A DNA stretch of 64,000 nt, taken from an uncultured Candidatus Actinomarina sp. (lineage in GTDB: Bacteria > Actinomycetota > Acidimicrobiia > Actinomarinales > Actinomarinaceae). The DNA is taken from the NCBI GenBank assembly GCA_902534495.1, contig CACAQC010000002.1, forward strand, positions 14,517 to 78,516, in the 5' to 3' direction. Below the pieces are notes generated by a model, which did no database searches, was not told where the DNA came from, and was given only the letters and a program-made list of their open reading frames with translations. Of this stretch, positions 1-64,000 are shown one piece after another. The number at the start of each line of letters is the position of its first letter. The first letter of the stretch is position 1. The translations under genes were made by a program, and so were the position numbers.

Positions 1-743
1 GCGTCACCTGCACCGGTTGTATCTATTGCTTTGACTGAATCAGCTTTTATTATTTTTACGGAATTATTTTCTATGTAAGCGCAACCTTTTTCACCTAAAG
101 TTACCACAACATTAGTATCAACATTTTTTGCAAATAAAAGTAAATTATTTTCATTAAATATATCACCATAAATTTCCTCAAATTCAATTTCGTTAGGTAT
201 AAACCAAGACGTGTATTGGAGCAGAATATTAGAGGGCTTATTTGCTGGAGCTGGGTTAAGTACAGTCTCAACACCATTTTTGTATGCATAAGAAAAAACT
301 TGTTCATTTACATTCATTGGTATTTCAAACTGTCCAACCAGAACATCGGGTTTACCAATTTTTTCCAATGCTTCTATAGCTAAAGAACCATCTATTAAAT
401 CATTTGCTCCAGGTATTACAATAATTCGGTTTTGTCCAGATTCATCGACCCAAATAGGAGCAACACCACTAGATCCATCAACTGTCTGAATATAATCAGT
501 TATCACATCATTGTTTTTAAAATTCTCAATCGTCATATCTCTATAGACGTCACTACCAAGACATGTAATAACATAAACTTCTGCACCTAAGATTCCAGCC
601 ATCACCGCTTGGTTCGCTCCTTTTCCACCAAAACCCATTTGATAAGAGTCGCCAAAAACTGTCTCTCCATCATTAGGTGTTCTTTTTACATAGGAAACTT
701 GATCAATATTTGCACTTCCAACTACACAAATTTTTGGTTTCAT
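1..743 (-). CDS. rbsK: Ribokinase (PfkB carbohydrate kinase family); the 3' end runs off the left edge of the window
   Basis: Reverse-strand translation starts at the ATG complement at 741-743 and reads MKPKICVVGSANIDQVSYVKRTPNDGETVFGDSYQMGFGGKGANQAVMAG... It ends near the window edge with ...DTTGAGDA, the conserved PfkB/ribokinase C-terminal motif. The ORF track omits it because it is incomplete. Confidence 0.8.
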   Translation of the reverse strand, partial: MKPKICVVGSANIDQVSYVKRTPNDGETVFGDSYQMGFGGKGANQAVMAGILGAEVYVITCLGSDVYRDMTIENFKNNDVITDYIQTVDGSSGVAPIWVDESGQNRIIVIPGANDLIDGSLAIEALEKIGKPDVLVGQFEIPMNVNEQVFSYAYKNGVETVLNPAPANKPSNILLQYTSWFIPNEIEFEEIYGDIFNENNLLLFAKNVDTNVVVTLGEKGCAYIENNSVKIIKADSVKAIDTTGAGD

Positions 744-793
744 AATCTAAAAGTATAAAAAATTATTTTCTTAAAATCTATTAGGATTTTTAC

Positions 794-1759
794 ATGGAAA
801 TTAATTGGGAATCTCAGGTTTTATCATCAATTTTAAAAGTCATTCCTAAGCTTTCTTGTCTAGAAATAGATATAGATAAATTACACGAAGTAGCAGCTGA
901 ATTAAGTGAAGATAGTTTTTCAATCAATTATGAAGGAAATACAAATACTGTTCCAAAAGAATATATAAGAAAAACAATGTTGATAAACACCCTAAATTTT
1001 GTCTTTACTGATTTCTTGACTTCTGTGAAATATAAAATTGAAAATTATTCAGATACGGATGCAATGGTTTATCAAATAGATAAGGCTTTAGACCAAGGAA
1101 TTCCTCTTACCCAAGGTCGCTTTATGAGGGATATGAATTTAAAAGAATTTAAGACACTTTTTACTGGAAATATTGAAATGCCTATGGCTGATGAAAAAGT
1201 AAAAATACTTAATAATGTTGGAGATATTTTAGTTACAAAATATGGTGGTGATTGGATAAATTTTATAGACGATGGACCCAAAAAACTTTATGACAATGGA
1301 AAAGGGTTAGTTGAAAGACTAGTGAGAGATTTTAAAAGGTTTGATGACCATTCGATTTTTGAAAATGAAAAAGTATATTTTCTTAAGTTGGCGCAACTAG
1401 CATTCTGGGGAATTCACAGAGAGCTTTCAAAAAGATATTTTTATATAGAGGACATAGAGAATATGACAGCATTTGCTGATTATATTATTCCAGTTGCATT
1501 AGAGAGTTTTGGAATTGTTAAATATTCATCTGAACTAAAGGAAAAAATAGATTCCAGAATTCTTATTGATAAAGATTCTACCGAGGAAATTGAAATCAGA
1601 TCTACTTCAATATATGCAACTGCAAAATTGACAGAACTTATAAATAATTATAAAAAGGAGGAAGAAAAAATTATAATTCCACAATTAGATTTCAAAATTT
1701 GGACCGACTTCCATGCCGATGAGAGACCTCATCACTTAACTAAAACAATTATGTATTAG
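794..1759 (+). CDS. Hypothetical protein (321 aa), no motif I can place
   Basis: Long ORF with plausible coding bias, packed tightly between the divergent ribokinase and the convergent msrA. Confidence 0.4.
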   Translation: MEINWESQVLSSILKVIPKLSCLEIDIDKLHEVAAELSEDSFSINYEGNTNTVPKEYIRKTMLINTLNFVFTDFLTSVKYKIENYSDTDAMVYQIDKALDQGIPLTQGRFMRDMNLKEFKTLFTGNIEMPMADEKVKILNNVGDILVTKYGGDWINFIDDGPKKLYDNGKGLVERLVRDFKRFDDHSIFENEKVYFLKLAQLAFWGIHRELSKRYFYIEDIENMTAFADYIIPVALESFGIVKYSSELKEKIDSRILIDKDSTEEIEIRSTSIYATAKLTELINNYKKEEEKIIIPQLDFKIWTDFHADERPHHLTKTIMY

Positions 1760-2361
1760 TCTTCTCCCCAAGTGTCTTCGAGAAACCCTTTTCTTCCACT
1801 TGCTTTTGCGTACATTTGATAGCGCATACTTTGTTTTTTATAAAAATCCTGATGATATTCTTCAGCAATATAAAATGCAGGCGCTTCTGAAATTGCAGTA
1901 ACAATTGGCTTATCAAATTTACCAGAATTTTCTAATTCGACTTTTGACTGTTCAGCTAAATCTTTCTGTTCACTTCCAACTGTAAAAATCTCTGTTCTAT
2001 ATTGCGACCCAACATCTGCAAATTGGTAATTTAAAGCTGTTGGGTCAATATTTCTCCAAAACACTTCTAGTAATTCTTCATATGTAACAATTGTTGGGTC
2101 AAACAAGACTTCTACAACTTCGGCATGTCCAGTTTCACCTGTAGTGACTTCTTCGTATGTAGGATTTTCTATAGAACCACCCATATATCCTGATGTAGCT
2201 TCTATCACACCTTCCATTGCCTCAAATGGAGGCTCCATACACCAAAAACAACCACCGGCAAAATAAGCTTTTTCGTATCCATCGTCATTCATTACAACTC
2301 CCGAGCTAGTTACTGAGCATGATATAAATATTAATAAAGTTAAATATTTTAAATAACTCAC
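1756..2361 (-). CDS. msrA: Peptide methionine sulfoxide reductase MsrA with N-terminal signal/lipoprotein-like leader
   Basis: GCFWC active-site motif (AGGCFWCMEPPF) and an MsrA-length catalytic domain; hydrophobic N-terminus LTLLIFISCSV. Confidence 0.85.
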   Translation of the reverse strand: MSYLKYLTLLIFISCSVTSSGVVMNDDGYEKAYFAGGCFWCMEPPFEAMEGVIEATSGYMGGSIENPTYEEVTTGETGHAEVVEVLFDPTIVTYEELLEVFWRNIDPTALNYQFADVGSQYRTEIFTVGSEQKDLAEQSKVELENSGKFDKPIVTAISEAPAFYIAEEYHQDFYKKQSMRYQMYAKASGRKGFLEDTWGED

Positions 2362-2481
2362 ATATTGATGTTATTGGCAATGACTAGAAATAATAAATCA
2401 TATCAATAAGTATCTTGTTTAATAATAAAATATTAATAGAATAGTTATGAATCCTTCGACTTATAAAGCGGAGAGAGGAAA

Positions 2482-3345
2482 ATGAAAAAAACAGTACCTT
2501 ATATTAATAATTTAAAAGGCAATCGAGTTATCTCTATGATGACTGCTTACGATTATCCAACAGCAAAAGCAGTTTCAGAGGCAGAAATTGATATCGTTTT
2601 AGTTGGTGACTCTCTAGCACAAGTTGTTCTTGGTCATGATGATACACTTTCTGTTACTGTCGATGAAATGTTGCATCATGTAAAAGCAGTCACGAATGCC
2701 AACCCCTCATCATTAGTTGTTGCCGATATGCCTTATTTGTCATATCACATAAATATTTCTGATTCATTAAAAAATGCTGGTAGATTCATACAAGAAGGCA
2801 AAGCAGATGCTGTAAAAGTAGAAGGTGGAGAAAAAAGAAAAGAAGTTATAAAGGCATTAATAGATGCTGAAATCCCAGTGATGGGACATTTGGGTTTAAC
2901 ACCACAATCAAAAAACTTAATGGGGGGTTACAAAATTCAAGGCAAGACTCTAGATTTAGCTAAAAAACTTTTCGAAGAAGCTCTTCTTTTGCAAGAAACA
3001 GGATGTTTTGCAATGGTCCTAGAAGGTGTTCCTACTATTGTTGCTCAATCTATCTCAGAAAATTTAACAATACCAACAATTGGCATAGGTGCTGGAAAGT
3101 ATACAGATGGGCAAGTCCTTGTGATTCATGATCTCATAGGTATGAAATCAAAAGAATACATAGATGCTAAGTTCGTTAAAAGATATGGTGAGCAATATGA
3201 TGCAACAGTTAAAGCCCTACTTGAATATAAAAAAGACATAGAAAGCCTTAACTTTCCAACTGAAGAACATTCCTACGATATGGGTTCTGATATTCAAGAT
3301 TCACTTAAAGAGTGGAAAAAAGAAATTAAAAAAATTCTGTCATAG
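2482..3345 (+). CDS. panB: 3-methyl-2-oxobutanoate hydroxymethyltransferase (ketopantoate hydroxymethyltransferase)
   Basis: MTAYDYPTA...VGDSLAQVVLGHDDTLSVTVDEMLHH and later GGYKIQGK match PanB. An RBS (ggagagagg) lies upstream. Confidence 0.9.
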   Translation: MKKTVPYINNLKGNRVISMMTAYDYPTAKAVSEAEIDIVLVGDSLAQVVLGHDDTLSVTVDEMLHHVKAVTNANPSSLVVADMPYLSYHINISDSLKNAGRFIQEGKADAVKVEGGEKRKEVIKALIDAEIPVMGHLGLTPQSKNLMGGYKIQGKTLDLAKKLFEEALLLQETGCFAMVLEGVPTIVAQSISENLTIPTIGIGAGKYTDGQVLVIHDLIGMKSKEYIDAKFVKRYGEQYDATVKALLEYKKDIESLNFPTEEHSYDMGSDIQDSLKEWKKEIKKILS

Positions 3346-3416
3346 TACATATATAGTATTAAATTTATTAGTACCTGCTTCTTAAGAAGCCACGTACAAG
3401 TGTCCATAGGAGAAAA

Positions 3417-3704
3417 ATGAATAAATACGATTTGGTCTCAATCGTGAGACCCACAGCAGACGAATCAATCGTCGAATCAGTTCACAAATCCATTTCAGAA
3501 GTTATCTCAAATGGTGGTGGAAATGTGTCAGAACAAGGAGTTTGGCAAAGAAGAAAGCTAGCTTACGAAATAGATACATTCAAAGAGGGAATATACACGA
3601 TAACAAGCTTTGAAAGCCCTTCAAATGTTCCCGCAGAACTCGATAGAGTGCTAAAAATATCTGATGATGTCATTAGACACAAAGTCTTAAAGATGGAAAG
3701 CTAG
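3417..3704 (+). CDS. rpsF: 30S ribosomal protein S6
   Basis: Small basic/acidic ORF immediately upstream of ssb-rpsR-rplI, the conserved Gram-positive gene order. Confidence 0.85.
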   Translation: MNKYDLVSIVRPTADESIVESVHKSISEVISNGGGNVSEQGVWQRRKLAYEIDTFKEGIYTITSFESPSNVPAELDRVLKISDDVIRHKVLKMES

Positions 3705-3716
3705 AGGTATATAAAA

Positions 3717-4142
3717 ATGGTAGATAACACAGTAACAATAGTAGGAAATTTAACCGCAGACCCTGAAATTAGGGTTACTGACGGTGGTGCAACTCTTGCA
3801 GAAATTAGAATCGCACAAAATAAAAGAAAAAGAAACTCTGATGGATCCTGGGAAGAGGGAGATCCGATGTTTTTTCAAGGAACAGTTTGGAACGATATGG
3901 CAGAAAACGCGGCTGCTTCATTACAAAAAGGAATGAGAGTAGTTGTAGTCGGAAGATTAAATTACAGGTCTTGGGAAACACAAGATGGCCAAAACCGTTC
4001 AATTGTTGACCTCTCTATTGATGAAATAGCTCCTAGCTTACGATGGGCAAAAGCAAATATTGAGAGGGTATCAGGCGGTATGGGAACTTCACAGGAACCA
4101 GTTGCTAGAGAAAACTACGAAGAAGACGAAGCACCGTTTTAA
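3717..4142 (+). CDS. ssb: Single-stranded DNA-binding protein
   Basis: OB-fold SSB N-terminus ([13 protein letters not shown]) with an acidic C-terminal tail (EEDEAPF). Confidence 0.85.
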
Positions 4143-4147
4143 GGAGA

Positions 4148-4435
4148 TTGATTATGGCAAACGGAAAAAAGAGTGGTACAAGAAGATCTTCAAAATACGA
4201 GGCTCCTAAACAAAGAAGAATTACAAAGCAGCAAATAGAAAACGCAACTTACAAAGACGTTAAGTTGCTTGAAAAATTTATTTCTGATAGAGGAAAAATT
4301 AGATCCAGTTTGATAACAGGAATTACAAAACAAGAACAAGCAAAAGTTGCCCGTTTAATTAAAGTTGCAAGAGAGCTAGCTTTACTTCCCTATGTGACTA
4401 CAAGTTCATACAAGCAAAGCTACAACAGAAGATGA
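4148..4435 (+). CDS. rpsR: 30S ribosomal protein S18
   Basis: Basic 95-aa protein between ssb and rplI. Confidence 0.85.
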
Positions 4436-4884
4436 AACTTATTCTTAACTCTGATATAAAGTCTCTAGGAAGAAAGGGCGATGTAGTCGATGTAGCTAAA
4501 GGATATGCCAGAAATTATCTTTTGCCAAAAAAGCTGGCAGTTGTTGCTAATTCAAGCAACCTTAAGTTTGCTGAAGCATTAAGAGAAAAAAGAGAAATAC
4601 AAGCAGCAGCCAACAATGAATTAGCTGAATCAATCAAAACAGCGCTTGCTGATGCAAAAATCGTAATATCTCAAAATACAACAGATGAGGGAACACTATA
4701 CGCAGCAGTGAGTAATGAACAAATTGTTGATGCAATAGAAACATTCTCAGGATTTAGGTTAGAGGCTGAACAAATCGATGTTGAAAACCAAGTCAAAGAA
4801 ATAGGCCTTCATTCGATTTTTATTGTCTTAGGCCCAGATGCAAAATTTGAAACAACACTAGAAATCATACCTGAAACAAAATAA
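4432..4884 (+). CDS. rplI: 50S ribosomal protein L9
   Basis: [36 protein letters not shown] matches the L9 N-terminal domain. Confidence 0.85.
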
Positions 4885-6245
4885 TGGTTGGTCCTGAAGC
4901 ACTTTCATCAAGAGACACTCAGTCATTAGGCAAAGTTCCACCACACAGCCTTGAAGCCGAAGAGGCACTTTTAGGAAGCGCTTTATTATCCAGAGACGCA
5001 GTCTCGAGATTAATGGAAGAAGTCAGACCAGCCGACTTTTATAGCCCTTCAAATCAAACAGTTTATGAAGCTATGAAGGGTTTGTTTGATACAGGAAAAC
5101 CCATTGATACAGTTACTGTTTCTGAATTGATATTTAAAGATTCAAAAAACTCTAAATCAATCAATGCATCATATATTGCACGACTAGTAGACAATGTTCC
5201 AAGTTCAGCAAACTTTGAAAGATACATTGAAATAGTTTTAGAGCATTCGCATAGAAGGAAGTTACTTAAAGCTAGTGGAAGAATTGAACTTTTGGCAATG
5301 GCTATGGACAAAGAAATTCACAGTGTTCTTGATGAAGCTGAACAAACTATTTTTACTGCTTCCGATGATGCTATTGGAGACGGATTAGTAGGAGTTAATG
5401 ATGTTTTAGAGGGTGCTATCGAGAGAATCGAAGAGATTGAAAATCGTGGTACTGGCCTGTCGGGTCTTCCTACTTATTTCTCTGATCTTGATTATTACCT
5501 ATCTGGGCTTCAAGAAGGCAATCTAATAGTTCTTGCATCTAGACCCAGCATGGGTAAATCTTCACTCGGATTAAATATTAGTACAAATGCCTCAAAAGAA
5601 GGAAAGGTTGTTGCATTTTTCTCTCTTGAAATGACAAAAGAGGAACTGGTACAAAGAGTTTTATTTTCTGAAGCAAAAGTTACTTCAGGAGATGCAAGAA
5701 AAGGACAGCTGGGACCGGAAAAATGGTCAAGAGTTGTAGAAGCTGCATCAAAAGTCAACAGTCTCCCACTGTATTTTGATGATGCTCCAGTAATCACAGT
5801 TACTGATATAAGAGCTAAGTCGAGAAGACTCAAATCATCAAAAGGTTTAGATTTAATTGTTGTTGACTATCTTCAGCTCATGCAGAGTTCTTCTGGAGAT
5901 AATAGGCAACAAGAAATAGCTGAAATTAGTAGAAATTTGAAAAACTTAGCACGTGAATTAAGAGTTCCAATACTTGCTCTTTCACAGTTGAATAGAGCAG
6001 CGGAAGCAAGAGAAGATAAAAGACCAAGGTTGGGAGACTTGCGTGAATCAGGCGCAATAGAGCAAGATGCAGATATTGTGATGATGCTCTACAGGGATGA
6101 TTATTACAATCCTGGAACTGAAATACCAGGCGTCGCTGAAGTCAATATTGTCAAGAATAGGTCTGGACAGACCGGCAAAGTAGAGCTTTTCTTTAGTAAA
6201 GAATTTACACAATTTAGCAATTACTCAAAACAAGAACAGCAGTAA
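4884..6245 (+). CDS. dnaB: Replicative DNA helicase DnaB
   Basis: N-terminal PPHSLEAEEALLGS motif, Walker A (SRPSMGKSS), an RecA-like core, and conserved position after rplI. Confidence 0.9.
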   Translation: MVGPEALSSRDTQSLGKVPPHSLEAEEALLGSALLSRDAVSRLMEEVRPADFYSPSNQTVYEAMKGLFDTGKPIDTVTVSELIFKDSKNSKSINASYIARLVDNVPSSANFERYIEIVLEHSHRRKLLKASGRIELLAMAMDKEIHSVLDEAEQTIFTASDDAIGDGLVGVNDVLEGAIERIEEIENRGTGLSGLPTYFSDLDYYLSGLQEGNLIVLASRPSMGKSSLGLNISTNASKEGKVVAFFSLEMTKEELVQRVLFSEAKVTSGDARKGQLGPEKWSRVVEAASKVNSLPLYFDDAPVITVTDIRAKSRRLKSSKGLDLIVVDYLQLMQSSSGDNRQQEIAEISRNLKNLARELRVPILALSQLNRAAEAREDKRPRLGDLRESGAIEQDADIVMMLYRDDYYNPGTEIPGVAEVNIVKNRSGQTGKVELFFSKEFTQFSNYSKQEQQ

Positions 6246-6247
6246 GT

Positions 6248-7078
6248 TTGAACCTCAAACTAAGAGCCTATTTTCTAATAAGTTTTTTAGCCATTTCTTG
6301 GGGCACAATTCCATTAATTATTAGAACATCAAACATAAGCCCGCTATCGCTTGTAGGTATAAGAACATTTTTAGGATCAATTTTTTTACTAATATTCGTT
6401 CTCAAGAAAAAAGGTATAACAAAAAAATTAGTCAATTCTGGATTTGTATTGGGGCCTTTACTAGCAATTCACTGGTCAACTATGTTTAAGTCTATTGAGC
6501 TAAATAGTGTTGCCGTCGGTATTGGGCTAGTATTTTCTTATCCAATTTTTGTAATATTCATCGAAATGTTAAGAGGTCAAAAGGTTGCAAAATATCAAAT
6601 CCTAATTATTTTATCTGGATTTTTGGGTTTGTTTTTTCTTCTAGATATAACAAGTATTGCCTCACCAATCGGTGTTGTTTATGGAATCATAAGTGCAATA
6701 ACACTTGCGTTTTTAATAATCTACGGTTCTGAAAAGTCAAAAGAATACGGTGGCCTGAATGTTGCGTTTATACAGGTAATTTTTGCTGCTATTTGTTTAT
6801 CTCCATTTACAGCTTCGGGATTTGATTGGATGCTTGATAATTTATTAGTAAGTTTATTTTTGGGGTTCTTTCTAACAGGAGTAGGTTTAGCTACTTATTG
6901 GTATGTTGTAAAAATTGTTACACCATTAGCAATTGGAACAATAACATATTTAGAGCCTGTAACCGGTGTGGTAATAGGAGCTTTGATTTTAAATGAAACA
7001 ATAAAGGGTTTTCAATATTTTGGTTTTGGATTGGTTATTATTGCTGGAATAACCCAGGTCTATTTAGATTCTAAATAG
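6248..7078 (+). CDS. EamA/DMT-family integral membrane transporter
   Basis: About 10 predicted TM helices arranged as two repeated halves; TTG start. Confidence 0.55.
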   Translation: MNLKLRAYFLISFLAISWGTIPLIIRTSNISPLSLVGIRTFLGSIFLLIFVLKKKGITKKLVNSGFVLGPLLAIHWSTMFKSIELNSVAVGIGLVFSYPIFVIFIEMLRGQKVAKYQILIILSGFLGLFFLLDITSIASPIGVVYGIISAITLAFLIIYGSEKSKEYGGLNVAFIQVIFAAICLSPFTASGFDWMLDNLLVSLFLGFFLTGVGLATYWYVVKIVTPLAIGTITYLEPVTGVVIGALILNETIKGFQYFGFGLVIIAGITQVYLDSK

Positions 7079-7518
7079 ACTTCAGGCTCGAGAGTCTGGT
7101 ATTGGTCATAGTAAGAACTATGTAAAGCTATAAATTTATTAAAGCTCCAGGATGCGTATTTATTAAAGTATGACTTGACCATTCCAATAGTTGCTTTTGA
7201 AGGTGTTGACAACCTTGTGTATTCTTCACGATCAAGGTGCTCAATTATCTGACCATCTGTGTTTATTTTCTTAATGGCATTAGTTACATTATTAGTAGTT
7301 ATCTTGTATTCCGAATTAATAAAATTTGTAAGTAACATTGAAAGCTTTGGCTCTTCAGGTGCTGTTGAATCTATAATCAAGCACTTTGTATCGTCACTAA
7401 AATTTAATTGATTTGAGTCTTGTATTTCTCCTAAATTCTCGAATTTAAGTGACCCATTTTTGTCACTTAAATTAAACAAAGTAATAGAAGTATTAATCTC
7501 AAGCACTAAAATTTGCAT
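7060..7518 (-). CDS. Hypothetical protein
   Basis: 152-aa ORF, no recognisable motif. Confidence 0.3.
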   Translation of the reverse strand: MQILVLEINTSITLFNLSDKNGSLKFENLGEIQDSNQLNFSDDTKCLIIDSTAPEEPKLSMLLTNFINSEYKITTNNVTNAIKKINTDGQIIEHLDREEYTRLSTPSKATIGMVKSYFNKYASWSFNKFIALHSSYYDQYQTLEPEVYLESK

Positions 7519-7593
7519 ATAAGTTAAAGTAATAATATTTTTGAGTAATAAGAAACTATAAAAGTAAATTTTTAAATAAGGTTTGATGTATAT

Positions 7594-9225
7594 ATGACAA
7601 GTGTTAGGGGACTGGGTGCTTCATTAGGTGTTGCAATAGGTTCATCATTTGTTTATGAAAATGAGATAGATTTTGATAAAGAAGCAATTCTCACTCATGT
7701 TGAGGCTAGCAAACAACTGATTGAAAAATTTAGTTCTCAAATCCTTGATTTCCGCTCAAAAGAAAGAAATGATGAAGCTGATATTTTAGATGCATACATA
7801 TTGATCCTTCAAGATCCTGAAATAGTGGCTCAACTAAATCAAAATTTAAATTCTTCAGTCGAAGAGGTTTATAGTATTTTTACGTCCACTGCGAGTGTAT
7901 TTGAATCAATGGAAGATGTTTATTTTAAGCAACGAGCTGAAGACATACTCTCTGTAGGAAAACACCTTGTTTTCAATATGCAAAATATTGAAAGAGAAAT
8001 TACTTTAAACGAAAACACTATTTTAATTGCTGAGGACTTAACACCTGCAGATACATCATCAATGGACTTGAGCAAAGTTAATGGAATTATATTAAAAGAA
8101 GGAGGGTTTACTTCGCATGCTGTTATTGTTGCAAAGAATTTGGGTATCCCTTGCGTGATCGGTGTAAAAAGTTTGCTCGACAATATTGTAGATGGCGAGT
8201 TAATAACAATTGACGGTGATACGGGGAATATTGTTATTTCTCCAAGTGAGAATGAGATATCTGAATTAAAAGAAAAACAAGGCAATATAACAAAGTTGAT
8301 TGATAATTTTACTAAAAAAAAGTACGAAAAACTAGGAGTAGAATTCAGAGTTAATATTGGTTCTTTAGAGGAGATTATTTCATTTAATCATCCCTTTTTA
8401 AACTCCATTGGCTTATTTAGGTCCGAGTTTATATATTTAGACAACACAAACATTCCAACACTTGATGAACAAACAAGGGTACTAGAACAAATAACTCAAA
8501 AATTCACTGGAACAATTGTTTATAGAACTCTTGATATTGGAGGTGACAAACAAGTAGATTATTTGAATTTACCTTCAGAAGAAAATCCCTTTCTTGGCGT
8601 AAGGGGGATTAGATTATTGTTGGGTGATATTGAACTATTTGATACACAAATAAAATCGATCTTAAATTCTAAATCATTAGGAAGAGTAAAAATCATGTTT
8701 CCAATGATTTCTACTATAGAAGATTTTATAAAAGCAAAAGAGTTTGTTGCTAAAATAGCGAATAACTTAAATGTCGAAGTTCCCCCACTGGGTATCATGG
8801 TAGAGACACCTTCGTCAGCTTTGATTGCTGATAAGTTTTCAGAAATTGTTGATTTCGTATCTATTGGCACCAACGATTTGACACAGTACATTATGGCTGC
8901 AGACCGTGGCAATAATAATTTAAGCCCGTACCAAGACCCACTTCATCCAGCGGTACTTAGGGCAATTTCTAATGTAATTGATTGTTGTAATACAAATAAT
9001 ACCGAGGTGTCAGTATGTGGTGAAATGTCATCAGATCCCGTCTCAGCATTTGTTTTATACATTTTAGGTTTAAAGATATTTAGTATGGCACCTTCAGCAG
9101 CTCCTTTTGTATTTGATGCTTTAGACACAAACTCAAAAATTAACAAACAAAAGATAAAAGATCAGATTTTACAACAGAATAATGCTGATGAGGTTAGAAC
9201 GATTATTCAAGAAATTATAAATTGA
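7594..9225 (+). CDS. ptsI: Phosphoenolpyruvate-protein phosphotransferase (PTS Enzyme I)
   Basis: GGFTSHAVIVAKNLGIPCVIG phosphohistidine region, NDLTQY motif, and PEP-utilising C-terminal TIM barrel. Confidence 0.9.
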   Translation: MTSVRGLGASLGVAIGSSFVYENEIDFDKEAILTHVEASKQLIEKFSSQILDFRSKERNDEADILDAYILILQDPEIVAQLNQNLNSSVEEVYSIFTSTASVFESMEDVYFKQRAEDILSVGKHLVFNMQNIEREITLNENTILIAEDLTPADTSSMDLSKVNGIILKEGGFTSHAVIVAKNLGIPCVIGVKSLLDNIVDGELITIDGDTGNIVISPSENEISELKEKQGNITKLIDNFTKKKYEKLGVEFRVNIGSLEEIISFNHPFLNSIGLFRSEFIYLDNTNIPTLDEQTRVLEQITQKFTGTIVYRTLDIGGDKQVDYLNLPSEENPFLGVRGIRLLLGDIELFDTQIKSILNSKSLGRVKIMFPMISTIEDFIKAKEFVAKIANNLNVEVPPLGIMVETPSSALIADKFSEIVDFVSIGTNDLTQYIMAADRGNNNLSPYQDPLHPAVLRAISNVIDCCNTNNTEVSVCGEMSSDPVSAFVLYILGLKIFSMAPSAAPFVFDALDTNSKINKQKIKDQILQQNNADEVRTIIQEIIN

Positions 9226-9902
9226 AAGTACATTCTATTCTTCTAGCTGGTGGCTCTAGCGACAGGTTTAATAATGAAGAAAACAAAGTTTACTTTCCAA
9301 TTGGCGGTAAGCCAGCACTTTCCTGGCCACTGGAGACCCTAGATAATTCCGATAAAGTTGACTCAATAATATTGGTTGTAAGGGATGAAGACTGGGAAAA
9401 AACTAATAATGTAATTCAGCTAGTTAATCCCAAAAAATTATCTGGTGTAACAATTGGTGGGAACACTAGACATGAAAGTGAATATCAAGGACTTCTTTAT
9501 CTAAAAGAAAGGCCAGACATAGATGAAGAAGACCTAATTTTAATTCATGATGGCGCAAGACCTTTGTTACCTAGTTATTTGTTAGACGAGCTTATTGATG
9601 TTGCAAAAAAATATGGAGCTTCAGCTCCTGGGTATAACTCAGATAATCTTATGAAAAAACAGGAATTTAACAAAGAAGAAATCCAAGAAACAATTGTAGA
9701 GATACAAACTCCACAGATATTTCCAGCTTCAGAACTTTGGAAATCCTATGAATTGGCAAAATTAGATAAATGGCAAGCAGTAGACACAACAGAATGCGTA
9801 TCAAAATATTCTGAGCTTGAGGCAGTAGTAATTCCTGGTGATCCAAGAAACATGAAGGTAACTTTTATAGAAGATATCTTTAAACTTGAGGAAATGATTT
9901 AA
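9222..9902 (+). CDS. IspD-family nucleotidyltransferase; either 2-C-methyl-D-erythritol 4-phosphate cytidylyltransferase or a TarI-like polyol-phosphate cytidylyltransferase
   Basis: LLAGGSSDRF, IHDGARPLL and QTPQIF motifs are shared by IspD and TarI. The TTG start overlaps the ptsI stop, so it is translationally coupled to ptsI. Confidence 0.7.
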   Translation: MKVHSILLAGGSSDRFNNEENKVYFPIGGKPALSWPLETLDNSDKVDSIILVVRDEDWEKTNNVIQLVNPKKLSGVTIGGNTRHESEYQGLLYLKERPDIDEEDLILIHDGARPLLPSYLLDELIDVAKKYGASAPGYNSDNLMKKQEFNKEEIQETIVEIQTPQIFPASELWKSYELAKLDKWQAVDTTECVSKYSELEAVVIPGDPRNMKVTFIEDIFKLEEMI

Positions 9903-10031
9903 AAAAATCATAAAAATAGGCCTTTCTTAATCAAAAATGGTTACATTTTTTTTAAGATTTCGGGTTTTTACCAAAATTCAAGGAATCATTTATGTAGAAT
10001 TAAAGTAACTATTTAAGTTGAAGGATGGAAG

Positions 10032-10445
10032 TTGTTATCTAGTTCACCATATGCACTTGGTGTCATATTTGTAACACTCGCACTTATGTGGGTTTTACAA
10101 ATGTATCTTGCTAAAAAACAGGCTACTGGTTTCTTAGATGCAGTAAACAGCATTAAAGGACCTGGCTTGGAAGTCGCTATAGGTGTAAATCAACCTAAAT
10201 GGGGGAGAAAAAAAATCTATCTAGCAATCTCTGCTGATGTAAATTCAACCATTGTTAACGGTCTTACTCTGGAGGGGGTAACTACTTTTGCAAAAAGTAA
10301 AAAAGTTTCGTTATTTAATGGCAAAACATTAAATGAAATTGCTAACTCAGAAAACAAAGAACCTATCTGGGATGCTGCCAAAATGGCAGCTGACACTTTG
10401 ATAAAAAAACTTCAAAGTAAAGCGGATAGTAATTCGACAAATTAA
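10032..10445 (+). CDS. gutM: Glucitol operon activator GutM-like protein
   Basis: N-terminal TM segment, then VAIGVNQPKWGRKKIYLAISADVNSTIVNGLTLEGVTTFAK. This parallels E. coli GutM (VGVGRS..RVVVAIALDDQQRIVDTLFMKGLTVFAR). Confidence 0.6.
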   Translation: MLSSSPYALGVIFVTLALMWVLQMYLAKKQATGFLDAVNSIKGPGLEVAIGVNQPKWGRKKIYLAISADVNSTIVNGLTLEGVTTFAKSKKVSLFNGKTLNEIANSENKEPIWDAAKMAADTLIKKLQSKADSNSTN

Positions 10446-10463
10446 TTATAAGGAGGGGGAGAT

Positions 10464-11006
10464 ATGGATGCTTTGGTAGCAGGCGCAGAAGCCTTTATCC
10501 AAGTATTTAGAACCGCTGCTGATGTGTTTGTTGGTTTCACAACTGGAATTATTCCAATTGTGGTTGTGTTCTTGACTGCAGTTAACGCTTTAGTCAAGTT
10601 CATTGGTGAGGAAAGAGTTGAGGGCTTTGCAAAATGGGCTTCTCAAGAAGGGGCACTTTACATGCCTGTTCGTTATACTCTTTTACCGTTTGTAGCTGTA
10701 TTTATGCTTACTAATCCAGTTTGCTATACATTCGGTACCTTTTTGCCTGAAAAACATAAACCAGCATTTTATGATTCAGCAGTAAGCTTTGTTCATCCCA
10801 TTACAGGAATTTTTCCACATGCGAATGGTGGAGAGTTATTTGTATGGTTAGGGATTGCAGCAGGTGTAGAAATAGTTGCACCAGATATGGTAACTGCTTT
10901 AGCAGTTAGATATCTTCTTGCTGGCCTTGTAGTCATATTAATTAGAGGTATCGTAACTGATATTATCTATAACATTATGACGTCAAGAAGGGCAGGTGTT
11001 GAATAA
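10464..11006 (+). CDS. srlA: PTS glucitol/sorbitol-specific EIIC component (SrlA)
   Basis: Collinear similarity to E. coli SrlA, e.g. FLPEKHKPAFYDSA... / FPHANGGELFVWLGIAAG. Confidence 0.85.
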   Translation: MDALVAGAEAFIQVFRTAADVFVGFTTGIIPIVVVFLTAVNALVKFIGEERVEGFAKWASQEGALYMPVRYTLLPFVAVFMLTNPVCYTFGTFLPEKHKPAFYDSAVSFVHPITGIFPHANGGELFVWLGIAAGVEIVAPDMVTALAVRYLLAGLVVILIRGIVTDIIYNIMTSRRAGVE

Positions 11007-11530
11007 TGCAAGCTTTAATAGAGAGAATTGGTCGATCAGTTGGCGGCGTGGTTGGAACATTGTTCCAAGCAGGTCGAGATGCTGTTGACCTATGTTTAAA
11101 AACAATAATTCCATTTATGGCATTCGTTACTTTTGTCATTGGTTTAATTTTAGAAACCGGTGTTGGTGACGCTATTGCAAATGGTATTAAAGGTTTTGCA
11201 AGCAGTTTAGGCGGATTAATGATAGTTTGTATCATATGCGCAATACCTGTTTTATCACCACTACTAGGACCTGGTGCAGTAATTGCTCAGATCGTTGGTG
11301 TATTAATTGGTACTGAAATTGGACGTGGAAACATTGATGTTTCAATGGCGCTTCCAGCTTTATTTGCAATTAACCCACAGGTTGGTTGTGACTTCGTACC
11401 GGTTGGTCTGGCTCTTGGTGAAGCAGAACCGGAGACAGTTACGGTTGGTGTTCCAGCAGTTCTAACAAGTAGAATGATTACTGGACCAATCTCAGTCGTT
11501 GTTGGTTATTTATTTGCACTAGGTTTGTAA
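11006..11530 (+). CDS. srlE: PTS glucitol-specific EIIC2 membrane domain; the SrlE C-terminal half as a separate ORF
   Basis: Hydrophobic 174-aa protein sitting between srlA and the EIIB ORF. Confidence 0.65.
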   Translation: MQALIERIGRSVGGVVGTLFQAGRDAVDLCLKTIIPFMAFVTFVIGLILETGVGDAIANGIKGFASSLGGLMIVCIICAIPVLSPLLGPGAVIAQIVGVLIGTEIGRGNIDVSMALPALFAINPQVGCDFVPVGLALGEAEPETVTVGVPAVLTSRMITGPISVVVGYLFALGL

Positions 11531-11557
11531 AGACATAACTTAACAATTTTTAAATTT

Positions 11558-11595
11558 GTAACGCTCTGACTAAAATCAGAGCGTTACATATTTTT
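11558..11595 (+). terminator. Rho-independent terminator/attenuator hairpin inside the PTS operon
   Basis: Perfect 11-bp inverted repeat gtaacgctctg-actaaaat-cagagcgttac followed by atattttt. Confidence 0.6.
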
Positions 11596-11607
11596 AGAGG
11601 AGAAACT

Positions 11608-11985
11608 ATGGCAAATTATAAAAAAGTAAAAGTAGAAGCAGGGCCGAGTGGTTGGGGAGGCCCTTTAGAAATACAACCAACCGATGAAAAAAAATACATT
11701 GTTTGTGTTACCGGTGGAGGAATTCATCCAGTTGCTCAAAAAATTGCTGATTTAACTGGGGCGGAAGCCTTTGATGGTTTTAAATCATCGCCAGAGGGAA
11801 GCTTTAAAGCAATGGCTTGTGCAGTAATTGATTGTGGAGGAACTGCGAGAATCGGTGTATATCCTATGAAGGGCGTACCAACGATTGATATTCATGACAC
11901 TACACCAGCAGGTCCACTCGCCCAATTTATTAAAGAAGAGAACTTTGTTTCTGGAGTTTCTGAGGATCAAGTTACTGAAGCTTAA
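11608..11985 (+). CDS. srlE: PTS glucitol-specific EIIB domain protein; the SrlE N-terminal domain as a separate ORF
   Basis: GPSGWGGPLEIQPT...YIVCVTGGG...AVIDCGGTARIGVYPMKGVPTIDIHDTTPAGPLAQF matches the SrlE N-terminus (GTGGWGGPLELK...VAVIDCGGTLRCGIYP...GPLAQY). Confidence 0.8.
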   Translation: MANYKKVKVEAGPSGWGGPLEIQPTDEKKYIVCVTGGGIHPVAQKIADLTGAEAFDGFKSSPEGSFKAMACAVIDCGGTARIGVYPMKGVPTIDIHDTTPAGPLAQFIKEENFVSGVSEDQVTEA

Positions 11986-12344
11986 TGCAAATTTATTCTT
12001 CAGAAATAGTAAGAATAGGCGAACAAGCTAATTTATTTTTAGATGAAGGAATCGTAGTTTTTTTCGGTGACAATGCACCAGAGGAACTCCAAGATTTTGC
12101 AGTCATACATAAACTAGAGCAAATATCTGGTGAAATTGTAGTTGGAACAAAAATAAGTCTTTCAGACTCTAATTTAGAAGTTGTCTCTGTAGGGCCTGTA
12201 GCCAATGAAAACTTTAAAAATTTGGGTCACTTAGTTTTAAAACTCGACTCTTCAACTGAAGAAGCACAGCTTGGAGATGTCAGGTGTACATTTGATAACA
12301 AACCGAATATAAAAATTGGGGATAATTTAAGGATAAACAATTGA
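11985..12344 (+). CDS. srlB: PTS glucitol/sorbitol-specific EIIA (SrlB)
   Basis: Size and collinear similarity to E. coli SrlB (ITRIG..., LGHVTLRFD vs LGHLVLKLD). Confidence 0.8.
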   Translation: MQIYSSEIVRIGEQANLFLDEGIVVFFGDNAPEELQDFAVIHKLEQISGEIVVGTKISLSDSNLEVVSVGPVANENFKNLGHLVLKLDSSTEEAQLGDVRCTFDNKPNIKIGDNLRINN

Positions 12345-13594
12345 ACTATACAGAACTATTAATTGCTCGTGAAAAAGACTTAGGCAGACCAGTAAGAGTT
12401 GGGTTGGCTGGTGCTGGCCAAATGGGTTCTGGTCTTGCTGCACAAATCGGGAAAATACCAGGAATGAGCCTTGTCGCTTGCGCTGATATAGATATTGGAA
12501 GAGCTGAGAATGCATTACGTCTTGCTGGAGTTGAGTATGTAAAACACAACAAGGAGGCGTCAAAGTCTATCGAAAGTGGACAAGGTGGTGTAGTAGATAA
12601 TGCATCTGCTCTTGCAGAACTACCAATAGATATTGTATTCGAAGCAACTGGTGTGCCATGGGTTGGTGCGGAGGTTGCTGATGCCTGTATTGAAGCACAA
12701 AAACATATACTCATGTTAAATGTAGAGACAGATGTCACAATAGGGATGTATTTAGCAAATAAAGCAAATAAAAATAATGTAGTTTATAGTGTTGCAAATG
12801 GTGATGAACCAGTTGCATGTAAAGAGTTATATGACTTCTCAGTGGATTTAGGTTTTGAGATAGTGTGTGTTGGAAAAGGAAAAAACAACCCACTAGATCA
12901 AACTGCAAACCCTGATACCTGTTTAGAAAAAGCTACCAAGAAGAATATGAATCCAAAAATGCTAGCAAGTTTTGAAGATGGTTCAAAAACTATGATTGAA
13001 ATGACTGCTTTGGCAAATGCAATAAATTTACCACCAGATCAAATCGGAATGAACGGACCAGTAAGTTCTGTAGAGGAATTGAACAAAGTCCTTATCCCTC
13101 AAGCTGATGGGGGTGTTCTAAGTGAATCTGGAAGAGTTGACTATGCATTTGGACCAGCACCCGGAGTATTTTCTATTGTGAAATCGGATAACCCAACTGT
13201 TATTGAAGAAATGGAGTATTTATCTATGGGAGAAGGTCCATATTACACTCTTTACAGGCCTTATCATCTAGCTTCAATTGAAGCACCTAGAAGTATTGGG
13301 ATGGCCATCATAAACAATGAACCTGGGTTACAACCAAAATCATGGATTGCAGAAGTTATTGGTCATGCAAAAAAAGACCTAAAAAAAGGTGAAAAGATAG
13401 ATGGAATTGGGGGATTTGCCACATACGGTGTTACTTACCCTGTTGCAAATACAAACAATTTAATTCCACTTGGATTATTAGAAGGTGCAACTGTTATTAA
13501 AGAACTAAAAAAAGGTGAACCAATAACAAAAGATTCAGTTGAACTTCCGGAAAATTTAATTAATAGTTTAAGAAAACTTCAAGAAGCTAGTTAA
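12341..13594 (+). CDS. NAD(P)-binding oxidoreductase with a homoserine-dehydrogenase-like N-terminus and SAF-like C-terminus (COG4091-type); candidate polyol-phosphate dehydrogenase
   Basis: N-terminal Rossmann motif VGLAGAGQMGSG; 417 aa; TTG start overlapping the srlB stop; sits where the sorbitol-6-P dehydrogenase is expected. Confidence 0.5.
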   Translation: MNYTELLIAREKDLGRPVRVGLAGAGQMGSGLAAQIGKIPGMSLVACADIDIGRAENALRLAGVEYVKHNKEASKSIESGQGGVVDNASALAELPIDIVFEATGVPWVGAEVADACIEAQKHILMLNVETDVTIGMYLANKANKNNVVYSVANGDEPVACKELYDFSVDLGFEIVCVGKGKNNPLDQTANPDTCLEKATKKNMNPKMLASFEDGSKTMIEMTALANAINLPPDQIGMNGPVSSVEELNKVLIPQADGGVLSESGRVDYAFGPAPGVFSIVKSDNPTVIEEMEYLSMGEGPYYTLYRPYHLASIEAPRSIGMAIINNEPGLQPKSWIAEVIGHAKKDLKKGEKIDGIGGFATYGVTYPVANTNNLIPLGLLEGATVIKELKKGEPITKDSVELPENLINSLRKLQEAS

Positions 13595-13604
13595 ATAGTC
13601 TTTA

Positions 13605-14564
13605 ATGACACTTAGTACAACCACTCAATTAGAACTTCATCGAATGATGATGCTGATTAGGTTGTTTGAGGAAGCACTAGAAGAAATGTTTTCAAGAGGC
13701 TTGCTCCATGGGACCATGCATCTATCTATAGGTCAAGAAGCTACAGCAGCTGGTGCATGTTTAGCTCTTCAAAAAGATGACTTAATTACTTCGACACACA
13801 GAGGGCATGGACATTGTCTTGCAAAAGGAGCCGAACCTTACAAGATGTTTGCAGAGTTACTCGGAAGAGAAGATGGATATTGTAGAGGCCGTGGTGGATC
13901 AATGCATATTGCTGATTTGTCAAATGGCAATCTTGGTGCCAATGGAATTGTTGCTGGCAGTTTAACAATTTCTGTTGGGGCAGCTTTATCATTCCAAATG
14001 CAAAAAAAAGACAATATTATCCTCTGTTTCTTTGGAGATGGAGCGGTTAATGAAGGCTCATTTCATGAGGCTTTAAATTTAGCATCGCTATGGAGTCTTC
14101 CAGTGTTATTTTTATGTGAGAATAATCAGTATGGAATGTCAATGGCAACTGACAAAGCGGTTGCTGGCGACTCAATTGCATCCAGAGGAAATTCTTATGG
14201 AATAGAGAGTATTCAAATTGATGGTAACGATGTCGAGGCTGTTTATAAAAATGTATTAAATTTTAAGAATAACATTTTATCGTCTGGAGGCCCAAAATTT
14301 ATTGAAGCAGTTACATATCGCTATAGGGGACACTCAAAATCTGATAGAAACTTATACAGAACAAGTGATGAAATTGAATATTGGAAAGAAGAAAAAGACC
14401 CTATAAAAAGATACATTGGAAAATTAATTGAGTCTGGAATTAGTGAAGATCAACTAAAAGATATTGATACAGATATTAAGGATTTAATTAGAAAATCGGT
14501 TAAGCAGGCATTAGATTCTCCGCTCAGTCCGATAACAAATTTAGAAGAGGATTCGTATGCCTGA
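13605..14564 (+). CDS. TPP-dependent 2-oxoacid dehydrogenase E1 component alpha subunit (acetoin/pyruvate dehydrogenase type)
   Basis: TPP-binding GDGAVNEG motif plus YRYRGHS. Confidence 0.85.
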   Translation: MTLSTTTQLELHRMMMLIRLFEEALEEMFSRGLLHGTMHLSIGQEATAAGACLALQKDDLITSTHRGHGHCLAKGAEPYKMFAELLGREDGYCRGRGGSMHIADLSNGNLGANGIVAGSLTISVGAALSFQMQKKDNIILCFFGDGAVNEGSFHEALNLASLWSLPVLFLCENNQYGMSMATDKAVAGDSIASRGNSYGIESIQIDGNDVEAVYKNVLNFKNNILSSGGPKFIEAVTYRYRGHSKSDRNLYRTSDEIEYWKEEKDPIKRYIGKLIESGISEDQLKDIDTDIKDLIRKSVKQALDSPLSPITNLEEDSYA

Positions 14565-15540
14565 GTTAACAACCGGACAGGCACTAAATAAAGCCCTTAG
14601 TTTGATATTAGAACAAAACCCTACAGCGTTTATTGCTGGTGAAGATATTGGAATTTACGGCGGTGCCTTTGGAGTTACCGATGGACTCCTAGCTCAATAT
14701 GGAGAGGAGAGAATTAAAGACACTCCAATTGCTGAAGATGTCATCGCTGGTTTAGCTGTTGGAGCATCAATGACAGGCGGAAAGCCTATTGTTGAAATGC
14801 AGTTTAGTGATTTTATTGTAAATGCAATGGATCCAATTGTTAATCAAGCTGCAAAGCTTCATTTTATGTATGGTGGATCGGTAAATGTACCAATAATCGT
14901 CAGAGGCGCTAGTGGAGCTGGGACTGGGGCCGCAGCACAACATAGCCAGTCACTTGAATCATGGTTTTGCCATGTTCCGGGATTAAAAGTAGTCACACCT
15001 TCAAATCCTCAGAATGCTTATGATCTATTGTTGCATTCTTTTGTCGATCCTAACCCAGTTATTTTTATGGAACATAAGTTAATATATAAAATCAAAGACA
15101 ATGTAGAACTTAATGATATTCCCAAGGAATCAAGCATGTTGGGTAAAGCAAATCTTATTAAAGAAGGAAACGACATGACAATAGTTGCCTACTCAAATAT
15201 GGTAAATGTTGCAAAAGAAGCATTAGCTGCTGAGGAATTACAAAATTGTTCAATTGAACTAATCGACCTTCAGACAGTTTCACCAATAGATTACGATACT
15301 ATTAAAAATTCACTCAAAAAAACAAAAAGACTTTTAGTTTGTCAGGAAGCTCCTTCCAATAGTTCTGTAGGAACAACCGTAGTTTCAAAAATTGTTGAAA
15401 GTGAGTTATTTCATCAACTCGAGGTTGCTCCAAAGCTGGTCTCAGGATTACATTCACCCATGCCCTCTGCAAAACACCTCGAATTAAATGTTATTCCCCA
15501 AGCCGAAGACATTACTAATGCAGTTAAAAGTATGTTATAA
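14557..15540 (+). CDS. TPP-dependent 2-oxoacid dehydrogenase E1 component beta subunit
   Basis: Transketolase-like pyrimidine-binding and C-terminal domains; overlaps the alpha gene, indicating an operon. Confidence 0.85.
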   Translation: MPELTTGQALNKALSLILEQNPTAFIAGEDIGIYGGAFGVTDGLLAQYGEERIKDTPIAEDVIAGLAVGASMTGGKPIVEMQFSDFIVNAMDPIVNQAAKLHFMYGGSVNVPIIVRGASGAGTGAAAQHSQSLESWFCHVPGLKVVTPSNPQNAYDLLLHSFVDPNPVIFMEHKLIYKIKDNVELNDIPKESSMLGKANLIKEGNDMTIVAYSNMVNVAKEALAAEELQNCSIELIDLQTVSPIDYDTIKNSLKKTKRLLVCQEAPSNSSVGTTVVSKIVESELFHQLEVAPKLVSGLHSPMPSAKHLELNVIPQAEDITNAVKSML

Positions 15541-15548
15541 ATATATAT

Positions 15549-15821
15549 ATGGCAAAAGAAAAAATTCAATTACCGGCAATGTCTGATCAAATGACAGAAG
15601 CTGAAATTTTAAGTTGGAAAGTTGACGTTGGTTCAAAGATTGAAAAGGGTGCCACGATATGTGAAATCTCTACTGACAAAGTTGATATGGATCTAGAATC
15701 ACCTTACTCCGGAGAAATTACTGACTTAGCATGTGAAGAGGGTGATATAGTAAATGTTGGTGACACAATAGCTGAAATAGAAACTGAAGAAGACAGTCTT
15801 TTAGGTTCAATATTCGATTAA
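15549..15821 (+). CDS. Stand-alone lipoyl-attachment domain protein (90 aa) with no E2 catalytic domain
   Basis: Lipoyl-domain signature around the lipoyl-lysine: ICEISTDKVDMDLESPYSGEI. Confidence 0.7.
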   Translation: MAKEKIQLPAMSDQMTEAEILSWKVDVGSKIEKGATICEISTDKVDMDLESPYSGEITDLACEEGDIVNVGDTIAEIETEEDSLLGSIFD

Positions 15822-16205
15822 TCAGCAGTTGCTGTAGGTAGTAATCTTTATGTATTCCTGAGTTTCTTCCTTAACAAAAACTCCCGATTTATGCACACAA
15901 GAAGAATTAAGCGCGACACTTTCTTTTACTATTAAATCGCAATTTACATTTAAATCTTCATAAACTTTCTTGTAATAATTCAAACAATCATTAATTTTCT
16001 TCTCGGCGTTATTTTTATTTTGTTGAGATAACGTAATCACGATGTTTTCATTTGTGATTTCAATATTTTCTGGATCAATATAGAAAGTTTCTTCATATAG
16101 GTTATCAAGTGTATTGCTTGTTTCAGTAGTTAAAAAACCTGATGCACTTGAGGAAATAATTGCTAAAAAACCTGCCCCCAGAAGGATATAAATTAAATTT
16201 TTCAT
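15822..16205 (-). CDS. Small secreted cysteine-containing hypothetical protein
   Basis: N-terminal signal peptide (LLGAGFLAIISSSASG) and four Cys residues. Confidence 0.35.
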   Translation of the reverse strand: MKNLIYILLGAGFLAIISSSASGFLTTETSNTLDNLYEETFYIDPENIEITNENIVITLSQQNKNNAEKKINDCLNYYKKVYEDLNVNCDLIVKESVALNSSCVHKSGVFVKEETQEYIKITTYSNC

Positions 16206-16298
16206 AAGTGAATTATAAAATGTCTTAATTCATCATAACTCTATATTCTGACAAATAGTGATTAAGAATTTAACGAATTATGACTAATATATTACATC

Positions 16299-16625
16299 AT
16301 GGCAGTAGAAAAAAAATTTAGAATACTAATTTATCCTGGTTTGCATACTCGCCCGGGTGCTAAATTTGTAGAGTTATGTAACAAGTTTGAAAGCGACATC
16401 GAAATTCTTTTTAACGATAAGGTTGCAAATGGCAAAAGTATTATCAACATAATGACCATGGCTGCGCCACAAAATGGGGAAATAACGATAAAAGTTAATG
16501 GTGTTGATGAAGAAATATTAATTAATGAATTAACAGATTGGCATGTTGAGGCTCACAAGTCTAAGGAAGATTTTGATAATTCACCAGACAAGCATGAGTT
16601 GCTGAAAGCTTTTGAAATAATTTAA
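16299..16625 (+). CDS. ptsH: Phosphocarrier protein HPr with C-terminal extension
   Basis: GLHTRPGAKFV active-site His15 region; 108 aa, about 20 aa longer than canonical HPr. Confidence 0.8.
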   Translation: MAVEKKFRILIYPGLHTRPGAKFVELCNKFESDIEILFNDKVANGKSIINIMTMAAPQNGEITIKVNGVDEEILINELTDWHVEAHKSKEDFDNSPDKHELLKAFEII

Positions 16626-18101
16626 CTAGGGGATATCTTTATCTGTTCTGTTAACCACAATAAGGCTTCCTAGATCTCCAGCTAAGATCAAACGGCCATC
16701 CTTTGCAATCGTGATATCACGAATTCTTTCACCTATGTATATTTCACCTACATGAATGATGCTCGTTCCTTCGGAGTCAAGCTTCAAAGTATAAATTGTC
16801 ATATCTTTAAGACTTGTTATAAAGATGAAGTCGTTCCATCTTGGAAATTCACTACCTTTGTAAATTGTAAGTTCACTTATTCCGATAGATGGTGTGAAGA
16901 AGTATATTGGCTCTTCATATTTTTCATCGTGATCAAGTTCATAGATATTTTCTAATCCGTAAGTAAATCCATATGCACTGGAAGGCCAACCATAATTTCT
17001 GCCTTGAAGAACAATGTTGAGCTCATCTCCTCCAAAAGGCCCATGTTCAGTGGATAAAATTGTCTCTCCATTAATAATTAAACCTTGTGGGTTTCTATGC
17101 CCAGAAGAATAAATATCTGAATTCCAACCTCTGTCTAAAAACAAAATTTTTCCCAAATGTGACTCTTCACTAATTTGTAATTTAAAATCTTCAGGTAATT
17201 TGAAATCGCCCACTGTTAAAAGATATCCACCATTAAACTCTTTTATCCTTCCTCCAGCGTGATGAGAATTAAAATTTTCATAACAGTCATCTATGTTATA
17301 CACCCATGAAAAATCTAAATTTGCGGTGTTGAACTCTGCACTAAGAACACCCAGAGTAAAACAATTCTTCGCAAAATCTTTTTTAATTGCAGTTATCAAA
17401 ATTAAATTATTTTTTTCATCAAAAGAACTATCTCTTAAACCCATCCTTGATGAATAATCAGAACCCTTAACAATCGATGTATATTCTTGATCTTGAATTA
17501 TCTGGTTTAAATTTGTTTTAACTTCTTGAACTGTACCATCGACCATGCTCATTTTCACTATATTCCCCATACCACCAAACATAAAAATCTCATCATTAAT
17601 TGATTCAACAAAAAATGAGGGAAGCAATCCTGAAGTGTATTTTGTGAAGTACTCTGTAAAGTCGATTTTTGTTACATCTGAGTTATGAAAATCACCTTGA
17701 ACATTGAACTCTATACTAAATTTACTGGGCTCGATATTCTTTTGCAGACTGAGAATATCTACTGGTAAAGGTATAATTCCAAGAACAGCCATCTTATCGA
17801 TAACATTCCTATCAAGTGGATTCATAACCCTTCCACCTTCTTCTATTCCATTTTTTAAGTCTTCTTTAGAAAATACAATCAACACTCCATCAGGATCAAT
17901 TTCTGAATCAACCCTTAGAGCAACAAAATTGCCATCATTGCTTTTGCCAATATATTCTTGCCAATTGGAGTTTGAAACTTCAATTTTATTAGTAGTAGAG
18001 CCAATAATGTCATTTAACGAACTTACACTGATTGGAGTAGACGAATTACTGCAGAAAGAAATTAAAAAAAATACTGTTAAAACTAGTCTTATAGACCTCA
18101 C
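16626..18101 (-). CDS. Secreted protein with a C-terminal soluble sugar dehydrogenase (GSDH/PQQ-type beta-propeller) domain
   Basis: Signal peptide; GHRNPQGL motif typical of the glucose/sorbosone dehydrogenase family; about 250-aa N-terminal extension of unknown fold. Confidence 0.55.
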   Translation of the reverse strand: MRSIRLVLTVFFLISFCSNSSTPISVSSLNDIIGSTTNKIEVSNSNWQEYIGKSNDGNFVALRVDSEIDPDGVLIVFSKEDLKNGIEEGGRVMNPLDRNVIDKMAVLGIIPLPVDILSLQKNIEPSKFSIEFNVQGDFHNSDVTKIDFTEYFTKYTSGLLPSFFVESINDEIFMFGGMGNIVKMSMVDGTVQEVKTNLNQIIQDQEYTSIVKGSDYSSRMGLRDSSFDEKNNLILITAIKKDFAKNCFTLGVLSAEFNTANLDFSWVYNIDDCYENFNSHHAGGRIKEFNGGYLLTVGDFKLPEDFKLQISEESHLGKILFLDRGWNSDIYSSGHRNPQGLIINGETILSTEHGPFGGDELNIVLQGRNYGWPSSAYGFTYGLENIYELDHDEKYEEPIYFFTPSIGISELTIYKGSEFPRWNDFIFITSLKDMTIYTLKLDSEGTSIIHVGEIYIGERIRDITIAKDGRLILAGDLGSLIVVNRTDKDIP

Positions 18102-19351
18102 TAGTTTATTTTAGATATCTTTTTTACTATTAATGAATCGATTCTTCTGTTATCTACTGCAGACACGGTAAGTTCTAATCCATGAACTGTAATCTTCTCA
18201 TTAACAGTTGGAAGCTTTTCAGAATAACTTAAATACAAGCCTCCCACGGTAGCAACATCTGATTCTTGTGATTCCAAACCAAAAAATTCTTCAAAATCAT
18301 CTATATCTGTTCTACCCTCAACAACCCATTGCCCGGGCCCCAATCTTTTAATGCCCTTAAATCTTTCGTCATGTTCGTCAGGCAGATCACCAACAAACTC
18401 TGATAGTACATCTTTAATAGTAATTACTCCTTCAATGCCACCATTTTCATCAATTACACAGGCAAAACTTGCTTGATTCTCTCTTAATATATTCAATGCT
18501 GAAAGAACAGTTGTGTATTCTGGAAGATAGATTGCATCTTTTACTAAATTTTCTACTTCGACTGAAGTTGCTTTACTATTTAAATTAAATAAATCTTTTA
18601 CGTAAACAATTCCAAAAGTGTCATCTAATGATTCTGATCTAGAAATAGGCATCCTAGAAATTCGCTTTTCATCAACAATCTTTTTCACATCTTCCATGTC
18701 AACAGGAATTGAAAGAAACAATACATCAACTCTTGGTGTCATAATTTCTTTTATGGGTCTGTCTGAAAAATCAAGAAGAGAATCAATAATTTCTCTCTCT
18801 GCTGGTAAAATCTGACCTTCAATCTCCCCGAGTGCGGTCAAGGCTTGTATATCCGCCTCTGTAACTTCTGCATCATCTTCTTCGGGAGCCTTAACAAACT
18901 TCATGATCAGATTAGTTATACCTTCTGTAAACGGAGCAAATATTTTTGATAGAACTTCAACTAAAAAAGTTGTTCTCGACAAAAATGATATCGGCAGCTT
19001 AGTCGCCAGAGTTTTTGGAGTAATATCTCCAAAAATTAAAACTATAACCGTAGTAAAAACTGTTGCAATCGCACTACCTGCGCTTTCACCAAAACGCCTA
19101 ACAAAAATAAGTGTTGCCACTGATGCCATCAATATATTTACAAAGTTATTACCAACTAATATTCCACCAATAGTTTTTTCAATATTTTCTTTAGCTCTTT
19201 TGATTCTTCTGTTCTTTTTGTTTTCATCCAACTGGTGTATTTTCTGGATTGGAATAGAAGTTATTGCTGTTTCAGAGCCTGATAGCATGCCCGACAGGAT
19301 TAGGCAAAGAAAAAATACTATGTATAAAACGATGTCAAAGTTAATACTCAA
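18101..19351 (-). CDS. HlyC/CorC (CNNM) family transporter with DUF21-CBS-CorC domains
   Basis: Four N-terminal TM helices, tandem CBS region, and C-terminal CorC_HlyC domain. Confidence 0.8.
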   Translation of the reverse strand: MSINFDIVLYIVFFLCLILSGMLSGSETAITSIPIQKIHQLDENKKNRRIKRAKENIEKTIGGILVGNNFVNILMASVATLIFVRRFGESAGSAIATVFTTVIVLIFGDITPKTLATKLPISFLSRTTFLVEVLSKIFAPFTEGITNLIMKFVKAPEEDDAEVTEADIQALTALGEIEGQILPAEREIIDSLLDFSDRPIKEIMTPRVDVLFLSIPVDMEDVKKIVDEKRISRMPISRSESLDDTFGIVYVKDLFNLNSKATSVEVENLVKDAIYLPEYTTVLSALNILRENQASFACVIDENGGIEGVITIKDVLSEFVGDLPDEHDERFKGIKRLGPGQWVVEGRTDIDDFEEFFGLESQESDVATVGGLYLSYSEKLPTVNEKITVHGLELTVSAVDNRRIDSLIVKKISKIN

Positions 19352-19382
19352 TTTGTATCATTGATTCTAGATAATTTTTGTT

Positions 19383-19706
19383 TTAAGTAAATACTTTTTT
19401 TAAATTTGTTTTATCAAGCGGTTTTAAAAGATGTCCATCAGCTCCAACTCTTTTAGCCTGAAAAACATCTGCTTCTCTGTCAATTAATAGAATTTTTTTT
19501 GAATTTGCAAATTTATTGTCACGACTAATTTCTCTGATGATTGAAGGACCACCATTGTTATTTACTTGCATATCAACAAAAATATAATCGTATGACAACT
19601 TGATATCATCACTTCCAACAAGATGAGTAAAATTGTAATCAAAATCAAGATATTTTAGTAAAGAATCCTTTACCCATTCGTTATCTGTTATCAAGCAAAT
19701 TTTCAC
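19383..19706 (-). CDS. Single-domain CheY-like receiver protein
   Basis: IFVDMQ phospho-acceptor region and LLKPLD (K-P) motif; 107 aa. Confidence 0.5.
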   Translation of the reverse strand: MKICLITDNEWVKDSLLKYLDFDYNFTHLVGSDDIKLSYDYIFVDMQVNNNGGPSIIREISRDNKFANSKKILLIDREADVFQAKRVGADGHLLKPLDKTNLKKVFT

Positions 19707-19747
19707 AGTTTTAAAAGACTACTATTGTATATATTTAAGTATATAAA

Positions 19748-20884
19748 ATGTTAAAACTATTACCCATATTATTTTTTGCAGCTGTAAATATTTCACAAAT
19801 TAGCATATTTGAAATAGATGGCATATTTTCAAATGGCCATATCAATGCTATTCAAAGATATGTAGATGAGAATGATTTAAGAGAATCAAACTTATTTGTT
19901 ATTCAATACAACGCCTCTGACACAAGTGAAAATAGTGTCACTGAATTACAAGAATTGCTTAAATACATCAAAACACCAAAAGCCATTTGGGTCGGGCCAA
20001 ACGAGACAATAGTTGACGCAGGACTTTTAAAGTCATTTGATTACGTTGGTATATCACCCGGTACAACAATTATCAATAAACTTTCTAATAATGAGTTTGA
20101 ATTTTTAGACCAAGAAGGAATCTATGAAGGTTACATGGTTGTAGGCTCAATAGGGGCGTTTATTGAAAATTTAGGAAGTGAAAATATAATATCAAATTTA
20201 ACTTCATTAGAAGGAATAACACCTGGCATTGTAAGTTTTGATATTAACTCCGATGATATTAATGAAATTAAATTTGTAAAACCGTCTTTATATGAAAGAT
20301 TTTATATTTCAATATCAAATCCCTTCTTTACATATCTGTTTTTTGCACTAGGTTTTGCACTTTTAGGTTTAGAGCTTTTTGCAATTGGACCGGGATTGAT
20401 GGCATTTATTGGAGCATTATTAATTGGTTTTTCCTCTATGACTTTTACTGAGTTTGGTCTAAATTATTATGGTTTAATTCTATTTCTGATTTCTTTTGTG
20501 ATTTTTATAAAAATATTAGCACGGGGATATTTTGGTCTCTTAGGAATTGCCGCTTTTTCTATCTTACACATTTCATCAATTGTGATGTTTATGAATTACC
20601 AGCTGGAAATAAATAATTTCTTGATGATATTTTGTTCAGCTATTATTTCTTTCTTTTATTTCGTTGCAATACCCACGGTGATTAGATCAAGACTTACTAC
20701 AGATACAAGTGCAATGTCATCATTTGAGGGTTCAACAGTAAAAATTTTAAAAATGCTGGGCGATAGTAAAGCTCTTGTCCAGTTTGAAAGAAATAATTTT
20801 GTTGTAGAAATACAAAATAACCAAACTTTTCAACTTAATCAAGAAGTAGAAGTTACTGAAATAGACGGAAAACTGTCAATCTAA
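19748..20884 (+). CDS. NfeD-family membrane protein with ClpP-like N-domain, TM region and C-terminal OB-fold
   Basis: Architecture and the C-terminal beta-barrel VKILKMLGDSKALVQFERNNFVVEIQ...EVEVTEIDGKLSI. Confidence 0.5.
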   Translation: MLKLLPILFFAAVNISQISIFEIDGIFSNGHINAIQRYVDENDLRESNLFVIQYNASDTSENSVTELQELLKYIKTPKAIWVGPNETIVDAGLLKSFDYVGISPGTTIINKLSNNEFEFLDQEGIYEGYMVVGSIGAFIENLGSENIISNLTSLEGITPGIVSFDINSDDINEIKFVKPSLYERFYISISNPFFTYLFFALGFALLGLELFAIGPGLMAFIGALLIGFSSMTFTEFGLNYYGLILFLISFVIFIKILARGYFGLLGIAAFSILHISSIVMFMNYQLEINNFLMIFCSAIISFFYFVAIPTVIRSRLTTDTSAMSSFEGSTVKILKMLGDSKALVQFERNNFVVEIQNNQTFQLNQEVEVTEIDGKLSI

Positions 20885-20943
20885 ACAATTACTTCGCGAA
20901 AAAAATCTTTTTACACGTCAATATCTTTAATTACTGTTTAGAT

Positions 20944-21204
20944 ATGCTTCAAATAAAAGTTTCTACATGGCAATATGATGCACTTTGCAGACAACACAGT
21001 AGTAATCTGTTTTTTCCACCGGCAACATTTGAAAAAAAAGAAGATAGAGAAAAAAGGGAAGCTAAGGCCAAAGCAGTCTGTAGTGGTTGTCCAGTAAAGA
21101 TTGAGTGCTTAGAAGAAGCTAATGAAATTTCAGAACCATTTGGTGTATGGGGCGGCTTAAATGAGGTTGAAAGAAAACGAGAAAATATTTACGCATCAAA
21201 TTAG
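20944..21204 (+). CDS. whiB: WhiB-family transcriptional regulator with a 4-Cys Fe-S cluster; an actinobacterial signature
   Basis: CRQHSSNLFFP...CSGCPVKIECL...FGVWGG. Confidence 0.8.
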   Translation: MLQIKVSTWQYDALCRQHSSNLFFPPATFEKKEDREKREAKAKAVCSGCPVKIECLEEANEISEPFGVWGGLNEVERKRENIYASN

Positions 21205-22869
21205 TTTTTTTCTCTTTCCAGAACTATCAATTTTTGAAGTATAAAGATATTTATCTAAAAACTCCAAATAGGGTATTGCAAATTTTCTAGATAAGTTAGA
21301 TTCTTCTTTAAATTCGGATACATCAAATACATCAGGTAACTTTTTTAGAATATCAACAAGTTTTGAAATATGCTCTTTTCCGATAATTATATTTTTATCA
21401 ACCCTATATAGATACTCGCTCATAAACAGTTTTTTTACAGACTCTCTATCGAACTTGTTTACATCAACATAATTGACTGATAATTCACTGGATATTTGAT
21501 CAATAATATTTTGATAAACCTCTAAGTCAACTTCAGTATTTTTATCAATAATCAATTGATTGTTAATAACATTTAATCCATCGATTTTATTTATTAATTC
21601 ATCTAAGTAATTGTGTTCTATGAAAAATTCATTATAAAAATAATTTTTCACACCCACCGAATTTATAGTTTCTATATTTTCATTAATTTTTTTGATAATT
21701 GACTCTAGACGATCTTTGGACAGGTATTTGTTGGCTATATTTATATAATCTCTCGAATTTTCGATTAGATTTTCTGGCAAAAGAGTAAATGTTTTTTCTA
21801 GATTAATAGATTCAGTTTTTCGAAGTTCTTTTAAAAATTTTTTTACTAGGTTATTATTGTTTGAAGCAAATGCAATCTTTCCACCCATAAATTCATTAGA
21901 TACCAAATTTTGAATTAATATTTTTTGGTTTTCTAATATTGGCAGATTATTTGGTAGCTCCATAAATATTAAAATTTTTTCTGAATTATTTGCAACCTCT
22001 AACTTTTTAACAATTTGATTTTTTGTACCAATGAATAATCTATTGCTTCCTTTTTTCTTAAATTTAGAAGCCTGTTTATCTGTAGTTGCAAAAATGTATT
22101 TACCTGAGAAAACAATTTCATTGGTTAACAAATCACCTCTACCAATTTCGTCTTGAATGTTCTTTTTAAGAGAAATAGCGATTCTTGAAGTAGTGGTGGT
22201 ATTTTTAACTATGTTTTCAGTATTTCGTATTTCCTTTACTTCCAATAATTTGTTTGTTCTTGCAAGATAAATCTTATTTAAGTCAAAAGCCATAGAAGCA
22301 GTACCAGTTATAACTTTGCCGATCCCATCTTTGGTAAAGCTACGGTCAATCCATAATGAATTTGGATTTTCTGATGTATCGGACTTGAAGAAATCTACTA
22401 TTTTCTTTTGAAACATTTTAAGATCACTTGTTTTATAGCTAAATTCTTCAATTGTATAATTTATTAATTTATTAGAATTTAATTTTTCTTCAAGAAGTCT
22501 TCTATCGATTGAAGTATCTAATAAATCTGTTTTTGTAAAAACAAAAAAAATATTATTAATTTTCAGATTACTAATTGCTTGAAAATGCTCCTCTGATTGG
22601 TTAGACCATCCTTGAACAGAATCAATGCAGAAAATGATACCATCAACATTTGCAAATCCAGCAACAGTATTTTTAAAGTAGTCAACATGTCCCGGAACAT
22701 CAACAATAGAAATTATTTTATTTTTAAATTCAAAATAGGTATATCCAAGATTAATAGTTAATCCGCGAGTTTTTTCTTCTTTTAGCCTGTCTGTTTCTTG
22801 ACCTGTTATGAAATTTACAAAAGTTGACTTTCCATGATCTACATGGCCAGCAGTTGCCAATACGGTCAT
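21196..22869 (-). CDS. selB: Selenocysteine-specific translation elongation factor SelB
   Basis: N-terminus ATAGHVDHGKSTF...TGQETDRLKEEKTRGLTINLGY is close to E. coli SelB TAGHVDHGKTTL...ADRLPEEKKRGMTIDLGY. Confidence 0.85.
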   Translation of the reverse strand: MTVLATAGHVDHGKSTFVNFITGQETDRLKEEKTRGLTINLGYTYFEFKNKIISIVDVPGHVDYFKNTVAGFANVDGIIFCIDSVQGWSNQSEEHFQAISNLKINNIFFVFTKTDLLDTSIDRRLLEEKLNSNKLINYTIEEFSYKTSDLKMFQKKIVDFFKSDTSENPNSLWIDRSFTKDGIGKVITGTASMAFDLNKIYLARTNKLLEVKEIRNTENIVKNTTTTSRIAISLKKNIQDEIGRGDLLTNEIVFSGKYIFATTDKQASKFKKKGSNRLFIGTKNQIVKKLEVANNSEKILIFMELPNNLPILENQKILIQNLVSNEFMGGKIAFASNNNNLVKKFLKELRKTESINLEKTFTLLPENLIENSRDYINIANKYLSKDRLESIIKKINENIETINSVGVKNYFYNEFFIEHNYLDELINKIDGLNVINNQLIIDKNTEVDLEVYQNIIDQISSELSVNYVDVNKFDRESVKKLFMSEYLYRVDKNIIIGKEHISKLVDILKKLPDVFDVSEFKEESNLSRKFAIPYLEFLDKYLYTSKIDSSGKRKKLI

Positions 22870-24161
22870 GTATTATTTAATGCTTGTACAATTGCAGCAT
22901 CTTGATCGTTGAATACGCTTCTCAAATCAAGACAAACTCTATCTTTAATAATCCTCGGAACTATTGGTGTATCATTTTTAATTAACTGATTAATGATATT
23001 CCCTGTTTTTTCGTTTTTTATAAGTAAGATAGGAGATTCTAAAATTACACTTGGTAGTGTACCTCCACCAATTACACTTTTACCTTTTTCTATAGTTGTA
23101 GAAAAAGAAATAGATTTTGCAATATTTTTACATCTTTTTTCTAAAGAGGAATAGGGAACAGTAATTAGATTCCAGAACGGTATCTCTTTTTCTTTTTTAT
23201 TTACATATTTAACTGCAGTTTCTTGAAGTTCAAACAAGATAATCGGCGAGCAACGATAGGTTCTAAACAAACTGTAGTTTTTAATTTCTTTTACCAACTG
23301 CTCATTTCCTGCAATCATTCCAGATTGAACTGACCCAAATAACTTATCTCCTGAAAACATCACTAAATCTGAACCATCAGAAAGTGAATCTTGTACAAAT
23401 GGTTCATCTCTAAAGATATTCACATTGTTAATTTCTAAAAACTTCTTATCAATTACCAAACCGCTGCCTAGGTCATGTAAAAGAAAGACATCATATTTAT
23501 TTTTTAACTCAGCAAGTTCTGAAATTGAAACATCCTCTGTAAAACCACTAATTGAAAAATTAGACCTATGAACTTTTAGTATTAGAGAATTTGGATATTT
23601 TTCTAATGCTTTTTTATAGTCACTCAATCGAGTCTTGTTTGTTGTACCTATCTCTACAAGATTTAAACCAGTTTCATTTATTATCTCGGGAAGCCTGTAA
23701 GAACCACCAATTTCTATAATTTCACCTCTAGAAATAATCACACTTTCAATGTTGTGTAATTTCGATATAGCTTTTAGAGAAACAAAAAGAGAGGAAGCAT
23801 TGTTATTAACAAATATAATATCTTCAGACCCTATCAAATTGTTCATAAGTACAGATAAATATTCATTTCTTTTTCCTCTGGATAATGTTGTTAGATCATA
23901 TTCAATATTTGTATATGTGCTGGGGTAACTTATTTTGTTTGGTGAACGACCTAAGTTTGTATGAAGCAAAGTACCAGTCGCATTGATAACTTCTTTCTGT
24001 GTTTTTAAACTCAAATCATTTATAAGTTCGGCGAATATATTTTTAGCAGTTTCAGAATCTTTTTCTTTAGTAAGAATATTTTTTGCAATATGAGATTTTA
24101 CGTCTCTAGGTAAATTAGAATTTACGGATTCAGTTAATTCATTAACAGAAACAGGGTTCAT
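22866..24161 (-). CDS. selA: L-seryl-tRNA(Sec) selenium transferase (selenocysteine synthase) SelA
   Basis: VINATGTLLHTNLGRS, SRGEIIEIGGSYRLPE, and PLP-lysine motif FSGDKLFG match SelA. Confidence 0.85.
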   Translation of the reverse strand: MNPVSVNELTESVNSNLPRDVKSHIAKNILTKEKDSETAKNIFAELINDLSLKTQKEVINATGTLLHTNLGRSPNKISYPSTYTNIEYDLTTLSRGKRNEYLSVLMNNLIGSEDIIFVNNNASSLFVSLKAISKLHNIESVIISRGEIIEIGGSYRLPEIINETGLNLVEIGTTNKTRLSDYKKALEKYPNSLILKVHRSNFSISGFTEDVSISELAELKNKYDVFLLHDLGSGLVIDKKFLEINNVNIFRDEPFVQDSLSDGSDLVMFSGDKLFGSVQSGMIAGNEQLVKEIKNYSLFRTYRCSPIILFELQETAVKYVNKKEKEIPFWNLITVPYSSLEKRCKNIAKSISFSTTIEKGKSVIGGGTLPSVILESPILLIKNEKTGNIINQLIKNDTPIVPRIIKDRVCLDLRSVFNDQDAAIVQALNNT

Positions 24162-25288
24162 TGATTTGATAATTCCTCAAATACTTTTGCAAGCCTACCA
24201 GTACATGTTTCATCAATAATTGGAGGAAGTTTGATTGCAATATTATTAATTAATTTTTCTATTTCTACTTTTGTTACAGAGTTATTTTCTTGATTAATTA
24301 ATGGAGTACCACTGTCGGCTATATCATTTGTATTTTCTCCAATAGGTATTTTTCCTAAAAGAGGTATCCCAAATTTATCCGATAAAGCTTCACCTCCACC
24401 CTCACCAAAAATATTAAATTTTTCACCTGTGTTTGATTCAAAATATGACATATTTTCAATTACTCCTAATAGAGGAATGAAACTTCTTTTTGCCATATCA
24501 GCGACTCTTGTAGCAACCTTTTGTGCCATTAGCTGTGGAGTTGTAATGACAATTAGCTCTGCTTGTGGAAGTAGTCTACTTAGCGCCATTTGTATATCTC
24601 CTGTTCCAGGTGGCAAATCAATTATCATGTAATCTAAATCTCCCCACTGAACATCAGTTAAGAATTGTTCAAGGGCTTTGCTCAACATCAAACCTCTCCA
24701 CATTAGAGCAGTATCTTCATTGCTAGTTATAAGACCAGTAGAGATTACTTTTAAATTTCCAACTTCGTAAGGAATCATTTTTTTGTCACTATTTGCTTCA
24801 ATTCTTCCAGAGATTCCTAGAAGTCTTGGTATTGAAAACCCCCAAATATCAGCATCTAATAATCCAGTTTTAAATCCTTTTTTTGCTAAACCCAAAGCAA
24901 TGTTTGCAGACAAAGTTGATTTCCCAACTCCTCCTTTCCCACTTCCAATAGCAATCACTCTTGTTCGGGGGTCTACATTTGTAGGTTGAGCATTTTCTCT
25001 TGCTTTTTCTCTTGCCTTTTCCATTACAGCAGTTCGATCTTTCTGGTCCATTGCAGTGATTGTAATTACCACGTTCTCAACATTTTCTAAAAGTTTTAAT
25101 TTTCTATTAATCTCTGTTTCTATTTGATTTCTCATCGGGCAGTCCGCAATTGTGAGGGCTAATTTAATCGTTACTGTTTTGTCGACATGCTGAATGTCTT
25201 TTATCATACCCAATTCAACAATATTGGCTCCCAATTCAGGATCAAATACTGTTGAAAGATGTTTTAATAGAATTTCATTTTGGGTCAT
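24158..25288 (-). CDS. Mrp/NBP35/ApbC-family Fe-S cluster carrier ATPase with an N-terminal DUF59/MIP18 domain
   Basis: P-loop AIGSGKGGVGKST; DUF59-like N-terminus; CxxC motif near the C-terminal half. Confidence 0.85.
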   Translation of the reverse strand: MTQNEILLKHLSTVFDPELGANIVELGMIKDIQHVDKTVTIKLALTIADCPMRNQIETEINRKLKLLENVENVVITITAMDQKDRTAVMEKAREKARENAQPTNVDPRTRVIAIGSGKGGVGKSTLSANIALGLAKKGFKTGLLDADIWGFSIPRLLGISGRIEANSDKKMIPYEVGNLKVISTGLITSNEDTALMWRGLMLSKALEQFLTDVQWGDLDYMIIDLPPGTGDIQMALSRLLPQAELIVITTPQLMAQKVATRVADMAKRSFIPLLGVIENMSYFESNTGEKFNIFGEGGGEALSDKFGIPLLGKIPIGENTNDIADSGTPLINQENNSVTKVEIEKLINNIAIKLPPIIDETCTGRLAKVFEELSNQ

Positions 25289-25367
25289 ATCAGTATTCTA
25301 AGTAGTTTTTAAAAAGATGTAATTACAAATTTATTGAATAACTGGATATTTGCTATAATGTTAAATT

Positions 25368-25715
25368 ATGGATATACAAATAAAATCTTCACGAGCAATA
25401 CTTGCTACTGATAGTGCTGTGAAAAAGTTAAAAGAGCTGAAATCAGAAGAATCATCAGCAGACAGTTTTCTAAGAATGGGTGTCAAACCAGGAGGTTGCT
25501 CAGGCTTTTCATATGAAATGTTTTTTGATACGGACAAATTCGATGGTGATGTAATTGAAGAATATGATGGTGTTAACATAGTTGTAGACGGTCAAAGTTT
25601 AGAGCATGTTAAAGGTGCAACCTTAGACTATAAAGAGGGTTTAATGGAATCAGGATTCTCCATTGACAATCCAAATGTTTCTCGAACTTGTGGCTGCGGC
25701 AACAGTTTTAGTTAA
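25368..25715 (+). CDS. HesB/IscA/SufA-family Fe-S cluster insertion protein
   Basis: C-terminal CGCGNSF motif and a conserved internal Cys. Confidence 0.8.
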   Translation: MDIQIKSSRAILATDSAVKKLKELKSEESSADSFLRMGVKPGGCSGFSYEMFFDTDKFDGDVIEEYDGVNIVVDGQSLEHVKGATLDYKEGLMESGFSIDNPNVSRTCGCGNSFS

Positions 25716-26337
25716 ACTTATATCCAACCGAATGAACAGTCTTAATCCAATCTTTTCTCTGGTCTCCTAATTTTGCCCGAAGTCTTCTAACGTGCACATC
25801 GACTGTTCTTGCGCCACCGAAATAGTCGTAACCCCACACCTTTTCAAGAAGCTGCTCTCTTGACCAGACATTATCTTGATTTTCAACAAAAAACTTAAGC
25901 AACTCATATTCCATAAAAGTTAAATCCAGCAAGGTAGATCCAGCTTTCGCATCATAAGTCTTGAGGTTAATTAAGAGATCTTTAAATTCAAGGATTTCTG
26001 ATTGACTATCTCCCACTAAAGCATGAATCCGTGCACCAACTTCCTCAATTTTGCTACTGCTAGACATTAGCTCTATTAGAGGATTTTGAATTAAATCTAC
26101 TGATTGTTCAAAGTCATTGTCATCAGCAATAATCAAGGTTGGGAAGGACTTGTTTGTGGACTCAAAGTCTGATAAATTTTTTTTTGTTTCCCCATATTTA
26201 GATAGAGAAGTAACCACCAAATTAATTTGGCTTGAATTAGTTACATTTTTTAGTACGAGTTTATTTAACCCAAGATCTACAAAGGCTTTGTCAAAGCTTT
26301 TATGGCTTTTATCAATGTTTATATAGCTATCTATCAT
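25708..26337 (-). CDS. OmpR/PhoB-type winged-helix regulator with an atypical receiver; GlnR-like, divergent from glnII
   Basis: C-terminal output domain WSREQLLEKVWGYDYFGGARTVDVHVRRLRAKLG; degenerate N-terminal receiver; adjacent to a GSII gene as with glnRII-glnII in actinomycetes. Confidence 0.6.
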   Translation of the reverse strand: MIDSYINIDKSHKSFDKAFVDLGLNKLVLKNVTNSSQINLVVTSLSKYGETKKNLSDFESTNKSFPTLIIADDNDFEQSVDLIQNPLIELMSSSSKIEEVGARIHALVGDSQSEILEFKDLLINLKTYDAKAGSTLLDLTFMEYELLKFFVENQDNVWSREQLLEKVWGYDYFGGARTVDVHVRRLRAKLGDQRKDWIKTVHSVGYKFN

Positions 26338-26377
26338 TTTGGAAACAATTATTTAATATTTCTGTAACAACATTTCT

Positions 26378-27430
26378 TTGAATACATATTACATTATTTT
26401 CATGAAGATAAAAGCAGAATATATATGGATTGACGGTCTAACTCCAACCGCAAAATTAAGGAGTAAAACAAAAATAATAGAACAAGGAACAGAGCCACCG
26501 ATTTGGGGCTTTGATGGTTCAAGTACACAACAAGCAACAGGAGATCAGTCTGATTGCGTATTAAAACCAGTTGCTCAGTTTCCAGACCCAGTAAGAGGCG
26601 GAGACAACATATTAGTAATGTGTGAGGTTATGAATGTAGATATGACTCCTCATGCATCAAACACAAGAGCAGCACTAGTTGAATCAGCTTCAAATTTTAG
26701 CGAGTTTGAACCATGGTTTGGCATGGAACAGGAATATACATTTTATGAGCAATCTTATGATTCTCTCAAGTATGGTCAACCTCTTGGTTTTCCACCTTCA
26801 GGCTACCCCGCTCCTCAAGGGGGCTACTATTGTGGGGTTGGTGCAGACGAGGTATATGGACGTGAAATCTCAGAAGCACACGCTACCGCTTGTATTGAAG
26901 CAGGTTTAGGAATTTCCGGAACAAATGCAGAAGTTATGCCAGGTCAGTGGGAATTTCAGATCGGCCCAGTTGGAGCACCAGATATTGGTGACCACATATG
27001 GGTTGCGAGATGGCTTCTCTATAGAATTGCTGAAGACTGGAATATTTCTGCAACTTTAAATCCAAAACCTGTAAAAGGAGATTGGAACGGTGCGGGTATG
27101 CATACAAACTTCTCAACAAAACAAATGAGAGAAGATGGAGGCTACGAAGCAATTGTTGCAGGGTGTGAAGCTCTAGGTAAAAATGCAGACCTACATGTTA
27201 AAAATTATGGTGCAGATATTGAAGACAGACTAACTGGAGACCATGAAACTCAAAGTTTCGATACTTTTTCTTATGGGGTTAGTGACAGAGGTGCTTCGAT
27301 AAGAATTCCATGGCAAGTAGAGGTAGATAAAAAAGGTTATCTTGAAGACAGAAGACCTAATGCAAACGGCGATCCTTATGTGATTGCTATGTTGATGATT
27401 GATACTGTATGTTCAGCAGCTTCTAGCTAG
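26378..27430 (+). CDS. glnII: Glutamine synthetase type II
   Basis: GGYYCGVG and NAEVMPGQWEFQIGP motifs; 350 aa. Confidence 0.85.
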   Translation: MNTYYIIFMKIKAEYIWIDGLTPTAKLRSKTKIIEQGTEPPIWGFDGSSTQQATGDQSDCVLKPVAQFPDPVRGGDNILVMCEVMNVDMTPHASNTRAALVESASNFSEFEPWFGMEQEYTFYEQSYDSLKYGQPLGFPPSGYPAPQGGYYCGVGADEVYGREISEAHATACIEAGLGISGTNAEVMPGQWEFQIGPVGAPDIGDHIWVARWLLYRIAEDWNISATLNPKPVKGDWNGAGMHTNFSTKQMREDGGYEAIVAGCEALGKNADLHVKNYGADIEDRLTGDHETQSFDTFSYGVSDRGASIRIPWQVEVDKKGYLEDRRPNANGDPYVIAMLMIDTVCSAASS

Positions 27431-28031
27431 AAGCTGAGGCAACAATTTCAGAAATTTTGTCTGTTAGCTGATCGAGATTAGAATTAAACGATTCTAAAGC
27501 TGCTGATCGTCTTTCACCAGTGTCAGAAGATTCTAAACCGGCTTTAAGCTCTACGGTATCTTCATATACTAAGTTAACTAAAGTTTTAATTTCCTCGTGG
27601 CTAGTTACCAAATTTGCAAATTCGCTTGGTGGCCCTGGATTTGATAATATATCCACAAACTCGGCCCATTTACTTATAAAATCGTCGAACTCTTGCTTTG
27701 CTTCTTGGTATGTTACCGTTTTGTTATCCCAATTATCATTTGCCTGAAGCACCTCTTGAGCTAAGTTAATAGCAACTATTCTCTCACCATTTATTTCTTC
27801 TAAATAGGAAATAAAACTTTCAGGAAGTGTTGTAGTTGTAGTTGTAGTTGTATCTTCTTGCACTTCTTCTTCTATTTGTTGTTCCTGAACTACTTCAGTT
27901 TCAGTTTGCAGTTCTAGATCATTATTTTCAGCAACCCTGTTGATAAATGTATAAGTTGTAGCAATCATACCAATTAAAACTAATGGAAGAATAAGTCTTC
28001 CAGGTTTTGGATCTGAATTAAAATTATCCAT
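27423..28031 (-). CDS. Membrane-anchored hypothetical protein with a poly-Thr linker
   Basis: N-terminal TM helix; TTTTTTTTLPE tract encoded by a hexanucleotide repeat. Confidence 0.4.
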   Translation of the reverse strand: MDNFNSDPKPGRLILPLVLIGMIATTYTFINRVAENNDLELQTETEVVQEQQIEEEVQEDTTTTTTTTLPESFISYLEEINGERIVAINLAQEVLQANDNWDNKTVTYQEAKQEFDDFISKWAEFVDILSNPGPPSEFANLVTSHEEIKTLVNLVYEDTVELKAGLESSDTGERRSAALESFNSNLDQLTDKISEIVASASS

Positions 28032-28049
28032 GTATCTATACTATCAATT

Positions 28050-28277
28050 TTAAGAATCTAAATCTTGTATTATATTTTCCCACAAAAAATTATCTTTTTT
28101 CGTTACAGTTAGAAATCCTGGACCACTGAATATATTTTCGACACCAGGATGAAAAAATAAATCATGTAAATTGCTATTTTCAACAAGTTTTTTGTCTAAG
28201 TAAATTGCTATTTCGAAACTGTGTTCAAGCATTATTTTTTTTGCATTTGGATTTGGAGTATCAATAAATTCAAACAT
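28050..28277 (-). CDS. Nfu/NifU N-terminal-domain-like small protein
   Basis: FIDTPNPNAKKIML resembles the Nfu_N consensus (TPNPNalKF). Confidence 0.45.
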   Translation of the reverse strand: MFEFIDTPNPNAKKIMLEHSFEIAIYLDKKLVENSNLHDLFFHPGVENIFSGPGFLTVTKKDNFLWENIIQDLDS

Positions 28278-28320
28278 TACAAAATATTTTAATAGAAAAA
28301 TAAGTTTATAATATGCGTGT

Positions 28321-28845
28321 ATGAATAATCAAAATTTAATCAATTTTAACTTTAGGCAATTAAAAACAATTTTAAGTCTGTACTTCTTTACCTTAGGAAC
28401 TTGCTTACTTGGCTTATCTGTGTACTTATTTTTAGAGTCTACTAATTTTTTAGAACAATCAATTACTACTTGGTCTGGTCAAAGTTTGTTTTGGAGCTTA
28501 CTAATATTTTTTGCTGCCTTGTTTTTACTATTTTTGCCAATTGAGTTTTTTAATTCTTTTAAATTTGTAAACAGCTCTTTTGCTGATTTAATAGCAAATA
28601 TTACATTTGCAATTCTTACTTCACTATTTTTTCTGATTTTTTTTCAAATATTATTACCAAGTAACACAATAATTTTACAAGAAGTTGTATCTCTCACCAG
28701 GGCAAACTCATTCTCTGGATTTATTGTGATACCAATATTAATTTTTATTTTAAACAATATTGAGCGAAAATTTTCAGAGCTTAGAAGATTCAGTTTTGGT
28801 ATTATTTTATTAGTTTGGATTTTATCTTCACAATTTTTTATTTAA
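28321..28845 (+). CDS. Hypothetical integral membrane protein
   Basis: Five to six hydrophobic helices. Confidence 0.4.
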   Translation: MNNQNLINFNFRQLKTILSLYFFTLGTCLLGLSVYLFLESTNFLEQSITTWSGQSLFWSLLIFFAALFLLFLPIEFFNSFKFVNSSFADLIANITFAILTSLFFLIFFQILLPSNTIILQEVVSLTRANSFSGFIVIPILIFILNNIERKFSELRRFSFGIILLVWILSSQFFI

Positions 28846-28854
28846 TTTAAACCA

Positions 28855-30492
28855 TCACATATTATCAACAGGCTGCAAACCCAAACATTGGAAAGTTTTG
28901 ATAATTGTTTCGTAAAACATATTTACAACAAACAATCTATGAGATTTCAATGAATCATTGATATTTTCATCAAATATTTTGTTGTTTGTATAAAACCTAT
29001 TAAATTCTTGACATAAATTATAAGCATATTCTGCCAAATGATGAGGTTCGTTTAAATTTAGGGATAAATTGAAATAATATTTGAATTTTATAATTTCAAT
29101 AAGAAGGTCTCTTTCAGTCCCTGAAACTGTTAAAAACTGATAATTGATATTGCTTTGTTCAAGTAGTCTCTTTGCCCTGACTTGAGAATATTGAATAAAT
29201 ATGGCAGATTTGCCAGATGTGTTAGTAAATTTCTCTAAATCAAATACATAATTGCCAGTTCTTTTTGTCACTAAGTCTGAGTATGTTAATACACTTTTTG
29301 ATAGCATTTTGACAGTTTTTTCATCTGAATTAATTTCACTAAGTTGTTTCTGGATATCAGTAAAAAGTTGCAATAATTTATAATTTTCCCCATCCCTAGT
29401 TTTTAATGGATTTCCATTTTTATCATTTACAGTTCCAAATCCGATATGAAGAAATTCAGATTGTGATAAATCAAAAAATTCTACAAGCTTAAATAATTGG
29501 TTAAAGTGATTTTTTTGTCTTTCATCAACTACATATATGTACTTATCTGCTTTGAAATTTTTTTCTCTATACAAAATTGTTCCAATGTCTGTCGTTAAGT
29601 ACATATACGAACCATCAGATTTTGTTATTAATGCTGGCGGGTCCTGACCGTCATTCGCAATTAATGCACCATCATCCAATACCGCTAGTTTTTCTTTTTT
29701 AATAAATTCAATGAAATCCGGTATTAGTAAAATTACATCACTTTCACCTAAATAATTATCAAAATAAAAATCTAAGTCATCCAAAATTGAAACAATATTT
29801 TTTGTCGAAATATCATAAATTGTTCTCCATTGATTGATTCTTGTTTCTTTACTTAAATTTAATTCTTTTGAAATATTTAAAGCAGTCTTATAAAATTCTT
29901 TATCTTCCTTTGAAAGCTTAGCTGCTAATGGGTAAATCTTTTCAAGATCATCGTGCTTTAAAGATTGAAAATCAAGGCTTTCTTTTTCAATAAAAGCTAT
30001 TATTTGAGCAATAGGCATACCCCAGTCTCCATAATGAATGTCACTTATAGTTTTGTATCCAGCAAAATCGTAAATATTTTTTAGAGACCTTCCAATATTG
30101 AGAGTTCTAATATGGCCTACATGTAATGATTTTCCTATATTGGCTCCACCAAAATCAAACATTACAGTTTGATTATTTTTCTTAATTTTTGATTGAAAAT
30201 AATCAAACTGATTCTCTAAAAGAATTTTTATATATGATTCGTGCAGTCGTAAACTTACAAAACCATTTTCTGAAATATCATAAGCTTCGATATTTTCATT
30301 GTTTTTTAATAATTTTGTAACTTCAGCAACAATTAAATCATATTCTTCTGATTGTCTGACACTTACTAAGTTATTTATCTGAACATCGTAATCTATATTA
30401 AAATCTGAGAATTTCACTTCTATTTTTTCTTCATAACCAAACTTTTCAAGTCCTATTTCTATTGGTTTTGAAATTTCAGTAAATAACGTCAT
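28855..30492 (-). CDS. argS: Arginine--tRNA ligase
   Basis: Class I HIGH motif HVGHIRTLNIGRSL; DALR-type C-terminal anticodon-binding region; 545 aa. Confidence 0.85.
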   Translation of the reverse strand: MTLFTEISKPIEIGLEKFGYEEKIEVKFSDFNIDYDVQINNLVSVRQSEEYDLIVAEVTKLLKNNENIEAYDISENGFVSLRLHESYIKILLENQFDYFQSKIKKNNQTVMFDFGGANIGKSLHVGHIRTLNIGRSLKNIYDFAGYKTISDIHYGDWGMPIAQIIAFIEKESLDFQSLKHDDLEKIYPLAAKLSKEDKEFYKTALNISKELNLSKETRINQWRTIYDISTKNIVSILDDLDFYFDNYLGESDVILLIPDFIEFIKKEKLAVLDDGALIANDGQDPPALITKSDGSYMYLTTDIGTILYREKNFKADKYIYVVDERQKNHFNQLFKLVEFFDLSQSEFLHIGFGTVNDKNGNPLKTRDGENYKLLQLFTDIQKQLSEINSDEKTVKMLSKSVLTYSDLVTKRTGNYVFDLEKFTNTSGKSAIFIQYSQVRAKRLLEQSNINYQFLTVSGTERDLLIEIIKFKYYFNLSLNLNEPHHLAEYAYNLCQEFNRFYTNNKIFDENINDSLKSHRLFVVNMFYETIIKTFQCLGLQPVDNM

Positions 30493-30558
30493 AAATTTTC
30501 CTAAAGATTCTTTTCTTTACATAACATTAGCTTAGCTTTTGAGAATATAATGTTTTAA

Positions 30559-32076
30559 GTGGTATCAGATAAAATAAATATATATAAAAATCAAATTTTA
30601 GTATTTTTCATTATCTTTTCCGTTTATTTATCTCGAGTATTCAATCAATTGTTTCCGGCTAACTATCAACAAGACGATGTTTCTGAGCTGAGAGTAGTTT
30701 TCTATAATGATATATTTTGTGCCATTCGTTACAGTGGAGATAATCATCCGCTGTTAGCTTTAATTACTTGGAGTGCATCAAAAATTTTTTTAAATCCAGA
30801 ATATGTCATTTCATTCTTTATAGTTTCAACTACTATTTTGTCATTCTTTTTGATGTTTAAAATTCTTGATGAATCGTATCCAATCTATATTTCAATCTTA
30901 GGTTTGGTGATAATTTTATTTTCTCCAGTTATTTTGACATATTCTATATCTTTGAAACAGTATATATTTGAGCTGTTTGCATGTTTATATTCATTCCGTT
31001 TTGTTCAGCTTTATTTAAATAATAAAATTAAAAAAGGCCAATATTCAAGGTATTTGCTATTTTCTTCAGTTTTAGTTTTAATTTCTTTTGTAAATATTCT
31101 TCCCTTCATAATGACAATTATTTTCATTCTGTTCCATGACAAGAAATTAAGATTTAAACAGGTAGCTTTACCGTTATTTCTCTTATTGCCTTTTTCTACA
31201 ATGTTTATAGATAAGCTTCAAAGAGTGTCCGCAGGGGGCTATTGGGATAATTTTTTTCTTTCAACAAATATATCTTCACTGAACGTATTGTTAAAAAATA
31301 TTTATTTTTTAATTACTCTATTTGTAAAAAGCTTATTTATTGAAAATCTGCTATTACTAGCTCTTTTCCTTTTTTTTGCTTCTTTGATAATTCCATTTAT
31401 CACGAAAGAAAAATTGACACTGTATGCCTTTATTGGAATTATTATTTTATTTTTGATTTCAGCATTGAGGTTATATCCGTTGGGCGCTGGTAGAACTGAT
31501 ATAGTCTTTTTACCTTATTTTGTTTATTTGATTGCAGCCTTTTTACACTGGTTATCTCTCAAAACAAAATTGAATTACAACTTTTTATTTGTTTTGATAT
31601 CTGTTCTTTATATTTTAAATGGTTATCTGAATTCAAATGTTTATTATAAAGATGAGAATGTTGCTCCATTAATTGAGATAGTTGAAGAGGAGTTTAATAA
31701 TCAGGAGACACTTATTGTTGTAGAGAAAGAACAATATTCATCAATTCTTTATTATTCAAAAAATTTAGTTAATAACATTACAGTCGAGGACCTGAACAAA
31801 TGTTTGAAGACACTGCCAAATATTACAAATTTGTATGTCTCTTATGACAAAAATCTTTTTCAGAATTATTCTTCCATCCCAATAAAAAATCTAAAGAGCA
31901 GTCTTTTTAGTGATTTAAACAATAAACAAGTTTATTTAATAGGAATTGAACTAGATGGTACTGTAGGTAATTTTAGAGACACTATAAAAGAGTTAGAAGA
32001 AAATTTGTTTTATAAAAAAACATTAAAAAAATTTAGAAGTGGTTTAACAATTGGATATTTTATAAAAAATGGATAA
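30559..32076 (+). CDS. Polytopic membrane protein; candidate GT-C glycosyltransferase or polymerase at the start of the glycan island
   Basis: More than 10 TM helices with a long hydrophilic C-terminal domain. Confidence 0.4.
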   Translation: MVSDKINIYKNQILVFFIIFSVYLSRVFNQLFPANYQQDDVSELRVVFYNDIFCAIRYSGDNHPLLALITWSASKIFLNPEYVISFFIVSTTILSFFLMFKILDESYPIYISILGLVIILFSPVILTYSISLKQYIFELFACLYSFRFVQLYLNNKIKKGQYSRYLLFSSVLVLISFVNILPFIMTIIFILFHDKKLRFKQVALPLFLLLPFSTMFIDKLQRVSAGGYWDNFFLSTNISSLNVLLKNIYFLITLFVKSLFIENLLLLALFLFFASLIIPFITKEKLTLYAFIGIIILFLISALRLYPLGAGRTDIVFLPYFVYLIAAFLHWLSLKTKLNYNFLFVLISVLYILNGYLNSNVYYKDENVAPLIEIVEEEFNNQETLIVVEKEQYSSILYYSKNLVNNITVEDLNKCLKTLPNITNLYVSYDKNLFQNYSSIPIKNLKSSLFSDLNNKQVYLIGIELDGTVGNFRDTIKELEENLFYKKTLKKFRSGLTIGYFIKNG

Positions 32077-33151
32077 ATCAATTTTAGTTATATGCACTTC
32101 ATTAAATATGGGGGGTTCAGAAAAACAAGCTGTTTGGCTTTCCAACAAACTATCAGACAATGGATATAGAGTTTTTTTTGTTTCACTGAAGGATGCTGGA
32201 ATACTTTCGGAAACATTAAATTCAAATATAGTTGTAAAAAACTTTAAATTGGCAAAAGCAAAAAATGTATATTACAAAATGTTTTACTTTATTTTGGGCA
32301 TAATTCGTCTAATAAAACTTGTAAATAAATATAAAATTTCAAAAACTGTAACTTTTTTATTCCATTCAAACCTTGTTGGTAAAATTGTAAAGACTTTTAG
32401 CTTTCATAAAAATGTACATATTGCATCTTTTAGGTCAGATAGGCTCAGTAAGCGAGATTCAAATATTAGTAAACTAAGAACACTTATATTTCGAAATTTC
32501 ATATTAGATAACAACACAACTGTTGTTTTTAACTCAATATCTGGATCTAGCAAATTAAATCTTAAAAACACAATTCAAGAAGTTATATTTAATTTTCCTC
32601 TTAATCCTAAACAAGATAAAAATATTTTTGATAATAAATTTGTGTATATAGGGAGACTTGATGAGCTTAAAAATGTTCAAAATATAGTTTTAGGATTTAC
32701 AAAGTTAGAAACTCTGGATGCAACTTTAGATATCTATGGAAAAGGACCAGACTTTCCAAAAATTCAAGAAATTATTGAACAGCATTCACTTGAAGACAAA
32801 GTGTCATTAAAAGGAGTTGATGCAGACATCTCTAACAATCTCAATAATTATGATGCACTAATACTTGGTTCTACACATGAAGCATTTCCAAATGTAATAA
32901 TTGAAGCTTTTAATGCTGGTGTAATTCCCATATCAACAAATGTTGGTGATGTAGAGTGGCTCATCAAGAAAGAAAGAGGGATATTAATTGAGGGATTTAC
33001 ATCAAGTGAAATAGCTAAAAGCATGACGAAGTTTTTAGAACTAGATATTGAGTCAAGAAAAAAATATATCGCTAATGGTAGGAATTTTCTTATCAAAGAA
33101 TTGAATGAAAAGGATATTTTTAATCAATGGATAGACGTAATAGGAAATTAA
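32069..33151 (+). CDS. Glycosyltransferase family 4 (GT-B)
   Basis: EAFPNVIIEAFNAGVIPIST matches the EX7E motif. Confidence 0.75.
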   Translation: MDKSILVICTSLNMGGSEKQAVWLSNKLSDNGYRVFFVSLKDAGILSETLNSNIVVKNFKLAKAKNVYYKMFYFILGIIRLIKLVNKYKISKTVTFLFHSNLVGKIVKTFSFHKNVHIASFRSDRLSKRDSNISKLRTLIFRNFILDNNTTVVFNSISGSSKLNLKNTIQEVIFNFPLNPKQDKNIFDNKFVYIGRLDELKNVQNIVLGFTKLETLDATLDIYGKGPDFPKIQEIIEQHSLEDKVSLKGVDADISNNLNNYDALILGSTHEAFPNVIIEAFNAGVIPISTNVGDVEWLIKKERGILIEGFTSSEIAKSMTKFLELDIESRKKYIANGRNFLIKELNEKDIFNQWIDVIGN

Positions 33152-33343
33152 AGCTAATCTTTTGAACTTTTTCTAACCTTTTTTAAAACTGAAAGTATGA
33201 AAAATTTTAAATTTTTAAAGTAGATTCCAACAGTAATTCCTGCCGCTAATAGTGCTTGAAACAAATAAGAACCTGTTCCTGGATCTAAATAGTGTAAATT
33301 TTCGCTAAATGGAATCATATCTATACATTAATACTTATATCTT

Positions 33344-34441
33344 TTAATTGCTTGAATATAAATTGTAAGAATTTTGGATGATTTCATTTAAATCTTTAGA
33401 GCTAATTTCAAATTCAAAATTTGTAACTCTACTATTCATTAGAACAATTTTACTGATATCTGTTGAATCGAAGCTTTGTCCAAATAAATTTTCAAAATCC
33501 TCATTTAAATTTAAAGTGTTTAATATATTTCCAGATTCGATAATTAGATTACCTCCCGGCATTTTGTTTATTTTTTTGTAAAATTTTTTGATAATGCTTA
33601 CTACTGAAAATGCGCATGCAATACCATGGGGTATTTTATAAAGGCTTGTTAGAGGGTACGAAATTGAATGATTCAAGGAAGTTCTTGATATATTTATCGC
33701 CTGTCCTGACAAGTTAGAAGCTTCTAAAAGCTTTTCTCGAATATCTAAATTTGCTAAATCTTTTAAAACTAATGGGAGATATTTATTAATAATTTCTAAG
33801 GCTTTAATAGAAAGTTGAATTGACTCAGGTGTCTTATTTTTATTCCATAAACTATCTAATGAATGACAAAGGGCATCTAAGCATGTTGAAAGAGTAAGGC
33901 TTTTAGGAAGTGAAACCAGAAATTTAGGATTTAAATAGACAAAATCTGGCAACATTGATTCATCTTCAAAAGATAGTTTTTGTTTATTTTTTTCATCCCA
34001 TATTGTTGTAAATTTAGTACTTTCTGCACCACTCCCTGAAGTAGTGGGTATTGCAATACTTAAAACTTGGTTCTCATTATCCTTTTTTATTTCAGAAATA
34101 TCCGTTATTGTTTTTGTGCTTTCAGTCATACAAGATGAGTACAGTTTTGCAATGTCCATGGCACTTCCTCCACCGATTGATAAAACAAGACTATTTAATA
34201 ATGTCTTGTTCTTTTTTTTATTTAAGACTTCAGTTACTAAATTTAAATCTGGGTATTTATCAACTGTAAAGATTTCAACTTCATTAATCGGATTATGATT
34301 AAGTATTTTTACAAACTCAGATTCGTATCCTCTTTTTAAATTACCGCTTGAAGTAAAAATAATTGTATTGAACTCTTTATACGAGTTATTTAAGCCTAAA
34401 AAGTGATCTATAAAATCAGATTTAATTATTTGTTGGGTCAT
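33344..34441 (-). CDS. Iron-containing (group III) alcohol dehydrogenase family; candidate phosphonoacetaldehyde reductase (FomC/PhpC-like)
   Basis: GGGSAMDIAKLY metal/NAD motif; directly downstream of ppd and pepM on the same strand. Confidence 0.65.
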   Translation of the reverse strand: MTQQIIKSDFIDHFLGLNNSYKEFNTIIFTSSGNLKRGYESEFVKILNHNPINEVEIFTVDKYPDLNLVTEVLNKKKNKTLLNSLVLSIGGGSAMDIAKLYSSCMTESTKTITDISEIKKDNENQVLSIAIPTTSGSGAESTKFTTIWDEKNKQKLSFEDESMLPDFVYLNPKFLVSLPKSLTLSTCLDALCHSLDSLWNKNKTPESIQLSIKALEIINKYLPLVLKDLANLDIREKLLEASNLSGQAINISRTSLNHSISYPLTSLYKIPHGIACAFSVVSIIKKFYKKINKMPGGNLIIESGNILNTLNLNEDFENLFGQSFDSTDISKIVLMNSRVTNFEFEISSKDLNEIIQNSYNLYSSN

Positions 34442-35546
34442 TGTTGATTTTTTCCATAAAATTTCTCTTATTTTCTTCTGGCGTTTTATCCGGTCTTGAA
34501 AGATTTTTATCTGAGCTGTTTTGTACTTTAACCTCTATGAATGTTGGACCATCAAAATTTTCAATATTAATATGATCAAATTCTTCATAATTTTTTACGA
34601 TTAATACACTTTTGTAACCCAATGATTTAGCTAATCCGTTACTGTCAATTTGATCATAAATATTTGGTTGTCCACCAACAGATTCGTGAGAAGAATTATT
34701 AAATATTACATGGATAAAATTTTTCATGTTGCTTTGACCAATTATTCCAAGTGATCCCATGTGCATCAACAAAGATCCATCACCATCTAAACAAACTACT
34801 TTATTTTCATTTAAATTTTGATTGATACCATAAGCAATGGAAGAGGCATGCCCCATCCCTCCTACGACATATAAATCATTAGGAGTTTGCTCACTATTTT
34901 TTCTAATCTCATAAAGCTCTCTGGAAAGCTTCCCGGTTGTGGAAATATATAATGTTTTTTCATCAAATAGATCAAGAATCTTTTTTAATGCCTCATTCCT
35001 TTTTGGCAGTGAATTATTGTTTTCAAACACCCTCTCATCTTTTTCAAATGTATTTTTTCTTACGACTAATGCCAATGGGTAGTGAGAGTTGATACTTTCT
35101 CTTATTTTTTTTGTAATACTTTCTAAATCTGTATTGCTGTCAATAATAATGTAATCAATATCAAGCAATTTTAAGAGATCAAGGGTAATTTTGCCCTGAA
35201 AAATGTGCTGCGGTTCATCTTGTAAACCAGGCTCTCCTCGCCATCCAACTAGCAAAATAAATGGTATGTTGTAAATATCTTTATGTAATAGAGAAGTATA
35301 TGGGTTTACAAAATTTCCCAACCCTGAATTTTGCATGTAAATAAGCGGAATTTTATTTGTAGCTAAATTATATCCCATGCACATTGCGAGAGCAGATCCC
35401 TCATTTGTTGCAATAACATGATTTTTATCGTCAAAGTCAAAATGCAAGCTTTTGCTAAATTCTGACATTAATGAATCTGGCACCCCTGTATAAAATTCAA
35501 TACCAACTTTGTTTAGTTCATTAATAAAAGTTTTTGCGTTAATCAT
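34422..35546 (-). CDS. ppd: Phosphonopyruvate decarboxylase (TPP-dependent)
   Basis: 374 aa, the short TPP-decarboxylase size typical of Ppd/Fom2; TPP motif LDGDGSLLMHMGSL; N-terminus YTGVPDSLM; adjacent to pepM. Confidence 0.75.
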   Translation of the reverse strand: MINAKTFINELNKVGIEFYTGVPDSLMSEFSKSLHFDFDDKNHVIATNEGSALAMCMGYNLATNKIPLIYMQNSGLGNFVNPYTSLLHKDIYNIPFILLVGWRGEPGLQDEPQHIFQGKITLDLLKLLDIDYIIIDSNTDLESITKKIRESINSHYPLALVVRKNTFEKDERVFENNNSLPKRNEALKKILDLFDEKTLYISTTGKLSRELYEIRKNSEQTPNDLYVVGGMGHASSIAYGINQNLNENKVVCLDGDGSLLMHMGSLGIIGQSNMKNFIHVIFNNSSHESVGGQPNIYDQIDSNGLAKSLGYKSVLIVKNYEEFDHINIENFDGPTFIEVKVQNSSDKNLSRPDKTPEENKRNFMEKINNDPTNN

Positions 35547-35549
35547 AAT

Positions 35550-36983
35550 TTAATCTGAAGGAATAAAATTTATGACTTCTTTAACACTCATCAGTTTCTT
35601 TTCTAGCTCTTGTGTTCTTCCAAATTTTAATATTTCTTCAGCAGTATTTAACATAGCCGGATAAGCACTACGCAAAAGATGATTAGCATAAATTACAATA
35701 TCAACACCTAATTTTTTGAATTCATCAAGTGTTATGTGATTGTAAGTTGTGGGAACAACTATCACAGGAACATCAAAATCTTTTTTAAAATTTTCAACAA
35801 ACTGAAATATAAGTTCTTCAGAGTTATCTTTACTATGAATTAATACACCATTTGCTCCTGAATCAGCATAACTTCTTCCTCTCAAAAGAGCGTCTTCTAT
35901 CCCTTTGCCAAGAATCAAACTTTCAATTCTTGCAATGACCATGAACTCATCTGTTTGTTTCGAATTAATACCAACCTTTATCTTTTCACAAAAGTTTTCA
36001 ATTGAATCCTGCTCTTGTTTTACGTCTGTTCCAAATAAAGAGTTTTTCTTTAACCCTTTTTTATCTTCGATTACAACAGCTGAAACACCCAAACGTTCAA
36101 GATTTTGTACAGTATAAGTAAAATGTTCTGGCTTACCCCCTGTATCCCCATCGTATATTATGGGTTTTGTCGTCACTTCCATAACTTCATTTAAAGTTGC
36201 TAATCTTGAACTAGTATCAACTGCTTCAATATCTGGCTTTCCCTTGGCAGTTGAGTCAGTTAAACTACTTGCCCACATTCCATCGAATTGAAGTTTTAAA
36301 TTATTCTTTTCGTAGGTAGCATTTTCTACAATGATTGCTGACAAAGCATTGTGTATATCCAGAAATGTAAGAGTATCTTTTATGTTAAGTGCTTTTTTAA
36401 GTGATTTTCTTCTATCTTCCGTTGTAATTGTTTTATCAAATTTATTTTTTAAAGAAGTAGATGAAATACCTTCTGTATAGGGTATTTCAATCAACTCTCC
36501 ACCCCATTCACTTAAAACTTTAATTACTTTTTTTCTAGTTTCTTTTTGAATTCCAGTCGTCCAATCATCACCATGCACAACATATTTTGGTTTTAAGGTT
36601 CTGAGGTTATCGGAATAATCTAGTGTCTCTTGCATAACGATGTTGTCTACATATTTAATTCCCTCAATTACTCTAAGTCTTTCTTCATAAGTCATTAAAG
36701 GAATTTTCTTGTATGATGCTATAGCTTTATCTGTCAGTAGACCCACAGTAACTTGTCCATATTCACTCGCTGTCTTTAAGATATTCATATGGCCTGGATG
36801 AATAATATCCGCACTCATGCCGACATATACTGAATGATTTTCCACGATATTACTACTATAATTCATTCTGCTATCGATACTAACAACACATATAAAATTA
36901 TTTTTTTTGTTGAAAACCTTAGTCATTTTAGATTTGTTGAAAAACTTTTTAATTATTTTTACGAAAAAAATGCAAATATTCAT
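35550..36983 (-). CDS. pepM: Bifunctional cytidylyltransferase / phosphoenolpyruvate mutase (Fom1-like fusion)
   Basis: N-terminal HxGH nucleotidyltransferase motif [19 protein letters not shown]-terminal PEP mutase motifs [18 protein letters not shown] and [16 protein letters not shown] (compare mussel PepM EDKLFPKTNSLH). The start is probably an internal Met (36926 or 36866) rather than 36983. Confidence 0.8.
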
Positions 36984-37892
36984 TTACTCTGCTTAGATAT
37001 ACCTTTTGGAAACAGAACCTATAAATCTGATAATCTAACAATTCAAGTTTTAGATAGTGATTTAGAAAAAATTAAAGCTTTAAAAAGTCTTACCGGAGAC
37101 TTGTTTATAACCACAACACCAAGTATTGGTAATAGTATTTTCCCCAAGTCTTCAATGCCAAAAAATCAAAGGCCAACTTATGTTTATGTTTTTCATTCTC
37201 TAGTCAGCCCAAATGAAATGTACATAAAGGGCTCATTTGATGGCTTTGACATTTTATTATCTCCATCAGAGCTTATTTCAGAACAATTAAAACCTTTGAT
37301 TTCAAAAAATGCTCAAGTATTTACCACAGGCTATCTACTTTTCGATAATATTCAAAAATTTGAATATAAAGATAAATTTGTTAATGATGTTCTTATTGCG
37401 CCTACTTGGGGTTCTAAAGGTTTGGACGAAATAATTCAAAATATTGATAAAATTAAAAACTTTATTAATAGATTAAATTTTAAAGCTATTTTTAGACCTC
37501 ATCCAATGACTTCATTAGATGAACTTAAGAAAATACCCTTTGACATAGACACTGATAAAGACCTGAATAATTTACATTCATACAAGTATTTAATTACTGA
37601 TTATTCAGGCATTGCACTCGAATTTTTCTATCTTACAGGCAGGCCTATTATTTTTTTAGATGTTCCAAAAAAAATTAAGAGAAAAATTCCTGTTTTTAGT
37701 ATAGAGGAGAAGAACTATTTGTTAATTGAAAATGAGATGCGTAATGTGATTGGAAAAAGCTTTTCTATAAGCGATTTAGATAATCTAACCTCCTTTCCGG
37801 AAATTTTGGAAGATATTTCAAAAGAATTCATTTCAAAAGTAAATTTTTCAGACGAGTCTCTCGATAAAACTATTTCGATTCTAAATATTTAG
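36834..37892 (+). CDS. TagB/TagF-like CDP-alcohol phosphotransferase family protein (Glyphos_transf-like)
   Basis: [11 protein letters not shown] resembles the YAPTWR motif of teichoic-acid glycerophosphotransferases. The start is uncertain because the ORF-track start overlaps the 5' end of the divergent pepM. Confidence 0.45.
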
Positions 37893-37894
37893 AT

Positions 37895-39787
37895 TTATTT
37901 AGATAGATTCTCACGATTTTTAAATAATACTTGACCGTCATCAATTCCACCAATTATTTCATTATCAATTACATTTATTGACGAAGGAAGATGTGAATTG
38001 TTTATATTTTCAGTATTTATTTTATCCAGTATTGATAAGTCATTATTTAAATATGAATGTACATAAATAAATAAATTTTGCAAAATTCTTTTATCAAAGT
38101 CAATTTGTTCTAAATCAGGAGTTCTAATCGCAACAAAAGTTCCGTGTCTATCTTGTATGTCTTGTCTATTTATCTCATCTGGTGGGTAATCGTGTAAAGA
38201 AGTACAGTTCTTTGTCAAAAAAGGTCCGTGGTCACCAATTAAAATTATGATGCTATTTTCAAATGACTCCTTGAGCGAATTTACATCTTCTCTCATTTCC
38301 ATGTTGCCTTTTTTTAAATCTTTTTTCCAGTTTTCAAACTCTCCATCAAGACACTCTCCACTATTTTGAGTGTGTCCTGGATAGTAGGTATGGCTGTAAA
38401 GAAATACAGGATTATCATACTCATGAATTTGACCCAAAAAATTACGTTTTTGTTCCAAATAATTAATATGTGGAGAAGCATATATTAAATCTTTAAATGT
38501 TTGTTTTCCTCTCAACATTGATTTATATATATTACTTGATCTATTTGCTGATACAGGGTAGTAGTAATCATAATTAGGAGCTGCAGTTGGCGGCAAATAA
38601 AAAGAACTAGTAAAAATTCCAGCAGTAAAATATTCATTATCATTTAACAAATTTATAAAACTGGAATAGCCACCAGTTATTAATCTTCCATTTTTCTCGC
38701 CATAAGTATTAGTTTCACCTTGAAATAAACCAGACATTGTTGCAAGGGTGTAGCTTCCATGACTGTATATCCCATTGTAAATTGTAAATTTTTGATCAAG
38801 TAAAAAATTAATATGTTCAGAATTGTCAATATTCATATTTTCGAGAGTTTCTAGTTGCGGATATCCGTCGTAAACGAGCAGCACTATTGAAGGAGTAGTT
38901 TTTAACGATTGGTAATCAGAATTAGTAAAGACAGAGTTCATATTGATGTTTGCAAGCTCAATATCTTCTCTTTCTGTAGTTAAATTGGGAATAACTGAGA
39001 TAAAAAATATCATGACTGAAAACAGTGTAAGCTGCCTGAGAGTTGAATTAAAAATTAGATAAGCAAATATAAAAATAATCAAAAATATACCAAGTAATAT
39101 ATTTACATTGTTAGGTTTTACCCAACTATATGTGTAGCTAATTGTTGGCATCTCGAATATAAAAATCAGAAGTGATGTGTTAAATACTTGAAAAATAGAG
39201 ATACCAAGTATTGAGTCGAATATAAGTGAATAAAAGATGATTACTAGAAAACTTGTAAGTGCAAAATAAAAAACCAAATAGACCATTTCGTTTCTAAAGA
39301 GAATTTCTCTGTTACTAACACAGTATCTGAAAATTGGAATTAATGAAATAATCGAGAGTATCAAGGCCTTATTCATATTATTTTTATTTATGTTTAAAGC
39401 TTCTTGAGTATTTTCTGTTTTGAATATTGTTATTAAATATAATCCAACAAAAAATAAAAAAACTGAGGACAATAAAACTAGCTCACTTATGTTGTTGCTC
39501 TCAATTCTAAATTGTAAGAAAACGATGGAACTAAACAATATTACAAAATAAGAAAATGTAATGAGCTTATGGCTTTGATATAAATTTTTTATAGCTAATA
39601 CAGAATGCGCAATTGGTTTTCTGTCTTTTACCAGGCTAAAAAATAAAATTGAGGCAAACACAATGAAGCAAGCCCCAATTACAAGCTCTAAAAATTGTTT
39701 TGTTATACCCTCTTGTATTAAAAATCTGAGTATTGCCAAGAGACTTGTATTTATAAACAAAAAATATAGTATTTTTATTTTTAGCAT
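37895..39787 (-). CDS. Membrane-anchored alkaline-phosphatase/sulfatase-superfamily transferase (LtaS/EptA-like architecture)
   Basis: About 10 N-terminal TM helices and a C-terminal soluble domain with IILIGDHGPF (sulfatase GDHG motif). Confidence 0.6.
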   Translation of the reverse strand: MLKIKILYFLFINTSLLAILRFLIQEGITKQFLELVIGACFIVFASILFFSLVKDRKPIAHSVLAIKNLYQSHKLITFSYFVILFSSIVFLQFRIESNNISELVLLSSVFLFFVGLYLITIFKTENTQEALNINKNNMNKALILSIISLIPIFRYCVSNREILFRNEMVYLVFYFALTSFLVIIFYSLIFDSILGISIFQVFNTSLLIFIFEMPTISYTYSWVKPNNVNILLGIFLIIFIFAYLIFNSTLRQLTLFSVMIFFISVIPNLTTEREDIELANINMNSVFTNSDYQSLKTTPSIVLLVYDGYPQLETLENMNIDNSEHINFLLDQKFTIYNGIYSHGSYTLATMSGLFQGETNTYGEKNGRLITGGYSSFINLLNDNEYFTAGIFTSSFYLPPTAAPNYDYYYPVSANRSSNIYKSMLRGKQTFKDLIYASPHINYLEQKRNFLGQIHEYDNPVFLYSHTYYPGHTQNSGECLDGEFENWKKDLKKGNMEMREDVNSLKESFENSIIILIGDHGPFLTKNCTSLHDYPPDEINRQDIQDRHGTFVAIRTPDLEQIDFDKRILQNLFIYVHSYLNNDLSILDKINTENINNSHLPSSINVIDNEIIGGIDDGQVLFKNRENLSK

Positions 39788-39912
39788 AAATTTTTTTACA
39801 TCTCCTAATTTGTAGTTTTATTCTACAAGTACACATTATGCTAACTATGTTTAGATATAAAAAATTTTAATCTTTATTAAAGATAAAACTATTTGTATTA
39901 TTCAAATAAGCT

Positions 39913-41295
39913 ATGTTTAAAAACTCTATATTTTACTCATTCGAAAAACTGTCTCCAAAGTTGATTTCTGTATTATTGCTACCAATTTTATTGCGACTTA
40001 TTAAACCAGAACTCTGGGCTGAAATTACTTTGTTATTAGCTTTGCAGCTTCTAATTTCTTATTTTCTAACACAAGGAGATGAGAGGTCTATCCTTAAATT
40101 TACCTCTGAAGAAGAGGTCCTTTACAGATCATTTACTAGCTTGTTGAGAATTAGTTTATTGGTTTTGATGATTTTTGAAATTGTCGGTTATTTTTTTGAA
40201 ACACTCCCGTTTTCGTTACAGTATGGTCTTCCCTTTAGGTTTATGTACGTTAGTACTGTAATTATTTCTGTAAATAAACTCCTACTTGCAAAATTAAGAT
40301 CCTTAGAGAAATCAACTGAGATTTTTAAATCTTCTTTTTTTGAATCTCTATTTATTAATTCGATTCAACTTTTATTTGTTGCAATTACAGTTCAACTTGA
40401 TGGTTATGATTCAAGAGTTATCGTAACGGTTTATTTTCTTGTACAACTATTTGGTAATTTGTTCAAATTTCTATACTTTGCAAAATCTATTAAATTTAAA
40501 TTAACACTTGTGCTAAAAAATTTATTAGCAAAAAAACCAAAAGACTTTTTAAAGTTTTCAAATATAAGTTTTTTGATTCTAATTTCTAATTATTTTGTTA
40601 ACTGGCAGGATAAATTTTTTGTTGAAATAATTTTTGGACTCAAAGAATTAGGTATCTATTCTGTAACAACAAGAATTTCAAATTTAGGACTAGTATTCAT
40701 CAGCTCGATTCTAATTGCTGCTTACTCTAAATATTGGCCAAAAACTATTGAGGACAAGACTGATTACCAAGTAAAACAAATAACTGGTGACATAATACTC
40801 ATTTCTTCGTATACGATGGCAGCGCTAATGTTAATAGTCGTGAGTGTTGGTCAATATGTTTTTCCAACTAGTTATGAAACTTCCATCAATATGATTGATT
40901 TAGCTACTCTACTCGTTTTCTTACAAACAATTGTTCTTATCTTTTCGATTGATCTTGGTAGGATTAGTAATCTAAAACGCATATATTTCTTTAATCTTGC
41001 AGTTATTATTCTTCAAGTATCTATATACAATCTTTATTCTTTTGAAAATCTGGAAGAAATTTTCATTTTGCAAATTGTCACAATGCTAATTTTCATAACT
41101 GCATTTTTTTGGAAAACAGTTCTTTTATTTAAAAAAGAATTTACAATTTCTTTACTTTTAATTTCTGCTTCAGTTCTTATTGCAACTTTTTACCAATCTA
41201 GCGGTTCTCAGATTCTCCAATTATCATCATTTCTTTTGAGCCTATTTTTTGCATCAAATGTATTGCAAAGATGGATAAAGCTTGACTCAAATTAA
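39913..41295 (+). CDS. Polytopic membrane protein; candidate Wzx-type oligosaccharide flippase (MOP superfamily)
   Basis: About 12 TM helices, 460 aa, within a glycan cluster. Confidence 0.4.
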   Translation: MFKNSIFYSFEKLSPKLISVLLLPILLRLIKPELWAEITLLLALQLLISYFLTQGDERSILKFTSEEEVLYRSFTSLLRISLLVLMIFEIVGYFFETLPFSLQYGLPFRFMYVSTVIISVNKLLLAKLRSLEKSTEIFKSSFFESLFINSIQLLFVAITVQLDGYDSRVIVTVYFLVQLFGNLFKFLYFAKSIKFKLTLVLKNLLAKKPKDFLKFSNISFLILISNYFVNWQDKFFVEIIFGLKELGIYSVTTRISNLGLVFISSILIAAYSKYWPKTIEDKTDYQVKQITGDIILISSYTMAALMLIVVSVGQYVFPTSYETSINMIDLATLLVFLQTIVLIFSIDLGRISNLKRIYFFNLAVIILQVSIYNLYSFENLEEIFILQIVTMLIFITAFFWKTVLLFKKEFTISLLLISASVLIATFYQSSGSQILQLSSFLLSLFFASNVLQRWIKLDSN

Positions 41296-42276
41296 ACTAT
41301 TTAAAATTTGTAAAGCACGATTTTTAGAAAAATTTTGTATGATTTTTTGTTGACTTTCATTGTGATTGTATTTACTCATTGAAAAGTTTATTAATTTATT
41401 TTTTAAATCTTGATAATTTTCACTTTCAAAAATTACACCATTTTTAGTCATTTCAATAATCTCCTTATTACCAGTTTTGCAATCAGATACTATTGAAAAT
41501 AAATTATTGTATTGTGCTTCAAGCAAGACATTGGACATTCCTTCTTTTCTTGATGGTAAAACGAAAAAACTGTAATTAGTCCAGATATTTTCCATGTTTA
41601 CGGGGTCTTTTTTTATTGAAACATTTTCATTACTTATTAGATTGCTCAAATTTTGATATTCTTCACCAACACCATATATATCAATTTTGATTTTTCTATC
41701 ATCCAACTCATTCATGGCTCTTATTAAAACGTCAATACCTTTATTATGTGTAAGTCTTGATACAACTACTCCATTTAATTTTGAAACCTTTTCCTTAAAT
41801 GGTTCATTTTTAGTGTCTTCAACTATGTTATTTAAATAATAAAATTTTTCACTTATCACAGGAAAACGGTTTTTATAGAAATCTAGGTTTTCTCTAGAAT
41901 TAAACAGTACAACATCAGCGTTTTTCAATATAAATTTTGTAAATCGTAAATCAATATTGTAATTTGCTACTCTAACAATGCTTTTATAATTGGCAATTCT
42001 TAATTTTTTAATTAATACATTTAATAAGTTTGGTGTAGGCAGAGTAGAAATAAAAATGTCTGGGACAAAAGTTTTCAGCACATTGACTAATTGAAAAAAG
42101 GAATTCCTTGTTTTTTTGACACCGATTACGGTGTGATCTCCAACACTGCTACTTTTTTTTGCTGTAACAAATAAACAATCGTTATCATCTTTTAAAGCAT
42201 TGAAAATTTTTACTAGCTGCCTTTCAGCCCCACTTGTATTGAAAGTTGATGTAAAGAAAATAATTTTTCTACTCAT
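41287..42276 (-). CDS. Glycosyltransferase family 4
   Basis: EGMSNVLLEAQYNNLFSIVSD matches the EX7E motif. Confidence 0.7.
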   Translation of the reverse strand: MSRKIIFFTSTFNTSGAERQLVKIFNALKDDNDCLFVTAKKSSSVGDHTVIGVKKTRNSFFQLVNVLKTFVPDIFISTLPTPNLLNVLIKKLRIANYKSIVRVANYNIDLRFTKFILKNADVVLFNSRENLDFYKNRFPVISEKFYYLNNIVEDTKNEPFKEKVSKLNGVVVSRLTHNKGIDVLIRAMNELDDRKIKIDIYGVGEEYQNLSNLISNENVSIKKDPVNMENIWTNYSFFVLPSRKEGMSNVLLEAQYNNLFSIVSDCKTGNKEIIEMTKNGVIFESENYQDLKNKLINFSMSKYNHNESQQKIIQNFSKNRALQILNSLI

Positions 42277-43063
42277 ATATCTCTCTTATTTTTTCTTCAT
42301 AGTTTTTGGAATATATCAAACCAAGATATTTACTACCATATTTTATTGGCAATTTATTCAAATTTTTTAATTCTTTTCTATACCAGAATAAATTATCTTC
42401 TAAATCGTCGAATATTATCAGATAATCCTTAGTATTTTTTAAAACCATCCTTAGTAAAAATAATTTTCCATTTAACGACTTATCAGAATCAAAATAATAA
42501 AAATTATATTTATTTTTCTTAATTAATCGCCCTGCAATAGCCCTGTCTTTTCCAATATATAGTTTCCAATTTTTTTTAAATGATTTACTGACTAAAATTC
42601 CAATATACTCCTCAGCATTTTTAATATCTGCTCTTGGTAAATCAATCGAGTCTAATGAAAATGCATTACTATTTTTTATACCTGAAGCAAGAATTGAATT
42701 TGTAGACAGTCCTAGCCATACACCAGTTTCTAGGGCTTTCATAGGATTTACTATTTTTAGTAGTATATAAAGTAATTCTGGATATTGCACACCGTGAAGC
42801 TTTACACTCTTTTTTTTGGAAATATCCAGAAATTTTTTCATGGCATCATTATTAATCTTTTTGAAGTCATCATATTCATAAGGAAATTTATTTTCTAAAA
42901 AATTTTTATCTAATTCTATGACAGATAAATCTTCTTTAAGTAGATTCAAAGCAACCTCTCTATTTTTTTTGTATTTATTTTTAAAAATATAAAATTTAAA
43001 AAATTGAAAACTTTTATATTTAAATGAATGTTTTATATTTAGGACCTTGCTTTTAAGCGACAT
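42269..43063 (-). CDS. Class I SAM-dependent O-methyltransferase (TylF/MycF-like sugar methyltransferase)
   Basis: LETGVWLGLSTNSI glycine-rich SAM fold; about 260 aa. Confidence 0.45.
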   Translation of the reverse strand: MSLKSKVLNIKHSFKYKSFQFFKFYIFKNKYKKNREVALNLLKEDLSVIELDKNFLENKFPYEYDDFKKINNDAMKKFLDISKKKSVKLHGVQYPELLYILLKIVNPMKALETGVWLGLSTNSILASGIKNSNAFSLDSIDLPRADIKNAEEYIGILVSKSFKKNWKLYIGKDRAIAGRLIKKNKYNFYYFDSDKSLNGKLFLLRMVLKNTKDYLIIFDDLEDNLFWYRKELKNLNKLPIKYGSKYLGLIYSKNYEEKIREIYE

Positions 43064-43079
43064 AGTATAATTATATAAA

Positions 43080-44768
43080 TTGTTTTTTAAAAAAATTAAC
43101 TATAAGCTATTTGTAGTTCTGACCCTATTTATTTTCAATGTAATAAATTATTTCAAATCTTCACTAATTTATGTTGCACTTTTCTCATTTTTATCTTTTG
43201 TGATATATTACTTTTCTAAGATAGATAGAAGTTTAATTCTAGATTCATTTTTATACACCAACGTAGTTTCTTTAGTGTTGCCAGCTAGAATTCCATTCTA
43301 CGGAAATCAATTTGCTTATTTCGATCACCTATACAAAGATGATATTGCATTTAATTCAATTAGCTATTCAAATTCACCTGATTATATTGGTTTTGATTTA
43401 TTATCACGATTTCTGTTATTAGGTGACAATTTAACCAATCTAAATGTAGCCTTATTTTTTGTAAATTTTTTAGCCTTTTATTCAATTTTTAGATTTTACA
43501 AAAATGCTTTTAACGACAAAAATATAACATTATTTAAGTTCCTGTTATTGATTATTTTAGTCGCAATTAATTTACCATCAGAATTTAATTCGTTTATTGG
43601 CTTTCCAAAGCTTTTATTAAATGGCACAGCAGGACTTGGAAGTTTTGGGCTAAGAGTATTCACACCAGCCAGCTTTTCATTCATAATGTTTTTGCCTCTT
43701 ACATTATTGTTAGAGAACAAAACTAAACAATTCTTTATAAGTGGATTAATTTTGTCATCGTTTCACTATTACATTTTCATAGTAATGATTGTTGTTTTCA
43801 TTTCATACATCTCATCAAAAAGAGAGAAGTTATACCTTTTCCAATCCTTTTTGTTTGTCATCACTCTTTTTTTCATACTGGATCAATATCAATTTTTTCA
43901 AGACTTAAGTGAACATTTAGTTAGGTTGAAAAATAAAAATGTTAATTTTAATTTGATACCTGTAATTTCCATTGGAACTATATTAAACAGCGGATTCGAT
44001 GGTAACTTTGTTTACTACATTAATTTAGAAAATTTTACTTTTTTCAAACCTGAGTTTTCAATTTCAAATTTTTCTCCAACTGTTGGTGTTTTTAATAACG
44101 AATCGAGCATACCGTTTGAAAAACTTATTTTGTTTTTTATCAGCTTGTATTTAACGAGAAATAACAAGAAGTTATTTAACATGTTGCTTTTTGCAGTAAG
44201 TGTTTTTTTAACGTCTCATTACTTGTTTTCAGTAAATTTATTTTCTTTTCATGCAATCTTCCAGCCTTACAGAATTATTCACTTATTTTCAATTGTTTGT
44301 TTTATGGTGATTATAAGTTCAATAAAATTAAGAAATTTTATAACATTTTCAAATAGTTTTTATTTAGTTCTAATACTTTTATTACCCACCTCTTTTTTCT
44401 TGTGGAAAACATACAGCTCACTTGAAAATTCATACAATATTGAAATATTTGAAAGTATAAAAAATATAGAAGAACAGTTAGTACTAATTCCACTTAATGA
44501 AACTAAAGATGTTTATTATTTTGGTTTTCCAAATATTTTTGTATCAACCTTTCCTCCTACCGATTACTTGAACAATGACATTATGAACTCTTATTTTGAT
44601 AAGTTGTCTCACTATGAAAATATATATTCCATGAAATCGTGTAAAGAAATCGAAAACTATATTGAAGACAACAACCTTGAAATTGAATATATTTTTATCC
44701 CTAAAGAGAATGATTTTTTCGTTAAAGACTGTAATTTAAACATAATTTTCTTTTCTGATTCTATTTGA
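43080..44768 (+). CDS. Large polytopic membrane protein; candidate polymerase or GT-C transferase
   Basis: More than 12 TM helices; 562 aa. Confidence 0.4.
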   Translation: MFFKKINYKLFVVLTLFIFNVINYFKSSLIYVALFSFLSFVIYYFSKIDRSLILDSFLYTNVVSLVLPARIPFYGNQFAYFDHLYKDDIAFNSISYSNSPDYIGFDLLSRFLLLGDNLTNLNVALFFVNFLAFYSIFRFYKNAFNDKNITLFKFLLLIILVAINLPSEFNSFIGFPKLLLNGTAGLGSFGLRVFTPASFSFIMFLPLTLLLENKTKQFFISGLILSSFHYYIFIVMIVVFISYISSKREKLYLFQSFLFVITLFFILDQYQFFQDLSEHLVRLKNKNVNFNLIPVISIGTILNSGFDGNFVYYINLENFTFFKPEFSISNFSPTVGVFNNESSIPFEKLILFFISLYLTRNNKKLFNMLLFAVSVFLTSHYLFSVNLFSFHAIFQPYRIIHLFSIVCFMVIISSIKLRNFITFSNSFYLVLILLLPTSFFLWKTYSSLENSYNIEIFESIKNIEEQLVLIPLNETKDVYYFGFPNIFVSTFPPTDYLNNDIMNSYFDKLSHYENIYSMKSCKEIENYIEDNNLEIEYIFIPKENDFFVKDCNLNIIFFSDSI

Positions 44769-44818
44769 TAAATTTTATCTGTTTTCTAAAGTATCATTAA
44801 TATATCAATGAAGTATCA

Positions 44819-45832
44819 ATGAATAATATGATTAATTTTGGAATGATAGGTTGTGGTTATTGGGGTAAAAATATCGCAAGAAATATTTATCAGAATGGAG
44901 ATTGTAACTTAAGCCATATTTCAGATTTAAATGAATCAAATTTAAGCTACATAAATAAAAACTATCCAAACACAAAAACTACTGTCAATGCTGACGAGGT
45001 ATTCAAGGATGCAGATTTAGATATTGTAGGTATTTTCACACCTCCGAAAACTCATTACAAGCTTATTATTAAAGCCCTTGAGAATGATAAACATGTATTA
45101 GTCACAAAACCTCTTTGCCTAAGTGCTTCAGAGGCAGAAAAAATAAAAGCAACTTCTGAAAAAAAACAGCTCCGTGTTTTTCTTGATGACACTTTTTTAT
45201 TTAGTGGTCCAGTCGCATTTTTAAAAAAATATTTTAAAGAGGAAAGCTTTGGAGACCTTGTTTTTATTCAGTCTTCAAGAATTAATTTGGGACTAATCCA
45301 AGATGATTGCAATGTCATATGGGATTTAGGACCACACGATATCGGAATATTAAATTATATTTTAGATTCTGAGCCAATCAAGGTTAGAGCAACTGGCTTC
45401 AACCCATTTGAAGGGATATATGATTTTGCATGTCACAGCAATTGTGATTTAGTATATGAAAATAATTTATTCGCCTCTGTAACACTAAGCTGGCTTTCTG
45501 CAATAAAAACAAGAAGAATGATTTTTGGAGGTACAAAAGAAACGGTGGTTTACGACCATCTTGATGAAGATCAACAAATTAAAATATTTAAACAAAGCAT
45601 ACTTCCTAGTGAAATAGATGCGAGCACTCAATTTGAGTATTCAGTTGGTGAAACTGTTTTACCTCTAATTGATAATATAGAGCCACTTAAAAAAGAGATA
45701 GAAGAAGTTGTGCGTTGTTTAAAAACAAATACAAAGTTTGTTTCAGATGTCGATCATGCAATAAAAACAATTAAAGTCATTGAGTCACTTCAGCTATCAT
45801 TGATGTCAAATAGTGAGTTTATAGATATATGA
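44819..45832 (+). CDS. Gfo/Idh/MocA-family NAD-dependent sugar oxidoreductase (WbpB/WlbA-like)
   Basis: N-terminal Rossmann motif INFGMIGCGYWGKN. Confidence 0.75.
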   Translation: MNNMINFGMIGCGYWGKNIARNIYQNGDCNLSHISDLNESNLSYINKNYPNTKTTVNADEVFKDADLDIVGIFTPPKTHYKLIIKALENDKHVLVTKPLCLSASEAEKIKATSEKKQLRVFLDDTFLFSGPVAFLKKYFKEESFGDLVFIQSSRINLGLIQDDCNVIWDLGPHDIGILNYILDSEPIKVRATGFNPFEGIYDFACHSNCDLVYENNLFASVTLSWLSAIKTRRMIFGGTKETVVYDHLDEDQQIKIFKQSILPSEIDASTQFEYSVGETVLPLIDNIEPLKKEIEEVVRCLKTNTKFVSDVDHAIKTIKVIESLQLSLMSNSEFIDI

Positions 45833-46836
45833 TCAAAAATGCTTCATTAGAAAACAAAAACGTTTTAATCACTGGAGGAGCGGGGTTTATCGGGTCTGAA
45901 TTAACTAAACAAGTTCTTTCACACGGTGCAAAGGTTTCGGTCGTTGACAATCTTGTGAATGGTAAAAAATCAAATTTAAATTTGGATGATAAAAACTTGA
46001 TGTTTTATGAAGAAGATATTAGAAATCAACAGGTTATGCAAAATCTTATTTCTAAATCAGATTATGTTTTCAACCTCGCATGTCTTGGTGTCAGACACTC
46101 CCTTCACTCACCTATTGAAAGTCACAGTGTAAATGCTGATGCAACTTTAAATCTACTTAAAATGAGTAGAGAAACTGATATTAAGAAATTCGTACATATC
46201 TCAACCTCAGAAGTCTACGGTACAGCAAAGTATGTTCCTATGACTGAAGAACACCCAACAGCCCCACACACTGTGTATGGCGCTTCAAAATTAGCAGGCG
46301 AAGCTTATGCACGCGCCTATAGTAAATCATTTAATACTAATACTGTTGTCATAAGACCATTTAATTCATATGGTTACAATTCTCATCACGAGGGCGACTC
46401 AGGAGAAGTGATACCTAAATTTATAATACGAGCATTGACAGGAAATCCACTCTATATTTTTGGTAATGGAGAACAGACTAGAGATTTTACATTTGTAACT
46501 GACACTGCAAATGCAATAATTCAAATAGGCTTAAACGATTTAACAAATGAAACTTATAATCTTGGTAGCGAGAACGAGATTACAGTAAATGAATTGGCAA
46601 AATTGATTTTACAACTTACTAATTCCTCCTCAGAAATTATTCATATCGAGCCACGACCAGGAGATGTATTGCGACTATTCTCTGATTCAAGTAAAGCATT
46701 TAATGAATTTGGGATTTCTCACGAAATTGATTTCGAAAAAGGATTAAAAAATTTAATCATGTATTATTCAAATTCAGATAAAGATTTAAATGAAATGCTA
46801 GAAGAAGATATTATTAAAAATTGGGAATCTGAATGA
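45829..46836 (+). CDS. NAD-dependent nucleotide-sugar epimerase/dehydratase (extended SDR)
   Basis: VLITGGAGFIGSEL and the YGASK catalytic dyad. Confidence 0.8.
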   Translation: MIKNASLENKNVLITGGAGFIGSELTKQVLSHGAKVSVVDNLVNGKKSNLNLDDKNLMFYEEDIRNQQVMQNLISKSDYVFNLACLGVRHSLHSPIESHSVNADATLNLLKMSRETDIKKFVHISTSEVYGTAKYVPMTEEHPTAPHTVYGASKLAGEAYARAYSKSFNTNTVVIRPFNSYGYNSHHEGDSGEVIPKFIIRALTGNPLYIFGNGEQTRDFTFVTDTANAIIQIGLNDLTNETYNLGSENEITVNELAKLILQLTNSSSEIIHIEPRPGDVLRLFSDSSKAFNEFGISHEIDFEKGLKNLIMYYSNSDKDLNEMLEEDIIKNWESE

Positions 46837-48050
46837 TACCTCTGACAAAACCCTCAATCGGTATTAATGAAATTAATTCAGTTTCAAACACACTAAAGTC
46901 TGGATGGATAACCCAAGGGCCTAAAGTACAAGAATTTGAAAAAAATTTTGTAAATTATACAGGAGCTAAGTACGCTGCAGCTGTATCAAGCTGTACTACC
47001 GGTTTACAGCTTTCCTTAATTTCATTAGGTGTTCAACCTGGAGATTTAGTTATAACTGTAAGCCATTCTTATATCGCTACTGCAAATTCTATACGGCATG
47101 CAATGGCAGAACCAGTTTTTGTTGATGTAGACAAATCTAACTACAATTTAGATTTAGAGAGTCTTAAAAATTTTATCTTAAATGAATGTGTAGTTAAAGA
47201 TGGAGTAATTCACTACAAAAAACATAAAAATTTGATAGAGAATAGTCCTACTTTAAAACATTTAAAAAAATTAAATGGTAGGATATCAGCAATTATTGTT
47301 CCACATCAAATAGGGATTCCAGCAAATGTAAAAGGGATAAAACAATTTTTAAATAATTACGAGATAGCAATAATAGAAGATGCAGCTTGTGCAATTGGAA
47401 GTATTTACGACCACAAAAAATACATAGGAAATCCAGTAGGGGATACAGTATGTTTTTCTTTTCATCCAAGAAAAGTAATAACAACTGGTGATGGAGGGAT
47501 GGTTACTTCAAACAATAAAAAAATTATAGAAAATATTAAATCCCTGAGAAATCATGGAATGAATATTGATCCCTATAAAAGAAAAAGTTCAAATAAATAT
47601 TATTTTGATGTGCATATAGACAATGGTTACAATTACCGACTTACAGACATTCAAGCAGCTATGGGTGTTGAGCAGCTTGCCAGAATTGATGAAATCGTAG
47701 ATGAGAGAAGACAATTAGGAGAAATGTATAAGACAGAATTATCAACCATTAAGGGCCTATCTACATTTGAAAATGAAAAAGGTAATTTAACTAATTGGCA
47801 GAGTTTTCCAATTAATATTTTAACAAGACAGAATTCAAAACAATTAGTTAGATATTTATTTGATAGAGGTGTATTTTCAAAAAGAGGAGTAATGAATTCT
47901 CACGAAGAACCACCATATATTGAACAAAGTTGGAATTTGAAAAACTCTGAGTATTTATTGAACAAAACTGTACTGCTTCCGATGTACAATGGTTTAACTA
48001 AAAAGGATATTAAATTTGTTTGTGAAAAAGTCAGTAAATTTTTTAAATAA
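46833..48050 (+). CDS. DegT/DnrJ/EryC1-family PLP-dependent sugar aminotransferase (ArnB-like)
   Basis: KSGWITQGPK...AAVSSCTTGL parallels ArnB SGWITTGPK...AVSSATAG. Confidence 0.85.
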   Translation: MIPLTKPSIGINEINSVSNTLKSGWITQGPKVQEFEKNFVNYTGAKYAAAVSSCTTGLQLSLISLGVQPGDLVITVSHSYIATANSIRHAMAEPVFVDVDKSNYNLDLESLKNFILNECVVKDGVIHYKKHKNLIENSPTLKHLKKLNGRISAIIVPHQIGIPANVKGIKQFLNNYEIAIIEDAACAIGSIYDHKKYIGNPVGDTVCFSFHPRKVITTGDGGMVTSNNKKIIENIKSLRNHGMNIDPYKRKSSNKYYFDVHIDNGYNYRLTDIQAAMGVEQLARIDEIVDERRQLGEMYKTELSTIKGLSTFENEKGNLTNWQSFPINILTRQNSKQLVRYLFDRGVFSKRGVMNSHEEPPYIEQSWNLKNSEYLLNKTVLLPMYNGLTKKDIKFVCEKVSKFFK

Positions 48051-48053
48051 AAA

Positions 48054-48974
48054 ATGTTAAGTATTGTAATACCTGTCTATAACGAAGAAGAAAATATAAA
48101 TAGTGTTATCGAAGAATTATTAGAAAATATTGATACTCAAAGTCCATATGAAATAATATTCGTAGACGACAGCTCTGATGACAATACTTTTTTAAACATA
48201 AAAGCTATAAATTTACAAAATAATAATATAAAAATATTACGACTAGCAAGAAGGTCTGGTAGCCATATTGCAACTAAAGCTGGAATAGATGCATCCTCTG
48301 GTGATAAGCTTTTAGTTATTTCTGGTGATGGACAAGAGGATCCCTCATTAATTAAAGATATGATATCAAATATTGCTGATGGTTTTGATATAGTTTGGGG
48401 TGTTAGAGATGTTAGAGAGGAGAATTTATTTTCAAGATTAATTACTAAAATTTTCTATAAGGGACTTGTAAGATTTACAAAAAATACTACAAACTATTCG
48501 GTTGATATTTCTAATGCTGATTTCTACATGTTGAGTAACAAAGTTATAAATGAATTAAAAAAAACCTCATTAAAAAATTCTTCTTTATTTGGTCTTTTAG
48601 CTTGGGTTGGTTTCAAGCAAACATCACTTCCTTATAAGAGAAGAAAACGTTTAAACGGAAATTCAAAGTGGGGATTAAAAAGTAAATTAAGCCTAGCTAT
48701 AGATTGGTATATTAGTTTTTCTCCATCACCACTTAGATTTGTAGTATTCTCGGCTATTACAATTGCACTAGCTGCTGTAATTTACACAGTTTATATTTTC
48801 TTAAATTACAACAATGCAACCGGCATACCAGGTTGGGCCTCAACAATTGTTTTGATGCTATTTTTTAACAGCTTTATAATTTTAATTCTTGGATTAAATA
48901 GTGAGTATTTATGGAGAACTTTTAACAATACATCAGATAAACCAATTTATTCAATTGAGGATAAAATTGTCTAA
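48054..48974 (+). CDS. GT2 polyprenyl-phosphate glycosyltransferase (ArnC/GtrB-like) with C-terminal TM helices
   Basis: LSIVIPVYNEEENI; DxD region; two C-terminal TM segments. Confidence 0.8.
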   Translation: MLSIVIPVYNEEENINSVIEELLENIDTQSPYEIIFVDDSSDDNTFLNIKAINLQNNNIKILRLARRSGSHIATKAGIDASSGDKLLVISGDGQEDPSLIKDMISNIADGFDIVWGVRDVREENLFSRLITKIFYKGLVRFTKNTTNYSVDISNADFYMLSNKVINELKKTSLKNSSLFGLLAWVGFKQTSLPYKRRKRLNGNSKWGLKSKLSLAIDWYISFSPSPLRFVVFSAITIALAAVIYTVYIFLNYNNATGIPGWASTIVLMLFFNSFIILILGLNSEYLWRTFNNTSDKPIYSIEDKIV

Positions 48975-48976
48975 AA

Positions 48977-49615
48977 ATGCAAAATGAGAATAAATTATTT
49001 TATATATTTGGCAAAGGAAAGCTAGCAAAAGACTTCATTGACTTTTTACTAAAGAATATTGATAAAAAAAATATAATTGTTATTCCTGAATTACCAGAAC
49101 CCTCATGGACCGAATCTTTAGTTGAATATTGTAATGAGTTAGGTATCAGACTTACCAGTTTTTCAGATGTAACTATTCGTACCCATGAATCTATTGGAAT
49201 TTCTATATATTTCTCAAAAATTTTTAAACAAGAACTTATTGATAAATTTGAATACTTTGTAAATTTACATAACGGACCATTACCAAGGTATCGGGGAGTA
49301 AATCCAATAAATTGGGCTTTAAAAAATAAGGAGAAACAACATGGAGTTACACTTCATACAATTGAATCTGGTATAGATACTGGAAAAATTCTTGATCAAA
49401 TTATGTTTCCAATTAATGATGATATGGAAGTTATTGATGTCTACAATTTATGTCTGAGCAATGGAATTAAAATATTAGAAAGATCAATCTTTAATTTAGA
49501 CAATATAGAGCCAATTAAACAAGACGATAGTTTTTCAACTTACTATTCCAAAAAAGATTTTGAAAAACTGGGAGATAGAAAATATTTTACGAGAGATACG
49601 TTAGAAGAAACTTAA
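48977..49615 (+). CDS. Sugar N-formyltransferase (Formyl_trans_N; ArnA N-domain-like)
   Basis: HNGPLPRYRGVNPINWAL matches the H-x-SLLP-x-RG formyltransferase motif. Confidence 0.75.
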   Translation: MQNENKLFYIFGKGKLAKDFIDFLLKNIDKKNIIVIPELPEPSWTESLVEYCNELGIRLTSFSDVTIRTHESIGISIYFSKIFKQELIDKFEYFVNLHNGPLPRYRGVNPINWALKNKEKQHGVTLHTIESGIDTGKILDQIMFPINDDMEVIDVYNLCLSNGIKILERSIFNLDNIEPIKQDDSFSTYYSKKDFEKLGDRKYFTRDTLEET

Positions 49616-49622
49616 ACTTTAA

Positions 49623-50267
49623 TTATTTTTCATCATCTTTGTATATTTTTAAAATATATTTTGTTCCATCAATTACAAAAAAGGCTGGGTAATTTTCATT
49701 GTCAACAACTCTCAGTAAATTAAATTGAGACTTTAACGATTCATTAATATTAAGTTCAGAATCTTTGGGGTATCTTCTTGGAAAATATGTCGCATCACCA
49801 TTTTGTTCAACCCCCTCTACATTTGGATATTCATTTACATATCTTAAAATTAACTCATATGTTTTTTCTGCCTGAATTTCTCGCAAATCTTGACCAAGCT
49901 CGTTACCCGACAACTGTACATTTTCTTTGTAGTATATTTTTCCATCATCAATTTTTTCATTTGCTTCAAATAAAGTAAAGTAAAGCTCATTTTTGTCATT
50001 AAGAACTTCCCAAGTAATTGGCGCAAACCCTCGTCCTTCAGGAAGATTAGATGGGTGAGGTACAACATTAGATTTATTTTTACTTAGCCCATCTTTAGTT
50101 ACAATTTTGAGAGAGGATATAAAAGCAGCAATGTCTCCTTCCTTAAGTTCATCCTCACTTTTAGCAATATTAACAACGTGTCCTAGCTCAGTTAATTTCT
50201 CGATAAAAATTTTGTTTGTATCCCAAAACCAAGATTTTTTATTATCACACAGCAGATTAATTATCAT
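49623..50267 (-). CDS. Second formyltransferase-family protein
   Basis: VVPHPSNLPEGRGFAPITWEVLN. Confidence 0.6.
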   Translation of the reverse strand: MIINLLCDNKKSWFWDTNKIFIEKLTELGHVVNIAKSEDELKEGDIAAFISSLKIVTKDGLSKNKSNVVPHPSNLPEGRGFAPITWEVLNDKNELYFTLFEANEKIDDGKIYYKENVQLSGNELGQDLREIQAEKTYELILRYVNEYPNVEGVEQNGDATYFPRRYPKDSELNINESLKSQFNLLRVVDNENYPAFFVIDGTKYILKIYKDDEK

Positions 50268-50421
50268 ACTTCATTTTATATTATTCATTAGTAATCAGCA
50301 TTAAATAACAAATACACAAGACATTTTAAAAACAAATATTTACGTAATGATAAAATATATTAAAGAAAGGTAAGCTACATCAATTAATCAAATTTAAATT
50401 GAAATAATTAAAGTTTTTAGC

Positions 50422-51525
50422 ATGACAAAAACAGTCCCATTTAACGATTTAACTAGAATTCATAATTCAATTGAAGATAAGATTATGAATAAATTCAGTA
50501 AAATTGTGAAAAAAAATTCATTTGTCTTGAATAAAGAAGTAGAAGAATTTGAAAATATGTTTTCTAAGTTTTCAAATTCAAATTTTACAATAGGTTGTGC
50601 AAACGGTACAGATGCCATTGAATTAATTCTAAGAGGACTAGGAATTGGCGTTGGAGACGAAGTAATAATCCCAACAAATTCATATATTGCGACTGCATAT
50701 GCAGTCTCAAGAACAGGTGCGAAACCTGTATTTGTTGACAATGATGAATTTTATTTGATAAATACAAATGAAGTTAAGAAGAAAATTTCCAAAAAAACAA
50801 AAGCAATTATTGCAGTAAATTTATATGGACAAAAGGCAGACTTAAAAACACTTGCTCAAATCTCAAAACAGAATTCACTTTATTTAATTGAGGACTCAGC
50901 TCAATCACATGGTGCGAGAAATAGTAAGTTTTCTAACAATTATTCAATTGGAGCTGCTTACAGTTTTTATCCTGGAAAAAATTTAGGTGCTTGGGGAGAT
51001 GGAGGTGCAGTTACAACTGATAACAAAAAGCTTTATGAAAAAATGAAGTTAATTAGAAATCAGGGAAGTATAGAAAAATATATACATCCAGAAATAGGAT
51101 TTAATTCTAGACTCCAGCCTCTTCAAGGAGTTGTTTTATCTGAAAAAATTAAAAAATTAGCATCCTGGAACAAATTAAGAAATGAGGTAGCAGATATCTA
51201 TTTTGAGAAATTAAAAAAAATTGATTCAATTGTATTGCCAAAAGTACGAGATGGAAACTCCCATGTTTGGCATCTTTTTGTAATTAGAACTAAAAATCGA
51301 GATAAAATACTCAATGAATTTACAAGTCACAAAGTTGAATTCGGTATCCATTATCCGATACCAATCCACAGACAAAAAGCCTATAAAGATCATAAACAGT
51401 TTAATTCAAAAATTAAAAATGCAGATAATTATGGTGGCCAACTGCTGTCTTTACCAATTTTCCCACATATGAAAAACGATGAAATAAACCGAGTAGTTTC
51501 AGTATTAGAAAAATATCACATCTGA
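50422..51525 (+). CDS. DegT/DnrJ/EryC1-family sugar aminotransferase (second copy)
   Basis: PLP fold with conserved SFYPGKNLG (Lys) region. Confidence 0.85.
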   Translation: MTKTVPFNDLTRIHNSIEDKIMNKFSKIVKKNSFVLNKEVEEFENMFSKFSNSNFTIGCANGTDAIELILRGLGIGVGDEVIIPTNSYIATAYAVSRTGAKPVFVDNDEFYLINTNEVKKKISKKTKAIIAVNLYGQKADLKTLAQISKQNSLYLIEDSAQSHGARNSKFSNNYSIGAAYSFYPGKNLGAWGDGGAVTTDNKKLYEKMKLIRNQGSIEKYIHPEIGFNSRLQPLQGVVLSEKIKKLASWNKLRNEVADIYFEKLKKIDSIVLPKVRDGNSHVWHLFVIRTKNRDKILNEFTSHKVEFGIHYPIPIHRQKAYKDHKQFNSKIKNADNYGGQLLSLPIFPHMKNDEINRVVSVLEKYHI

Positions 51526-51530
51526 AAAAG

Positions 51531-52517
51531 TTATTTATTATTAATGTTAGAGATTCTAGTTTCAAAGAATGTCTCTATAGATGACTCGATTATTAGAAAA
51601 TCAAATTCCTCAGCGTTGCTATCAAGGTCAATATCTTCTGACCACCTTTTATATTCCAAATTAAAATAATTAGATAAGTAAGTATTTGGTGCATAGGCTT
51701 CATCAAAAAATGAGTCATGGATAATCAATACATCTTTTTTTACTTTAGGAATAGGCTGAATAATGTATTCACTAGAGTTTGATTCAAATTTAATTAAACC
51801 CAATCTCTCAAGAACATTGTTATTTTCTTGAATAAGTCCAAGTTTGATTAATTTAAAACTTTCATCTGAATTTGTTACTTTTAGAATCTCCATTAGTGCC
51901 AAATTAAGTCCAAAATTATTCCAATGAGTATCACCAAATTCAAAATAGCTTTCATTTCCTTTGTAAAGTTCATATAAATTAATTGAGTTTAAATCGGGAT
52001 TCCTATTAATGAATTGGTCATAACTTTTGGTAAATTCTTTACATAAAAAATTATTTTGGAAATAGTTAAGGTATTGAGAATCTATCTCTTGCTTAAGTGG
52101 AATTAAGAGAAAAATTATTTTATTTAGATATTCGATCTCAAAATTTAGTTCAACATCATTATTAAACGACTGGCAAGATTTTATTTTTGGGAACAAGTTT
52201 CCATTTTTACCAAAAAAGACTTCAGTATCGAAAAACTGAGAATCAAAAACAGATTTATCCTGCAAATACCAGCTAAAATCAGCTACATAACTTAGAGTCG
52301 AATTTCTAATTTGAGATTTAAAAATATATGTTTCGATCTTATTTTTGAGCTCTATTCGATTTGTTGAAAATATTAAATTTAGCAAGCTTCTTTCTTCACC
52401 TAGACTATTAACGGTATTTACATAGCTAAAGACATTTTCAGCTGGAAGAAAAATTCCTGAAACAGAAACAAGTAATAAAATTAATATTATAAAAATTGTA
52501 AATACTTTCTCCCTCAT
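51531..52517 (-). CDS. Secreted AlgX/AlgJ-like SGNH-type polysaccharide O-acetyltransferase partner
   Basis: Signal peptide; GDTHWNNFG resembles the AlgJ/AlgX DxHW catalytic motif; adjacent to an MBOAT gene. Confidence 0.5.
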   Translation of the reverse strand: MREKVFTIFIILILLLVSVSGIFLPAENVFSYVNTVNSLGEERSLLNLIFSTNRIELKNKIETYIFKSQIRNSTLSYVADFSWYLQDKSVFDSQFFDTEVFFGKNGNLFPKIKSCQSFNNDVELNFEIEYLNKIIFLLIPLKQEIDSQYLNYFQNNFLCKEFTKSYDQFINRNPDLNSINLYELYKGNESYFEFGDTHWNNFGLNLALMEILKVTNSDESFKLIKLGLIQENNNVLERLGLIKFESNSSEYIIQPIPKVKKDVLIIHDSFFDEAYAPNTYLSNYFNLEYKRWSEDIDLDSNAEEFDFLIIESSIETFFETRISNINNK

Positions 52518-52518
52518 G

Positions 52519-53946
52519 CTAAAACCTGAAATATATAAATGGATCTACAGAGGATGCTATAACTAAAACAAGCGAAAAGATAAACATAGAAATCGTAAGA
52601 AACCGATTTTCAAATAATTTTTTTGATACCTTGATGTTCAATAATGATGCAATACACATCGAGGCAACAATTAAAAATTTTAAATTGAAGTACTGCACGG
52701 CAATTGGTAGGAAATCATCATTTACTAAATCATAAGTAAATATCGAAGAAATTATATCAATAGTATCTTGAGAGCTTTTAGAAAAAAATGGAACCCAAGT
52801 AATGGAAATCAAAATAAAAGTAAGAATTCTATTTGAAAATAACTTTTTGTAATTTAATAGTTTTTCAGTTGTCAAAAATAAACCGTGTAAGAATCCCCAT
52901 AATAAAAAATTTACAGTTGCTCCATGCCAAAGTGCTGTCAAGAAAAAAGTAATCCATAAATTTCTGAAATTTTTATATTTTGATACCCTATTTCCTCCTA
53001 AAGGAATATAAACATATACTTTAAAAAAATTAGAGAGAGTCATGTGCCAACGTTGCCAAAACTCTCTAAAAGATTTTGAAAGATATGGTCTATTAAAATT
53101 CTCAGGTAGATTGAACCCAAAAAGTAGCCCAATTCCAATTGCTATGTCACAATATGCTGAAAAATCAAAATATATTTGAAATGTATAACTCAGAACCAAT
53201 ATAGCTGATGATGCAAAAGAAAATGTAAAGACGTGATTACTATTTATGTATATCGAAGTAATCTGTGCAAGCGTATCAGCAATCAAAAACTTTTTGATTA
53301 AGCCCAACGAAATTCTATACAGACCTGTTTGTAGAGACTCTATATTTACTACTTTTGAATTAAGACCATTTCTAAATGTGGTTATATCAACAATTGGCCC
53401 AGCTAATAACTGTGGAAAAAAAGTTAGGAATGTAAAAATCTCAAACCCATTCTCAGAGTTTTCAACTCTTCTTTTGTCAAAATAGTATGCAATGGATTGA
53501 AAGGTAAAAAAAGAAAGACCAATAGGAAAGTTTTCAACTATATAGGATGGGGTCTCAATACTAATAAAATTAAAAACAACAAAGGAATATTTAAAGATAA
53601 TTAAGGGCGTCAATAATAATGCTACAAATAATGGGTTATTGAAAACATTTTTTTCAATCTGTAATTTTAGTAATCCTGCTAGGAATAAAAGAATAATCAA
53701 TAAATACCCATTGTCTAAGTAATAAAAATATGCACTTAAAACACCCAAGTAAAACGTTTTTGTTGTTTTGCTTACACTAAATAAATTTATTAATAATGAG
53801 AAAGGTAAAAAAAGAAAAAGAAAAGAGTTGGAAGTTAACAGCATATAAGATTTTAAACATATACACTTTTTAAGATTTGAATTTATTAAATTTTGAACTT
53901 GAGAGATAAATTTATTTTTTAATTGCCACCATAAGAATAAAAACAA
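52519..53946 (-). CDS. MBOAT-family membrane O-acyltransferase (AlgI/DltB-like)
   Basis: FWQRWHMTLSNFFKVYVYIPLGGNR, the MBOAT signature including the catalytic His. Confidence 0.8.
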   Translation of the reverse strand: MFLFLWWQLKNKFISQVQNLINSNLKKCICLKSYMLLTSNSFLFLFLPFSLLINLFSVSKTTKTFYLGVLSAYFYYLDNGYLLIILLFLAGLLKLQIEKNVFNNPLFVALLLTPLIIFKYSFVVFNFISIETPSYIVENFPIGLSFFTFQSIAYYFDKRRVENSENGFEIFTFLTFFPQLLAGPIVDITTFRNGLNSKVVNIESLQTGLYRISLGLIKKFLIADTLAQITSIYINSNHVFTFSFASSAILVLSYTFQIYFDFSAYCDIAIGIGLLFGFNLPENFNRPYLSKSFREFWQRWHMTLSNFFKVYVYIPLGGNRVSKYKNFRNLWITFFLTALWHGATVNFLLWGFLHGLFLTTEKLLNYKKLFSNRILTFILISITWVPFFSKSSQDTIDIISSIFTYDLVNDDFLPIAVQYFNLKFLIVASMCIASLLNIKVSKKLFENRFLTISMFIFSLVLVIASSVDPFIYFRF

Positions 53947-54125
53947 ATGAAGTTAAACCAATTGATGAAAGAATAAGAAGCTCAATAATAGATTTGTTTG
54001 CAATTAAATAATCAATCATTAAATAATTTTACTATTCGGAGAATAAATCAGCTATTAGTGATCCCTAAAATATTTCCTGTTTTTATTTGTGTGTTAGTGA
54101 ATTAGAAATAAGTCTATGTTTATTG

Positions 54126-54168
54126 TGGCCAGAGGCAGAATCGAACTGCCGACCCCTTGTTTTTCAGA
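54126..54168 (-). repeat. Partial duplicate of the tRNA-Phe 3' half (anticodon loop to acceptor 3' strand); att-like direct repeat
   Basis: 43-nt string tggccagaggcagaatcgaactgccgaccccttgtttttcaga, identical to 54984-55026 inside the intact tRNA-Phe. Confidence 0.8.
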
Positions 54169-54326
54169 TAGAGGCAAACCATTTGTCCTTTCATCATTTT
54201 ACATTAATCATCATTAATATTCGCTCATTTATAAGAGGCTCTAAAATGCAATGAGCAGTAAATAACGAAGACTTCTTTTGTGAGTGTGTCGCACTTTTGT
54301 AGCAGTTTTATGTTTAATATATTTAT

Positions 54327-54911
54327 ATGGCTTTTGTTGAAGATGGAAAAAAATGTATTTTTTCTAAATGGCAACAAACTGAAAATTTTTCATTTTTGTT
54401 AACACTATCAAAAATACTTCTCAATCTTGAATTTTACTCAAGGGTCTATTTTTGGGAAGAAGTGTTTTCTGAAACTGCCTATAAATATTCTAAAAAATAC
54501 ATTGACCTGGTTGATGTTCAAAAACTAAATACAATACAAGAAATTAAATATGATGAATATTTATTTAAAGTACATTTTTTAGATAATTATTTTTTTCTTA
54601 ATAAATATTTTAGTAAAAGTTATGAAAATATATTTAAAAAATACTCAAATGAAGATGTTAAATTAGAAATTGCAGGCGATATTGACGAAAAATTAATGTA
54701 TATGCAATATCACTTAGATGCCCTAATTATTAACTACTCACATCTATGTATTAATGATGTTTTTGCCAATCTAGGACACGAACCTGATATTCGTCTCTAT
54801 CCAGAACTAATTTCACAAGATGAAGCAAATTGGTTAAAAAAAAGATCAACTTCTGAACATAAATCAATGAATATATCACCAAAAATTAGAAAGTCTGACC
54901 CTAAACCATAA
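54327..54911 (+). CDS. Hypothetical protein carried between the tRNA-Phe direct repeats
   Basis: 194-aa ORF with no recognisable motif. Confidence 0.35.
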   Translation: MAFVEDGKKCIFSKWQQTENFSFLLTLSKILLNLEFYSRVYFWEEVFSETAYKYSKKYIDLVDVQKLNTIQEIKYDEYLFKVHFLDNYFFLNKYFSKSYENIFKKYSNEDVKLEIAGDIDEKLMYMQYHLDALIINYSHLCINDVFANLGHEPDIRLYPELISQDEANWLKKRSTSEHKSMNISPKIRKSDPKP

Positions 54912-54979
54912 AGTTGTCGCAATTCTTGTCGCAGTTTTAATTTATTAGAAAGCTAGTAAGAAAAAATCTTTATAGCTAT

Positions 54980-55055
54980 TGGTGGCCAGAGGCAGAATCG
55001 AACTGCCGACCCCTTGTTTTTCAGACAAGTGCTCTACCGACTGAGCTATCTGGCC
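54980..55055 (-). tRNA. tRNA-Phe (GAA)
   Basis: Reverse complement GGCCAGATAGCTCAGTCGGTAGAGCACTTGTCTGAAAAACAAGGGGTCGGCAGTTCGATTCTGCCTCTGGCCACCA folds into a cloverleaf; anticodon loop CTGAAAA. Confidence 0.9.
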
Positions 55056-55058
55056 AAA

Positions 55059-55136
55059 TGGCGGGGACGACGGGATTCGAACCCGCGACCTCCTGCGTGA
55101 CAGGCAGGCGTGAACTCCAGACTTCACCACGCCCCC
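55059..55136 (-). tRNA. tRNA-Asp (GTC)
   Basis: Reverse complement GGGGGCGTGGTGAAGTCTGGAGTTCACGCCTGCCTGTCACGCAGGAGGTCGCGGGTTCGAATCCCGTCGTCCCCGCCA; anticodon arm CCTGC-CTGTCAC-GCAGG is identical to E. coli tRNA-Asp. Confidence 0.85.
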
Positions 55137-55186
55137 AACTCTTTAATAAAGAATACTACATAAGCTAACTAAAAAAAATTGATTTG

Positions 55187-55259
55187 TGGGTCGGGTGGGA
55201 ATCGAACCCACGACCTTGAGCTTAAAAGGCTCCTGCTCTGCCGATTGAGCTACCGACCC
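55187..55259 (-). tRNA. tRNA-Lys (TTT)
   Basis: Reverse complement GGGTCGGTAGCTCAATCGGCAGAGCAGGAGCCTTTTAAGCTCAAGGTCGTGGGTTCGATTCCCACCCGACCCA; anticodon loop CTTTTAA. Confidence 0.85.
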
Positions 55260-55311
55260 TATATTACATCTAATAAATAATACCCTAAATTACAAATAAT
55301 CCTTTATAAAG

Positions 55312-55629
55312 TTATTCTTCTTCAGAAGATTGATTATTTACTAAATTTGAGATTTTAGTTTTGGTATCATCAACAATTTCAATGAGTTCTTCACTTATTT
55401 TATTTAATACCTCTTTTGATTCTGATTTGATTTCTTCGTCTTTTACTGTCTCATCTATAGCCTTGATAAGACTTTTTATAGTTTCAATACTTGTATCCAC
55501 AGTCTGTTTAAATGAATCTTTTAAATCATCTACTAGGTTATCTTGAGAAATTTTTTCTTTAATTTTTTTCGTAACCTCAGATATATCATCAGATATATCA
55601 TTCCAAGAATTACTTTCTGAGTTATTCAC
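55312..55629 (-). CDS. Acidic, probably coiled hypothetical protein
   Basis: 105-aa ORF rich in D/E/K/S. Confidence 0.3.
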   Translation of the reverse strand: MNNSESNSWNDISDDISEVTKKIKEKISQDNLVDDLKDSFKQTVDTSIETIKSLIKAIDETVKDEEIKSESKEVLNKISEELIEIVDDTKTKISNLVNNQSSEEE

Positions 55630-55649
55630 AACTTAATAATATATAAAGC

Positions 55650-56492
55650 CTAAAACTTTGCTTTATCTTTAAATAATAAATTAGGCTTTGATTTTAGTCG
55701 TTGTTTAGCCCAACGTGCTGGTGGAATTAATCTAAAGAACGGGGGAAGGAAAGGTCGTGTAAATTTTAAAAAATTTAGATTAAATTTTAAAATTACATCT
55801 TTAATTTTTGATTCGTTTACTCCATAAAGTTCCTTAAACTCTTTTGGCAACGTATTAAACGCAGTAAAAGATATGAACGGCCAAATTGGTTTTATATGTC
55901 TTGGAACGGGACCTCCAGCGATGATTTCTTGCACATCTTTCGCAACGTCTGTATAAATTAAATAATTTTCAGTTTTTGATTTATTTACAACCCACTCTTT
56001 TAATTCTTTGTGAGTTTGTGGCATTTCATCGATATCTATCAACACAAGACCTGCCGCAACCATATTTTCTTTGTGATACTTGTTTTTTTCTTCAACTGAT
56101 AGTTTTTTTACTGTTTTCTCATAAAAATAAATTGATGATATTTGTAAACAAGCGTGAACCCAAAGAAGTTGTTCATGATCTAAAGCATCATATACATCTC
56201 CGGTAACTTCGTCATTGCCTTTAATTACTTCATGAAGTTTATTTATCCTATGGGCACTTTCGTCAGCCTCATTTTTGGATCCAAATGTTACAGAGTTTTG
56301 TAATGAAAGCGTTCTAATCAATCTTTTCCAAGGGTCTCGTTGATAGAATGAAGTCTGTCTTGCTCCAGCAGCAATGAGTGGATGCGCGGCATGCATTAAA
56401 AGTGCTCTCGCACCGCCAAATAAAACTGTAATTTCTTTATTGACTTTCCACATCATGGAATCAGGGCCAAAGTATCCGGGATCTGCTTTCAT
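55650..56492 (-). CDS. DUF2236 (MpaB-like oxygenase family) protein
   Basis: N-terminus GPDSMMWKVNKEITVLFGGARALLMHAAHPLIAAG is characteristic of DUF2236. Confidence 0.55.
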   Translation of the reverse strand: MKADPGYFGPDSMMWKVNKEITVLFGGARALLMHAAHPLIAAGARQTSFYQRDPWKRLIRTLSLQNSVTFGSKNEADESAHRINKLHEVIKGNDEVTGDVYDALDHEQLLWVHACLQISSIYFYEKTVKKLSVEEKNKYHKENMVAAGLVLIDIDEMPQTHKELKEWVVNKSKTENYLIYTDVAKDVQEIIAGGPVPRHIKPIWPFISFTAFNTLPKEFKELYGVNESKIKDVILKFNLNFLKFTRPFLPPFFRLIPPARWAKQRLKSKPNLLFKDKAKF

Positions 56493-56538
56493 CTTTATAA
56501 ATTTTAGGTCTTTTATCAGGTAATATTGAATAAGAAAT

Positions 56539-57672
56539 ATGAAAATTACATATATAACGTATCAAGGCATACCAAGCACCAACACCTACGCTCATGGAAT
56601 TTGGACTTTCTCAATAATAAAGCACCTAGTCAAAAAGAATTACGAGGTAGATCTTGTTTTTCCACTTCGTGAAAAAAATTCTACGTCTGATGTTTCAAAA
56701 CTTCAAGATTATTACGAAATGAATTTAGATTTTGAAGTCAATCCTACAAAGCATTACTTACCATTTGGAAGAATTAATATTTTTACAAAATACATGTATA
56801 TTTTTAGCCACATTTTGTGGGCTTATTATGTAACTAGAAAATATAAAAATCAACATACAAATATAATTTTTACTCTCTCTGATTGGGTTTTTTATTTTTT
56901 GTCTAAAAAGAATGTAAGAGTAATTTATGAATGTCACAATGTTACTAATATAAGAAAAAAACTTGTCACAAAATCATTAGAGTCTATTAATTCAAAAATT
57001 ATTTGTATCAACAAATATATCAAGGAAGATTTAAATCTTAAAGACGGAGTTAATATTACTGTGCTTGAAAGCGGATTTGATCAAGATTTATTTTATGACA
57101 GCTCATCTAAACATGACAAAATAAAAATAGTCTATTCCGGAAATTTACAAAGATTCGGAAAAAGCAGAGGGGTAGTAGAGATTATTGAATACTTTCTGGA
57201 ATCAAAATATAGTAAAAGTTCAGAGTTGCATATTTTTGGTGGCCCAGATGATATTGCAAGTAATTTAAATAGTCAGTTTAAATCAGAGAATGTACATATT
57301 CATGGTCATGTCAAAAGGACTGAATTAGCAGCAGTCCTGAGTGAGGCACAGATTGGAATTTTAACAAATGATGACAGCATTCACTCGCAGAGACATACTT
57401 CACCGATGAAATATTATGAATATCTAGGATCTGGTATGAATGTAATTGCTACCAATTCACTTGCTCATAAAGACCTCCCCATTCAGAATGCAATTAATTA
57501 TTTTGACCTAAATGATAAAGAAAGTTTTTTTGATGCGCTTGATAATGCAATAAAAAATTATGATGATGAAAAAGTAATTGATGTTTCAAGATTAACAATG
57601 GATTACAGAATGAATAAATTTATTGATTTTGTTAATGCGCGTCCGGAAGGACTCGAACCCTCAACCCCCTGA
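56539..57672 (+). CDS. Glycosyltransferase family 4; 3' end overlaps tRNA-Arg
   Basis: HTSPMKYYEYLGSGMNVIATN matches the EX7E motif. Confidence 0.65.
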   Translation: MKITYITYQGIPSTNTYAHGIWTFSIIKHLVKKNYEVDLVFPLREKNSTSDVSKLQDYYEMNLDFEVNPTKHYLPFGRINIFTKYMYIFSHILWAYYVTRKYKNQHTNIIFTLSDWVFYFLSKKNVRVIYECHNVTNIRKKLVTKSLESINSKIICINKYIKEDLNLKDGVNITVLESGFDQDLFYDSSSKHDKIKIVYSGNLQRFGKSRGVVEIIEYFLESKYSKSSELHIFGGPDDIASNLNSQFKSENVHIHGHVKRTELAAVLSEAQIGILTNDDSIHSQRHTSPMKYYEYLGSGMNVIATNSLAHKDLPIQNAINYFDLNDKESFFDALDNAIKNYDDEKVIDVSRLTMDYRMNKFIDFVNARPEGLEPSTP

Positions 57673-57711
57673 TCCGAAGTCAGGTGCTCTATCCAGTTGA
57701 GCTACGGACGC
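57638..57711 (-). tRNA. tRNA-Arg (TCG)
   Basis: Reverse complement GCGTCCGTAGCTCAACTGGATAGAGCACCTGACTTCGGATCAGGGGGTTGAGGGTTCGAGTCCTTCCGGACGC; anticodon loop CTTCGGA. Confidence 0.8.
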
Positions 57712-58879
57712 AAAAATTAATTAGTAATTTAATTCTTTCATTTACTGAATATTTATCAATATTATTTTTAGAATTTTCAATGAGAGATTGTCTCAAATTT
57801 GTATCTAAAATCAAATTAGAAATTTTTTCTCGAAAATCATCAAAATCATCTGCTTTAAAATATACAATCCCAAGCTTGGTTTCATTTAGTTCTAAGTTGC
57901 TTTTAATATCTGATGACAAGACCACTGCACCAGCAGCAGCATATTCAAAAATCTTCATTGGGGATGCATAGTTCGTCATATGGAATTCGTTTGGGTAAGG
58001 CACAATACCAATATCAAGTTCTTTCATGTATTCAGAAACTTTATTCTTAGGCACTTTGTATTTATAAGAGAAATCAATATTTGTATTCTGAAATTCTTGA
58101 GTAATTTCGTCAACCTTCTCTTTAGGACCACCAATAAGAGTTAATTTAAAATCATGATTTTTTGCTAAATTTTTTAGTTCTAGAAAAGCTTTTTTAACTC
58201 CTTTATCTTTGCCATACGTTTCAAGCATTCCTATATAACCTATGTTTAACTTCTTATTTTTTTGACGAGAAACGTCTTCCTTATAAAGATTTAGATTTAC
58301 ACCATTTGTTAAATAGATTGTATTGTTTGGTGATAAATCTGATAGTTCATCGAAAGATGTAATTGATGTTCCAACAAAAAATACATTCTCATATTTAGAA
58401 AGTTTTTTGACTACATATTTTTGAATAAATTTACCAGCTCCATGCTTCTCATAAATGATATTTTTATTACTTGATGCATGATTGATTAAGAGATTAGGGT
58501 TTGTTGACCATAATGTGTCAATATTCTCAAGACTATTTTTTAGTGATTTAGACCAGTAATACGCTCCTAAAGTCCAAAAAATTTTTTGTATAAAATTTGG
58601 AACAAAATCGTAAAAAAATAATTTTGTAAAATCATAATTTTTTACTTCAATGAAGTTAACTTGTTTATTTTCATAATATTCTTGCGGACTAACATCTAAA
58701 GTCTTTTTGTTTGATGTTTTTGAATAAAAAACATTTACATTGCAATTGTTTTCTAAAAATCCATCAGCAATGTCAATAATGTGTGAGCCGTAAGCCTTTT
58801 CTGTCGGAAATCTTCCATAAACAATTATGCCTATATTTTTCATTTCAAACTTTATACTAATTAATTGAATTATTTTCAT
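57689..58879 (-). CDS. Glycosyltransferase family 4
   Basis: ASPMKIFEYAAAGAVVLSSD matches the EX7E motif; the annotated 3' end overlaps tRNA-Arg, so the true stop is probably slightly upstream. Confidence 0.7.
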   Translation of the reverse strand: MKIIQLISIKFEMKNIGIIVYGRFPTEKAYGSHIIDIADGFLENNCNVNVFYSKTSNKKTLDVSPQEYYENKQVNFIEVKNYDFTKLFFYDFVPNFIQKIFWTLGAYYWSKSLKNSLENIDTLWSTNPNLLINHASSNKNIIYEKHGAGKFIQKYVVKKLSKYENVFFVGTSITSFDELSDLSPNNTIYLTNGVNLNLYKEDVSRQKNKKLNIGYIGMLETYGKDKGVKKAFLELKNLAKNHDFKLTLIGGPKEKVDEITQEFQNTNIDFSYKYKVPKNKVSEYMKELDIGIVPYPNEFHMTNYASPMKIFEYAAAGAVVLSSDIKSNLELNETKLGIVYFKADDFDDFREKISNLILDTNLRQSLIENSKNNIDKYSVNERIKLLINFCVRSSTG

Positions 58880-58913
58880 AACTTATTTATTACCTAATTA
58901 AAATGTTTATATA

Positions 58914-59948
58914 GTGAAAGCATTAATAACTGGTATTACAGGTCAAGATGGTGCTTATTTAGCTGAACTTTTACTTGAAAAAGGCTATGAAGTTCATGGT
59001 ACTGTAAGGCGCTCGTCATCAATAAATACTGAAAGAATTGATGGTTTGATTTCCAAATATTCTGATGATAATCAATTGACGCTTCACTACTCAGATCTTT
59101 TAGACTCATCATCAATTACAAATTTACTGAACAATATTCGTCCTGACGAGGTGTACAATTTGGCTGCCCAATCGCATGTTTCAGTTTCCTTTATTAATCC
59201 AATATTTACAACACAAATTGGAACTCTTGGCTCTATTTCAATACTTGAAGGGATTAGACACCTCAATAAAGATGTAAAATTTTATCAAGCTTCCTCCTCT
59301 GAAATGTTTGGAGGTGCGAGCAAAGAACTTTTAAATGAAAAATCTCTATTCGATGCAAAAAGTCCATATGGAGCTTCAAAAGTTTTTGCGCATGAGATTA
59401 CAAAAATATATAGAGAATCGTATGAGCTATTCGGTGTAAATGGGATACTATTTAATCACGAATCACCTCTAAGGGGTGAGACATTTGTTACTAGAAAGAT
59501 TAGTAAAGCTGTTGGAAGGATTTCAGTAGGCATCCAAGAGCGATTAACTCTAGGGAATCTTGATGCAAGTAGAGACTGGGGGTATGCAAAAGATTATGTT
59601 GAGGGCATGTGGAAAATGATGCAACATGACACAGCAGAGGATTGGATTCTAGCAACAGGGGTAACAAAAACGGTTAAAGAATTTGCTGAAGCAGCCTTTA
59701 ATGTTGTAGGTCTATCTTGGGAGAATTATGTAGATATTTCAGAAAAATACTTTAGACCAAATGAAGTTGACTATCTAGTTGGCGATGCAACCAAAGCAAA
59801 GAATAAACTTGGGTGGGAACCTACGGTTGATTTTGATGAACTTGTAAAAATTATGGTTGAGCATGACATTACAGAGGCCAAAAAAGATTTAGCTTTGTTG
59901 AAAGATAGTCTGATATTTCCAACATGGGAACACCCAAAAGAACTGTAA
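58914..59948 (+). CDS. gmd: GDP-mannose 4,6-dehydratase
   Basis: MKALITGITGQDGAYLAELLLEKGYEVHG and overall collinearity with Gmd. Confidence 0.9.
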   Translation: MKALITGITGQDGAYLAELLLEKGYEVHGTVRRSSSINTERIDGLISKYSDDNQLTLHYSDLLDSSSITNLLNNIRPDEVYNLAAQSHVSVSFINPIFTTQIGTLGSISILEGIRHLNKDVKFYQASSSEMFGGASKELLNEKSLFDAKSPYGASKVFAHEITKIYRESYELFGVNGILFNHESPLRGETFVTRKISKAVGRISVGIQERLTLGNLDASRDWGYAKDYVEGMWKMMQHDTAEDWILATGVTKTVKEFAEAAFNVVGLSWENYVDISEKYFRPNEVDYLVGDATKAKNKLGWEPTVDFDELVKIMVEHDITEAKKDLALLKDSLIFPTWEHPKEL

Positions 59949-59951
59949 ATC

Positions 59952-60875
59952 ATGAAAGTATTAGTAGTTGGTTCTAGTGGCTTTCTTGGAAGATGGGTAA
60001 AAAAATTATTACTTGAAGATAATAAACATGATGTAATTGAAATTCATGGAAAAAAAGATTTAGATATTACAAACATAAAAATCCTGAATGATTTTTTTCT
60101 AGAACATAAACCACAAGCAGTCATAAATTGTGCCGCTTTTGTAGGAGGTATCTCATATGGTTATAAATTCCCAGCAAAAATGTTATCTGAAAATACAAAA
60201 ATGGCGTTGAACTTATATCAAGTTTCAAATGAAAATAAAGTTTCTATATTAATAAATCCAATTTCCAATTGTGCTTATCCAGGGAATTTAGATACATACA
60301 AAGAAGACCATTTTTTCGACGGTCCTCCTCATGATTCTGTTTATAACTACGGGATGTCAAAAAGAATGTGTGTTGATTTAGGCAGTAGTTTTTTTAAAGA
60401 GTATAATTTTTCTTCTGCAAATATCATACTGTCAAATATGTACGGCCCAGATGATCATTTTGATGTTGAGAGATCCCATGCACTTGGAGCATTAGTTAAA
60501 AAAATATCTGATGCAAAAATGAATAGCGAAAACATTGTTGAAATTTGGGGCACAGGAAAGCCAATTAGAGAATGGCTCTATGTTCAAGATGGTGCTAATG
60601 CATTGGTTAAATCTTTAAATCTAAAAAGTGGGCATCATTTTTTTAACGTTGGTGTAAAAAAAGGAATATCAATTATTGATTTAGCAAATATTATTAAGAA
60701 ACAAGTTGGATGGGAAGGAGAGTTTTCATTCAACATAGAAAAACCAGATGGAGTTTTGGAAAAAAAAGTCGATGGTACAAAGGGGTCTCTACTTTTAGAA
60801 TGGGAACCAGAGTTTGAATTAGAATATGGCATAGAGAAAACTATAAATTGGTATAAAGAAAAGCATGGAAGATAA
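59952..60875 (+). CDS. GDP-4-keto-6-deoxymannose epimerase/reductase (GDP-L-fucose synthase Fcl-like, or Rmd-like reductase)
   Basis: Extended SDR, 307 aa, VLVVGSSGFLG...YGMSK, immediately after gmd. Confidence 0.65.
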   Translation: MKVLVVGSSGFLGRWVKKLLLEDNKHDVIEIHGKKDLDITNIKILNDFFLEHKPQAVINCAAFVGGISYGYKFPAKMLSENTKMALNLYQVSNENKVSILINPISNCAYPGNLDTYKEDHFFDGPPHDSVYNYGMSKRMCVDLGSSFFKEYNFSSANIILSNMYGPDDHFDVERSHALGALVKKISDAKMNSENIVEIWGTGKPIREWLYVQDGANALVKSLNLKSGHHFFNVGVKKGISIIDLANIIKKQVGWEGEFSFNIEKPDGVLEKKVDGTKGSLLLEWEPEFELEYGIEKTINWYKEKHGR

Positions 60876-61290
60876 ACATATAAAACATATCACTACAAAT
60901 GGAGAAATCTATGCTTCAATTTTTGACATTAGCAAAATGCCTGAGGGTCTAGATTTTTTAACTAATGATGAATCTTTCATTCAAGTAGGTACGTGGAATT
61001 ACAAAAAAAATAAGATTTTAGACGCACATTTTCATAATTACTTTGATAGAAGTTCATACAGAACACAAGAAGTTGTTTATGTATTACAAGGAAAAATTAA
61101 ATGTAATTTATACGAAGAGGACGCAACATATATTGGCTCTGCCATCGTTGAATCAGGAATGATGATTGTTCAATACCAAGGAGTTCATGAATACGAAATG
61201 ATAGAAGACTCAAGGGTTTTAGAGGTAAAAAATGGGCCCTATCATGGACCAGATAAAGATAGAACACGGGTAAATGTCAGAAAAAATTAA
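60865..61290 (+). CDS. Small cupin protein; candidate NDP-4-keto-6-deoxy-sugar 3,4-ketoisomerase (FdtA/WxcM-like)
   Basis: 141 aa; AHFHNY...QEVVYVLQGKIKCNL resembles the FdtA metal-binding HxH region; followed by a DegT aminotransferase. Confidence 0.4.
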   Translation: MEDKHIKHITTNGEIYASIFDISKMPEGLDFLTNDESFIQVGTWNYKKNKILDAHFHNYFDRSSYRTQEVVYVLQGKIKCNLYEEDATYIGSAIVESGMMIVQYQGVHEYEMIEDSRVLEVKNGPYHGPDKDRTRVNVRKN

Positions 61291-62362
61291 TCAAGTAGAG
61301 CCAAACATTTCTGAACAAGATATTCAGAGGGTCAGTGATTATATGTCTAGCGGTGCTTGGATCACTGAGCATGCACTTACTAAAGAACTAGAAGAAAAGA
61401 TAGCACATTTTGTTGGTCGCAAATATGCAATTGCAGTACCTAATGGAACAATTGCTATTTATTTGTCATTGCTTGCTGCAGGATTAACTGAAGGCAAGCG
61501 AGTCGCAGTTCCTAATATTACTATGATTGCAACAATCAATGCCATACTTTGGGCAGGTGCTGAGCCAGTAATAATTGATTTGAATGAGCGATTATGCATG
61601 TCTCTAAAGTCATTACAAACAGTAGATAAGCTCGACGGAGTTATATATGTGCCTTTGAATGGCAGAACAGAAGACGGCTTAGCAATAGAAGAGTACTGCA
61701 AGGAAAGAAATATAACACTAATTGAAGACTCTGCACACGCTCTTGGTTCACAGTATCAAGATAGAACGTGCGGATCACTTGGAAGTATGAGTGTATTTTC
61801 TTTCACACCACATAAAATCATCACGATGGGACAGGGAGGACTAGTCCTAACTGATGATGATAGTCTTTATGAGTATCTTCTAGATTTAAAAACATTTAAT
61901 AGATCAAAAGACAAAAGTGATTGGCACGATGGATTTGGACTAAATTTCAAAATAACTGATTTACAATCTGCATTGGGCCTTTCACAGTTTGAAAAAATTA
62001 ACGAATTTATAAATATAAAAAAAGAAATGTTTCAATTTTTTGAAAGAAGTATTAAAAAATACAATTTTATTGATTTTTTTGAATATGAAACTCCTTGGTT
62101 TGTAGATTTAATTTGTGAATCGGAAAAAGAAAGAGATAGTGCAAAAGCTTTTCTGGGGGATGCCAATATTCTAACAAGAGAATCCTATCCAGCTTTGAGC
62201 AAACAAAGTTTTTTACAAAATGTTGAGAAAACGAACCTAGAACTTTCTGAAAATATTTCTGAACATATTCTTTGGTTACCTTCCTCTACAAATTTAACAA
62301 AAGACCAAATGCAAGAAGTCGTTGATAAGGTTACGACATTTTGTGCAACAAAAGAATATTAA
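61274..62362 (+). CDS. DegT/DnrJ/EryC1-family sugar aminotransferase (third copy; perosamine-synthase-like)
   Basis: PLP fold with SVFSFTPHKIITMGQGG (Lys). Confidence 0.8.
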   Translation: MSEKINQVEPNISEQDIQRVSDYMSSGAWITEHALTKELEEKIAHFVGRKYAIAVPNGTIAIYLSLLAAGLTEGKRVAVPNITMIATINAILWAGAEPVIIDLNERLCMSLKSLQTVDKLDGVIYVPLNGRTEDGLAIEEYCKERNITLIEDSAHALGSQYQDRTCGSLGSMSVFSFTPHKIITMGQGGLVLTDDDSLYEYLLDLKTFNRSKDKSDWHDGFGLNFKITDLQSALGLSQFEKINEFINIKKEMFQFFERSIKKYNFIDFFEYETPWFVDLICESEKERDSAKAFLGDANILTRESYPALSKQSFLQNVEKTNLELSENISEHILWLPSSTNLTKDQMQEVVDKVTTFCATKEY

Positions 62363-62365
62363 AAA

Positions 62366-63049
62366 ATGAGTACAAAAGATACAAAATTACTTGATGTTTC
62401 CTTAATTATTGCAACGTATAACGAAGAAGAATCACTTGGCTATGTTCTTAATGAGATTAAAGATTTTAACATTGGTGAAATTATTATTATCGATAAAAAT
62501 TCTACAGATAATACAAAGAATATTGCTGAAAAATACAGTGTAAAATTTATCACTCAGTCACGAGAAGGCTGGGGAGGGGCCGTTAAAGAAGCCATTGAAC
62601 TTTCATCCAAAGAATATATTACTTATATGGATGGTGATGGATCTTATAATCCGAAAGCTTTATATGAAATGAAAAATCTTATCAAAGACCTAGATGCTGT
62701 TTTCTGTTCAAGGTATAAAGATGGTACAAAAAGTCCAGATGATACCTTCATTAGGGCATTAGGAAATAAGTTTTTCACAGGATTAGTAAGATTTAGATTT
62801 GGATGCGATATAACAGATTCTTTATTTTTCTATCCAATGTTTAACAGAAGAATTTTGAATTCCGTCAGTTTAAATTCAGATGATTTTACATTATGTCTTG
62901 AATTGCCTGTTAAAGTTCATCAACAAAAATTAAGATATACTGAAATATTGAGTGAGGAAAGAGAAAGATACGCTGGCAAAACAAAGGTAAATGCATTAAT
63001 CGATGGGCTCAAAATTTTAATAGGTATCTTTTCGATAAAAAAATTATGA
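62366..63049 (+). CDS. Glycosyltransferase family 2 (DPM1/GtrB-like catalytic domain)
   Basis: VSLIIATYNEEESL and a DGDGS region. Confidence 0.75.
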   Translation: MSTKDTKLLDVSLIIATYNEEESLGYVLNEIKDFNIGEIIIIDKNSTDNTKNIAEKYSVKFITQSREGWGGAVKEAIELSSKEYITYMDGDGSYNPKALYEMKNLIKDLDAVFCSRYKDGTKSPDDTFIRALGNKFFTGLVRFRFGCDITDSLFFYPMFNRRILNSVSLNSDDFTLCLELPVKVHQQKLRYTEILSEERERYAGKTKVNALIDGLKILIGIFSIKKL

Positions 63050-63588
63050 AACTGCATTTAGGTTGTGGAGAACGATATTTAGAGGGGTATACACATATAG
63101 ACCTTGCTGATTTCGAACATATAGATTACAAAATGCCTGTAGATAATCTATCAATTTTTGAGAATAATTCGATTGATGAGATCTATGCTTCACATGTTGT
63201 TGAGTATTTTGACAGAGATGAAGTCAAACTCCTATTAAAAGAATGGAATAGGGTTTTAATCGATGGTGGAATTTTGAGAATAGCAGTACCTAATTTTGAG
63301 AATCTCATAAAAGTTTACGAAATGACAAGCAATATTGATAATATATTAGGTCCATTATATGGAAAATGGAATGCAACAAACGAAAATACAATATATCACA
63401 AAACAGTCTACGACAAAGATAGCCTCACAAAAGTTCTTCAAGATGCAACTTTTAGAGAAGTTAAGGAGTGGGACTGGAAGTCTGTTTTCGCTTCAATTGA
63501 TTACGATGACCATTCACAAGCTTATTTTCCACATATGGATAAATCTGACGGAATACATGTGAGTTTGAACCTGGAATGTATTAAGTGA
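63046..63588 (+). CDS. Class I SAM-dependent methyltransferase
   Basis: LHLGCGERYLEGYTHIDL glycine-rich motif. Confidence 0.65.
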   Translation: MKLHLGCGERYLEGYTHIDLADFEHIDYKMPVDNLSIFENNSIDEIYASHVVEYFDRDEVKLLLKEWNRVLIDGGILRIAVPNFENLIKVYEMTSNIDNILGPLYGKWNATNENTIYHKTVYDKDSLTKVLQDATFREVKEWDWKSVFASIDYDDHSQAYFPHMDKSDGIHVSLNLECIK

Positions 63589-64000
63589 TACAAACAAAAT
63601 ATAGAATACACTTTTTCGTAGCATCCCTCCTTCATTTTCTTATTTTTATTCCATTTATAGTTCAAAAATTTATTGGACCAGATTGGGATTCTTATGCACT
63701 TCTTGGTACAGTCATGAATTTATATGAAGACTCACTTTATCTTCCATCAAGACCTCCAGGATTTCCATTGTATGAATTTTTTTTAACATTTGTTTATGGT
63801 CTTTCCAATTATCTAAATCTTAATTTTGAAACTTTATTTCTGATAAGCCAATTTATCTTTGTAGTAGGGAATAACTTCATAATTCTTAATTTTTTCCAGA
63901 AACAATCTTCACAAAGAATTTTTTTATATTACATTATTGTTTTTTCGCCTATTTATTTAACAAGTGGTTTATCAGTAATTGATTATCACGCTGGATTATT
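63585..64000 (+). CDS. GT-C fold glycosyltransferase (ArnT/PMT-like), N-terminal fragment running off the window
   Basis: GTG start overlapping the previous stop; first extracytoplasmic loop YEDSLYLPSRPPGFPLYEFF resembles the GT-C DE...PPL signature; hydrophobic. Confidence 0.45.
   Translation, partial: MIQTKYRIHFFVASLLHFLIFIPFIVQKFIGPDWDSYALLGTVMNLYEDSLYLPSRPPGFPLYEFFLTFVYGLSNYLNLNFETLFLISQFIFVVGNNFIILNFFQKQSSQRIFLYYIIVFSPIYLTSGLSVIDYHAGL

Follow-up and report, generated by a model that had tools for sequence, protein, structure and literature searches.

A compact Actinomarina locus joining a Gut-type PTS to DXR-II, IspD and a TPP-dependent E1 is a candidate methylerythritol utilization operon

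A 64-kb stretch of Actinomarina DNA (the window) encodes a Gut-type PTS together with an IspD-family cytidylyltransferase, a DXR-II/DRL-family oxidoreductase, a TPP-dependent E1 and a lipoyl carrier. We give about an even chance to the reading that this is how a streamlined Actinomarina genome carries an operon conserved across several phyla and devoted to the use of a small polyol from outside the cell, with 2-C-methyl-D-erythritol (ME) the most likely substrate. The operon probably imports this plant and algal polyol, and its predicted fate is either central metabolites, by the first two isoprenoid-pathway reactions run backwards, or isoprenoid synthesis. The operon type is widespread but undescribed, as no description of a DXR-II/PTS/E1 linkage was found in the literature searched; the Actinomarina version is compact.

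Locus organization

Every open reading frame listed in an earlier note on this DNA was recovered at the same coordinates. Its gene order is real, and Pfam and NCBIfam profile searches agreed with its families. The features are:

7594..9225, + strand, ptsI, PTS enzyme I (EI), 543 aa; PF05524, PF00391 and PF02896 (PEP-utilizers N, mobile and C)
9222..9902, + strand, IspD-family cytidylyltransferase, 226 aa; PF01128, 112 bits
10032..10445, + strand, GutM-family activator, 137 aa; PF06923, 57.7 bits
10464..11006, + strand, SrlA-type EIIC1, 180 aa; PF03608, 223 bits; NF049923, 206 bits (cut-off 150)
11006..11530, + strand, C-terminal half of SrlE (membrane, EIIC2) as a separate ORF, 174 aa; PF07663 and the last 27 positions of PF03612
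11557..11588, no strand assigned, inverted repeat with perfect 12-bp stems, TGTAACGCTCTG-N8-CAGAGCGTTACA, between the EIIC2 and EIIB genes; terminator scan
11608..11985, + strand, N-terminal half of SrlE (EIIB) as a separate ORF, 125 aa; PF03612 positions 1-116, 177 bits
11985..12344, + strand, SrlB-type EIIA, 119 aa; PF03829, 101 bits
12341..13594, + strand, DXR-II/DRL-family oxidoreductase, 417 aa; PF21135 (DRL_cat), 211 bits, and a SAF domain
13605..14564, + strand, TPP-dependent E1 alpha, 319 aa; PF00676, 270 bits
14557..15540, + strand, E1 beta, 327 aa; PF02779 and PF02780; NF006667, 322 bits (cut-off 321)
15549..15821, + strand, lipoyl carrier, 90 aa; PF00364, 75 bits; TDKV lipoyl-lysine motif
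16299..16625, + strand, HPr, 108 aa; PF00381, 73 bits

The order runs from the overlapping EI and IspD-family genes through GutM, SrlA, a split and permuted SrlE, SrlB, DXR-II, E1 alpha, E1 beta and the 90-aa lipoyl protein, with HPr just downstream beyond a minus-strand 127-aa ORF. The ispD TTG start overlaps the ptsI TGA stop as TTGA, the DXR-II TTG start overlaps the srlB stop, and the E1 genes overlap by 8 nt. The genes from gutM to the lipoyl carrier form a tightly packed unit, preceded by a 130-nt AT-rich gap. A full set of PTS parts is present and, in translation, these look intact. The ptsI product scores 422 bits against TIGR01417 (cut-off 342) and shows a GGFTSH phospho-His motif; the EIIB half of SrlE, encoded after the C-terminal half, shows the VIDCGGT active-site Cys motif; and HPr shows a GLHTRP His motif.

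The enterobacterial gut/srl operon (srlAEBD-gutM-srlR-gutQ; PTS Gut family) has homologues of SrlA, SrlE and SrlB as well as GutM in common with the window, and likewise places a dehydrogenase gene immediately after srlB. The window differs in lacking SrlD, SrlR and GutQ, in its split SrlE with the C-terminal half encoded first, and in having DXR-II rather than a short-chain dehydrogenase. It adds E1 alpha/beta, a lipoyl protein and IspD, and has EI and HPr at the same locus. The earlier view that this is not a canonical gut operon is upheld.

Co-occurrence of the gene order was confirmed in related genomes, as one Actinomarina single-cell genome and four metagenome contigs of 83% identity have the identical order. 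Searches of the 64-kb window by tblastn with full-length queries from related loci found no E2 catalytic domain or other E2, no E3 and no SorC regulator. No second IspD-family ORF was found within the window.

The DXR-II oxidoreductase

The product of 12341..13594, labelled a COG4091 dehydrogenase in the earlier note, is, judged by its sequence, a DXR-II/DRL family member, an identity missed there. No NCBIfam model matches it. It aligns over its full length with the Brucella abortus DRL structures 3upl and 3upy (E 3e-104), and shares with that enzyme the Lys-Lys-Thr substrate/fosmidomycin anchor and dimer-interface residues. It falls within the Lys-Lys-Thr clade with the Brucella, S. fredii NGR234 and Listeria DXR-II proteins, apart from DLO-type relatives such as the DLO2 protein of C. 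necator. Eight of 10 hallmark residues are identical, the changes being H250N and V351I. Within the actinobacterial clade, residue 250 varies among H, Y, N, T and A, and the substrate-anchoring Thr229 is replaced by Ala (T229A) in eight loci. In NGR234 and in relatives of Ochrobactrum/Brucella tritici, where E1 is linked, the DXR-II hallmark residues are identical to those of the crystallised, functional Brucella enzyme.

The family interconverts DXP and MEP; 11 members are experimentally functional, the tested members, none of them actinobacterial, converting DXP to MEP (PMC3847144). Its hosts include DXR-I carriers, mevalonate-only organisms and organisms without any isoprenoid pathway. The literature treats DXR-II solely as a biosynthetic alternative to DXR-I. 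In the window and most relatives, the gene instead lies in an operon for uptake and cleavage, a setting that implies an enzyme working in reverse. A catabolic role, if true, would explain the long-puzzling patchy and "redundant" distribution of DXR-II.

The IspD-family protein

The product of 9222..9902 scores 138 bits against TIGR00453, under the model cut-off of 181, and its PDB matches to IspD and TarI are about equal in strength. It has the same PF01128 fold as these enzymes and their catalytic residues Arg, Lys and Asp, retaining equivalents of R20, K27, D106, R109, T165 and K213. Its gene is not adjacent to ispF or tarJ. The phylogeny raised in the earlier note placed it outside the canonical IspDs; it groups with other DXR-II- or PTS-linked IspDs in a separate clade that excludes both E. 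coli IspD and one linked to ispF. In an alignment of the variable region, its shortened "arm" is without equivalents of T140 and R157, which bind MEP in E. coli IspD, an observation that counts against ME.

E1 and the lipoyl carrier

E1 alpha scores 349 bits against TIGR03182 (NCBIfam PDH E1 alpha), under the model cut-off of 394. Weak Pfam and NCBIfam matches to DXS and transketolase domains were also obtained. The lipoyl carrier, called as the same 90-aa product in loci L001-L004, shares 36% identity with residues 14-103 of a full-length Nocardia module E2, and the likeness extends to a motif just past the domain (LLGSIFD versus MLEGLFD). This sequence comparison marks it as an E2 pared down to the lipoyl domain, and the loss of the E2 catalytic domain and E3 is specific to Actinomarina. 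Absence of both, claimed earlier, is true of the window but is not a general trait of the operon, as the operons of relatives include a complete E2, in some cases with E3 and LipA as well. Full E2 and E3 in relatives point to an oxidative, CoA-acylating and hence catabolic complex.

The acetoin dehydrogenase system (AcoA/AcoB/AcoC/AcoL) likewise has a heterotetramer-type TPP E1 alpha/beta and a lipoyl acceptor, and KEGG-based annotation names E1 genes of the window type acoA/acoB. The proposed chemistry is also alike, a methyl-ketol being cleaved to an aldehyde and an acetyl-lipoyl group; the window differs in its proposed substrate, the phosphorylated ketol DXP, in its 90-aa E2 and in having no E3. 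PDH and acetoin dehydrogenase are reported to produce 1-deoxyketoses (Yokota and Sasajima 1986), a point in favour of the proposed pathway.

Synteny census

The census covered 80 related loci from at least four phyla, and context was counted in the 59 flanked on each side by 3 kb or more. Gut PTS genes were present in 24 of the 59, E1 in 27 and both in 17. IspD was found in 18 loci (14 of them also with PTS) and a SorC regulator in 34. A PTS, FGGY kinase or ABC transporter ATPase lay within 7 kb in 47/59, and only 5/59 had none of the PTS, E1, IspD, SorC or kinase/ABC features. E1 alpha lay directly downstream of DXR-II in 23 of all 80 loci.

DXR-II follows a polyol uptake and phosphorylation front end, which is a Gut-type PTS (as in the window and Listeria), an ABC transporter with PfkB kinase, or an MFS or ABC transporter with FGGY kinase (MFS in Priestia). 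It often precedes E1 alpha/beta-E2(-E3-LipA), with a SorC regulator and often IspD. An Agrobacterium plasmid operon reads SBP-permeases-ATPase-PfkB-DRL-E1a-E1b-E2-lpdA-lipA, with a divergent SorC regulator in front. Homologues occur in 89 plasmid records, chiefly of plant-associated rhizobia. Loci with an FGGY kinase and Zn-ADH mostly lack E1, which counts against ME.

The window SrlA is 47-55% identical to DXR-II-linked SrlAs of other phyla versus 41% to E. coli SrlA; DXR-II-linked SrlAs are nearer one another across phyla than to this one canonical comparator. Another Actinomarinales lineage (L075) retains ptsI-ispD-DXR-II without Gut PTS or E1, so at least the IspD-DXR-II pair has a role independent of ME import.

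The gene arrangement is not due to chance, the core linkages being seen again across phyla. These linkages bear out the earlier proposal that the oxidoreductase, TPP E1 and lipoyl protein belong with the PTS.

Proposed pathway and alternatives

In the ME pathway, EI, HPr, EIIA, EIIB and EIIC would import and phosphorylate ME to MEP, and DXR-II in reverse would convert MEP and NADP+ to DXP and NADPH. E1 alpha/beta would then act on the methyl-ketol DXP as acetoin dehydrogenase does on acetoin, yielding glyceraldehyde-3-P and, by reductive acetylation, acetyl-lipoyl protein. In Actinomarina, a different 2-oxoacid dehydrogenase complex, with its genes elsewhere, would supply the E2 core and E3 that pass the acetyl group to CoA and re-oxidise the lipoyl group. 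The IspD paralogue would turn part of the MEP into CDP-ME, a salvage branch to isoprenoids, and the IspD and DXR-II pair may double as housekeeping MEP-pathway enzymes in Actinomarinales. Both fates offered in the earlier note, oxidation with C-C cleavage and CDP-polyol formation, are plausible in this form. The product of the latter would be CDP-ME for isoprenoids; no link to the downstream glycan island it was said to feed was found, and the IspD-DXR-II linkage exists in genomes without such an island.

The DXR-II family identity and the co-localised IspD, a second MEP-using enzyme, point to ME, a C5 branched polyol; that two different MEP-using enzymes meet at one polyol PTS counts in its favour. 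ME and its glucosides accumulate in plants, and MEcDP is exported by stressed plants and microbes. The DXR equilibrium favours MEP, so reversal would need pull from the E1 step, which counts against the pathway. So does the Asn at His250 in the window enzyme, which, with the variation and Thr229Ala in actinobacterial relatives, means that specificity may differ.

The same variation, the altered arm of the linked IspD, and contexts with FGGY kinase and Zn-dependent polyol dehydrogenase, which suggest related but non-identical substrates, would also suit the same pathway logic acting on another polyol. Here the front end would supply the phosphate of a different small branched or deoxy polyol, such as 2-methylthreitol, a 1-deoxypentitol or 1-deoxy-D-xylulose, or apiitol, and a DXR-II-type enzyme would turn it into a ketol cleaved by E1/E2. 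This is unlikely, given the Lys-Lys-Thr and hallmark residues kept by the window enzyme, the hallmark identity of E1-linked DXR-II proteins to the Brucella enzyme, and MEP as the simplest explanation of the IspD linkage. Less probable is the main reading of the earlier note, a PTS for glucitol or another hexitol in which the oxidoreductase replaces sorbitol-6-P dehydrogenase, with E1/lipoyl and IspD further downstream or unrelated. SrlA exceeds the NCBIfam SrlA equivalog cut-off, the SrlE halves sum to about 423 bits (cut-off 400), the oxidoreductase gene occupies the exact srlD place of E. coli, and sorbitol uptake by a PTS is among the traits that Lopez-Perez et al. give for Actinomarinales, "sorbitol" being the literature label. 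A hexitol-6-phosphate substrate is nevertheless doubtful: fructose-6-P requires no TPP/lipoyl cleavage, the oxidoreductase lies within the DXR-II clade, the IspD linkage is left unexplained, and the DXR-II-E1/E2 linkage survives a swap of PTS for ABC transporter and kinase. The SrlA identities, with their one canonical comparator, also argue against it, and ME itself is reported to be imported by the Salmonella sorbitol PTS (Testa et al. 2004, as cited in PMC3994034).

Equally improbable is an anabolic cluster in which E1 alpha/beta substitutes for DXP synthase (DXS), forming DXP from pyruvate and glyceraldehyde-3-P, with DXR-II and IspD as the next two MEP-pathway steps and the PTS merely adjacent. 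Three consecutive MEP-entry chemistries would then stand at one place. Single mutations enable E. coli PDH E1 to supply DXP (PMC3424233), and PTS-free IspD/DXR-II pairs in L075 and freshwater actinobacterial loci suggest a housekeeping role for the pair. Set beside DXS, the window E1 has in common its proposed TPP chemistry at the C2-C3 bond of DXP; it differs in being a split alpha/beta rather than a single chain, and in its proposed reaction, cleavage with oxidative transfer to lipoyl rather than decarboxylative synthesis. Against an anabolic cluster, the in-operon E2, E3 and even lipA of relatives would be useless to a carboligase, the lipoyl domain is kept despite a highly streamlined genome, the core is accompanied by transporters, kinases and SorC-type sugar-phosphate regulators, and L075 has IspD and DXR-II without E1. 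Strong synteny and a very compact layout mark the genomes of Actinomarinales (PMC7771536), and streamlining could in principle have packed together a sorbitol PTS, a housekeeping IspD and the E1 of a conventional acetoin/pyruvate dehydrogenase, none sharing a pathway with the others. This account is very improbable and strongly disfavoured by the census, since Actinomycetota, Bacillota, Chloroflexota and Alphaproteobacteria show the same linkages in plasmids and in large genomes that are not streamlined.

The inverted repeat at 11557..11588 occurs once in the window. Its stem is invariant in L001-L004 and L062, and the loop and flanks vary; it would be either an RNA hairpin or an operator.

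Gene content of the locus

A polyol phosphotransferase system (PTS) locus at 7594-16625 is predicted to import and use 2-C-methyl-D-erythritol (ME) via its 4-phosphate (MEP), a DXR-II enzyme working in reverse and cleavage by an E1 component, a reading that we consider evenly balanced. All genes named in the earlier note, from ptsI to HPr, were recovered in place by the ORF list and by Pfam and NCBIfam scans.

Genes of the locus (window positions, strand, gene or product)
7594-9225, +, ptsI
9222-9902, +, IspD-family gene; begins at a TTG that shares the TGA of ptsI (TTGA)
10032-10445, +, gutM
10464-11006, +, srlA
11006-11530, +, C-terminal membrane half of srlE
11608-11985, +, N-terminal EIIB half of srlE, a separate, later ORF
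11985-12344, +, srlB
12341-13594, +, oxidoreductase with PF21135 (DRL_cat) and SAF domains
13605-14564, +, E1 alpha
14557-15540, +, E1 beta
15549-15821, +, 90-aa lipoyl domain
16299-16625, +, HPr, beyond a minus-strand 127-aa ORF

Between gutM and the lipoyl gene, neighbouring ORFs either overlap or leave gaps of no more than 78 nt. The Gut-type PTS is complete, and SrlA (PF03608), SrlE (PF03612 and PF07663) and SrlB (PF03829) all score far above the Pfam cut-offs. SrlE is encoded by two ORFs with its halves in reversed order, an arrangement common to other actinobacterial, Chloroflexota and spirochaete loci among the labelled relatives. The translations contain the phospho-relay motifs VIDCGGT (EIIB), GLHTRP (HPr) and GGFTSH (EI), with the EIIB cysteine, HPr His15 and the EI histidine. 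No srlD short-chain dehydrogenase was found in 7594-16625, where the PF21135 protein occupies the slot after srlB. tblastn detected no SorC-type regulator in the 64-kb window, and lipA was absent from the window. SrlA was compared with canonical sorbitol permeases using one comparator.

A promoter scan of the window gave sites no more numerous than in shuffled sequence, and Rfam returned tRNAs only, all outside the locus. A perfect 12-bp inverted repeat, TGTAACGCTCTG-N8-CAGAGCGTTACA, lies at 11557-11588, within the 78 nt that separate EIIC2 from EIIB, and is followed by a T-rich stretch. Its stem is unchanged in relatives of 83% identity, while the loop and flanks vary, and no second copy was found. 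No compensatory changes occur in the stem among the relatives. The repeat could be an intra-operon attenuator, an RNA stabilizer or a regulator-binding site. The 127-aa ORF between the lipoyl and HPr genes (15822-16205, minus strand) has a signal-peptide-like N-terminus and no Pfam match, and is kept at the same position in four 83%-identical metagenome contigs (L001-L004).

Exact-sequence look-up with the window DXR-II gave no match, and an 83%-identical homologue was used in its place. Marine contigs, TARA ones among them, carry this homologue in an identical gene order, with a WhiB gene close by. A locus from the Candidatus Actinomarina single-cell genome AG-410-M23 (L062) has 98% identity over the available part. 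The 83%-identical relatives carry a cassette of a mannitol PTS (EIIC, EIIB and EIIA) and mannitol-1-phosphate dehydrogenase (mtlD) between the lipoyl gene and HPr (L001, 14007-16970). The cassette is also found at 7492-10459 of L075, a locus from a divergent Actinomarinales lineage. It is missing from the window at 15822-16299. The window thus shows no PTS permease other than the Gut-type one, and the PTS gene content of the locus differs between strains. An order-wide genome survey calls the system simply sorbitol PTS uptake (PMC7771536).

DXR-II and E1

The protein at 12341-13594, called a COG4091 dehydrogenase in the earlier note, is by homology a member of the DXR-II (DRL) family with predicted activity on MEP and its ketol partner DXP. 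It matches PF21135 with 211 bits and aligns over its whole length with the B. abortus DRL structures 3upl/3upy (E 3e-104; for 3upy, E 2.7e-104 over residues 9-416). DXR-II is an alternative enzyme for conversion of DXP to MEP, and eleven members are functional (PMC3847144). A neighbour-joining tree of 133 family members groups the window protein with the DXR-II of Brucella, S. fredii NGR234 and Listeria, and places Cupriavidus necator DLO2 and other relatives without Lys-Lys-Thr outside the DXR-II clade. Tree input was 50%-identity cluster representatives from a 1.8-billion-protein library, proteins of the fetched loci and literature anchors, with DLO2 included and no verified DLO1 anchor. The DXR-II and IspD trees were both built by neighbour joining on distance matrices, without support values.

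The signature of the DXR-II clade is the substrate and fosmidomycin anchors Lys-Lys-Thr. Anchors Lys191, Lys193 and Thr229 are K179, K181 and T217 in the window protein, and the dimer residues Glu174, Phe178, Arg320 and Tyr322 are E162, F166, R306 and Y308 (residue roles per PMC3847144). Eight of ten hallmark residues are identical, the changes being His250 to Asn and Val351 to Ile. At the position of His250, near-universal in DXR-II, the window protein has Asn238, and members of the actinobacterial clade differ from one another here; eight actinobacterial relatives have Ala for Thr229. The family is not covered by any NCBIfam model, and its members carry the RefSeq names "NAD(P)H-dependent oxidoreductase" or "SAF domain-containing protein".

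E1 alpha and E1 beta are both present (PF00676, PF02779 and PF02780). By tblastn, the 64-kb window has no E2 catalytic domain, only the 90-aa lipoyl domain, and no E3 (dihydrolipoyl dehydrogenase). In relatives, the ORF after E1 beta encodes an E2 complete with its lipoyl, E3-binding and catalytic domains, and E3 is next in several; E3 lies inside the operons of Agrobacterium, Priestia and two further loci (L057 and L084). Residues 14-103 of the Nocardia module E2 match the 90-aa lipoyl protein at 36% identity, and the match takes in a motif just past the domain; the length of the lipoyl protein is kept at 90 aa in the 83%-identical species. It is an Actinomarina E2 cut down to its lipoyl domain, which gives a naturally occurring example of an E1 with no E2 core of its own. 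Sequence comparison further suggests that the module E1s form their own orthologous group, apart from housekeeping complexes. The Tamaricihabitans locus (L008) carries a second E1 alpha-E1 beta-E2 set at 18268-21264, 7 kb from the module. Against the window E1, this second set scores 261 bits and the module set 360 bits.

Related loci

One genome per GTDB species was scanned with a DXR-II protein alignment as query, and 80 loci were obtained. Locus ORFs were labelled with the window proteins, remaining ORFs were clustered, and context counts were restricted to the 59 loci whose flanks each reach at least 3 kb. A Gut-type PTS was found in 24/59 loci, E1 alpha/beta in 27/59 and both in 17/59. 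IspD is present in 18 of the 59, and 14 of these 18 have the PTS as well. SorC-type sugar-binding regulators (PF04198) occur in 34 of the 59 loci, ABC transporter ATPases in 14, Zn-dependent dehydrogenases in 13 and FGGY kinases in 11. Only five of the 59 have none of these genes. In 23 of all 80 loci, the gene right after DXR-II, in the same orientation, is E1 alpha; IspD lies immediately after DXR-II in 10, and SrlB immediately before it in at least 21.

Carriers include Nocardia, Mycolicibacterium, Streptomyces, Cryobacterium, Cutibacterium and Rubrobacter in the Actinomycetota, Thermovorax, Salibacterium and Salinicoccus in the Bacillota, Brucella tritici, Phyllobacterium and Shinella in the Alphaproteobacteria, and members of the Chloroflexota. 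Salinicoccus was dropped as a mevalonate-only case, having ispD-ispF 5 kb from its module. Homologues were found in 89 plasmid records, mostly of plant-associated rhizobia. S. fredii NGR234 is listed as a carrier in the 2013 DXR-II paper.

Gene order at DXR-II loci of other bacteria
Agrobacterium tumefaciens pAtCFBP7129b: divergent SorC; then solute-binding protein, two permeases, ATPase, PfkB kinase, DXR-II, E1 alpha, E1 beta, E2, lpdA, lipA
Priestia plasmid: E1 alpha, E1 beta, E2, lpdA, two SorC regulators, MFS transporter, DXR-II, FGGY kinase
Listeria innocua: SorC regulator, DXR-II, GutM, SrlA, SrlE, SrlB
S. fredii NGR234: E1 alpha, E1 beta, E2 directly behind DXR-II

The PTS, ABC plus PfkB and MFS plus FGGY variants thus provide at least three interchangeable import-and-phosphorylate front ends for one core. 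Exchangeable front ends, as predicted here from gene content, commonly mark a catabolic operon that acts on an unphosphorylated substrate from outside the cell. Loci of the FGGY/Zn-dehydrogenase type are mostly without E1, so more than one route may run through the DXR-II family. Some Clostridia and members of the Chloroflexota, Bacteroidota and Spirochaetota have DXR-II with an FGGY kinase and a Zn-dependent alcohol/polyol dehydrogenase and without E1/E2. The loci with this arrangement are L013, L019, L034, L038, L042, L047, L048, L050, L065, L068, L070, L073 and L081. They may represent another route via the same enzyme, such as 1-deoxy-xylulose or deoxypentitol salvage.

IspD phylogeny

The window IspD, one of the linked IspDs that adjoin DXR-II or PtsI, matches PF01128 with 112 bits. 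It scores 138.1 bits with TIGR00453 against a cut-off of 181.3, and 76.9 with the TarI model NF001183 against 166. The E. coli IspD residues R20, K27, D106, R109, T165 and K213 are all kept in the alignment (6/6). Equivalents of T140 and R157, presumably the partner-subunit arm residues that bind MEP, do not fall at conserved residues, and the arm is shorter across the linked clade in a region that is poorly alignable. No ispF or second IspD-family ORF was found in the window.

Linked IspDs form one clade in the tree, with members from the window, L075, Nocardia, Mycolicibacterium, freshwater actinobacteria and others. Outside this clade are E. coli IspD, an IspD linked to ispF (L054) and the canonical-type IspDs that Microbacteriaceae and Propionibacteriaceae also carry close to the module. 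The window IspD, for which the earlier note had proposed a phylogeny, therefore belongs to the DXR-II/PtsI-linked clade and not with the canonical IspDs. The L075 IspD was considered canonical on two aligned residues; the tree and the arm alignment make it an orthologue of the window IspD.

The earlier note had offered a TarI-like role for this enzyme, with a CDP-polyol feeding a downstream glycan island. PDB and NCBIfam comparisons do not separate IspD and TarI decisively and favour IspD. The TarI role was set aside as unsupported, since the gene is without a TarJ-like partner, NCBIfam favours IspD, and the DXR-II linkage holds in genomes without such islands. The architectural logic of the earlier interpretation stands; its hexitol-phosphate substrate and its glycan-island link are both probably wrong.

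In Nocardia, Mycolicibacterium and Streptomyces, a canonical ispD-ispF is presumably encoded elsewhere in the genome, and the linked IspD would then be a module-specific paralogue. In L075 (Ca. Actinomarina sp. AG-313-C18), ptsI, ispD and DXR-II are contiguous at 2627-6160 without Gut PTS, E1 or lipoyl genes, and next come genes for a UPF0047 protein, a peroxiredoxin and the mannitol PTS. In freshwater actinobacterial loci, DXR-II and IspD stay together with no PTS beside them. The L075 pair and the freshwater pairs suggest that DXR-II and IspD double as housekeeping DXR and IspD in streamlined actinobacteria. One supplementary table of the order-wide survey lists ispD, acoA/acoB and srlA, with no dxs, dxr, ispE or ispF entries (PMC7771536), and the Actinomarinales literature searched has no mention of the MEP pathway.

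In several Actinobacteria, a second, convergent IspD-family gene is located beside the linked IspD; it is on the minus strand in L006 (13625-14341), L030 (11965-12636) and L036 (9342-9977), and such a gene is also present in L007, L025 and L049. These second IspDs are without equivalents of the CTP-binding residues Arg20/Lys27 and keep the arm motif DT.K...DR, which the linked IspD has apparently lost. The two proteins may complement each other as a heterodimer.

Predicted pathway

DXR-II and IspD both have MEP as a known substrate or product, so the polyol phosphate of the locus was read as MEP. The polyol PTS would import ME and phosphorylate it to MEP, and DXR-II in reverse would convert MEP to DXP. 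The DXR equilibrium favours MEP. DXP, a methyl-ketol, resembles a phosphorylated acetoin in structure, and its C2-C3 bond would be cut by the acetoin-dehydrogenase-type E1. Cleavage would release glyceraldehyde-3-phosphate and leave hydroxyethyl-TPP, which would reductively acetylate lipoyl-E2; E2 and E3 would then yield acetyl-CoA and NADH. The predicted net reaction is ME + PEP + NADP+ + NAD+ + CoA -> pyruvate + glyceraldehyde-3-phosphate + acetyl-CoA + NADPH + NADH. To be discharged, the acetyl-lipoyl protein of Actinomarina would depend on an E2 core and an E3 that belong to a different complex. Some of the MEP would be turned into CDP-ME by IspD, a salvage branch to isoprenoids.

Import of ME by the enterobacterial sorbitol PTS has been reported (Testa et al. 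2004, as cited in PMC3994034). Pyruvate dehydrogenase and acetoin dehydrogenase are reported to form 1-deoxyketoses (Yokota & Sasajima 1986), the reverse of the proposed E1 cleavage. Possible environmental sources are the ME and ME-glucosides of plants, and the MEcDP that plants and microbes release under oxidative stress (PMC11192765).

Gene neighbourhoods were not part of the 2013 DXR-II evolutionary study, in which DXR-II co-occurred with DXR-I, or was found in mevalonate-only organisms or where neither pathway exists. That study explicitly asked why a redundant enzyme activity evolved, and a 2026 review still found no defining pattern in DXR-II distribution. DXR-II has been a puzzle since 2010, as it duplicates DXR-I, is patchy and is present even in bacteria without the MEP pathway. 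The neighbourhood pattern suggests a concrete answer to the redundancy puzzle, in which DXR-II would belong to an uptake-and-cleavage operon for an MEP-pathway-derived polyol, and the question is now open to direct experiments in culturable carriers. We tentatively propose, at somewhat less than an even chance, that the main and possibly ancestral job of DXR-II is catabolic, in an unrecognized ME degradation using reversed DXR and DXS chemistries with an IspD salvage branch. The pathway would then be spread over Actinomycetota, Bacillota, Chloroflexota and Alphaproteobacteria, and in Actinomarina the sole PTS permease seen in the window would supply it.

No earlier description was found in literature on ME catabolism and on DXR-II with PTS or acetoin, in a search that reached few subscription journals. 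The locus would be a polyol PTS catabolic operon whose enzyme set and predicted substrate are without precedent in the literature searched. If the uptake-and-cleavage reading of DXR-II is right, a catabolic pathway would be added to those known, acetoin-dehydrogenase-type complexes would gain a new class of substrate, the "sorbitol PTS" annotation would need correcting in many genomes, and the DXR-II of pathogens such as Brucella and Listeria, which is insensitive to fosmidomycin, would appear in a different light. A likely source of carbon or of isoprenoid precursors would also be identified for a marine actinobacterium that is abundant and uncultured. On the proposal of a mainly catabolic DXR-II, ME or a close analogue from stressed phototrophs would become a significant currency of marine dissolved organic carbon, Actinomarina being one of the most abundant surface-ocean bacteria.

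Genome context

The Actinomarina host is a streamlined marine actinobacterium with ~30% G+C. The genome is very small; it encodes the selenocysteine elongation factor SelB and SelA at 21196-24161 (minus strand) of the window, beside genes for WhiB (20944-21204) and for an Mrp/NUBPL-type Fe-S ATPase (24158-25288). Large ORFs without a Pfam match are located at 30559-32076, 37895-39787 and 43080-44768, in a region of 26-30% G+C that begins at ~28 kb. The same region bears four tRNA genes, three of them clustered (54983-55259, and 57638-57711 on the minus strand), and fits the published Actinomarinales glycotype island fGI1, in which tRNAs are insertion hot spots.

Follow-up and report, generated by a model that had tools for sequence, protein, structure and literature searches.

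Gene content of the locus

Within the window, meaning the whole 64-kb stretch of DNA analysed, an eight-gene unit spans positions 43080-51525. At its head stands TM562 (43080-44768, forward strand), an orphan membrane protein of about 11 transmembrane (TM) helices with a C-terminal soluble domain. It is followed on the same strand by a Gfo/Idh/MocA oxidoreductase (44819-45832; Pfam GFO_IDH_MocA, 3.7e-21), an extended SDR (45829-46836; Pfam Epimerase, 5.6e-59), the C4-class PLP aminotransferase DegT405 (46833-48050; Pfam DegT, 2.4e-92), the glycosyltransferase GT2 (48054-48974; Pfam Glycos_transf_2, 2.2e-25) and FT1, a single-domain sugar N-formyltransferase of the 3-N class (48977-49615; Pfam Formyl_trans_N, 1.8e-16), then by FT2, a 1ZGH-type formyltransferase-like protein on the reverse strand (49623-50267), and DegT367, a sugar C3 aminotransferase on the forward strand (50422-51525). 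All six open reading frames of the initially annotated interval, 44819-50267, were confirmed at exactly these coordinates, with classes assigned by Pfam and NCBIfam models plus PDB sequence matches; none of the cassette enzymes reached an NCBIfam equivalog cut-off. DegT367 lies beyond the 3′ edge of that interval but still belongs to the unit. Neighbouring genes overlap by 4 nt or are separated by 3-nt gaps, consistent with a single operon, and their retention at 50-70% identity in diverged relatives indicates real genes rather than chance reading frames.

The cassette is located in fGI1, the known hypervariable envelope island of Ca. Actinomarinales. The host had been described as a WhiB-encoding, low-GC actinobacterium, which is borne out by a GC content of ~30% and a WhiB-like reading frame near 21.1 kb; the DnaB of the window shows full identity with a protein labelled 'Acidimicrobiaceae bacterium', and the top named-genome match is Ca. 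Actinomarina sp. AG-919-G14. Upstream of TM562 lies a conserved backbone, assigned with Pfam, of a Wzx-like MOP flippase (39913-41295, forward strand), a GT4 (41287-42276, reverse) and a Methyltransf_24-like protein (42269-43063, reverse). The island contains several GT4/GT1 enzymes.

The proposed C3 module

The Gfo/Idh/MocA enzyme, a proposed nucleotide-sugar C3 dehydrogenase, carries a GxGxxG motif, has TKP (Lys97) instead of EKP, and matches PDB 7bvj at 3.1e-9. Its top NCBIfam model is UDP-GlcNAc 3-dehydrogenase, at 121 bits (cut-off 450). DegT367 is the window's closest match to the DegT enzymes adjoining FT1 and Gfo in other genomes, and was matched in the PDB to QdtB (1.5e-92), the 2oga transaminase (5.7e-81), the 5u1z aminotransferase (4.8e-79) and WbpE (1.3e-64). 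FT1 had been likened to the ArnA formyltransferase domain, but its matches to WlaRD (2.4e-22), 7n7a (3.5e-22), QdtF (1.2e-17) and the 5uij formyltransferase (9.1e-17) precede those to ArnA (4.9e-11), Fmt (4.7e-9) and PurN (2.5e-7), so that it groups with the sugar 3-N-formyltransferases and not with ArnA. Its Asn-His-Asp triad (Asn96, His98 and Asp134) is invariant across 28 family members.

Nor is the genomic setting of FT1 that of ArnA, its conserved partners being Gfo and the C3 aminotransferase, of which the latter had fallen outside the annotated interval. Across 80 genome loci drawn from many phyla and 27 viral contigs, a Gfo homologue lies beside the FT1 homologue in 56 and 16, respectively, and a C3-type (QdtB/WbpE-class) DegT accompanies it in 52 and 22. 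The triad of Gfo, C3 DegT and FT1 stands alone in most of the 80 loci and also on viral contigs, and a Ca. Actinomarina SAG locus (L020) carries it with no GT2 within 9 kb, which suggests that the triad can make a finished sugar unaided.

The closest solved relatives of FT1, namely WlaRD, QdtF and FdtF (with QdtB/WlaRG as aminotransferases), act on dTDP-3-amino-3,6-dideoxyhexoses made via RmlB and a 3,4-ketoisomerase. FT1, in contrast, is partnered by a Gfo/Idh/MocA dehydrogenase with no RmlA or ketoisomerase adjacent and, at 212 aa versus 274-417, is without their additional C-terminal domains. The pairing of a Gfo/Idh/MocA enzyme with a DegT C3 aminotransferase is instead shared with GnnA/GnnB and WbpB/WbpE (WlbA/WlbC), which carry out the C3 oxidation and transamination of UDP-GlcNAc(A), although the substrate of Gfo is putative at its score and the next enzyme here is a formyltransferase rather than an acetyltransferase.

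The proposed C4 module

The extended SDR, with the motifs STSEVYG and YGASK, is proposed to form a 4-keto sugar as a 4,6-dehydratase or a decarboxylase. It scored 200 bits on the NCBIfam model of LegB and 199 on dTDP-glucose 4,6-dehydratase as opposed to 64 on ArnA, and in the PDB 173 and 164 bits against the epimerases 4zrm and 6dnt, 153 against human UXS1 and about 136 against RmlB. The Ser-Glu following its catalytic Thr is unlike these top-match epimerases and is kept in the relatives L019 and L100. DegT405 (405 aa) contains the SGWITQGPK motif previously reported, at residues 23-31, with the PLP lysine K214 in SFHPRK and an insertion of ~30 aa. Its NCBIfam scores were highest on PseC (283 bits) and LegC (268), ahead of ArnB (234), each under its cut-off, and its PDB matches were 8vr3/8vr5 (4e-47), ArnB (1.3e-46) and perosamine synthase (9e-46). 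The ArnB assignment and the Arn reading of the SDR thus give way to PseC/LegC and LegB/RmlB.

FT2 matches Formyl_trans_N weakly (24.3 bits, short of the 26.1-bit cut-off) as well as the NCBIfam ArnA/Fmt models, and in the PDB 1zgh (1.8e-10), ArnA (1.2e-7), WbkC (1.2e-6) and VioF (1.7e-6), with genuine Fmt at only 2e-3; both formyltransferases are therefore nearer to sugar N-formyltransferases than to Fmt or PurN, the comparison by which the original proposal was to be judged. The invariant residues of its family are Asn67, His71 and Asp107, the Asn standing at −4 from the His and not −2. Homologues of FT2 (~45% identity) lie between CMP-transferase and NeuB genes in nonulosonic-acid/flagellin glycosylation clusters, accompanied by DegT405-class aminotransferases and SDR relatives. 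SDR, the "ArnB-like" DegT405 and FT2 together look like a LegB/LegC-type C4 module, the first two being comparable by their sequence scores to the LegB/LegC and PseB/PseC steps of nonulosonic-acid synthesis. Unlike those pathways, however, no NeuB-type synthase, CMP-transferase or hydrolysing 2-epimerase was found in the 64-kb window, which suggests that the pathway stops at the hexose (or pentose) and leads to a lipid carrier.

The glycosyltransferase and the membrane protein

The alignment of GT2 with GtrB 5EKP runs from end to end, covering residues 2-303, at 1.2e-50, and ArnC structures are likewise matched along the whole protein, at 3.2e-27. GT2 carries two C-terminal hydrophobic/TM helices (230-248 and 263-281), in agreement with the membrane anchor anticipated for it. 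Its catalytic loop, SGDGQEDP as opposed to DADLQDPP in GtrB, retains the Gln and the second Asp, and has Ser at the first Asp position of the DxD-like loop. GT2 can thus be assigned by homology as a full-length, membrane-anchored polyprenyl-phosphate glycosyltransferase of the GtrB/PgfS/ArnC family, albeit closer to GtrB and to PgfS (the best NCBIfam match, 186 bits) than to ArnC (105 bits; cut-off 529), as which it had been annotated. A GtrA- or ArnE/F-type flippase was not found in the 64-kb window.

No match to TM562 was found in Pfam, NCBIfam or the PDB sequences, its family profile included, nor any sequence link to a GT-C family, and only 22 relatives were detected among 1.84 billion representative proteins. 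Its AF2 model has a pLDDT of 77 and a pTM of 0.83. When two independent models of the TM562 family were compared with the PDB using Foldseek, the top matches were all GT-C proteins (PglB, DPY19, STT3, AglB and ALG6), at weak scores (E 0.013-1.6, TM-score about 0.3) and with RodA at rank 8. Asp82 is invariant in the long first loop, as are Cys521 and Cys551 in the C-terminal soluble domain; a long first loop bearing an invariant Asp together with a C-terminal soluble domain is the typical layout of GT-C enzymes. TM562 is hence proposed, from its modelled fold, as a candidate GT-C-like transferase using a lipid-linked sugar. Of the two nearby GT-C proteins originally noted, that at 43080-44768 is indeed a multi-TM protein whose GT-C nature is indicated only by these weak fold matches, whereas the one from 63585 is a truncated reading frame without a family match and adjoins a short GT2 (62366-63049), which is more plausibly its partner than the cassette GT2.

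Conservation of the cassette in relatives

All eight genes stay together in diverged relatives, where at 50-70% identity the operon order is TM-Gfo-DegT(C3)-SDR-DegT(C4)-GT2, its stop and start codons overlap, and two formyltransferases accompany it; in L019 and L100 the C3-class DegT is internal to the operon, flanked by Gfo and SDR. Five versions of the cassette were examined; each begins with a TM562 homologue, and four have a TM-anchored GtrB-like GT2, L101 having only a 245-aa GT2 devoid of TM helices. The sugar genes of L102 are wholly different, yet a TM562 homologue is followed there by a GtrB-like, TM-anchored GT2. The Wzx-like, GT4 and Methyltransf_24-like trio precedes TM562 homologues in L019, L100 and L104, while L101 and L102 also retain the Wzx-like and GT4 genes with a truncated or fragmentary methyltransferase-like gene (47-82% identity for the backbone genes across relatives).

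In L100, both formyltransferases have been swapped for non-orthologous types, the remaining genes being orthologous. The need for two formyltransferases thus outlasts gene replacement, and their number, initially regarded as unusual, is a conserved requirement of the cassette. Further afield, the C3 and C4 modules co-occur in Solirubrobacter, Myxococcales and Flavobacteriales loci, Ca. Solirubrobacter pratensis combining Gfo or C3 DegT, SDR, C4 DegT, a GtrB-like GT2, a two-domain formyltransferase and FT1. In other phyla, the SDRs adjoining C4 DegTs have STASVYG instead of STSEVYG, so the extended cassettes there are not strictly equivalent.

Proposed pathway and its alternatives

A polyprenyl-phosphate GT2 set among amino-sugar and formyltransferase genes beside a probable GT-C protein, in a low-GC actinobacterium, makes the delivery of a lipid-linked N-formyl amino sugar outside the membrane the most likely function, as originally suggested. 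We infer the following regiochemistry and order of steps. In the cytoplasm, the Gfo/Idh/MocA enzyme would oxidise the C3 hydroxyl of a nucleotide sugar, DegT367 would transaminate the 3-keto group and FT1 would N-formylate the 3-amine; the TSE-motif SDR would generate a 4-keto sugar by 4,6-dehydration or decarboxylation, DegT405 would transaminate it and FT2 would N-formylate (or acylate) the 4-amine. GT2 would then move the finished sugar onto polyprenyl phosphate, and after flipping, TM562 would pass it to a wall glycan or protein. With genes of both modules intermingled in one operon, the cargo is most likely a single sugar, 3,4-diamino and di-N-formyl, possibly a 2-acetamido-3,4-diformamido-tetradeoxyhexose from UDP- or GDP-GlcNAc, or a pentose analogue should the SDR be a decarboxylase. 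Taken as a whole, a three-component lipid-phosphate-sugar glycosylation system with this one cargo and TM562 as transferase stands at about an even chance of being correct.

The O-antigen of Psychrobacter cryohalolentis K5T contains 2,3,4-triacetamido-2,3,4-trideoxy-L-arabinose, a naturally occurring sugar with amino groups at C3 as well as C4 (PMC8040287), which may serve by analogy as a chemical precedent. The enzymes expected for it (a C3 dehydrogenase and aminotransferase, then a C4 decarboxylase and aminotransferase) match the classes of the cassette, although that sugar is acetylated rather than formylated and enters an O-unit as a nucleotide sugar instead of a lipid-phosphate donor.

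The self-sufficiency and mobility of the C3 triad, notably its occurrence without GT2 in L020, lend a tentative hearing to the alternative that two sugars are made: Gfo, DegT367 and FT1 would supply a soluble 3-formamido nucleotide sugar to a Leloir glycosyltransferase, for which the GT4/GT1 enzymes of the island could serve, and only the product of SDR, DegT405 and FT2 (a 4-formamido-4,6-dideoxyhexose or 4-formamido pentose) would be lipid-loaded by GT2, an SDR, C4 aminotransferase, formyltransferase and GT2 alone being the classical Arn-type set. We consider this rather unlikely, given that three diverged versions of the operon, each ending in GT2, intersperse C3 with C4 genes under translational coupling, and that both modules recur together in the three groups above; the retention of two formyltransferases fits one sugar and two alike.

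Doubt also attaches to a second alternative, in which TM562 counts among the island's backbone enzymes (e.g., a Wzy-like polymerase, ligase or transporter) and another GT-C takes the GT2 product. TM562 always lies within the conserved Wzx-GT4-MT backbone, even in L101, RodA figures among its weak fold matches, and the window holds other large membrane proteins without a family match (30559-32076 and 63585 onward). Against this, the top fold matches of both models are to GT-C enzymes and not to Wzy/WaaL, the loop and soluble domain with their invariant residues are those typical of GT-C enzymes, and TM562 adjoins a GtrB-like GT2 in four of the five cassettes, one of them with unrelated sugar genes.

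A genuine Arn pathway, in which UDP-GlcA would be decarboxylated to a 4-keto pentose and converted by ArnB-, ArnA- and ArnC-like steps to polyprenyl-P-L-Ara4FN for an ArnT-like GT-C, is very improbable despite the T-S-E motif (carried by the ArnA and UXS families), the UXS1, ArnB and ArnC matches and the two-domain ArnA-N/Fmt-type formyltransferase of L100 and L041, since the NCBIfam ArnA, ArnB and ArnC scores (64-68, 234 and 105 bits) fall under cut-offs of 777, 631 and 529 and under the LegB, PseC and PgfS scores, the 3-N-type FT1 has Gfo and a C3 aminotransferase as its linked partners, neither of which Arn needs, the 64-kb window holds no Ugd, ArnD-type deformylase (deacetylase family), ArnE/F-type flippase or recognisable ArnT, and actinobacteria lack lipid A.

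Comparison with Arn and three-component systems

The unit nevertheless follows the Gram-negative logic of Arn (PmrHFIJKLM; L-Ara4N on lipid A) without being a copy of it: a 4-keto nucleotide sugar would undergo DegT transamination and N-formylation and be loaded by a two-TM GT2 onto polyprenyl phosphate, for use by a GT-C outside the membrane, here with an additional C3 oxidation/amination module and a second formyltransferase. With the three-component systems (GtrA/GtrB/GtrC, CsbB/GtcA/YfhO, GacI/GacL, PgfS/PgfM and mycobacterial PpgS/Rv3779) it shares a GtrB-family GT2 beside a large polytopic protein, here with GT-C-like fold matches, and a GT2/TM562 pairing that survives a swap of sugar genes. 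It differs from them in having no GtrA or GtcA flippase and a putative GT-C outside the described families, and in its cargo, which would be an elaborately modified amino sugar rather than Glc, GlcNAc or GalNAc.

Organisation and genomic setting of the cassette

The cassette begins with an orphan membrane protein (TM562, 43080-44768), followed on the plus strand by a Gfo/Idh/MocA oxidoreductase (44819-45832), an extended SDR (45829-46836), a DegT aminotransferase (DegT405, 46833-48050), a GT2 glycosyltransferase (48054-48974) and a Formyl_trans_N protein (FT1, 48977-49615), with a second, weaker Formyl_trans_N protein on the minus strand (FT2, 49623-50267). The last six of these were named in the initial annotation, and their positions proved exact and their domain families as claimed. 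The next plus-strand gene, a putative sugar C3 aminotransferase (DegT367, 50422-51525), lay outside that set. Since the five plus-strand genes from Gfo to FT1 are joined by 4-nt overlaps or 3-nt gaps, they can be taken as one operon. A promoter and terminator scan of this AT-rich DNA performed no better than on shuffled sequence.

The description of the host as a low-GC, WhiB-encoding actinobacterium agrees with a GC content of ~30% and a WhiB-like ORF near 21.1 kb. DnaB has an identical counterpart in an "Acidimicrobiaceae bacterium", and the best named genome match of FT1 is in Ca. Actinomarina sp. AG-919-G14. The selenocysteine incorporation genes selB and selA (21196-24161, minus strand) adjoin the WhiB-like gene (~21.0-21.2 kb, plus strand) in this highly streamlined genome. 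From ~28 kb to 64 kb, the window corresponds to the flexible island that has been described as fGI1 in Ca. Actinomarinales, with which it shares a GC content of ~28%, internal tRNA genes and envelope polysaccharide genes. Inside the island lie tRNA-Phe, tRNA-Asp and tRNA-Lys (54980-55259, minus strand) and, separately, tRNA-Arg (57637-57711, minus strand), in agreement with the tRNA hot spots reported for fGI1 (PMC7771536). The wall and surface chemistry of these abundant low-GC marine actinobacteria is unknown, as the authors of the fGI1 paper state for the wall composition of Ca. Actinomarinales (PMC7771536), and their one flexible island, common to the whole order, is believed to determine susceptibility to phages.

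Enzymes of the proposed C4 module and the predicted lipid-phosphate glycosyltransferase

Overall, the SDR resembles UDP-hexose 4-epimerases and UXS1, the latter being a good PDB match. It carries YxxxK and the motif STSEVYG, where those epimerases have SSTGGAIYG or SSSSAVYG; enzymes that yield a 4-keto product, the 4,6-dehydratases and decarboxylases, are marked by a Glu placed two residues beyond the catalytic Thr. Among NCBIfam models, LegB and RmlB (200 bits) far outscore ArnA (64 bits, cut-off 777). DegT405, in which the SGWITQGPK motif pointed out earlier is present at residues 23-31, belongs to the C4-aminotransferase class, its best NCBIfam models being PseC (283 bits), LegC (268 bits) and ArnB (PRK11658, 234 bits against a cut-off of 631), while in the PDB 8vr3, ArnB and perosamine synthase are indistinguishable at ~1e-46. 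The entries 8VR2, 8VR3 and 8VR5 provide the best PDB matches of DegT405 and one match of the SDR; these may be the Psychrobacter triamino-arabinose enzymes and were not used as evidence.

Residues 2-303 of GT2 align with residues 28-328 of the polyisoprenyl-phosphate glucosyltransferase GtrB in the PDB search (5EKP, 1.2e-50) and, more weakly, with residues 10-312 of ArnC (three structures, 3.2e-27). The PgfS model likewise exceeds that of ArnC (186 bits versus 105 bits for PRK10714, cut-off 529). The two hydrophobic C-terminal helices described in the initial annotation, which had made the membrane anchor decisive, were found at residues 230-248 and 263-281; together with a GT-A domain, juxtamembrane helices and the full-length alignment, they complete the GtrB/ArnC/DPMS-type layout. 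Because GtrB and PgfS outscore ArnC, which falls far below its cut-off, GT2 is, to judge from its sequence, a genuine GtrB/ArnC/DPMS family member and not an ArnC orthologue. Where the family has its DxD-type metal/diphosphate loop (DADLQ), GT2 has S-G-D-G-Q, with Ser in place of the first Asp but with the second Asp and the Gln retained; the loop is the same in the diverged cassette on a Tara contig (L019) and similar in two further diverged cassettes (L100 and L102) and in Ca. Solirubrobacter pratensis (L041).

Relation to the Arn pathway

The earlier reading of these genes as an Arn-like pathway stands as far as the logic is concerned: a 4-keto sugar would be aminated, formylated, loaded onto a lipid-phosphate carrier and transferred outside the cytoplasm, most plausibly in that order. 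Orthology to the ArnA formyltransferase domain and to ArnC has to be given up, and no cassette gene reaches an Arn equivalog threshold. Against the ArnA cut-off of 777, FT1 and FT2 score 68 and 53 bits, respectively, and whereas ArnA-N comprises two subdomains and acts on a 4-amine, FT1 is a single-domain protein of the 3-N class. The cassette also holds a whole extra C3 module (Gfo, DegT367 and FT1) beside the C4 module (SDR, DegT405 and FT2). Ugd is absent from the window, and no polysaccharide-deacetylase, SMR/EamA or PMT/ArnT match that might represent ArnD, ArnE/F or ArnT was obtained among the larger ORFs scanned across it. There is no small multi-TM ORF near the operon and no dedicated small flippase (GtrA, GtcA or ArnE/F) was found, only a Wzx-like MOP protein (39913-41295). 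With no deformylase found, the finished glycan probably retains its formyl groups.

The formyltransferases and the proposed C3 module

FT1 (212 aa) has the sugar 3-N-formyltransferases WlaRD (2.4e-22), 7n7a and QdtF and the formyltransferase 5uij as its closest solved relatives, with ArnA (4.9e-11), Fmt (4.7e-9) and PurN (2.5e-7) lower in the PDB ranking. The Asn-x-His...Asp triad of the Formyl_trans_N core (Pfam 60.9 bits) is invariant as N96/H98/D134 in 28 homologues. The closest PDB entry to FT2 is 1ZGH, a 260-aa structural-genomics protein labelled Fmt, followed by ArnA (1e-7), WbkC and VioF (1e-6) and full-length Fmt (2e-3); Asn67, His71 and Asp107 are invariant in its family, the Asn standing at -4 from the His, and FT2 itself, at 24.3, stays below the Formyl_trans_N Pfam cut-off of 26.1. 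Both proteins are thus nearer to sugar formyltransferases than to Fmt or PurN, the comparison on which the initial annotation had staked its reading, in a placement by E-value ranking rather than by a tree. A housekeeping Fmt or PurN role was rejected for either protein, both being too short, located in glycan contexts and ranked nearer to the sugar enzymes.

The best NCBIfam model of Gfo is UDP-GlcNAc 3-dehydrogenase (121 bits, well below cut-off). DegT367 matches QdtB at 1.5e-92 over residues 6-362, followed by the aminotransferases 2oga and 5u1z and by WbpE (1.3e-64), and carries the PLP motif SFYPGK with its Lys as residue 186; its assignment as a predicted sugar C3 aminotransferase of the QdtB/DesV/WbpE class is clear. 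In metagenomic contigs, FT1 homologues adjoin a Gfo/Idh/MocA gene and a DegT gene whose best match in the window is DegT367, not DegT405. When the FT1 family alignment was scanned against one genome per species, 80 loci from many phyla were recovered; within 9 kb, a Gfo homologue was present at 56 and a DegT367-type gene at 52 of them, often as a contiguous Gfo-FT1-DegT triad, with an SDR at 15, a DegT405-type gene at seven and a GT2 at six. The triad is also carried by 16-22 of 27 predicted viral contigs from IMG/VR; GenBank phages contain no close FT1 homologue (at most 32% identity, partial). As FT1 keeps its Gfo and DegT367-type neighbours across loci, its predicted conserved function is the formylation of the amine installed by the C3 dehydrogenase/aminotransferase pair, and not ArnA chemistry. 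On a T4-like contig (L013/L014), the triad lies alongside gp44, gp45, gp62, RegA, two more DegT genes and GT10-like genes.

Homologues of FT2 with ~45% identity were located between CMP-transferase and NeuB genes in the nonulosonic-acid clusters of Clostridiaceae bacterium M8S5 (CP118523, L015) and two metagenomic contigs (L016 and L017). The DegT near them belongs to the DegT405 class, and an SDR there shares 36% identity with that of the window. It would fit these contexts that FT2 acts on a 4-amino-4,6-dideoxy intermediate. In L015 and L016, flagellin and Maf genes border the clusters, which also include a PIG-L-family gene and, besides the 1ZGH-type protein, another formyltransferase-like one (Formyl_trans_N plus Formyl_trans_C_2). 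These gene sets point to nonulosonic acids that may be N-formylated or may carry some other unusual N-acyl group. A nonulosonic-acid pathway in the window itself was rejected, as neither NeuB nor a CMP-transferase was found there.

One sugar or two

On the Tara contig (L018/L019), with proteins 50-70% identical, the operon runs TM564-Gfo-DegT(C3)-SDR-DegT(C4)-GT2-FT1, with FT2 convergent. In L100, Gfo, the C3 DegT, the SDR (STSEVYG), the C4 DegT and GT2 are orthologous (41-63%), and the formyltransferases have been replaced by one of a two-domain ArnA-N/Fmt type and one of a 248-aa type. Ca. Solirubrobacter pratensis holds Gfo or the C3 DegT, the SDR, the C4 DegT, a GtrB-like GT2, a two-domain formyltransferase and FT1, and a contiguous Gfo-FT1-DegT(C3)-SDR-DegT(C4) run occurs in Myxococcales, one proteobacterium and one other MAG. 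Given that two aminotransferases and two formyltransferases are retained across gene replacement, that the genes of the two modules are interleaved and coupled, and that GT2 stands at the end of the operon, the favoured reading is that a single sugar, with one formylated amine at C3 and another at C4, would be the cargo. Amination at both positions has a natural precedent in the triacetamido-arabinose of Psychrobacter cryohalolentis (PMC8040287). Two separate sugars form a possible, lesser reading, retained because the SDRs of other phyla have STASVYG instead of STSEVYG and because in most genomes the triad clearly works by itself. If the single C3- and C4-modified sugar is correct, the di-N-formyl diamino cargo is probably novel; no such sugar was found in the searchable literature.

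A candidate GT-C partner

TM562, with about 11 TM segments, was assigned to no family in a Pfam search of 18 members at E<5 or in a separate Pfam search of its most distant members, and its profile matched no PDB sequence at E<10. An exhaustive hmmsearch of 1.84e9 representative proteins returned 22 relatives, all of the same family. AF2 models were searched against the PDB for TM562 (pLDDT 77, pTM 0.83) and for a relative with 41% identity, and in each case the top matches, although weak (best E 0.013, TM ~0.3), were exclusively to GT-C enzymes: PglB, DPY19 and ALG6 for the former, and DPY19, STT3, PglB and AglB, with EmbC, Pmt4 and ArnT lower, for the latter. After TM1 come a loop of ~75 residues, containing short helices and the invariant Asp82, then the polytopic core and, at the C-terminus, a soluble domain in which a Cys pair is invariant; as modelled, this would be the layout of GT-C enzymes.

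Homologues of TM562 always follow a Wzx-like/GT4/MT-like backbone and precede a variable sugar cassette, and a TM-anchored GtrB-like GT2 is present in four of the five cassette versions, including L102, where the sugar genes are only an NTP-transferase and an SDR. This combination of constant backbone, variable cassette and recurrent GtrB-like GT2 would be the signature of a GT2/GT-C pair with exchangeable cargo; that TM562 is instead an enzyme of the island backbone behind which it invariably stands is the less likely reading. When metagenomes were scanned with GT2, the matches were confined to copies from the same species and to generic GtrB-like genes (24-36% identity), a result that did not separate the two. 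A different, possibly amidated, amino-sugar cassette fills the same slot in L101 (11723-20261), where the TM562 homologue is followed by Gfo, a C3 DegT, a 623-aa AsnB-like amidotransferase, a 370-aa SDR, a 910-aa protein without known family and a 245-aa GT2 without TM helices.

The cassette is best described as a variation on the three-component lipid-phosphate-sugar glycosylation theme, with a putative orphan GT-C-like transferase, in a described hypervariable glycotype island. Enzyme classes and gene linkage are what the data show; the regiochemistry, the sequence of steps, the number of sugars, the part played by TM562 and the acceptor are deduced. A fuller proposal is put forward tentatively: the Actinomarinales envelope would bear an undescribed 3,4-diformamido sugar (triamino if derived from GlcNAc), carried on a polyprenyl-phosphate donor through a GtrB-type enzyme and attached to an envelope acceptor by the founder of a new, lineage-restricted GT-C family, and the Gfo-FT1-DegT half would be an uncharacterised, widely mobile route to UDP-linked 3-formamido sugars in many phyla and marine phages. 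Were this true, one glycotype would use a lipid-phosphate-sugar/GT-C route whose cargo is an unusual diamino sugar bearing two formyl groups, Arn-like logic would extend beyond lipid A, and a new GT-C-like family would be defined, together with two uncharacterised formyltransferase families, that of the FT1 triad in many phyla and phages and the 1ZGH-type FT2 of flagellin-glycosylation clusters. The cassette still varies well-known themes, and variation is expected at such a locus.

Neighbouring glycan genes

A second cassette of the same logic occupies 58914-64000, encoding a genuine Gmd (its 450 bits exceed the cut-off), an Fcl-like SDR, a cupin with weak similarity to WbuC, a C4 DegT (LegC/PseC-like), a methyltransferase and a short, 227-aa GT2 that resembles AglJ/dolichyl-P-hexose transferases and is without TM helices. 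The truncated membrane ORF from 63585 starts DWDSY...PSRPPGFPLY and resembles a GT-C N-terminus without any family match. The initial annotation had placed two GT-C membrane proteins near the genes; TM562 retains its weak GT-C fold matches, and the ORF from 63585 is more likely part of a second system of the same kind, because its own cassette precedes it.

Directly beyond DegT367, at 51531-53946 on the minus strand, a 475-aa DltB/MBOAT-family acyltransferase precedes a protein of 328 aa that has one TM helix, at its N-terminus, and matches no family, the usual layout of a putative extracytoplasmic O-acylation pair. Finally, a phosphonate module (33344-39787) comprises an Fe-ADH, a TPP phosphonopyruvate decarboxylase, a PEP mutase-cytidylyltransferase fusion, a TagF-like transferase and a 630-aa protein with nine TM segments and a weak sulfatase/LtaS-like domain. 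These five genes stay together in L019 and L101, and the module suggests that a wall glycan of Actinomarinales carries a decoration of the hydroxyethyl- or aminoethyl-phosphonate type.

Follow-up and report, generated by a model that had tools for sequence, protein, structure and literature searches.

Results

A partial tRNA-Phe repeat brackets a single-gene insert

The analysed window of 64,000 nucleotides, part of a Candidatus Actinomarina (Actinomarinales) genome, carries a cluster of three tRNA genes at the border of its glycan island. These comprise an intact tRNA-Phe(GAA), called by both ARAGORN and Rfam (75.3 bits), together with tRNA-Asp(GTC) and tRNA-Lys(TTT), the latter two spanning 55059 to 55259. 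A repeat search of the whole window returned an exact 44-nt direct repeat, with one copy inside the tRNA-Phe gene and the other 857 nt away (start to start), leaving 813 bp between the two (Table 1). At the composition of the window, about 2e-15 exact 44-nt pairs would be expected by chance in 64 kb. The repeat corresponds to nt 31–74 of the 76-nt tRNA, and thus covers the last base of the anticodon stem, the anticodon loop, the variable loop, the T-arm, the acceptor 3′ strand, the discriminator and the first C of the CCA. Identity between the distal copy and the tRNA stops sharply at nt 31. This copy scored 19.3 bits against the Rfam tRNA model (threshold 29) and received no ARAGORN call; an Rfam scan of 53900–55300 placed just the three tRNAs above threshold. 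No further partial copies of the Phe, Asp, Lys or Arg tRNAs were found in the window. The locus therefore has the arrangement of a tRNA-targeting element, in which direct repeats of the tRNA 3′ part flank an insert and the tRNA itself is regenerated intact.

The only long open reading frame between the repeat copies encodes a 194-aa protein. Pfam gave no match, the best PHROGs hit (E = 0.008) was not usable, and an exact look-up returned no record, while just three close homologues were found among 5.8 billion proteins. An AlphaFold2 model built from the resulting four-sequence alignment reached a pLDDT of 41. A profile constructed from related integrases found no match at E ≤ 10 among all window ORFs of at least 70 aa, and a promoter and terminator scan gave results no better than shuffled sequence.

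The original prediction, that the 3′ part of tRNA-Phe is present twice in direct orientation, is confirmed by the exact repeat, although its length of 43 nt and its positions (54126–54168 and 54984–55026) required correction, to 44 nt and by 1–2 nt, respectively. Its description of the insert as a single 194-aa orphan ORF lacking an integrase was likewise borne out by the ORF list, Pfam and the integrase-profile search.

Table 1. Features of the tRNA-Phe locus, in window coordinates.
Feature	Position	Strand	Basis
Decayed ‘type A’ P-arm of an older insertion (predicted); now left flank of the distal core	54026..54124	.	Similarity to L048
Distal 44-nt att core copy; partial tRNA, no gene	54125..54168	.	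Repeat search; ARAGORN no call; Rfam below threshold
Conserved non-coding module beside the distal core, read as the P′-arm of attP	54169..54326	.	nhmmer profile and alignments
7-bp inverted repeat GCTCATT (54223–54229)/AATGAGC (54250–54256) in the P′-module	54223..54256	.	84% of cells paired, 38 modules
P′-arm tandem word pair TGTCGCAC-TTT-TGTAGCAG-TTTT; candidate arm-type integrase-binding sites	54287..54309	+	Pattern search; conserved position and period
Cargo ORF, 194 aa, orphan	54327..54911	+	ORF list; no Pfam match; three close homologues
P-arm tandem word pair TGTCGCAA-TTCT-TGTCGCAG-TTTT; word and orientation as in the P′-arm	54915..54938	+	Pattern search; alignments
P-arm spacer ‘type C’ (AATTTATTAGAAAGCTAGTAAGAAAAAATCTTTATAGCTATTG); contributes the terminal CA of the encoded CCA	54939..54981	.	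Recurrence in seven loci
tRNA-proximal 44-nt att core copy, within the functional tRNA	54982..55025	.	Repeat search; mapping to tRNA nt 31–74
Intact tRNA-Phe(GAA); 3′ part (nt 31–74) is the tRNA-proximal att core	54980..55055	-	ARAGORN; Rfam tRNA 75.3 bits
tRNA-Asp(GTC), context	55059..55136	-	ARAGORN
tRNA-Lys(TTT), context	55186..55259	-	ARAGORN

The insert resembles a phage-type attachment site

Read from its sequence, the 813 bp between the copies has the layout of a complete attP-like site wrapped round the orphan ORF. Next to the distal core lies a conserved non-coding module of ~160 nt, which we read as a P′-arm; the nhmmer profile match to it (54168–54329, E = 7.7e-39) is the sole one in the window. 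The module begins with a degenerate tRNA-like stretch (ATAGAGGCAAACC, compared with ACAAGTGCTCTACC in the tRNA) and contains an inverted repeat, GCTCATT/AATGAGC. Across 38 modules, 84% of cells in this repeat are paired, with covariation not above that of shuffled alignments. The possibility that the module is a structured RNA was rejected, as RNAalifold gave no consensus structure and the covariation did not exceed shuffles; we treat the motif as a conserved DNA inverted repeat.

Each arm of the insert carries a tandem pair of the word TGTCGCA, a pattern with two matches in the window against zero expected and absent from the rest of it. One of the four words is mutated (TGTAGCA). The position and 11-nt period of the P′-arm pair are kept in other elements. 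These pairs may bind integrase as arm-type sites. On the tRNA side, the ‘type C’ spacer recurs before tRNA-Phe or core copies in L001, L009, L012, L018, L022, L028 and L055. An additional P-arm motif, TGTTTATAGGGTTTT, found in autonomous attP forms, is missing here, so the P-arm of the cassette may be incomplete. The stretch immediately to the left of the distal core is 89% identical to L048:2844–2942, which directly abuts an intact tRNA-Phe; of the left flank, just this arm of ~100 nt is shared with a related locus, L048. Arms of the same type A precede the core in the circular elements L099 and L100.

Related cassettes occupy the same site in other genomes

The 43-mer core was found in 59 genome blocks, nearly all from single-cell or metagenome-assembled genomes of Ca. 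Actinomarina. Of the copies in these blocks, 48 are intact and 23 partial; they lie 653–2889 bp apart, with up to three in an 8-kb block, so that both occupied and unoccupied versions of the site exist among relatives. The cargo between copies is unrelated from one locus to the next and includes a GNAT acetyltransferase, an FkbM methyltransferase, an MFS transporter, DsrE and membrane proteins. A single conserved module comes after the partial copies; nhmmer matched it 38 times in the first 64 loci.

The window cassette itself recurs elsewhere. L001 contains the same cassette at 98.3% identity, where it is bordered on the left by a type-B arm and on the right by another module in place of the tRNA, and L002 contains its left end behind yet another gene. 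In all three cases the internal boundaries between words and ORF are the same and the contexts, which differ in each, diverge immediately outside the core. A recombinant cassette was also observed (L012), which combines the cargo and right arm of L033 with a different left-arm word. No related locus encodes the MBOAT gene or its neighbour, and an empty site with tRNA-Phe directly followed by MBOAT was not found; nor was a strictly isogenic empty site found among the related loci.

Integrase-bearing relatives share the attachment-site layout

A metagenome scan with an integrase alignment retained 80 loci, of which the 39 closest (43–97% identity) were examined. Most of these 39 show the order int, module and then tRNA-Phe nt ~31–74/76 at 100% identity. 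The module, core and arm layout of the cassette thus recurs on metagenome contigs beside, and downstream of, full-length tyrosine integrase genes. Circular assemblies of ~6 kb were recovered as three contigs, encoding the integrase, an AAA_25 helicase, an excisionase-like HTH_17 protein and an HTH_3 regulator. L099 and L100, from two TARA samples, are circular permutations of each other with 100% identity and represent a circle of 5,977 bp. L092, whose ends overlap by 123 bp, forms a circle of 6,212 bp, of which L091 and L064 are permutations. L098 is an integrated full copy, reading intact tRNA-Phe, element, int and module. An integrase gene thus lies within the relatives L092, L098 and L099, whereas the window insert has none. 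A circular, attP-carrying form was seen for these integrase-bearing relatives (L099/L100 and L092/L091/L064) but neither an excised circle nor an attP-junction sequence was found for the 857-bp mini-cassette.

The integrases of the ~6-kb elements are 385–408 aa long and match PF00589 at 4e-19. A weak AP2-like match lies at residues 6–55 (E = 1e-4 to 2e-3, under the Pfam cut-off), and the N-terminal ~55 aa evolve far faster than the remainder. The nearest PDB entries are 3nkh and the Tn1549 integrase, and identity to every phage integrase in INPHARED is below 30%. Integrase homologues in the database are mostly fragments. In L010, a 145-aa C-terminal fragment (PF00589, 6.6e-9) adjoins the module, in L003 the last ~20 nt of int are retained, and fragments occur within arrays at L010 and L062. 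Viral contigs in IMG/VR gave no match to the core, either as a 44-mer or as a 30-mer, and the integrase search of the same database returned nothing beyond relatives of ~30% identity.

The same word pair is present on both arms of integrase-bearing elements (L072, L074, L078, L086/87, L091/92 and L099/100) and of cassettes (the window, L003, L032/60, L033/44 and L051). At about +120 from the core the words recur every 11 nt, and at about −48 or −67 every 12 nt. Matched tandem pairs at fixed distances on both arms of at least 11 distinct elements are consistent with a heterobivalent integrase. The words vary between modules that are otherwise near-identical, and TGTCGCA itself was not found in the integrase-bearing elements, the nearest being TGTCGGAG in L099. 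We also tested whether each arm word goes with one type of integrase N-terminus. A simple correspondence of this kind is broken by L077/L078, which have a common word and differing N-termini (a small sample), and by L084/L086.

Discussion

We interpret 54125–54981 as an integrated miniature, non-autonomous cassette, made up of an attP-like site and one cargo ORF, for which the integrase is supplied in trans (probability roughly 0.65). As part of this same explanation, its attachment site would probably comprise a P-arm of ~70 nt, the 44-nt core and a P′-arm of ~160 nt. Such a CIME-like cassette, moved by an integrase from outside, is the most likely account of a segment that is flanked by att sequences, lacks genes for recombination or transfer, and has arms whose homologues belong to autonomous elements using this site. 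The attL/attR geometry of tyrosine-recombinase integration, as originally proposed, is supported because the module, core and arms are homologous to attP of integrase-bearing elements, which are seen both as ~6-kb circles and integrated beside tRNA-Phe. Two origins for the insert had been offered, and the evidence favours a small cargo element mobilised in trans over a remnant decayed in place, since the identical cassette, with identical boundaries, is found in three contexts and retains matched word pairs on both arms.

Mechanistically, a tyrosine integrase with an N-terminal arm-binding domain, provided by related ~6-kb circular elements that encode integrase, excisionase-like protein and helicase, would have recombined the cassette core with nt 31–74 of the chromosomal tRNA-Phe. 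The tandem TGTCGCA pairs on both arms are candidate arm-type binding sites for this enzyme. Strand exchange probably takes place in the anticodon loop, with the anticodon stem forming inverted core-type sites, and insertion would regenerate the tRNA, with the partial copy ending up at the distal boundary. As further units arrived at this tRNA, they would displace older cassettes outwards and so build the edge of the glycan island; under such accretion, the left flank of the window would be the decayed arm of an earlier insertion. The 857-bp cassette may still be mobilisable. A resident cassette would probably be re-acquired if an element with its own integrase inserted next to it and both then left together by recombination between the outermost sites. 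The predicted junction of a cassette circle is ...TCTTTATAGCTATTG + 44-nt core + ATAGAGGCAAACCATTTGTCC..., and the predicted unoccupied site is ...AAGTCTATGTTTATT + core + ACAAGTGCTCTACC (tRNA).

The insert could instead be an immobile relic, in which an element of ~6 kb or larger lost int, xis and the helicase gene in place and the 857-bp unit never moved. Deletion derivatives do exist, as the integrase fragment of L010 and the int 3′ stub of L003 illustrate, and the mostly fragmentary integrase homologues, the missing distal P-arm motif and the mutated word all fit such decay. Three independent and identical deletions would however be needed to place a cassette with the same boundaries in three different left or right contexts, and matched word pairs have been kept on both arms at canonical distances. 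We thus regard decay in place as unlikely. Lower still is the chance that the cassette was spread by homologous recombination through the tRNA cluster and the repeated cores and arms, with any site-specific step long past. Published flexible-island models invoke recombination, and recombinant cassettes such as L012 do exist; yet homology on the distal side amounts to just 44 nt plus a variable arm, and L001, L002 and the window differ right outside the core.

We give almost no credence to a third account, in which the partial copy is what is left of a tandem tRNA-Phe duplication and the ORF lies in a decayed spacer, with no mobile element involved. The weakly tRNA-like stretch past the core (ATAGAGGCAAACC against ACAAGTGCTCTACC) might be taken to suggest it, but this stretch and the next ~150 nt are common to attP of the circular integrase-bearing elements, and the sharp end of identity at nt 31 also speaks against it. 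A decayed duplication would show the same spacer in all relatives and no foreign arms, which is not the pattern seen; Actinomarina genomes differ widely in the number of copies and their spacing, and the content varies as well. A duplication of invariant size, named at the outset as the outcome that would overturn integration, is thereby excluded.

Ca. Actinomarina are among the smallest and most abundant free-living marine bacteria. Published Actinomarinales surveys, which report no integrase, left open how such a streamlined bacterium renews its cell-surface gene island. With the link from cassette to circle, a specific vector and a defined recombination site (an attP of ~260 bp and an attB of 44 bp) can be named, both of which are testable. 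More tentatively, and with somewhat less than even odds, the system may amount to integron-like gene shuffling from lambda-type parts, with ‘attP + one gene’ cassettes stacked at tRNA-Phe and shuttled by ~6-kb episomes acting as word-matched vectors. Fast-diversifying arm words and integrase N-termini would then decide which vector moves which cassette, and, if true, this would be the main engine building the hypervariable glycan island. The minimal format of attP plus one ORF, together with the hypervariable arm words, could also interest engineers of site-specific integration tools.

Comparison with known systems

Gene cassettes flanked by tRNA direct repeats have already been published for flexible genomic island 1 of Ca. 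Actinomarinales, with Phe named as a single-copy target and mobile elements described as nearly absent (Lopez-Perez et al. 2020, PMC7771536). The window cassette resembles these in taxon, glycan island and tRNA set. Unlike the link presented here, neither that paper nor the texts on ‘additive’ flexible genomic islands mention an integrase or recombinase. The literature searched, including that on Actinomarina with integrase, tRNA-Phe or tycheposon, yielded no description of the attP anatomy, with its module and paired arm words, or of the ~6-kb circles that carry an integrase.

The ~6-kb elements recall the tycheposons of Prochlorococcus (Hackl et al., bioRxiv 10.1101/2020.12.28.424599) and the marine VEIME satellites (Eppley et al. 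2022, PMC9618062), neither of which reports mentions Actinomarina. Shared with tycheposons are a streamlined marine host, a gene content of tyrosine recombinase, excisionase and helicase/primase-type replication gene, tRNA targets, tandem elements parted by partial tRNAs, and remnants scattered in islands; shared with VEIMEs is the small, capsid-less integrase/AlpA/helicase make-up. IMG/VR contained no match to the core.

Heterobivalent tyrosine integrases with paired arm-type sites, and a tRNA core of ~43 bp, are known from mycobacteriophage L5, pSAM2, lambda and Tn916/Tn1549, and an anticodon-loop class of tRNA integration sites has reportedly been defined. The present system is similar in its core, which extends from the anticodon loop through to the 3′ end of the tRNA, in the tandem pairs of ~7–9-nt repeats on both arms, within ~70–150 nt of the core, and in its integrase, with an AP2-like N-terminal match and 3nkh and the Tn1549 integrase as the closest structures. 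It differs in the low identity (< 30%) of that integrase to INPHARED phage integrases and in arm words that vary between near-identical modules, the sites here being candidates.

With integron cassettes the likeness is one of logic only, in that a promoterless or orphan ORF is joined to one recombination site and arrays form at a fixed site with the newest unit next to it. There is no attC hairpin, IntI or attI/Pc; the site is a tRNA 3′ segment, present as a direct repeat with lambda-type arms and no inverted-repeat covariation, and the closest PDB integrases are not IntI.

CIMEs and their accretion–mobilisation have reportedly been described for ICESt1 and ICESt3 of Streptococcus thermophilus. 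The partners here differ in that they span ~6 kb and lack recognisable conjugation genes; the cassettes, at 0.65–2.9 kb and often with one gene, are much smaller, and cis-mobilisation is putative, by analogy. The resemblance lies in the attL/attR flanks, the lack of int, xis and transfer genes, the arms akin to those of autonomous elements at the same site, and the tandem arrays in which the units are found.

A single-gene cassette beside tRNA-Phe

A repeat search of the window identified an exact 44-nt direct repeat (the ‘core’) with a start-to-start spacing of 857 nt. The tRNA-proximal copy lies within an intact tRNA-Phe(GAA), after which come tRNA-Asp and then tRNA-Lys (ARAGORN). It corresponds to nt 31–74 of the 76-nt tRNA-Phe, spanning the last anticodon-stem base, anticodon loop, variable loop, T-arm, acceptor 3′ strand, discriminator and first C of CCA. 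The chance expectation for such 44-nt pairs in the window is ~2e-15, and the window contains no further partial tRNA copies. The original prediction of a duplicated tRNA-Phe 3′ part is hence confirmed as an exact repeat with one copy inside an intact tRNA, with its coordinates corrected by 1–2 nt. Its description of the insert as a single 194-aa orphan ORF with no integrase is likewise borne out: the one long ORF has no Pfam family and only three close homologues.

Features of the tRNA-Phe site and its surroundings (window coordinates)
Feature	Position	Strand	Details
Decayed ‘type A’ P-arm, left flank	54026-54124		89% identical to its counterpart in L048
Mini-cassette	54125-54981		857 bp
Distal core	54125-54168		44 nt
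Module profile match	54168-54329		E=7.7e-39
Left-arm word pair	54287-54309		TGTCGCAC-TTT-TGTAGCAG-TTTT
Cargo ORF	54327-54911	+	194 aa; sole long ORF between core copies
Cargo ORF end	54897-54911	+	GACCCTAAACCATAA
Opposite-end word pair	54915-54938		TGTCGCAA-TTCT-TGTCGCAG-TTTT; same orientation as left-arm pair; 43 nt ahead of tRNA-proximal core
tRNA-Phe(GAA)	54980-55055	minus	ARAGORN; Rfam 75.3 bits
tRNA-proximal core	54982-55025		44 nt
GT4 glycosyltransferase ORF	56539-57672	+	3′ end overlaps tRNA-Arg by 36 nt (57637-57672)
tRNA-Arg(TCG)	57637-57711	minus	

G+C is 28.2% at 40000–54000, where the tRNA cluster faces the glycan island, and 26.6% in the insert, versus 35.3% in the first 15 kb; the low island-side value is in line with published data in which singleton genes of the hypervariable region have a lower G+C. 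The last residues of the GT4 ORF (...ARPEGLEPSTP) are an antisense reading of the tRNA-Arg 3′ part, and this overlap is a candidate for a further insertion scar at one of the border tRNAs.

Attachment-site anatomy

Alignments showed that partial core copies are followed by a common ~160-nt non-coding module, here termed the P′-arm, the P-arm being the side next to the tRNA-proximal core. The module profile has a single match in the window; across the first 64 related loci (genome or metagenome contigs, designated L) it has 38. The module opens with a degenerate stretch that continues the tRNA (ATAGAGGCAAACC vs ACAAGTGCTCTACC), includes a conserved 7-bp inverted repeat, GCTCATT/AATGAGC, and ends with a tandem pair of a 7–9-nt ‘word’ (TGTCGCA in the window), each word being followed by a T-run. 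The inverted repeat is unsupported as an RNA structure, as RNAalifold predicts none and, at 84% paired, covariation is not above that of shuffled controls. The word-pair pattern has two matches in the window and none in 100 shuffles. Since the space between the two pairs is almost exactly occupied by the ORF, the 857-bp unit can be described as a ~260 bp site plus a 585-bp gene, which we refer to as the mini-cassette.

In attP forms, where both arms surround one core, the same word pair again lies on either side: TCGTAGA in L091/L092, TGTCGGAG in L099/L100, GGTACGA in L078, TGTTCTC in L072, TGAGACAG in L074 and GGGACGA in L086/L087. Matched pairs also occur on both arms of integrated cassettes (window, L003, L032/L060, L033/L044, L051). 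Their positions are fixed, with an 11-nt period ~120 nt past the core and a 12-nt period ~48 or ~67 nt ahead of it. For the integrases of lambda, L5, pSAM2 and Tn916, arm-type sites take the form of repeats that occur in pairs on each arm and differ from the core, and by analogy the words would bind integrase. Modules ~97% identical may bear different words (window vs L075:7708-7857), and integrases sharing 95–96% identity through most of the protein fall to 65–75% in the first ~55 residues (L077, L086, L081, L085, L097, L099). In this sample, a simple one-word-one-N-terminus rule is contradicted by L077/L078 and L084/L086; the combination of word variation in near-identical modules with a variable integrase N-terminus is suggestive but not conclusive.

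In autonomous attP forms (L092:2060-2100, L099:2830-2860 and others) a further conserved motif, TGTTTATAGGGTTTT, precedes the P-arm word pair by ~15 nt; at the corresponding point the window cassette has the end of its ORF. Two or three short repeats, (A/G)(A/C)TTCCTA(A/G), lie between the P′-arm word pair and the int stop codon of integrase-bearing or -derived elements (L010:~310-340, L064:5400-5440 on the minus strand, L063, L003), and are absent from the window cassette; they may be excisionase or regulator sites.

The block of identity runs from the anticodon loop to the tRNA 3′ end, and the element side largely retains the anticodon stem (GCCCTTAT-CTGAAAA-ACAAGGG in most elements). Crossover at tRNA-Phe would fit the tRNA integration sites of the anticodon-loop class, reportedly described by Williams in 2002. 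At such sites the anticodon loop forms the overlap region, and the two halves of the stem serve as inverted core-type sites. In some integrase-bearing elements (L104:1616-1697, L105:2707-2786, L075:6665-6744, L085:9388-9467), ARAGORN reads the attP core together with sequence on the element side as an 80–82-nt ‘tRNA-Phe with anticodon at position 40’; the partial copy in the window draws no ARAGORN call and only 19.3 bits from the Rfam tRNA model.

Integrase-bearing relatives

In one cassette of L010, a 145-aa C-terminal tyrosine recombinase fragment adjoins the module (PF00589, 6.6e-9), and in L003 just the last ~20 nt of the int gene remain. Database homologues of the L010 fragment are mostly fragments as well. 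A metagenome scan with an alignment of these homologues retained 80 loci; most of the 39 closest (43–97% identity) have the order int, module, tRNA-Phe nt ~31–74/76 (100% identity). Three contigs have terminal overlaps (L092, L099, L100). L099 and L100 derive from two TARA samples and represent one 5,977-bp circle, of which they are 100% identical circular permutations; L092 is a 6,212-bp circle of which L091 and L064 are permutations.

The circular and related elements encode a 385–408-aa integrase (PF00589, 4e-19) that also gives a sub-threshold AP2-like match at residues 6–55, alongside an AAA_25 helicase, an HTH_17 excisionase-like protein and an HTH_3 regulator. The closest PDB relatives of the integrase are 3nkh and the Tn1549 integrase, and its identity to any INPHARED phage integrase is <30%. 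L098 is an integrated full copy, running from intact tRNA-Phe through the element to int and the module. G+C of these elements is 35–37%, versus 31% for the window and a published genome average of ~33%; the core, being 100% identical to Actinomarina tRNA-Phe, points to Actinomarina as their host.

Variability and probable movement of the cassette

An exact 43-mer scan of one genome per species found the sequence in 59 blocks, nearly all from Ca. Actinomarina or Actinomarinales single-cell or metagenome-assembled genomes, with 48 copies in intact tRNA-Phe and 23 partial. Successive copies lie 653 to 2889 bp apart, with at most three per 8-kb block, and the metagenome contig L062 carries four or more. 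The cargo is mutually unrelated (GNAT acetyltransferase, FkbM methyltransferase, MFS transporter, DsrE, membrane proteins). A tandem tRNA duplication that decayed and became fixed is ruled out by the variable copy number, spacing and cargo among Actinomarina genomes. Integration leaving attL- and attR-type copies is supported by the repeat, by the module and arm words shared with integrase-bearing circles, and by the integrated copy in L098.

The insert could be the remnant of a larger island or a small cargo element mobilised in trans. The same cassette occurs in the NCBI metagenome contig L001 at 98.3% identity. There, unlike in the window, the distal core has a ‘type B’ arm (...AAAAACCCT) and another gene ahead of it, and the proximal core is followed by the module of another cassette in place of the tRNA 5′ half. 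In L002 the same left end lies behind a metallophosphoesterase-like gene, and the ORF is truncated. Because the internal boundaries are the same in all three contexts, the mini-cassette itself is more likely to have moved as a unit than to have arisen by three identical deletions, which favours mobilisation in trans. Any such movement would require an integrase supplied in trans, as the 64-kb window has no integrase-like ORF. The ‘type A’ arm flanking the window cassette lies directly against intact tRNA-Phe in L048, and is also found ahead of the core in the L099/L100 circles. The side bearing the MBOAT gene, the neighbour beyond the distal core, is thus an older insertion, the 857-bp cassette having come later between it and the tRNA.

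Neither a circle of the mini-cassette nor a vector bearing the word TGTCGCA was found (TGTCGGAG came nearest); TGTTTATAGGGTTTT is missing from the cassette and one of its four words is mutated. The cassette may accordingly be turning into a fossil. No isogenic empty site, with tRNA-Phe leading directly to MBOAT, was found among the related loci examined because all of them lack the MBOAT gene, and a search of IMG/VR with the core gave no virion or vesicle evidence.

Three contigs assigned to MAGs of Gammaproteobacteria or Pelagibacteraceae (L003, L004, L052) bear the Actinomarina tRNA-Phe core, L003 also the conserved module, and are probably mis-binned. In L024:185-227, L042:7674-7716, L058 and L059, an exact 43-nt tRNA-Phe 3′ copy lies immediately upstream of a conserved gene (MKRIYTFGHEQV...), then CACGTATAAT; on contig JAYQJM010000005.1 this copy and the real tRNA-Phe (L054) have opposite orientations. 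These copies resemble a fossil att site, perhaps at a far or rearranged island edge.

Relation to known systems

Lopez-Perez et al. 2020 (PMC7771536) described the flexible island 1 tRNAs of Ca. Actinomarinales as targets for small gene cassettes, so the window feature exemplifies an already published phenomenon. Their paper does not mention an integrase and calls the group nearly devoid of mobile elements; in a second published text on the group, the terms integrase, recombinase, direct repeat and mobile are all absent. New in the literature searched are an anatomy of attP plus one gene, with matching words on the two arms, and the ~6-kb circles (integrase, excisionase-like protein, helicase) that share the cassette's site. 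The main value lies in a likely vector and an experimentally testable site, rather than in the repeat itself.

An integron cassette was rejected as the identity of the window cassette. CIMEs are non-autonomous elements flanked by att sites, and a CIME served by lambda/L5-type heterobivalent integrases is the closest mechanism. Parallel systems in other marine bacteria are tycheposons (Hackl et al., bioRxiv 10.1101/2020.12.28.424599), VEIMEs (PMC9618062) and the additive islands of Methylophilaceae.
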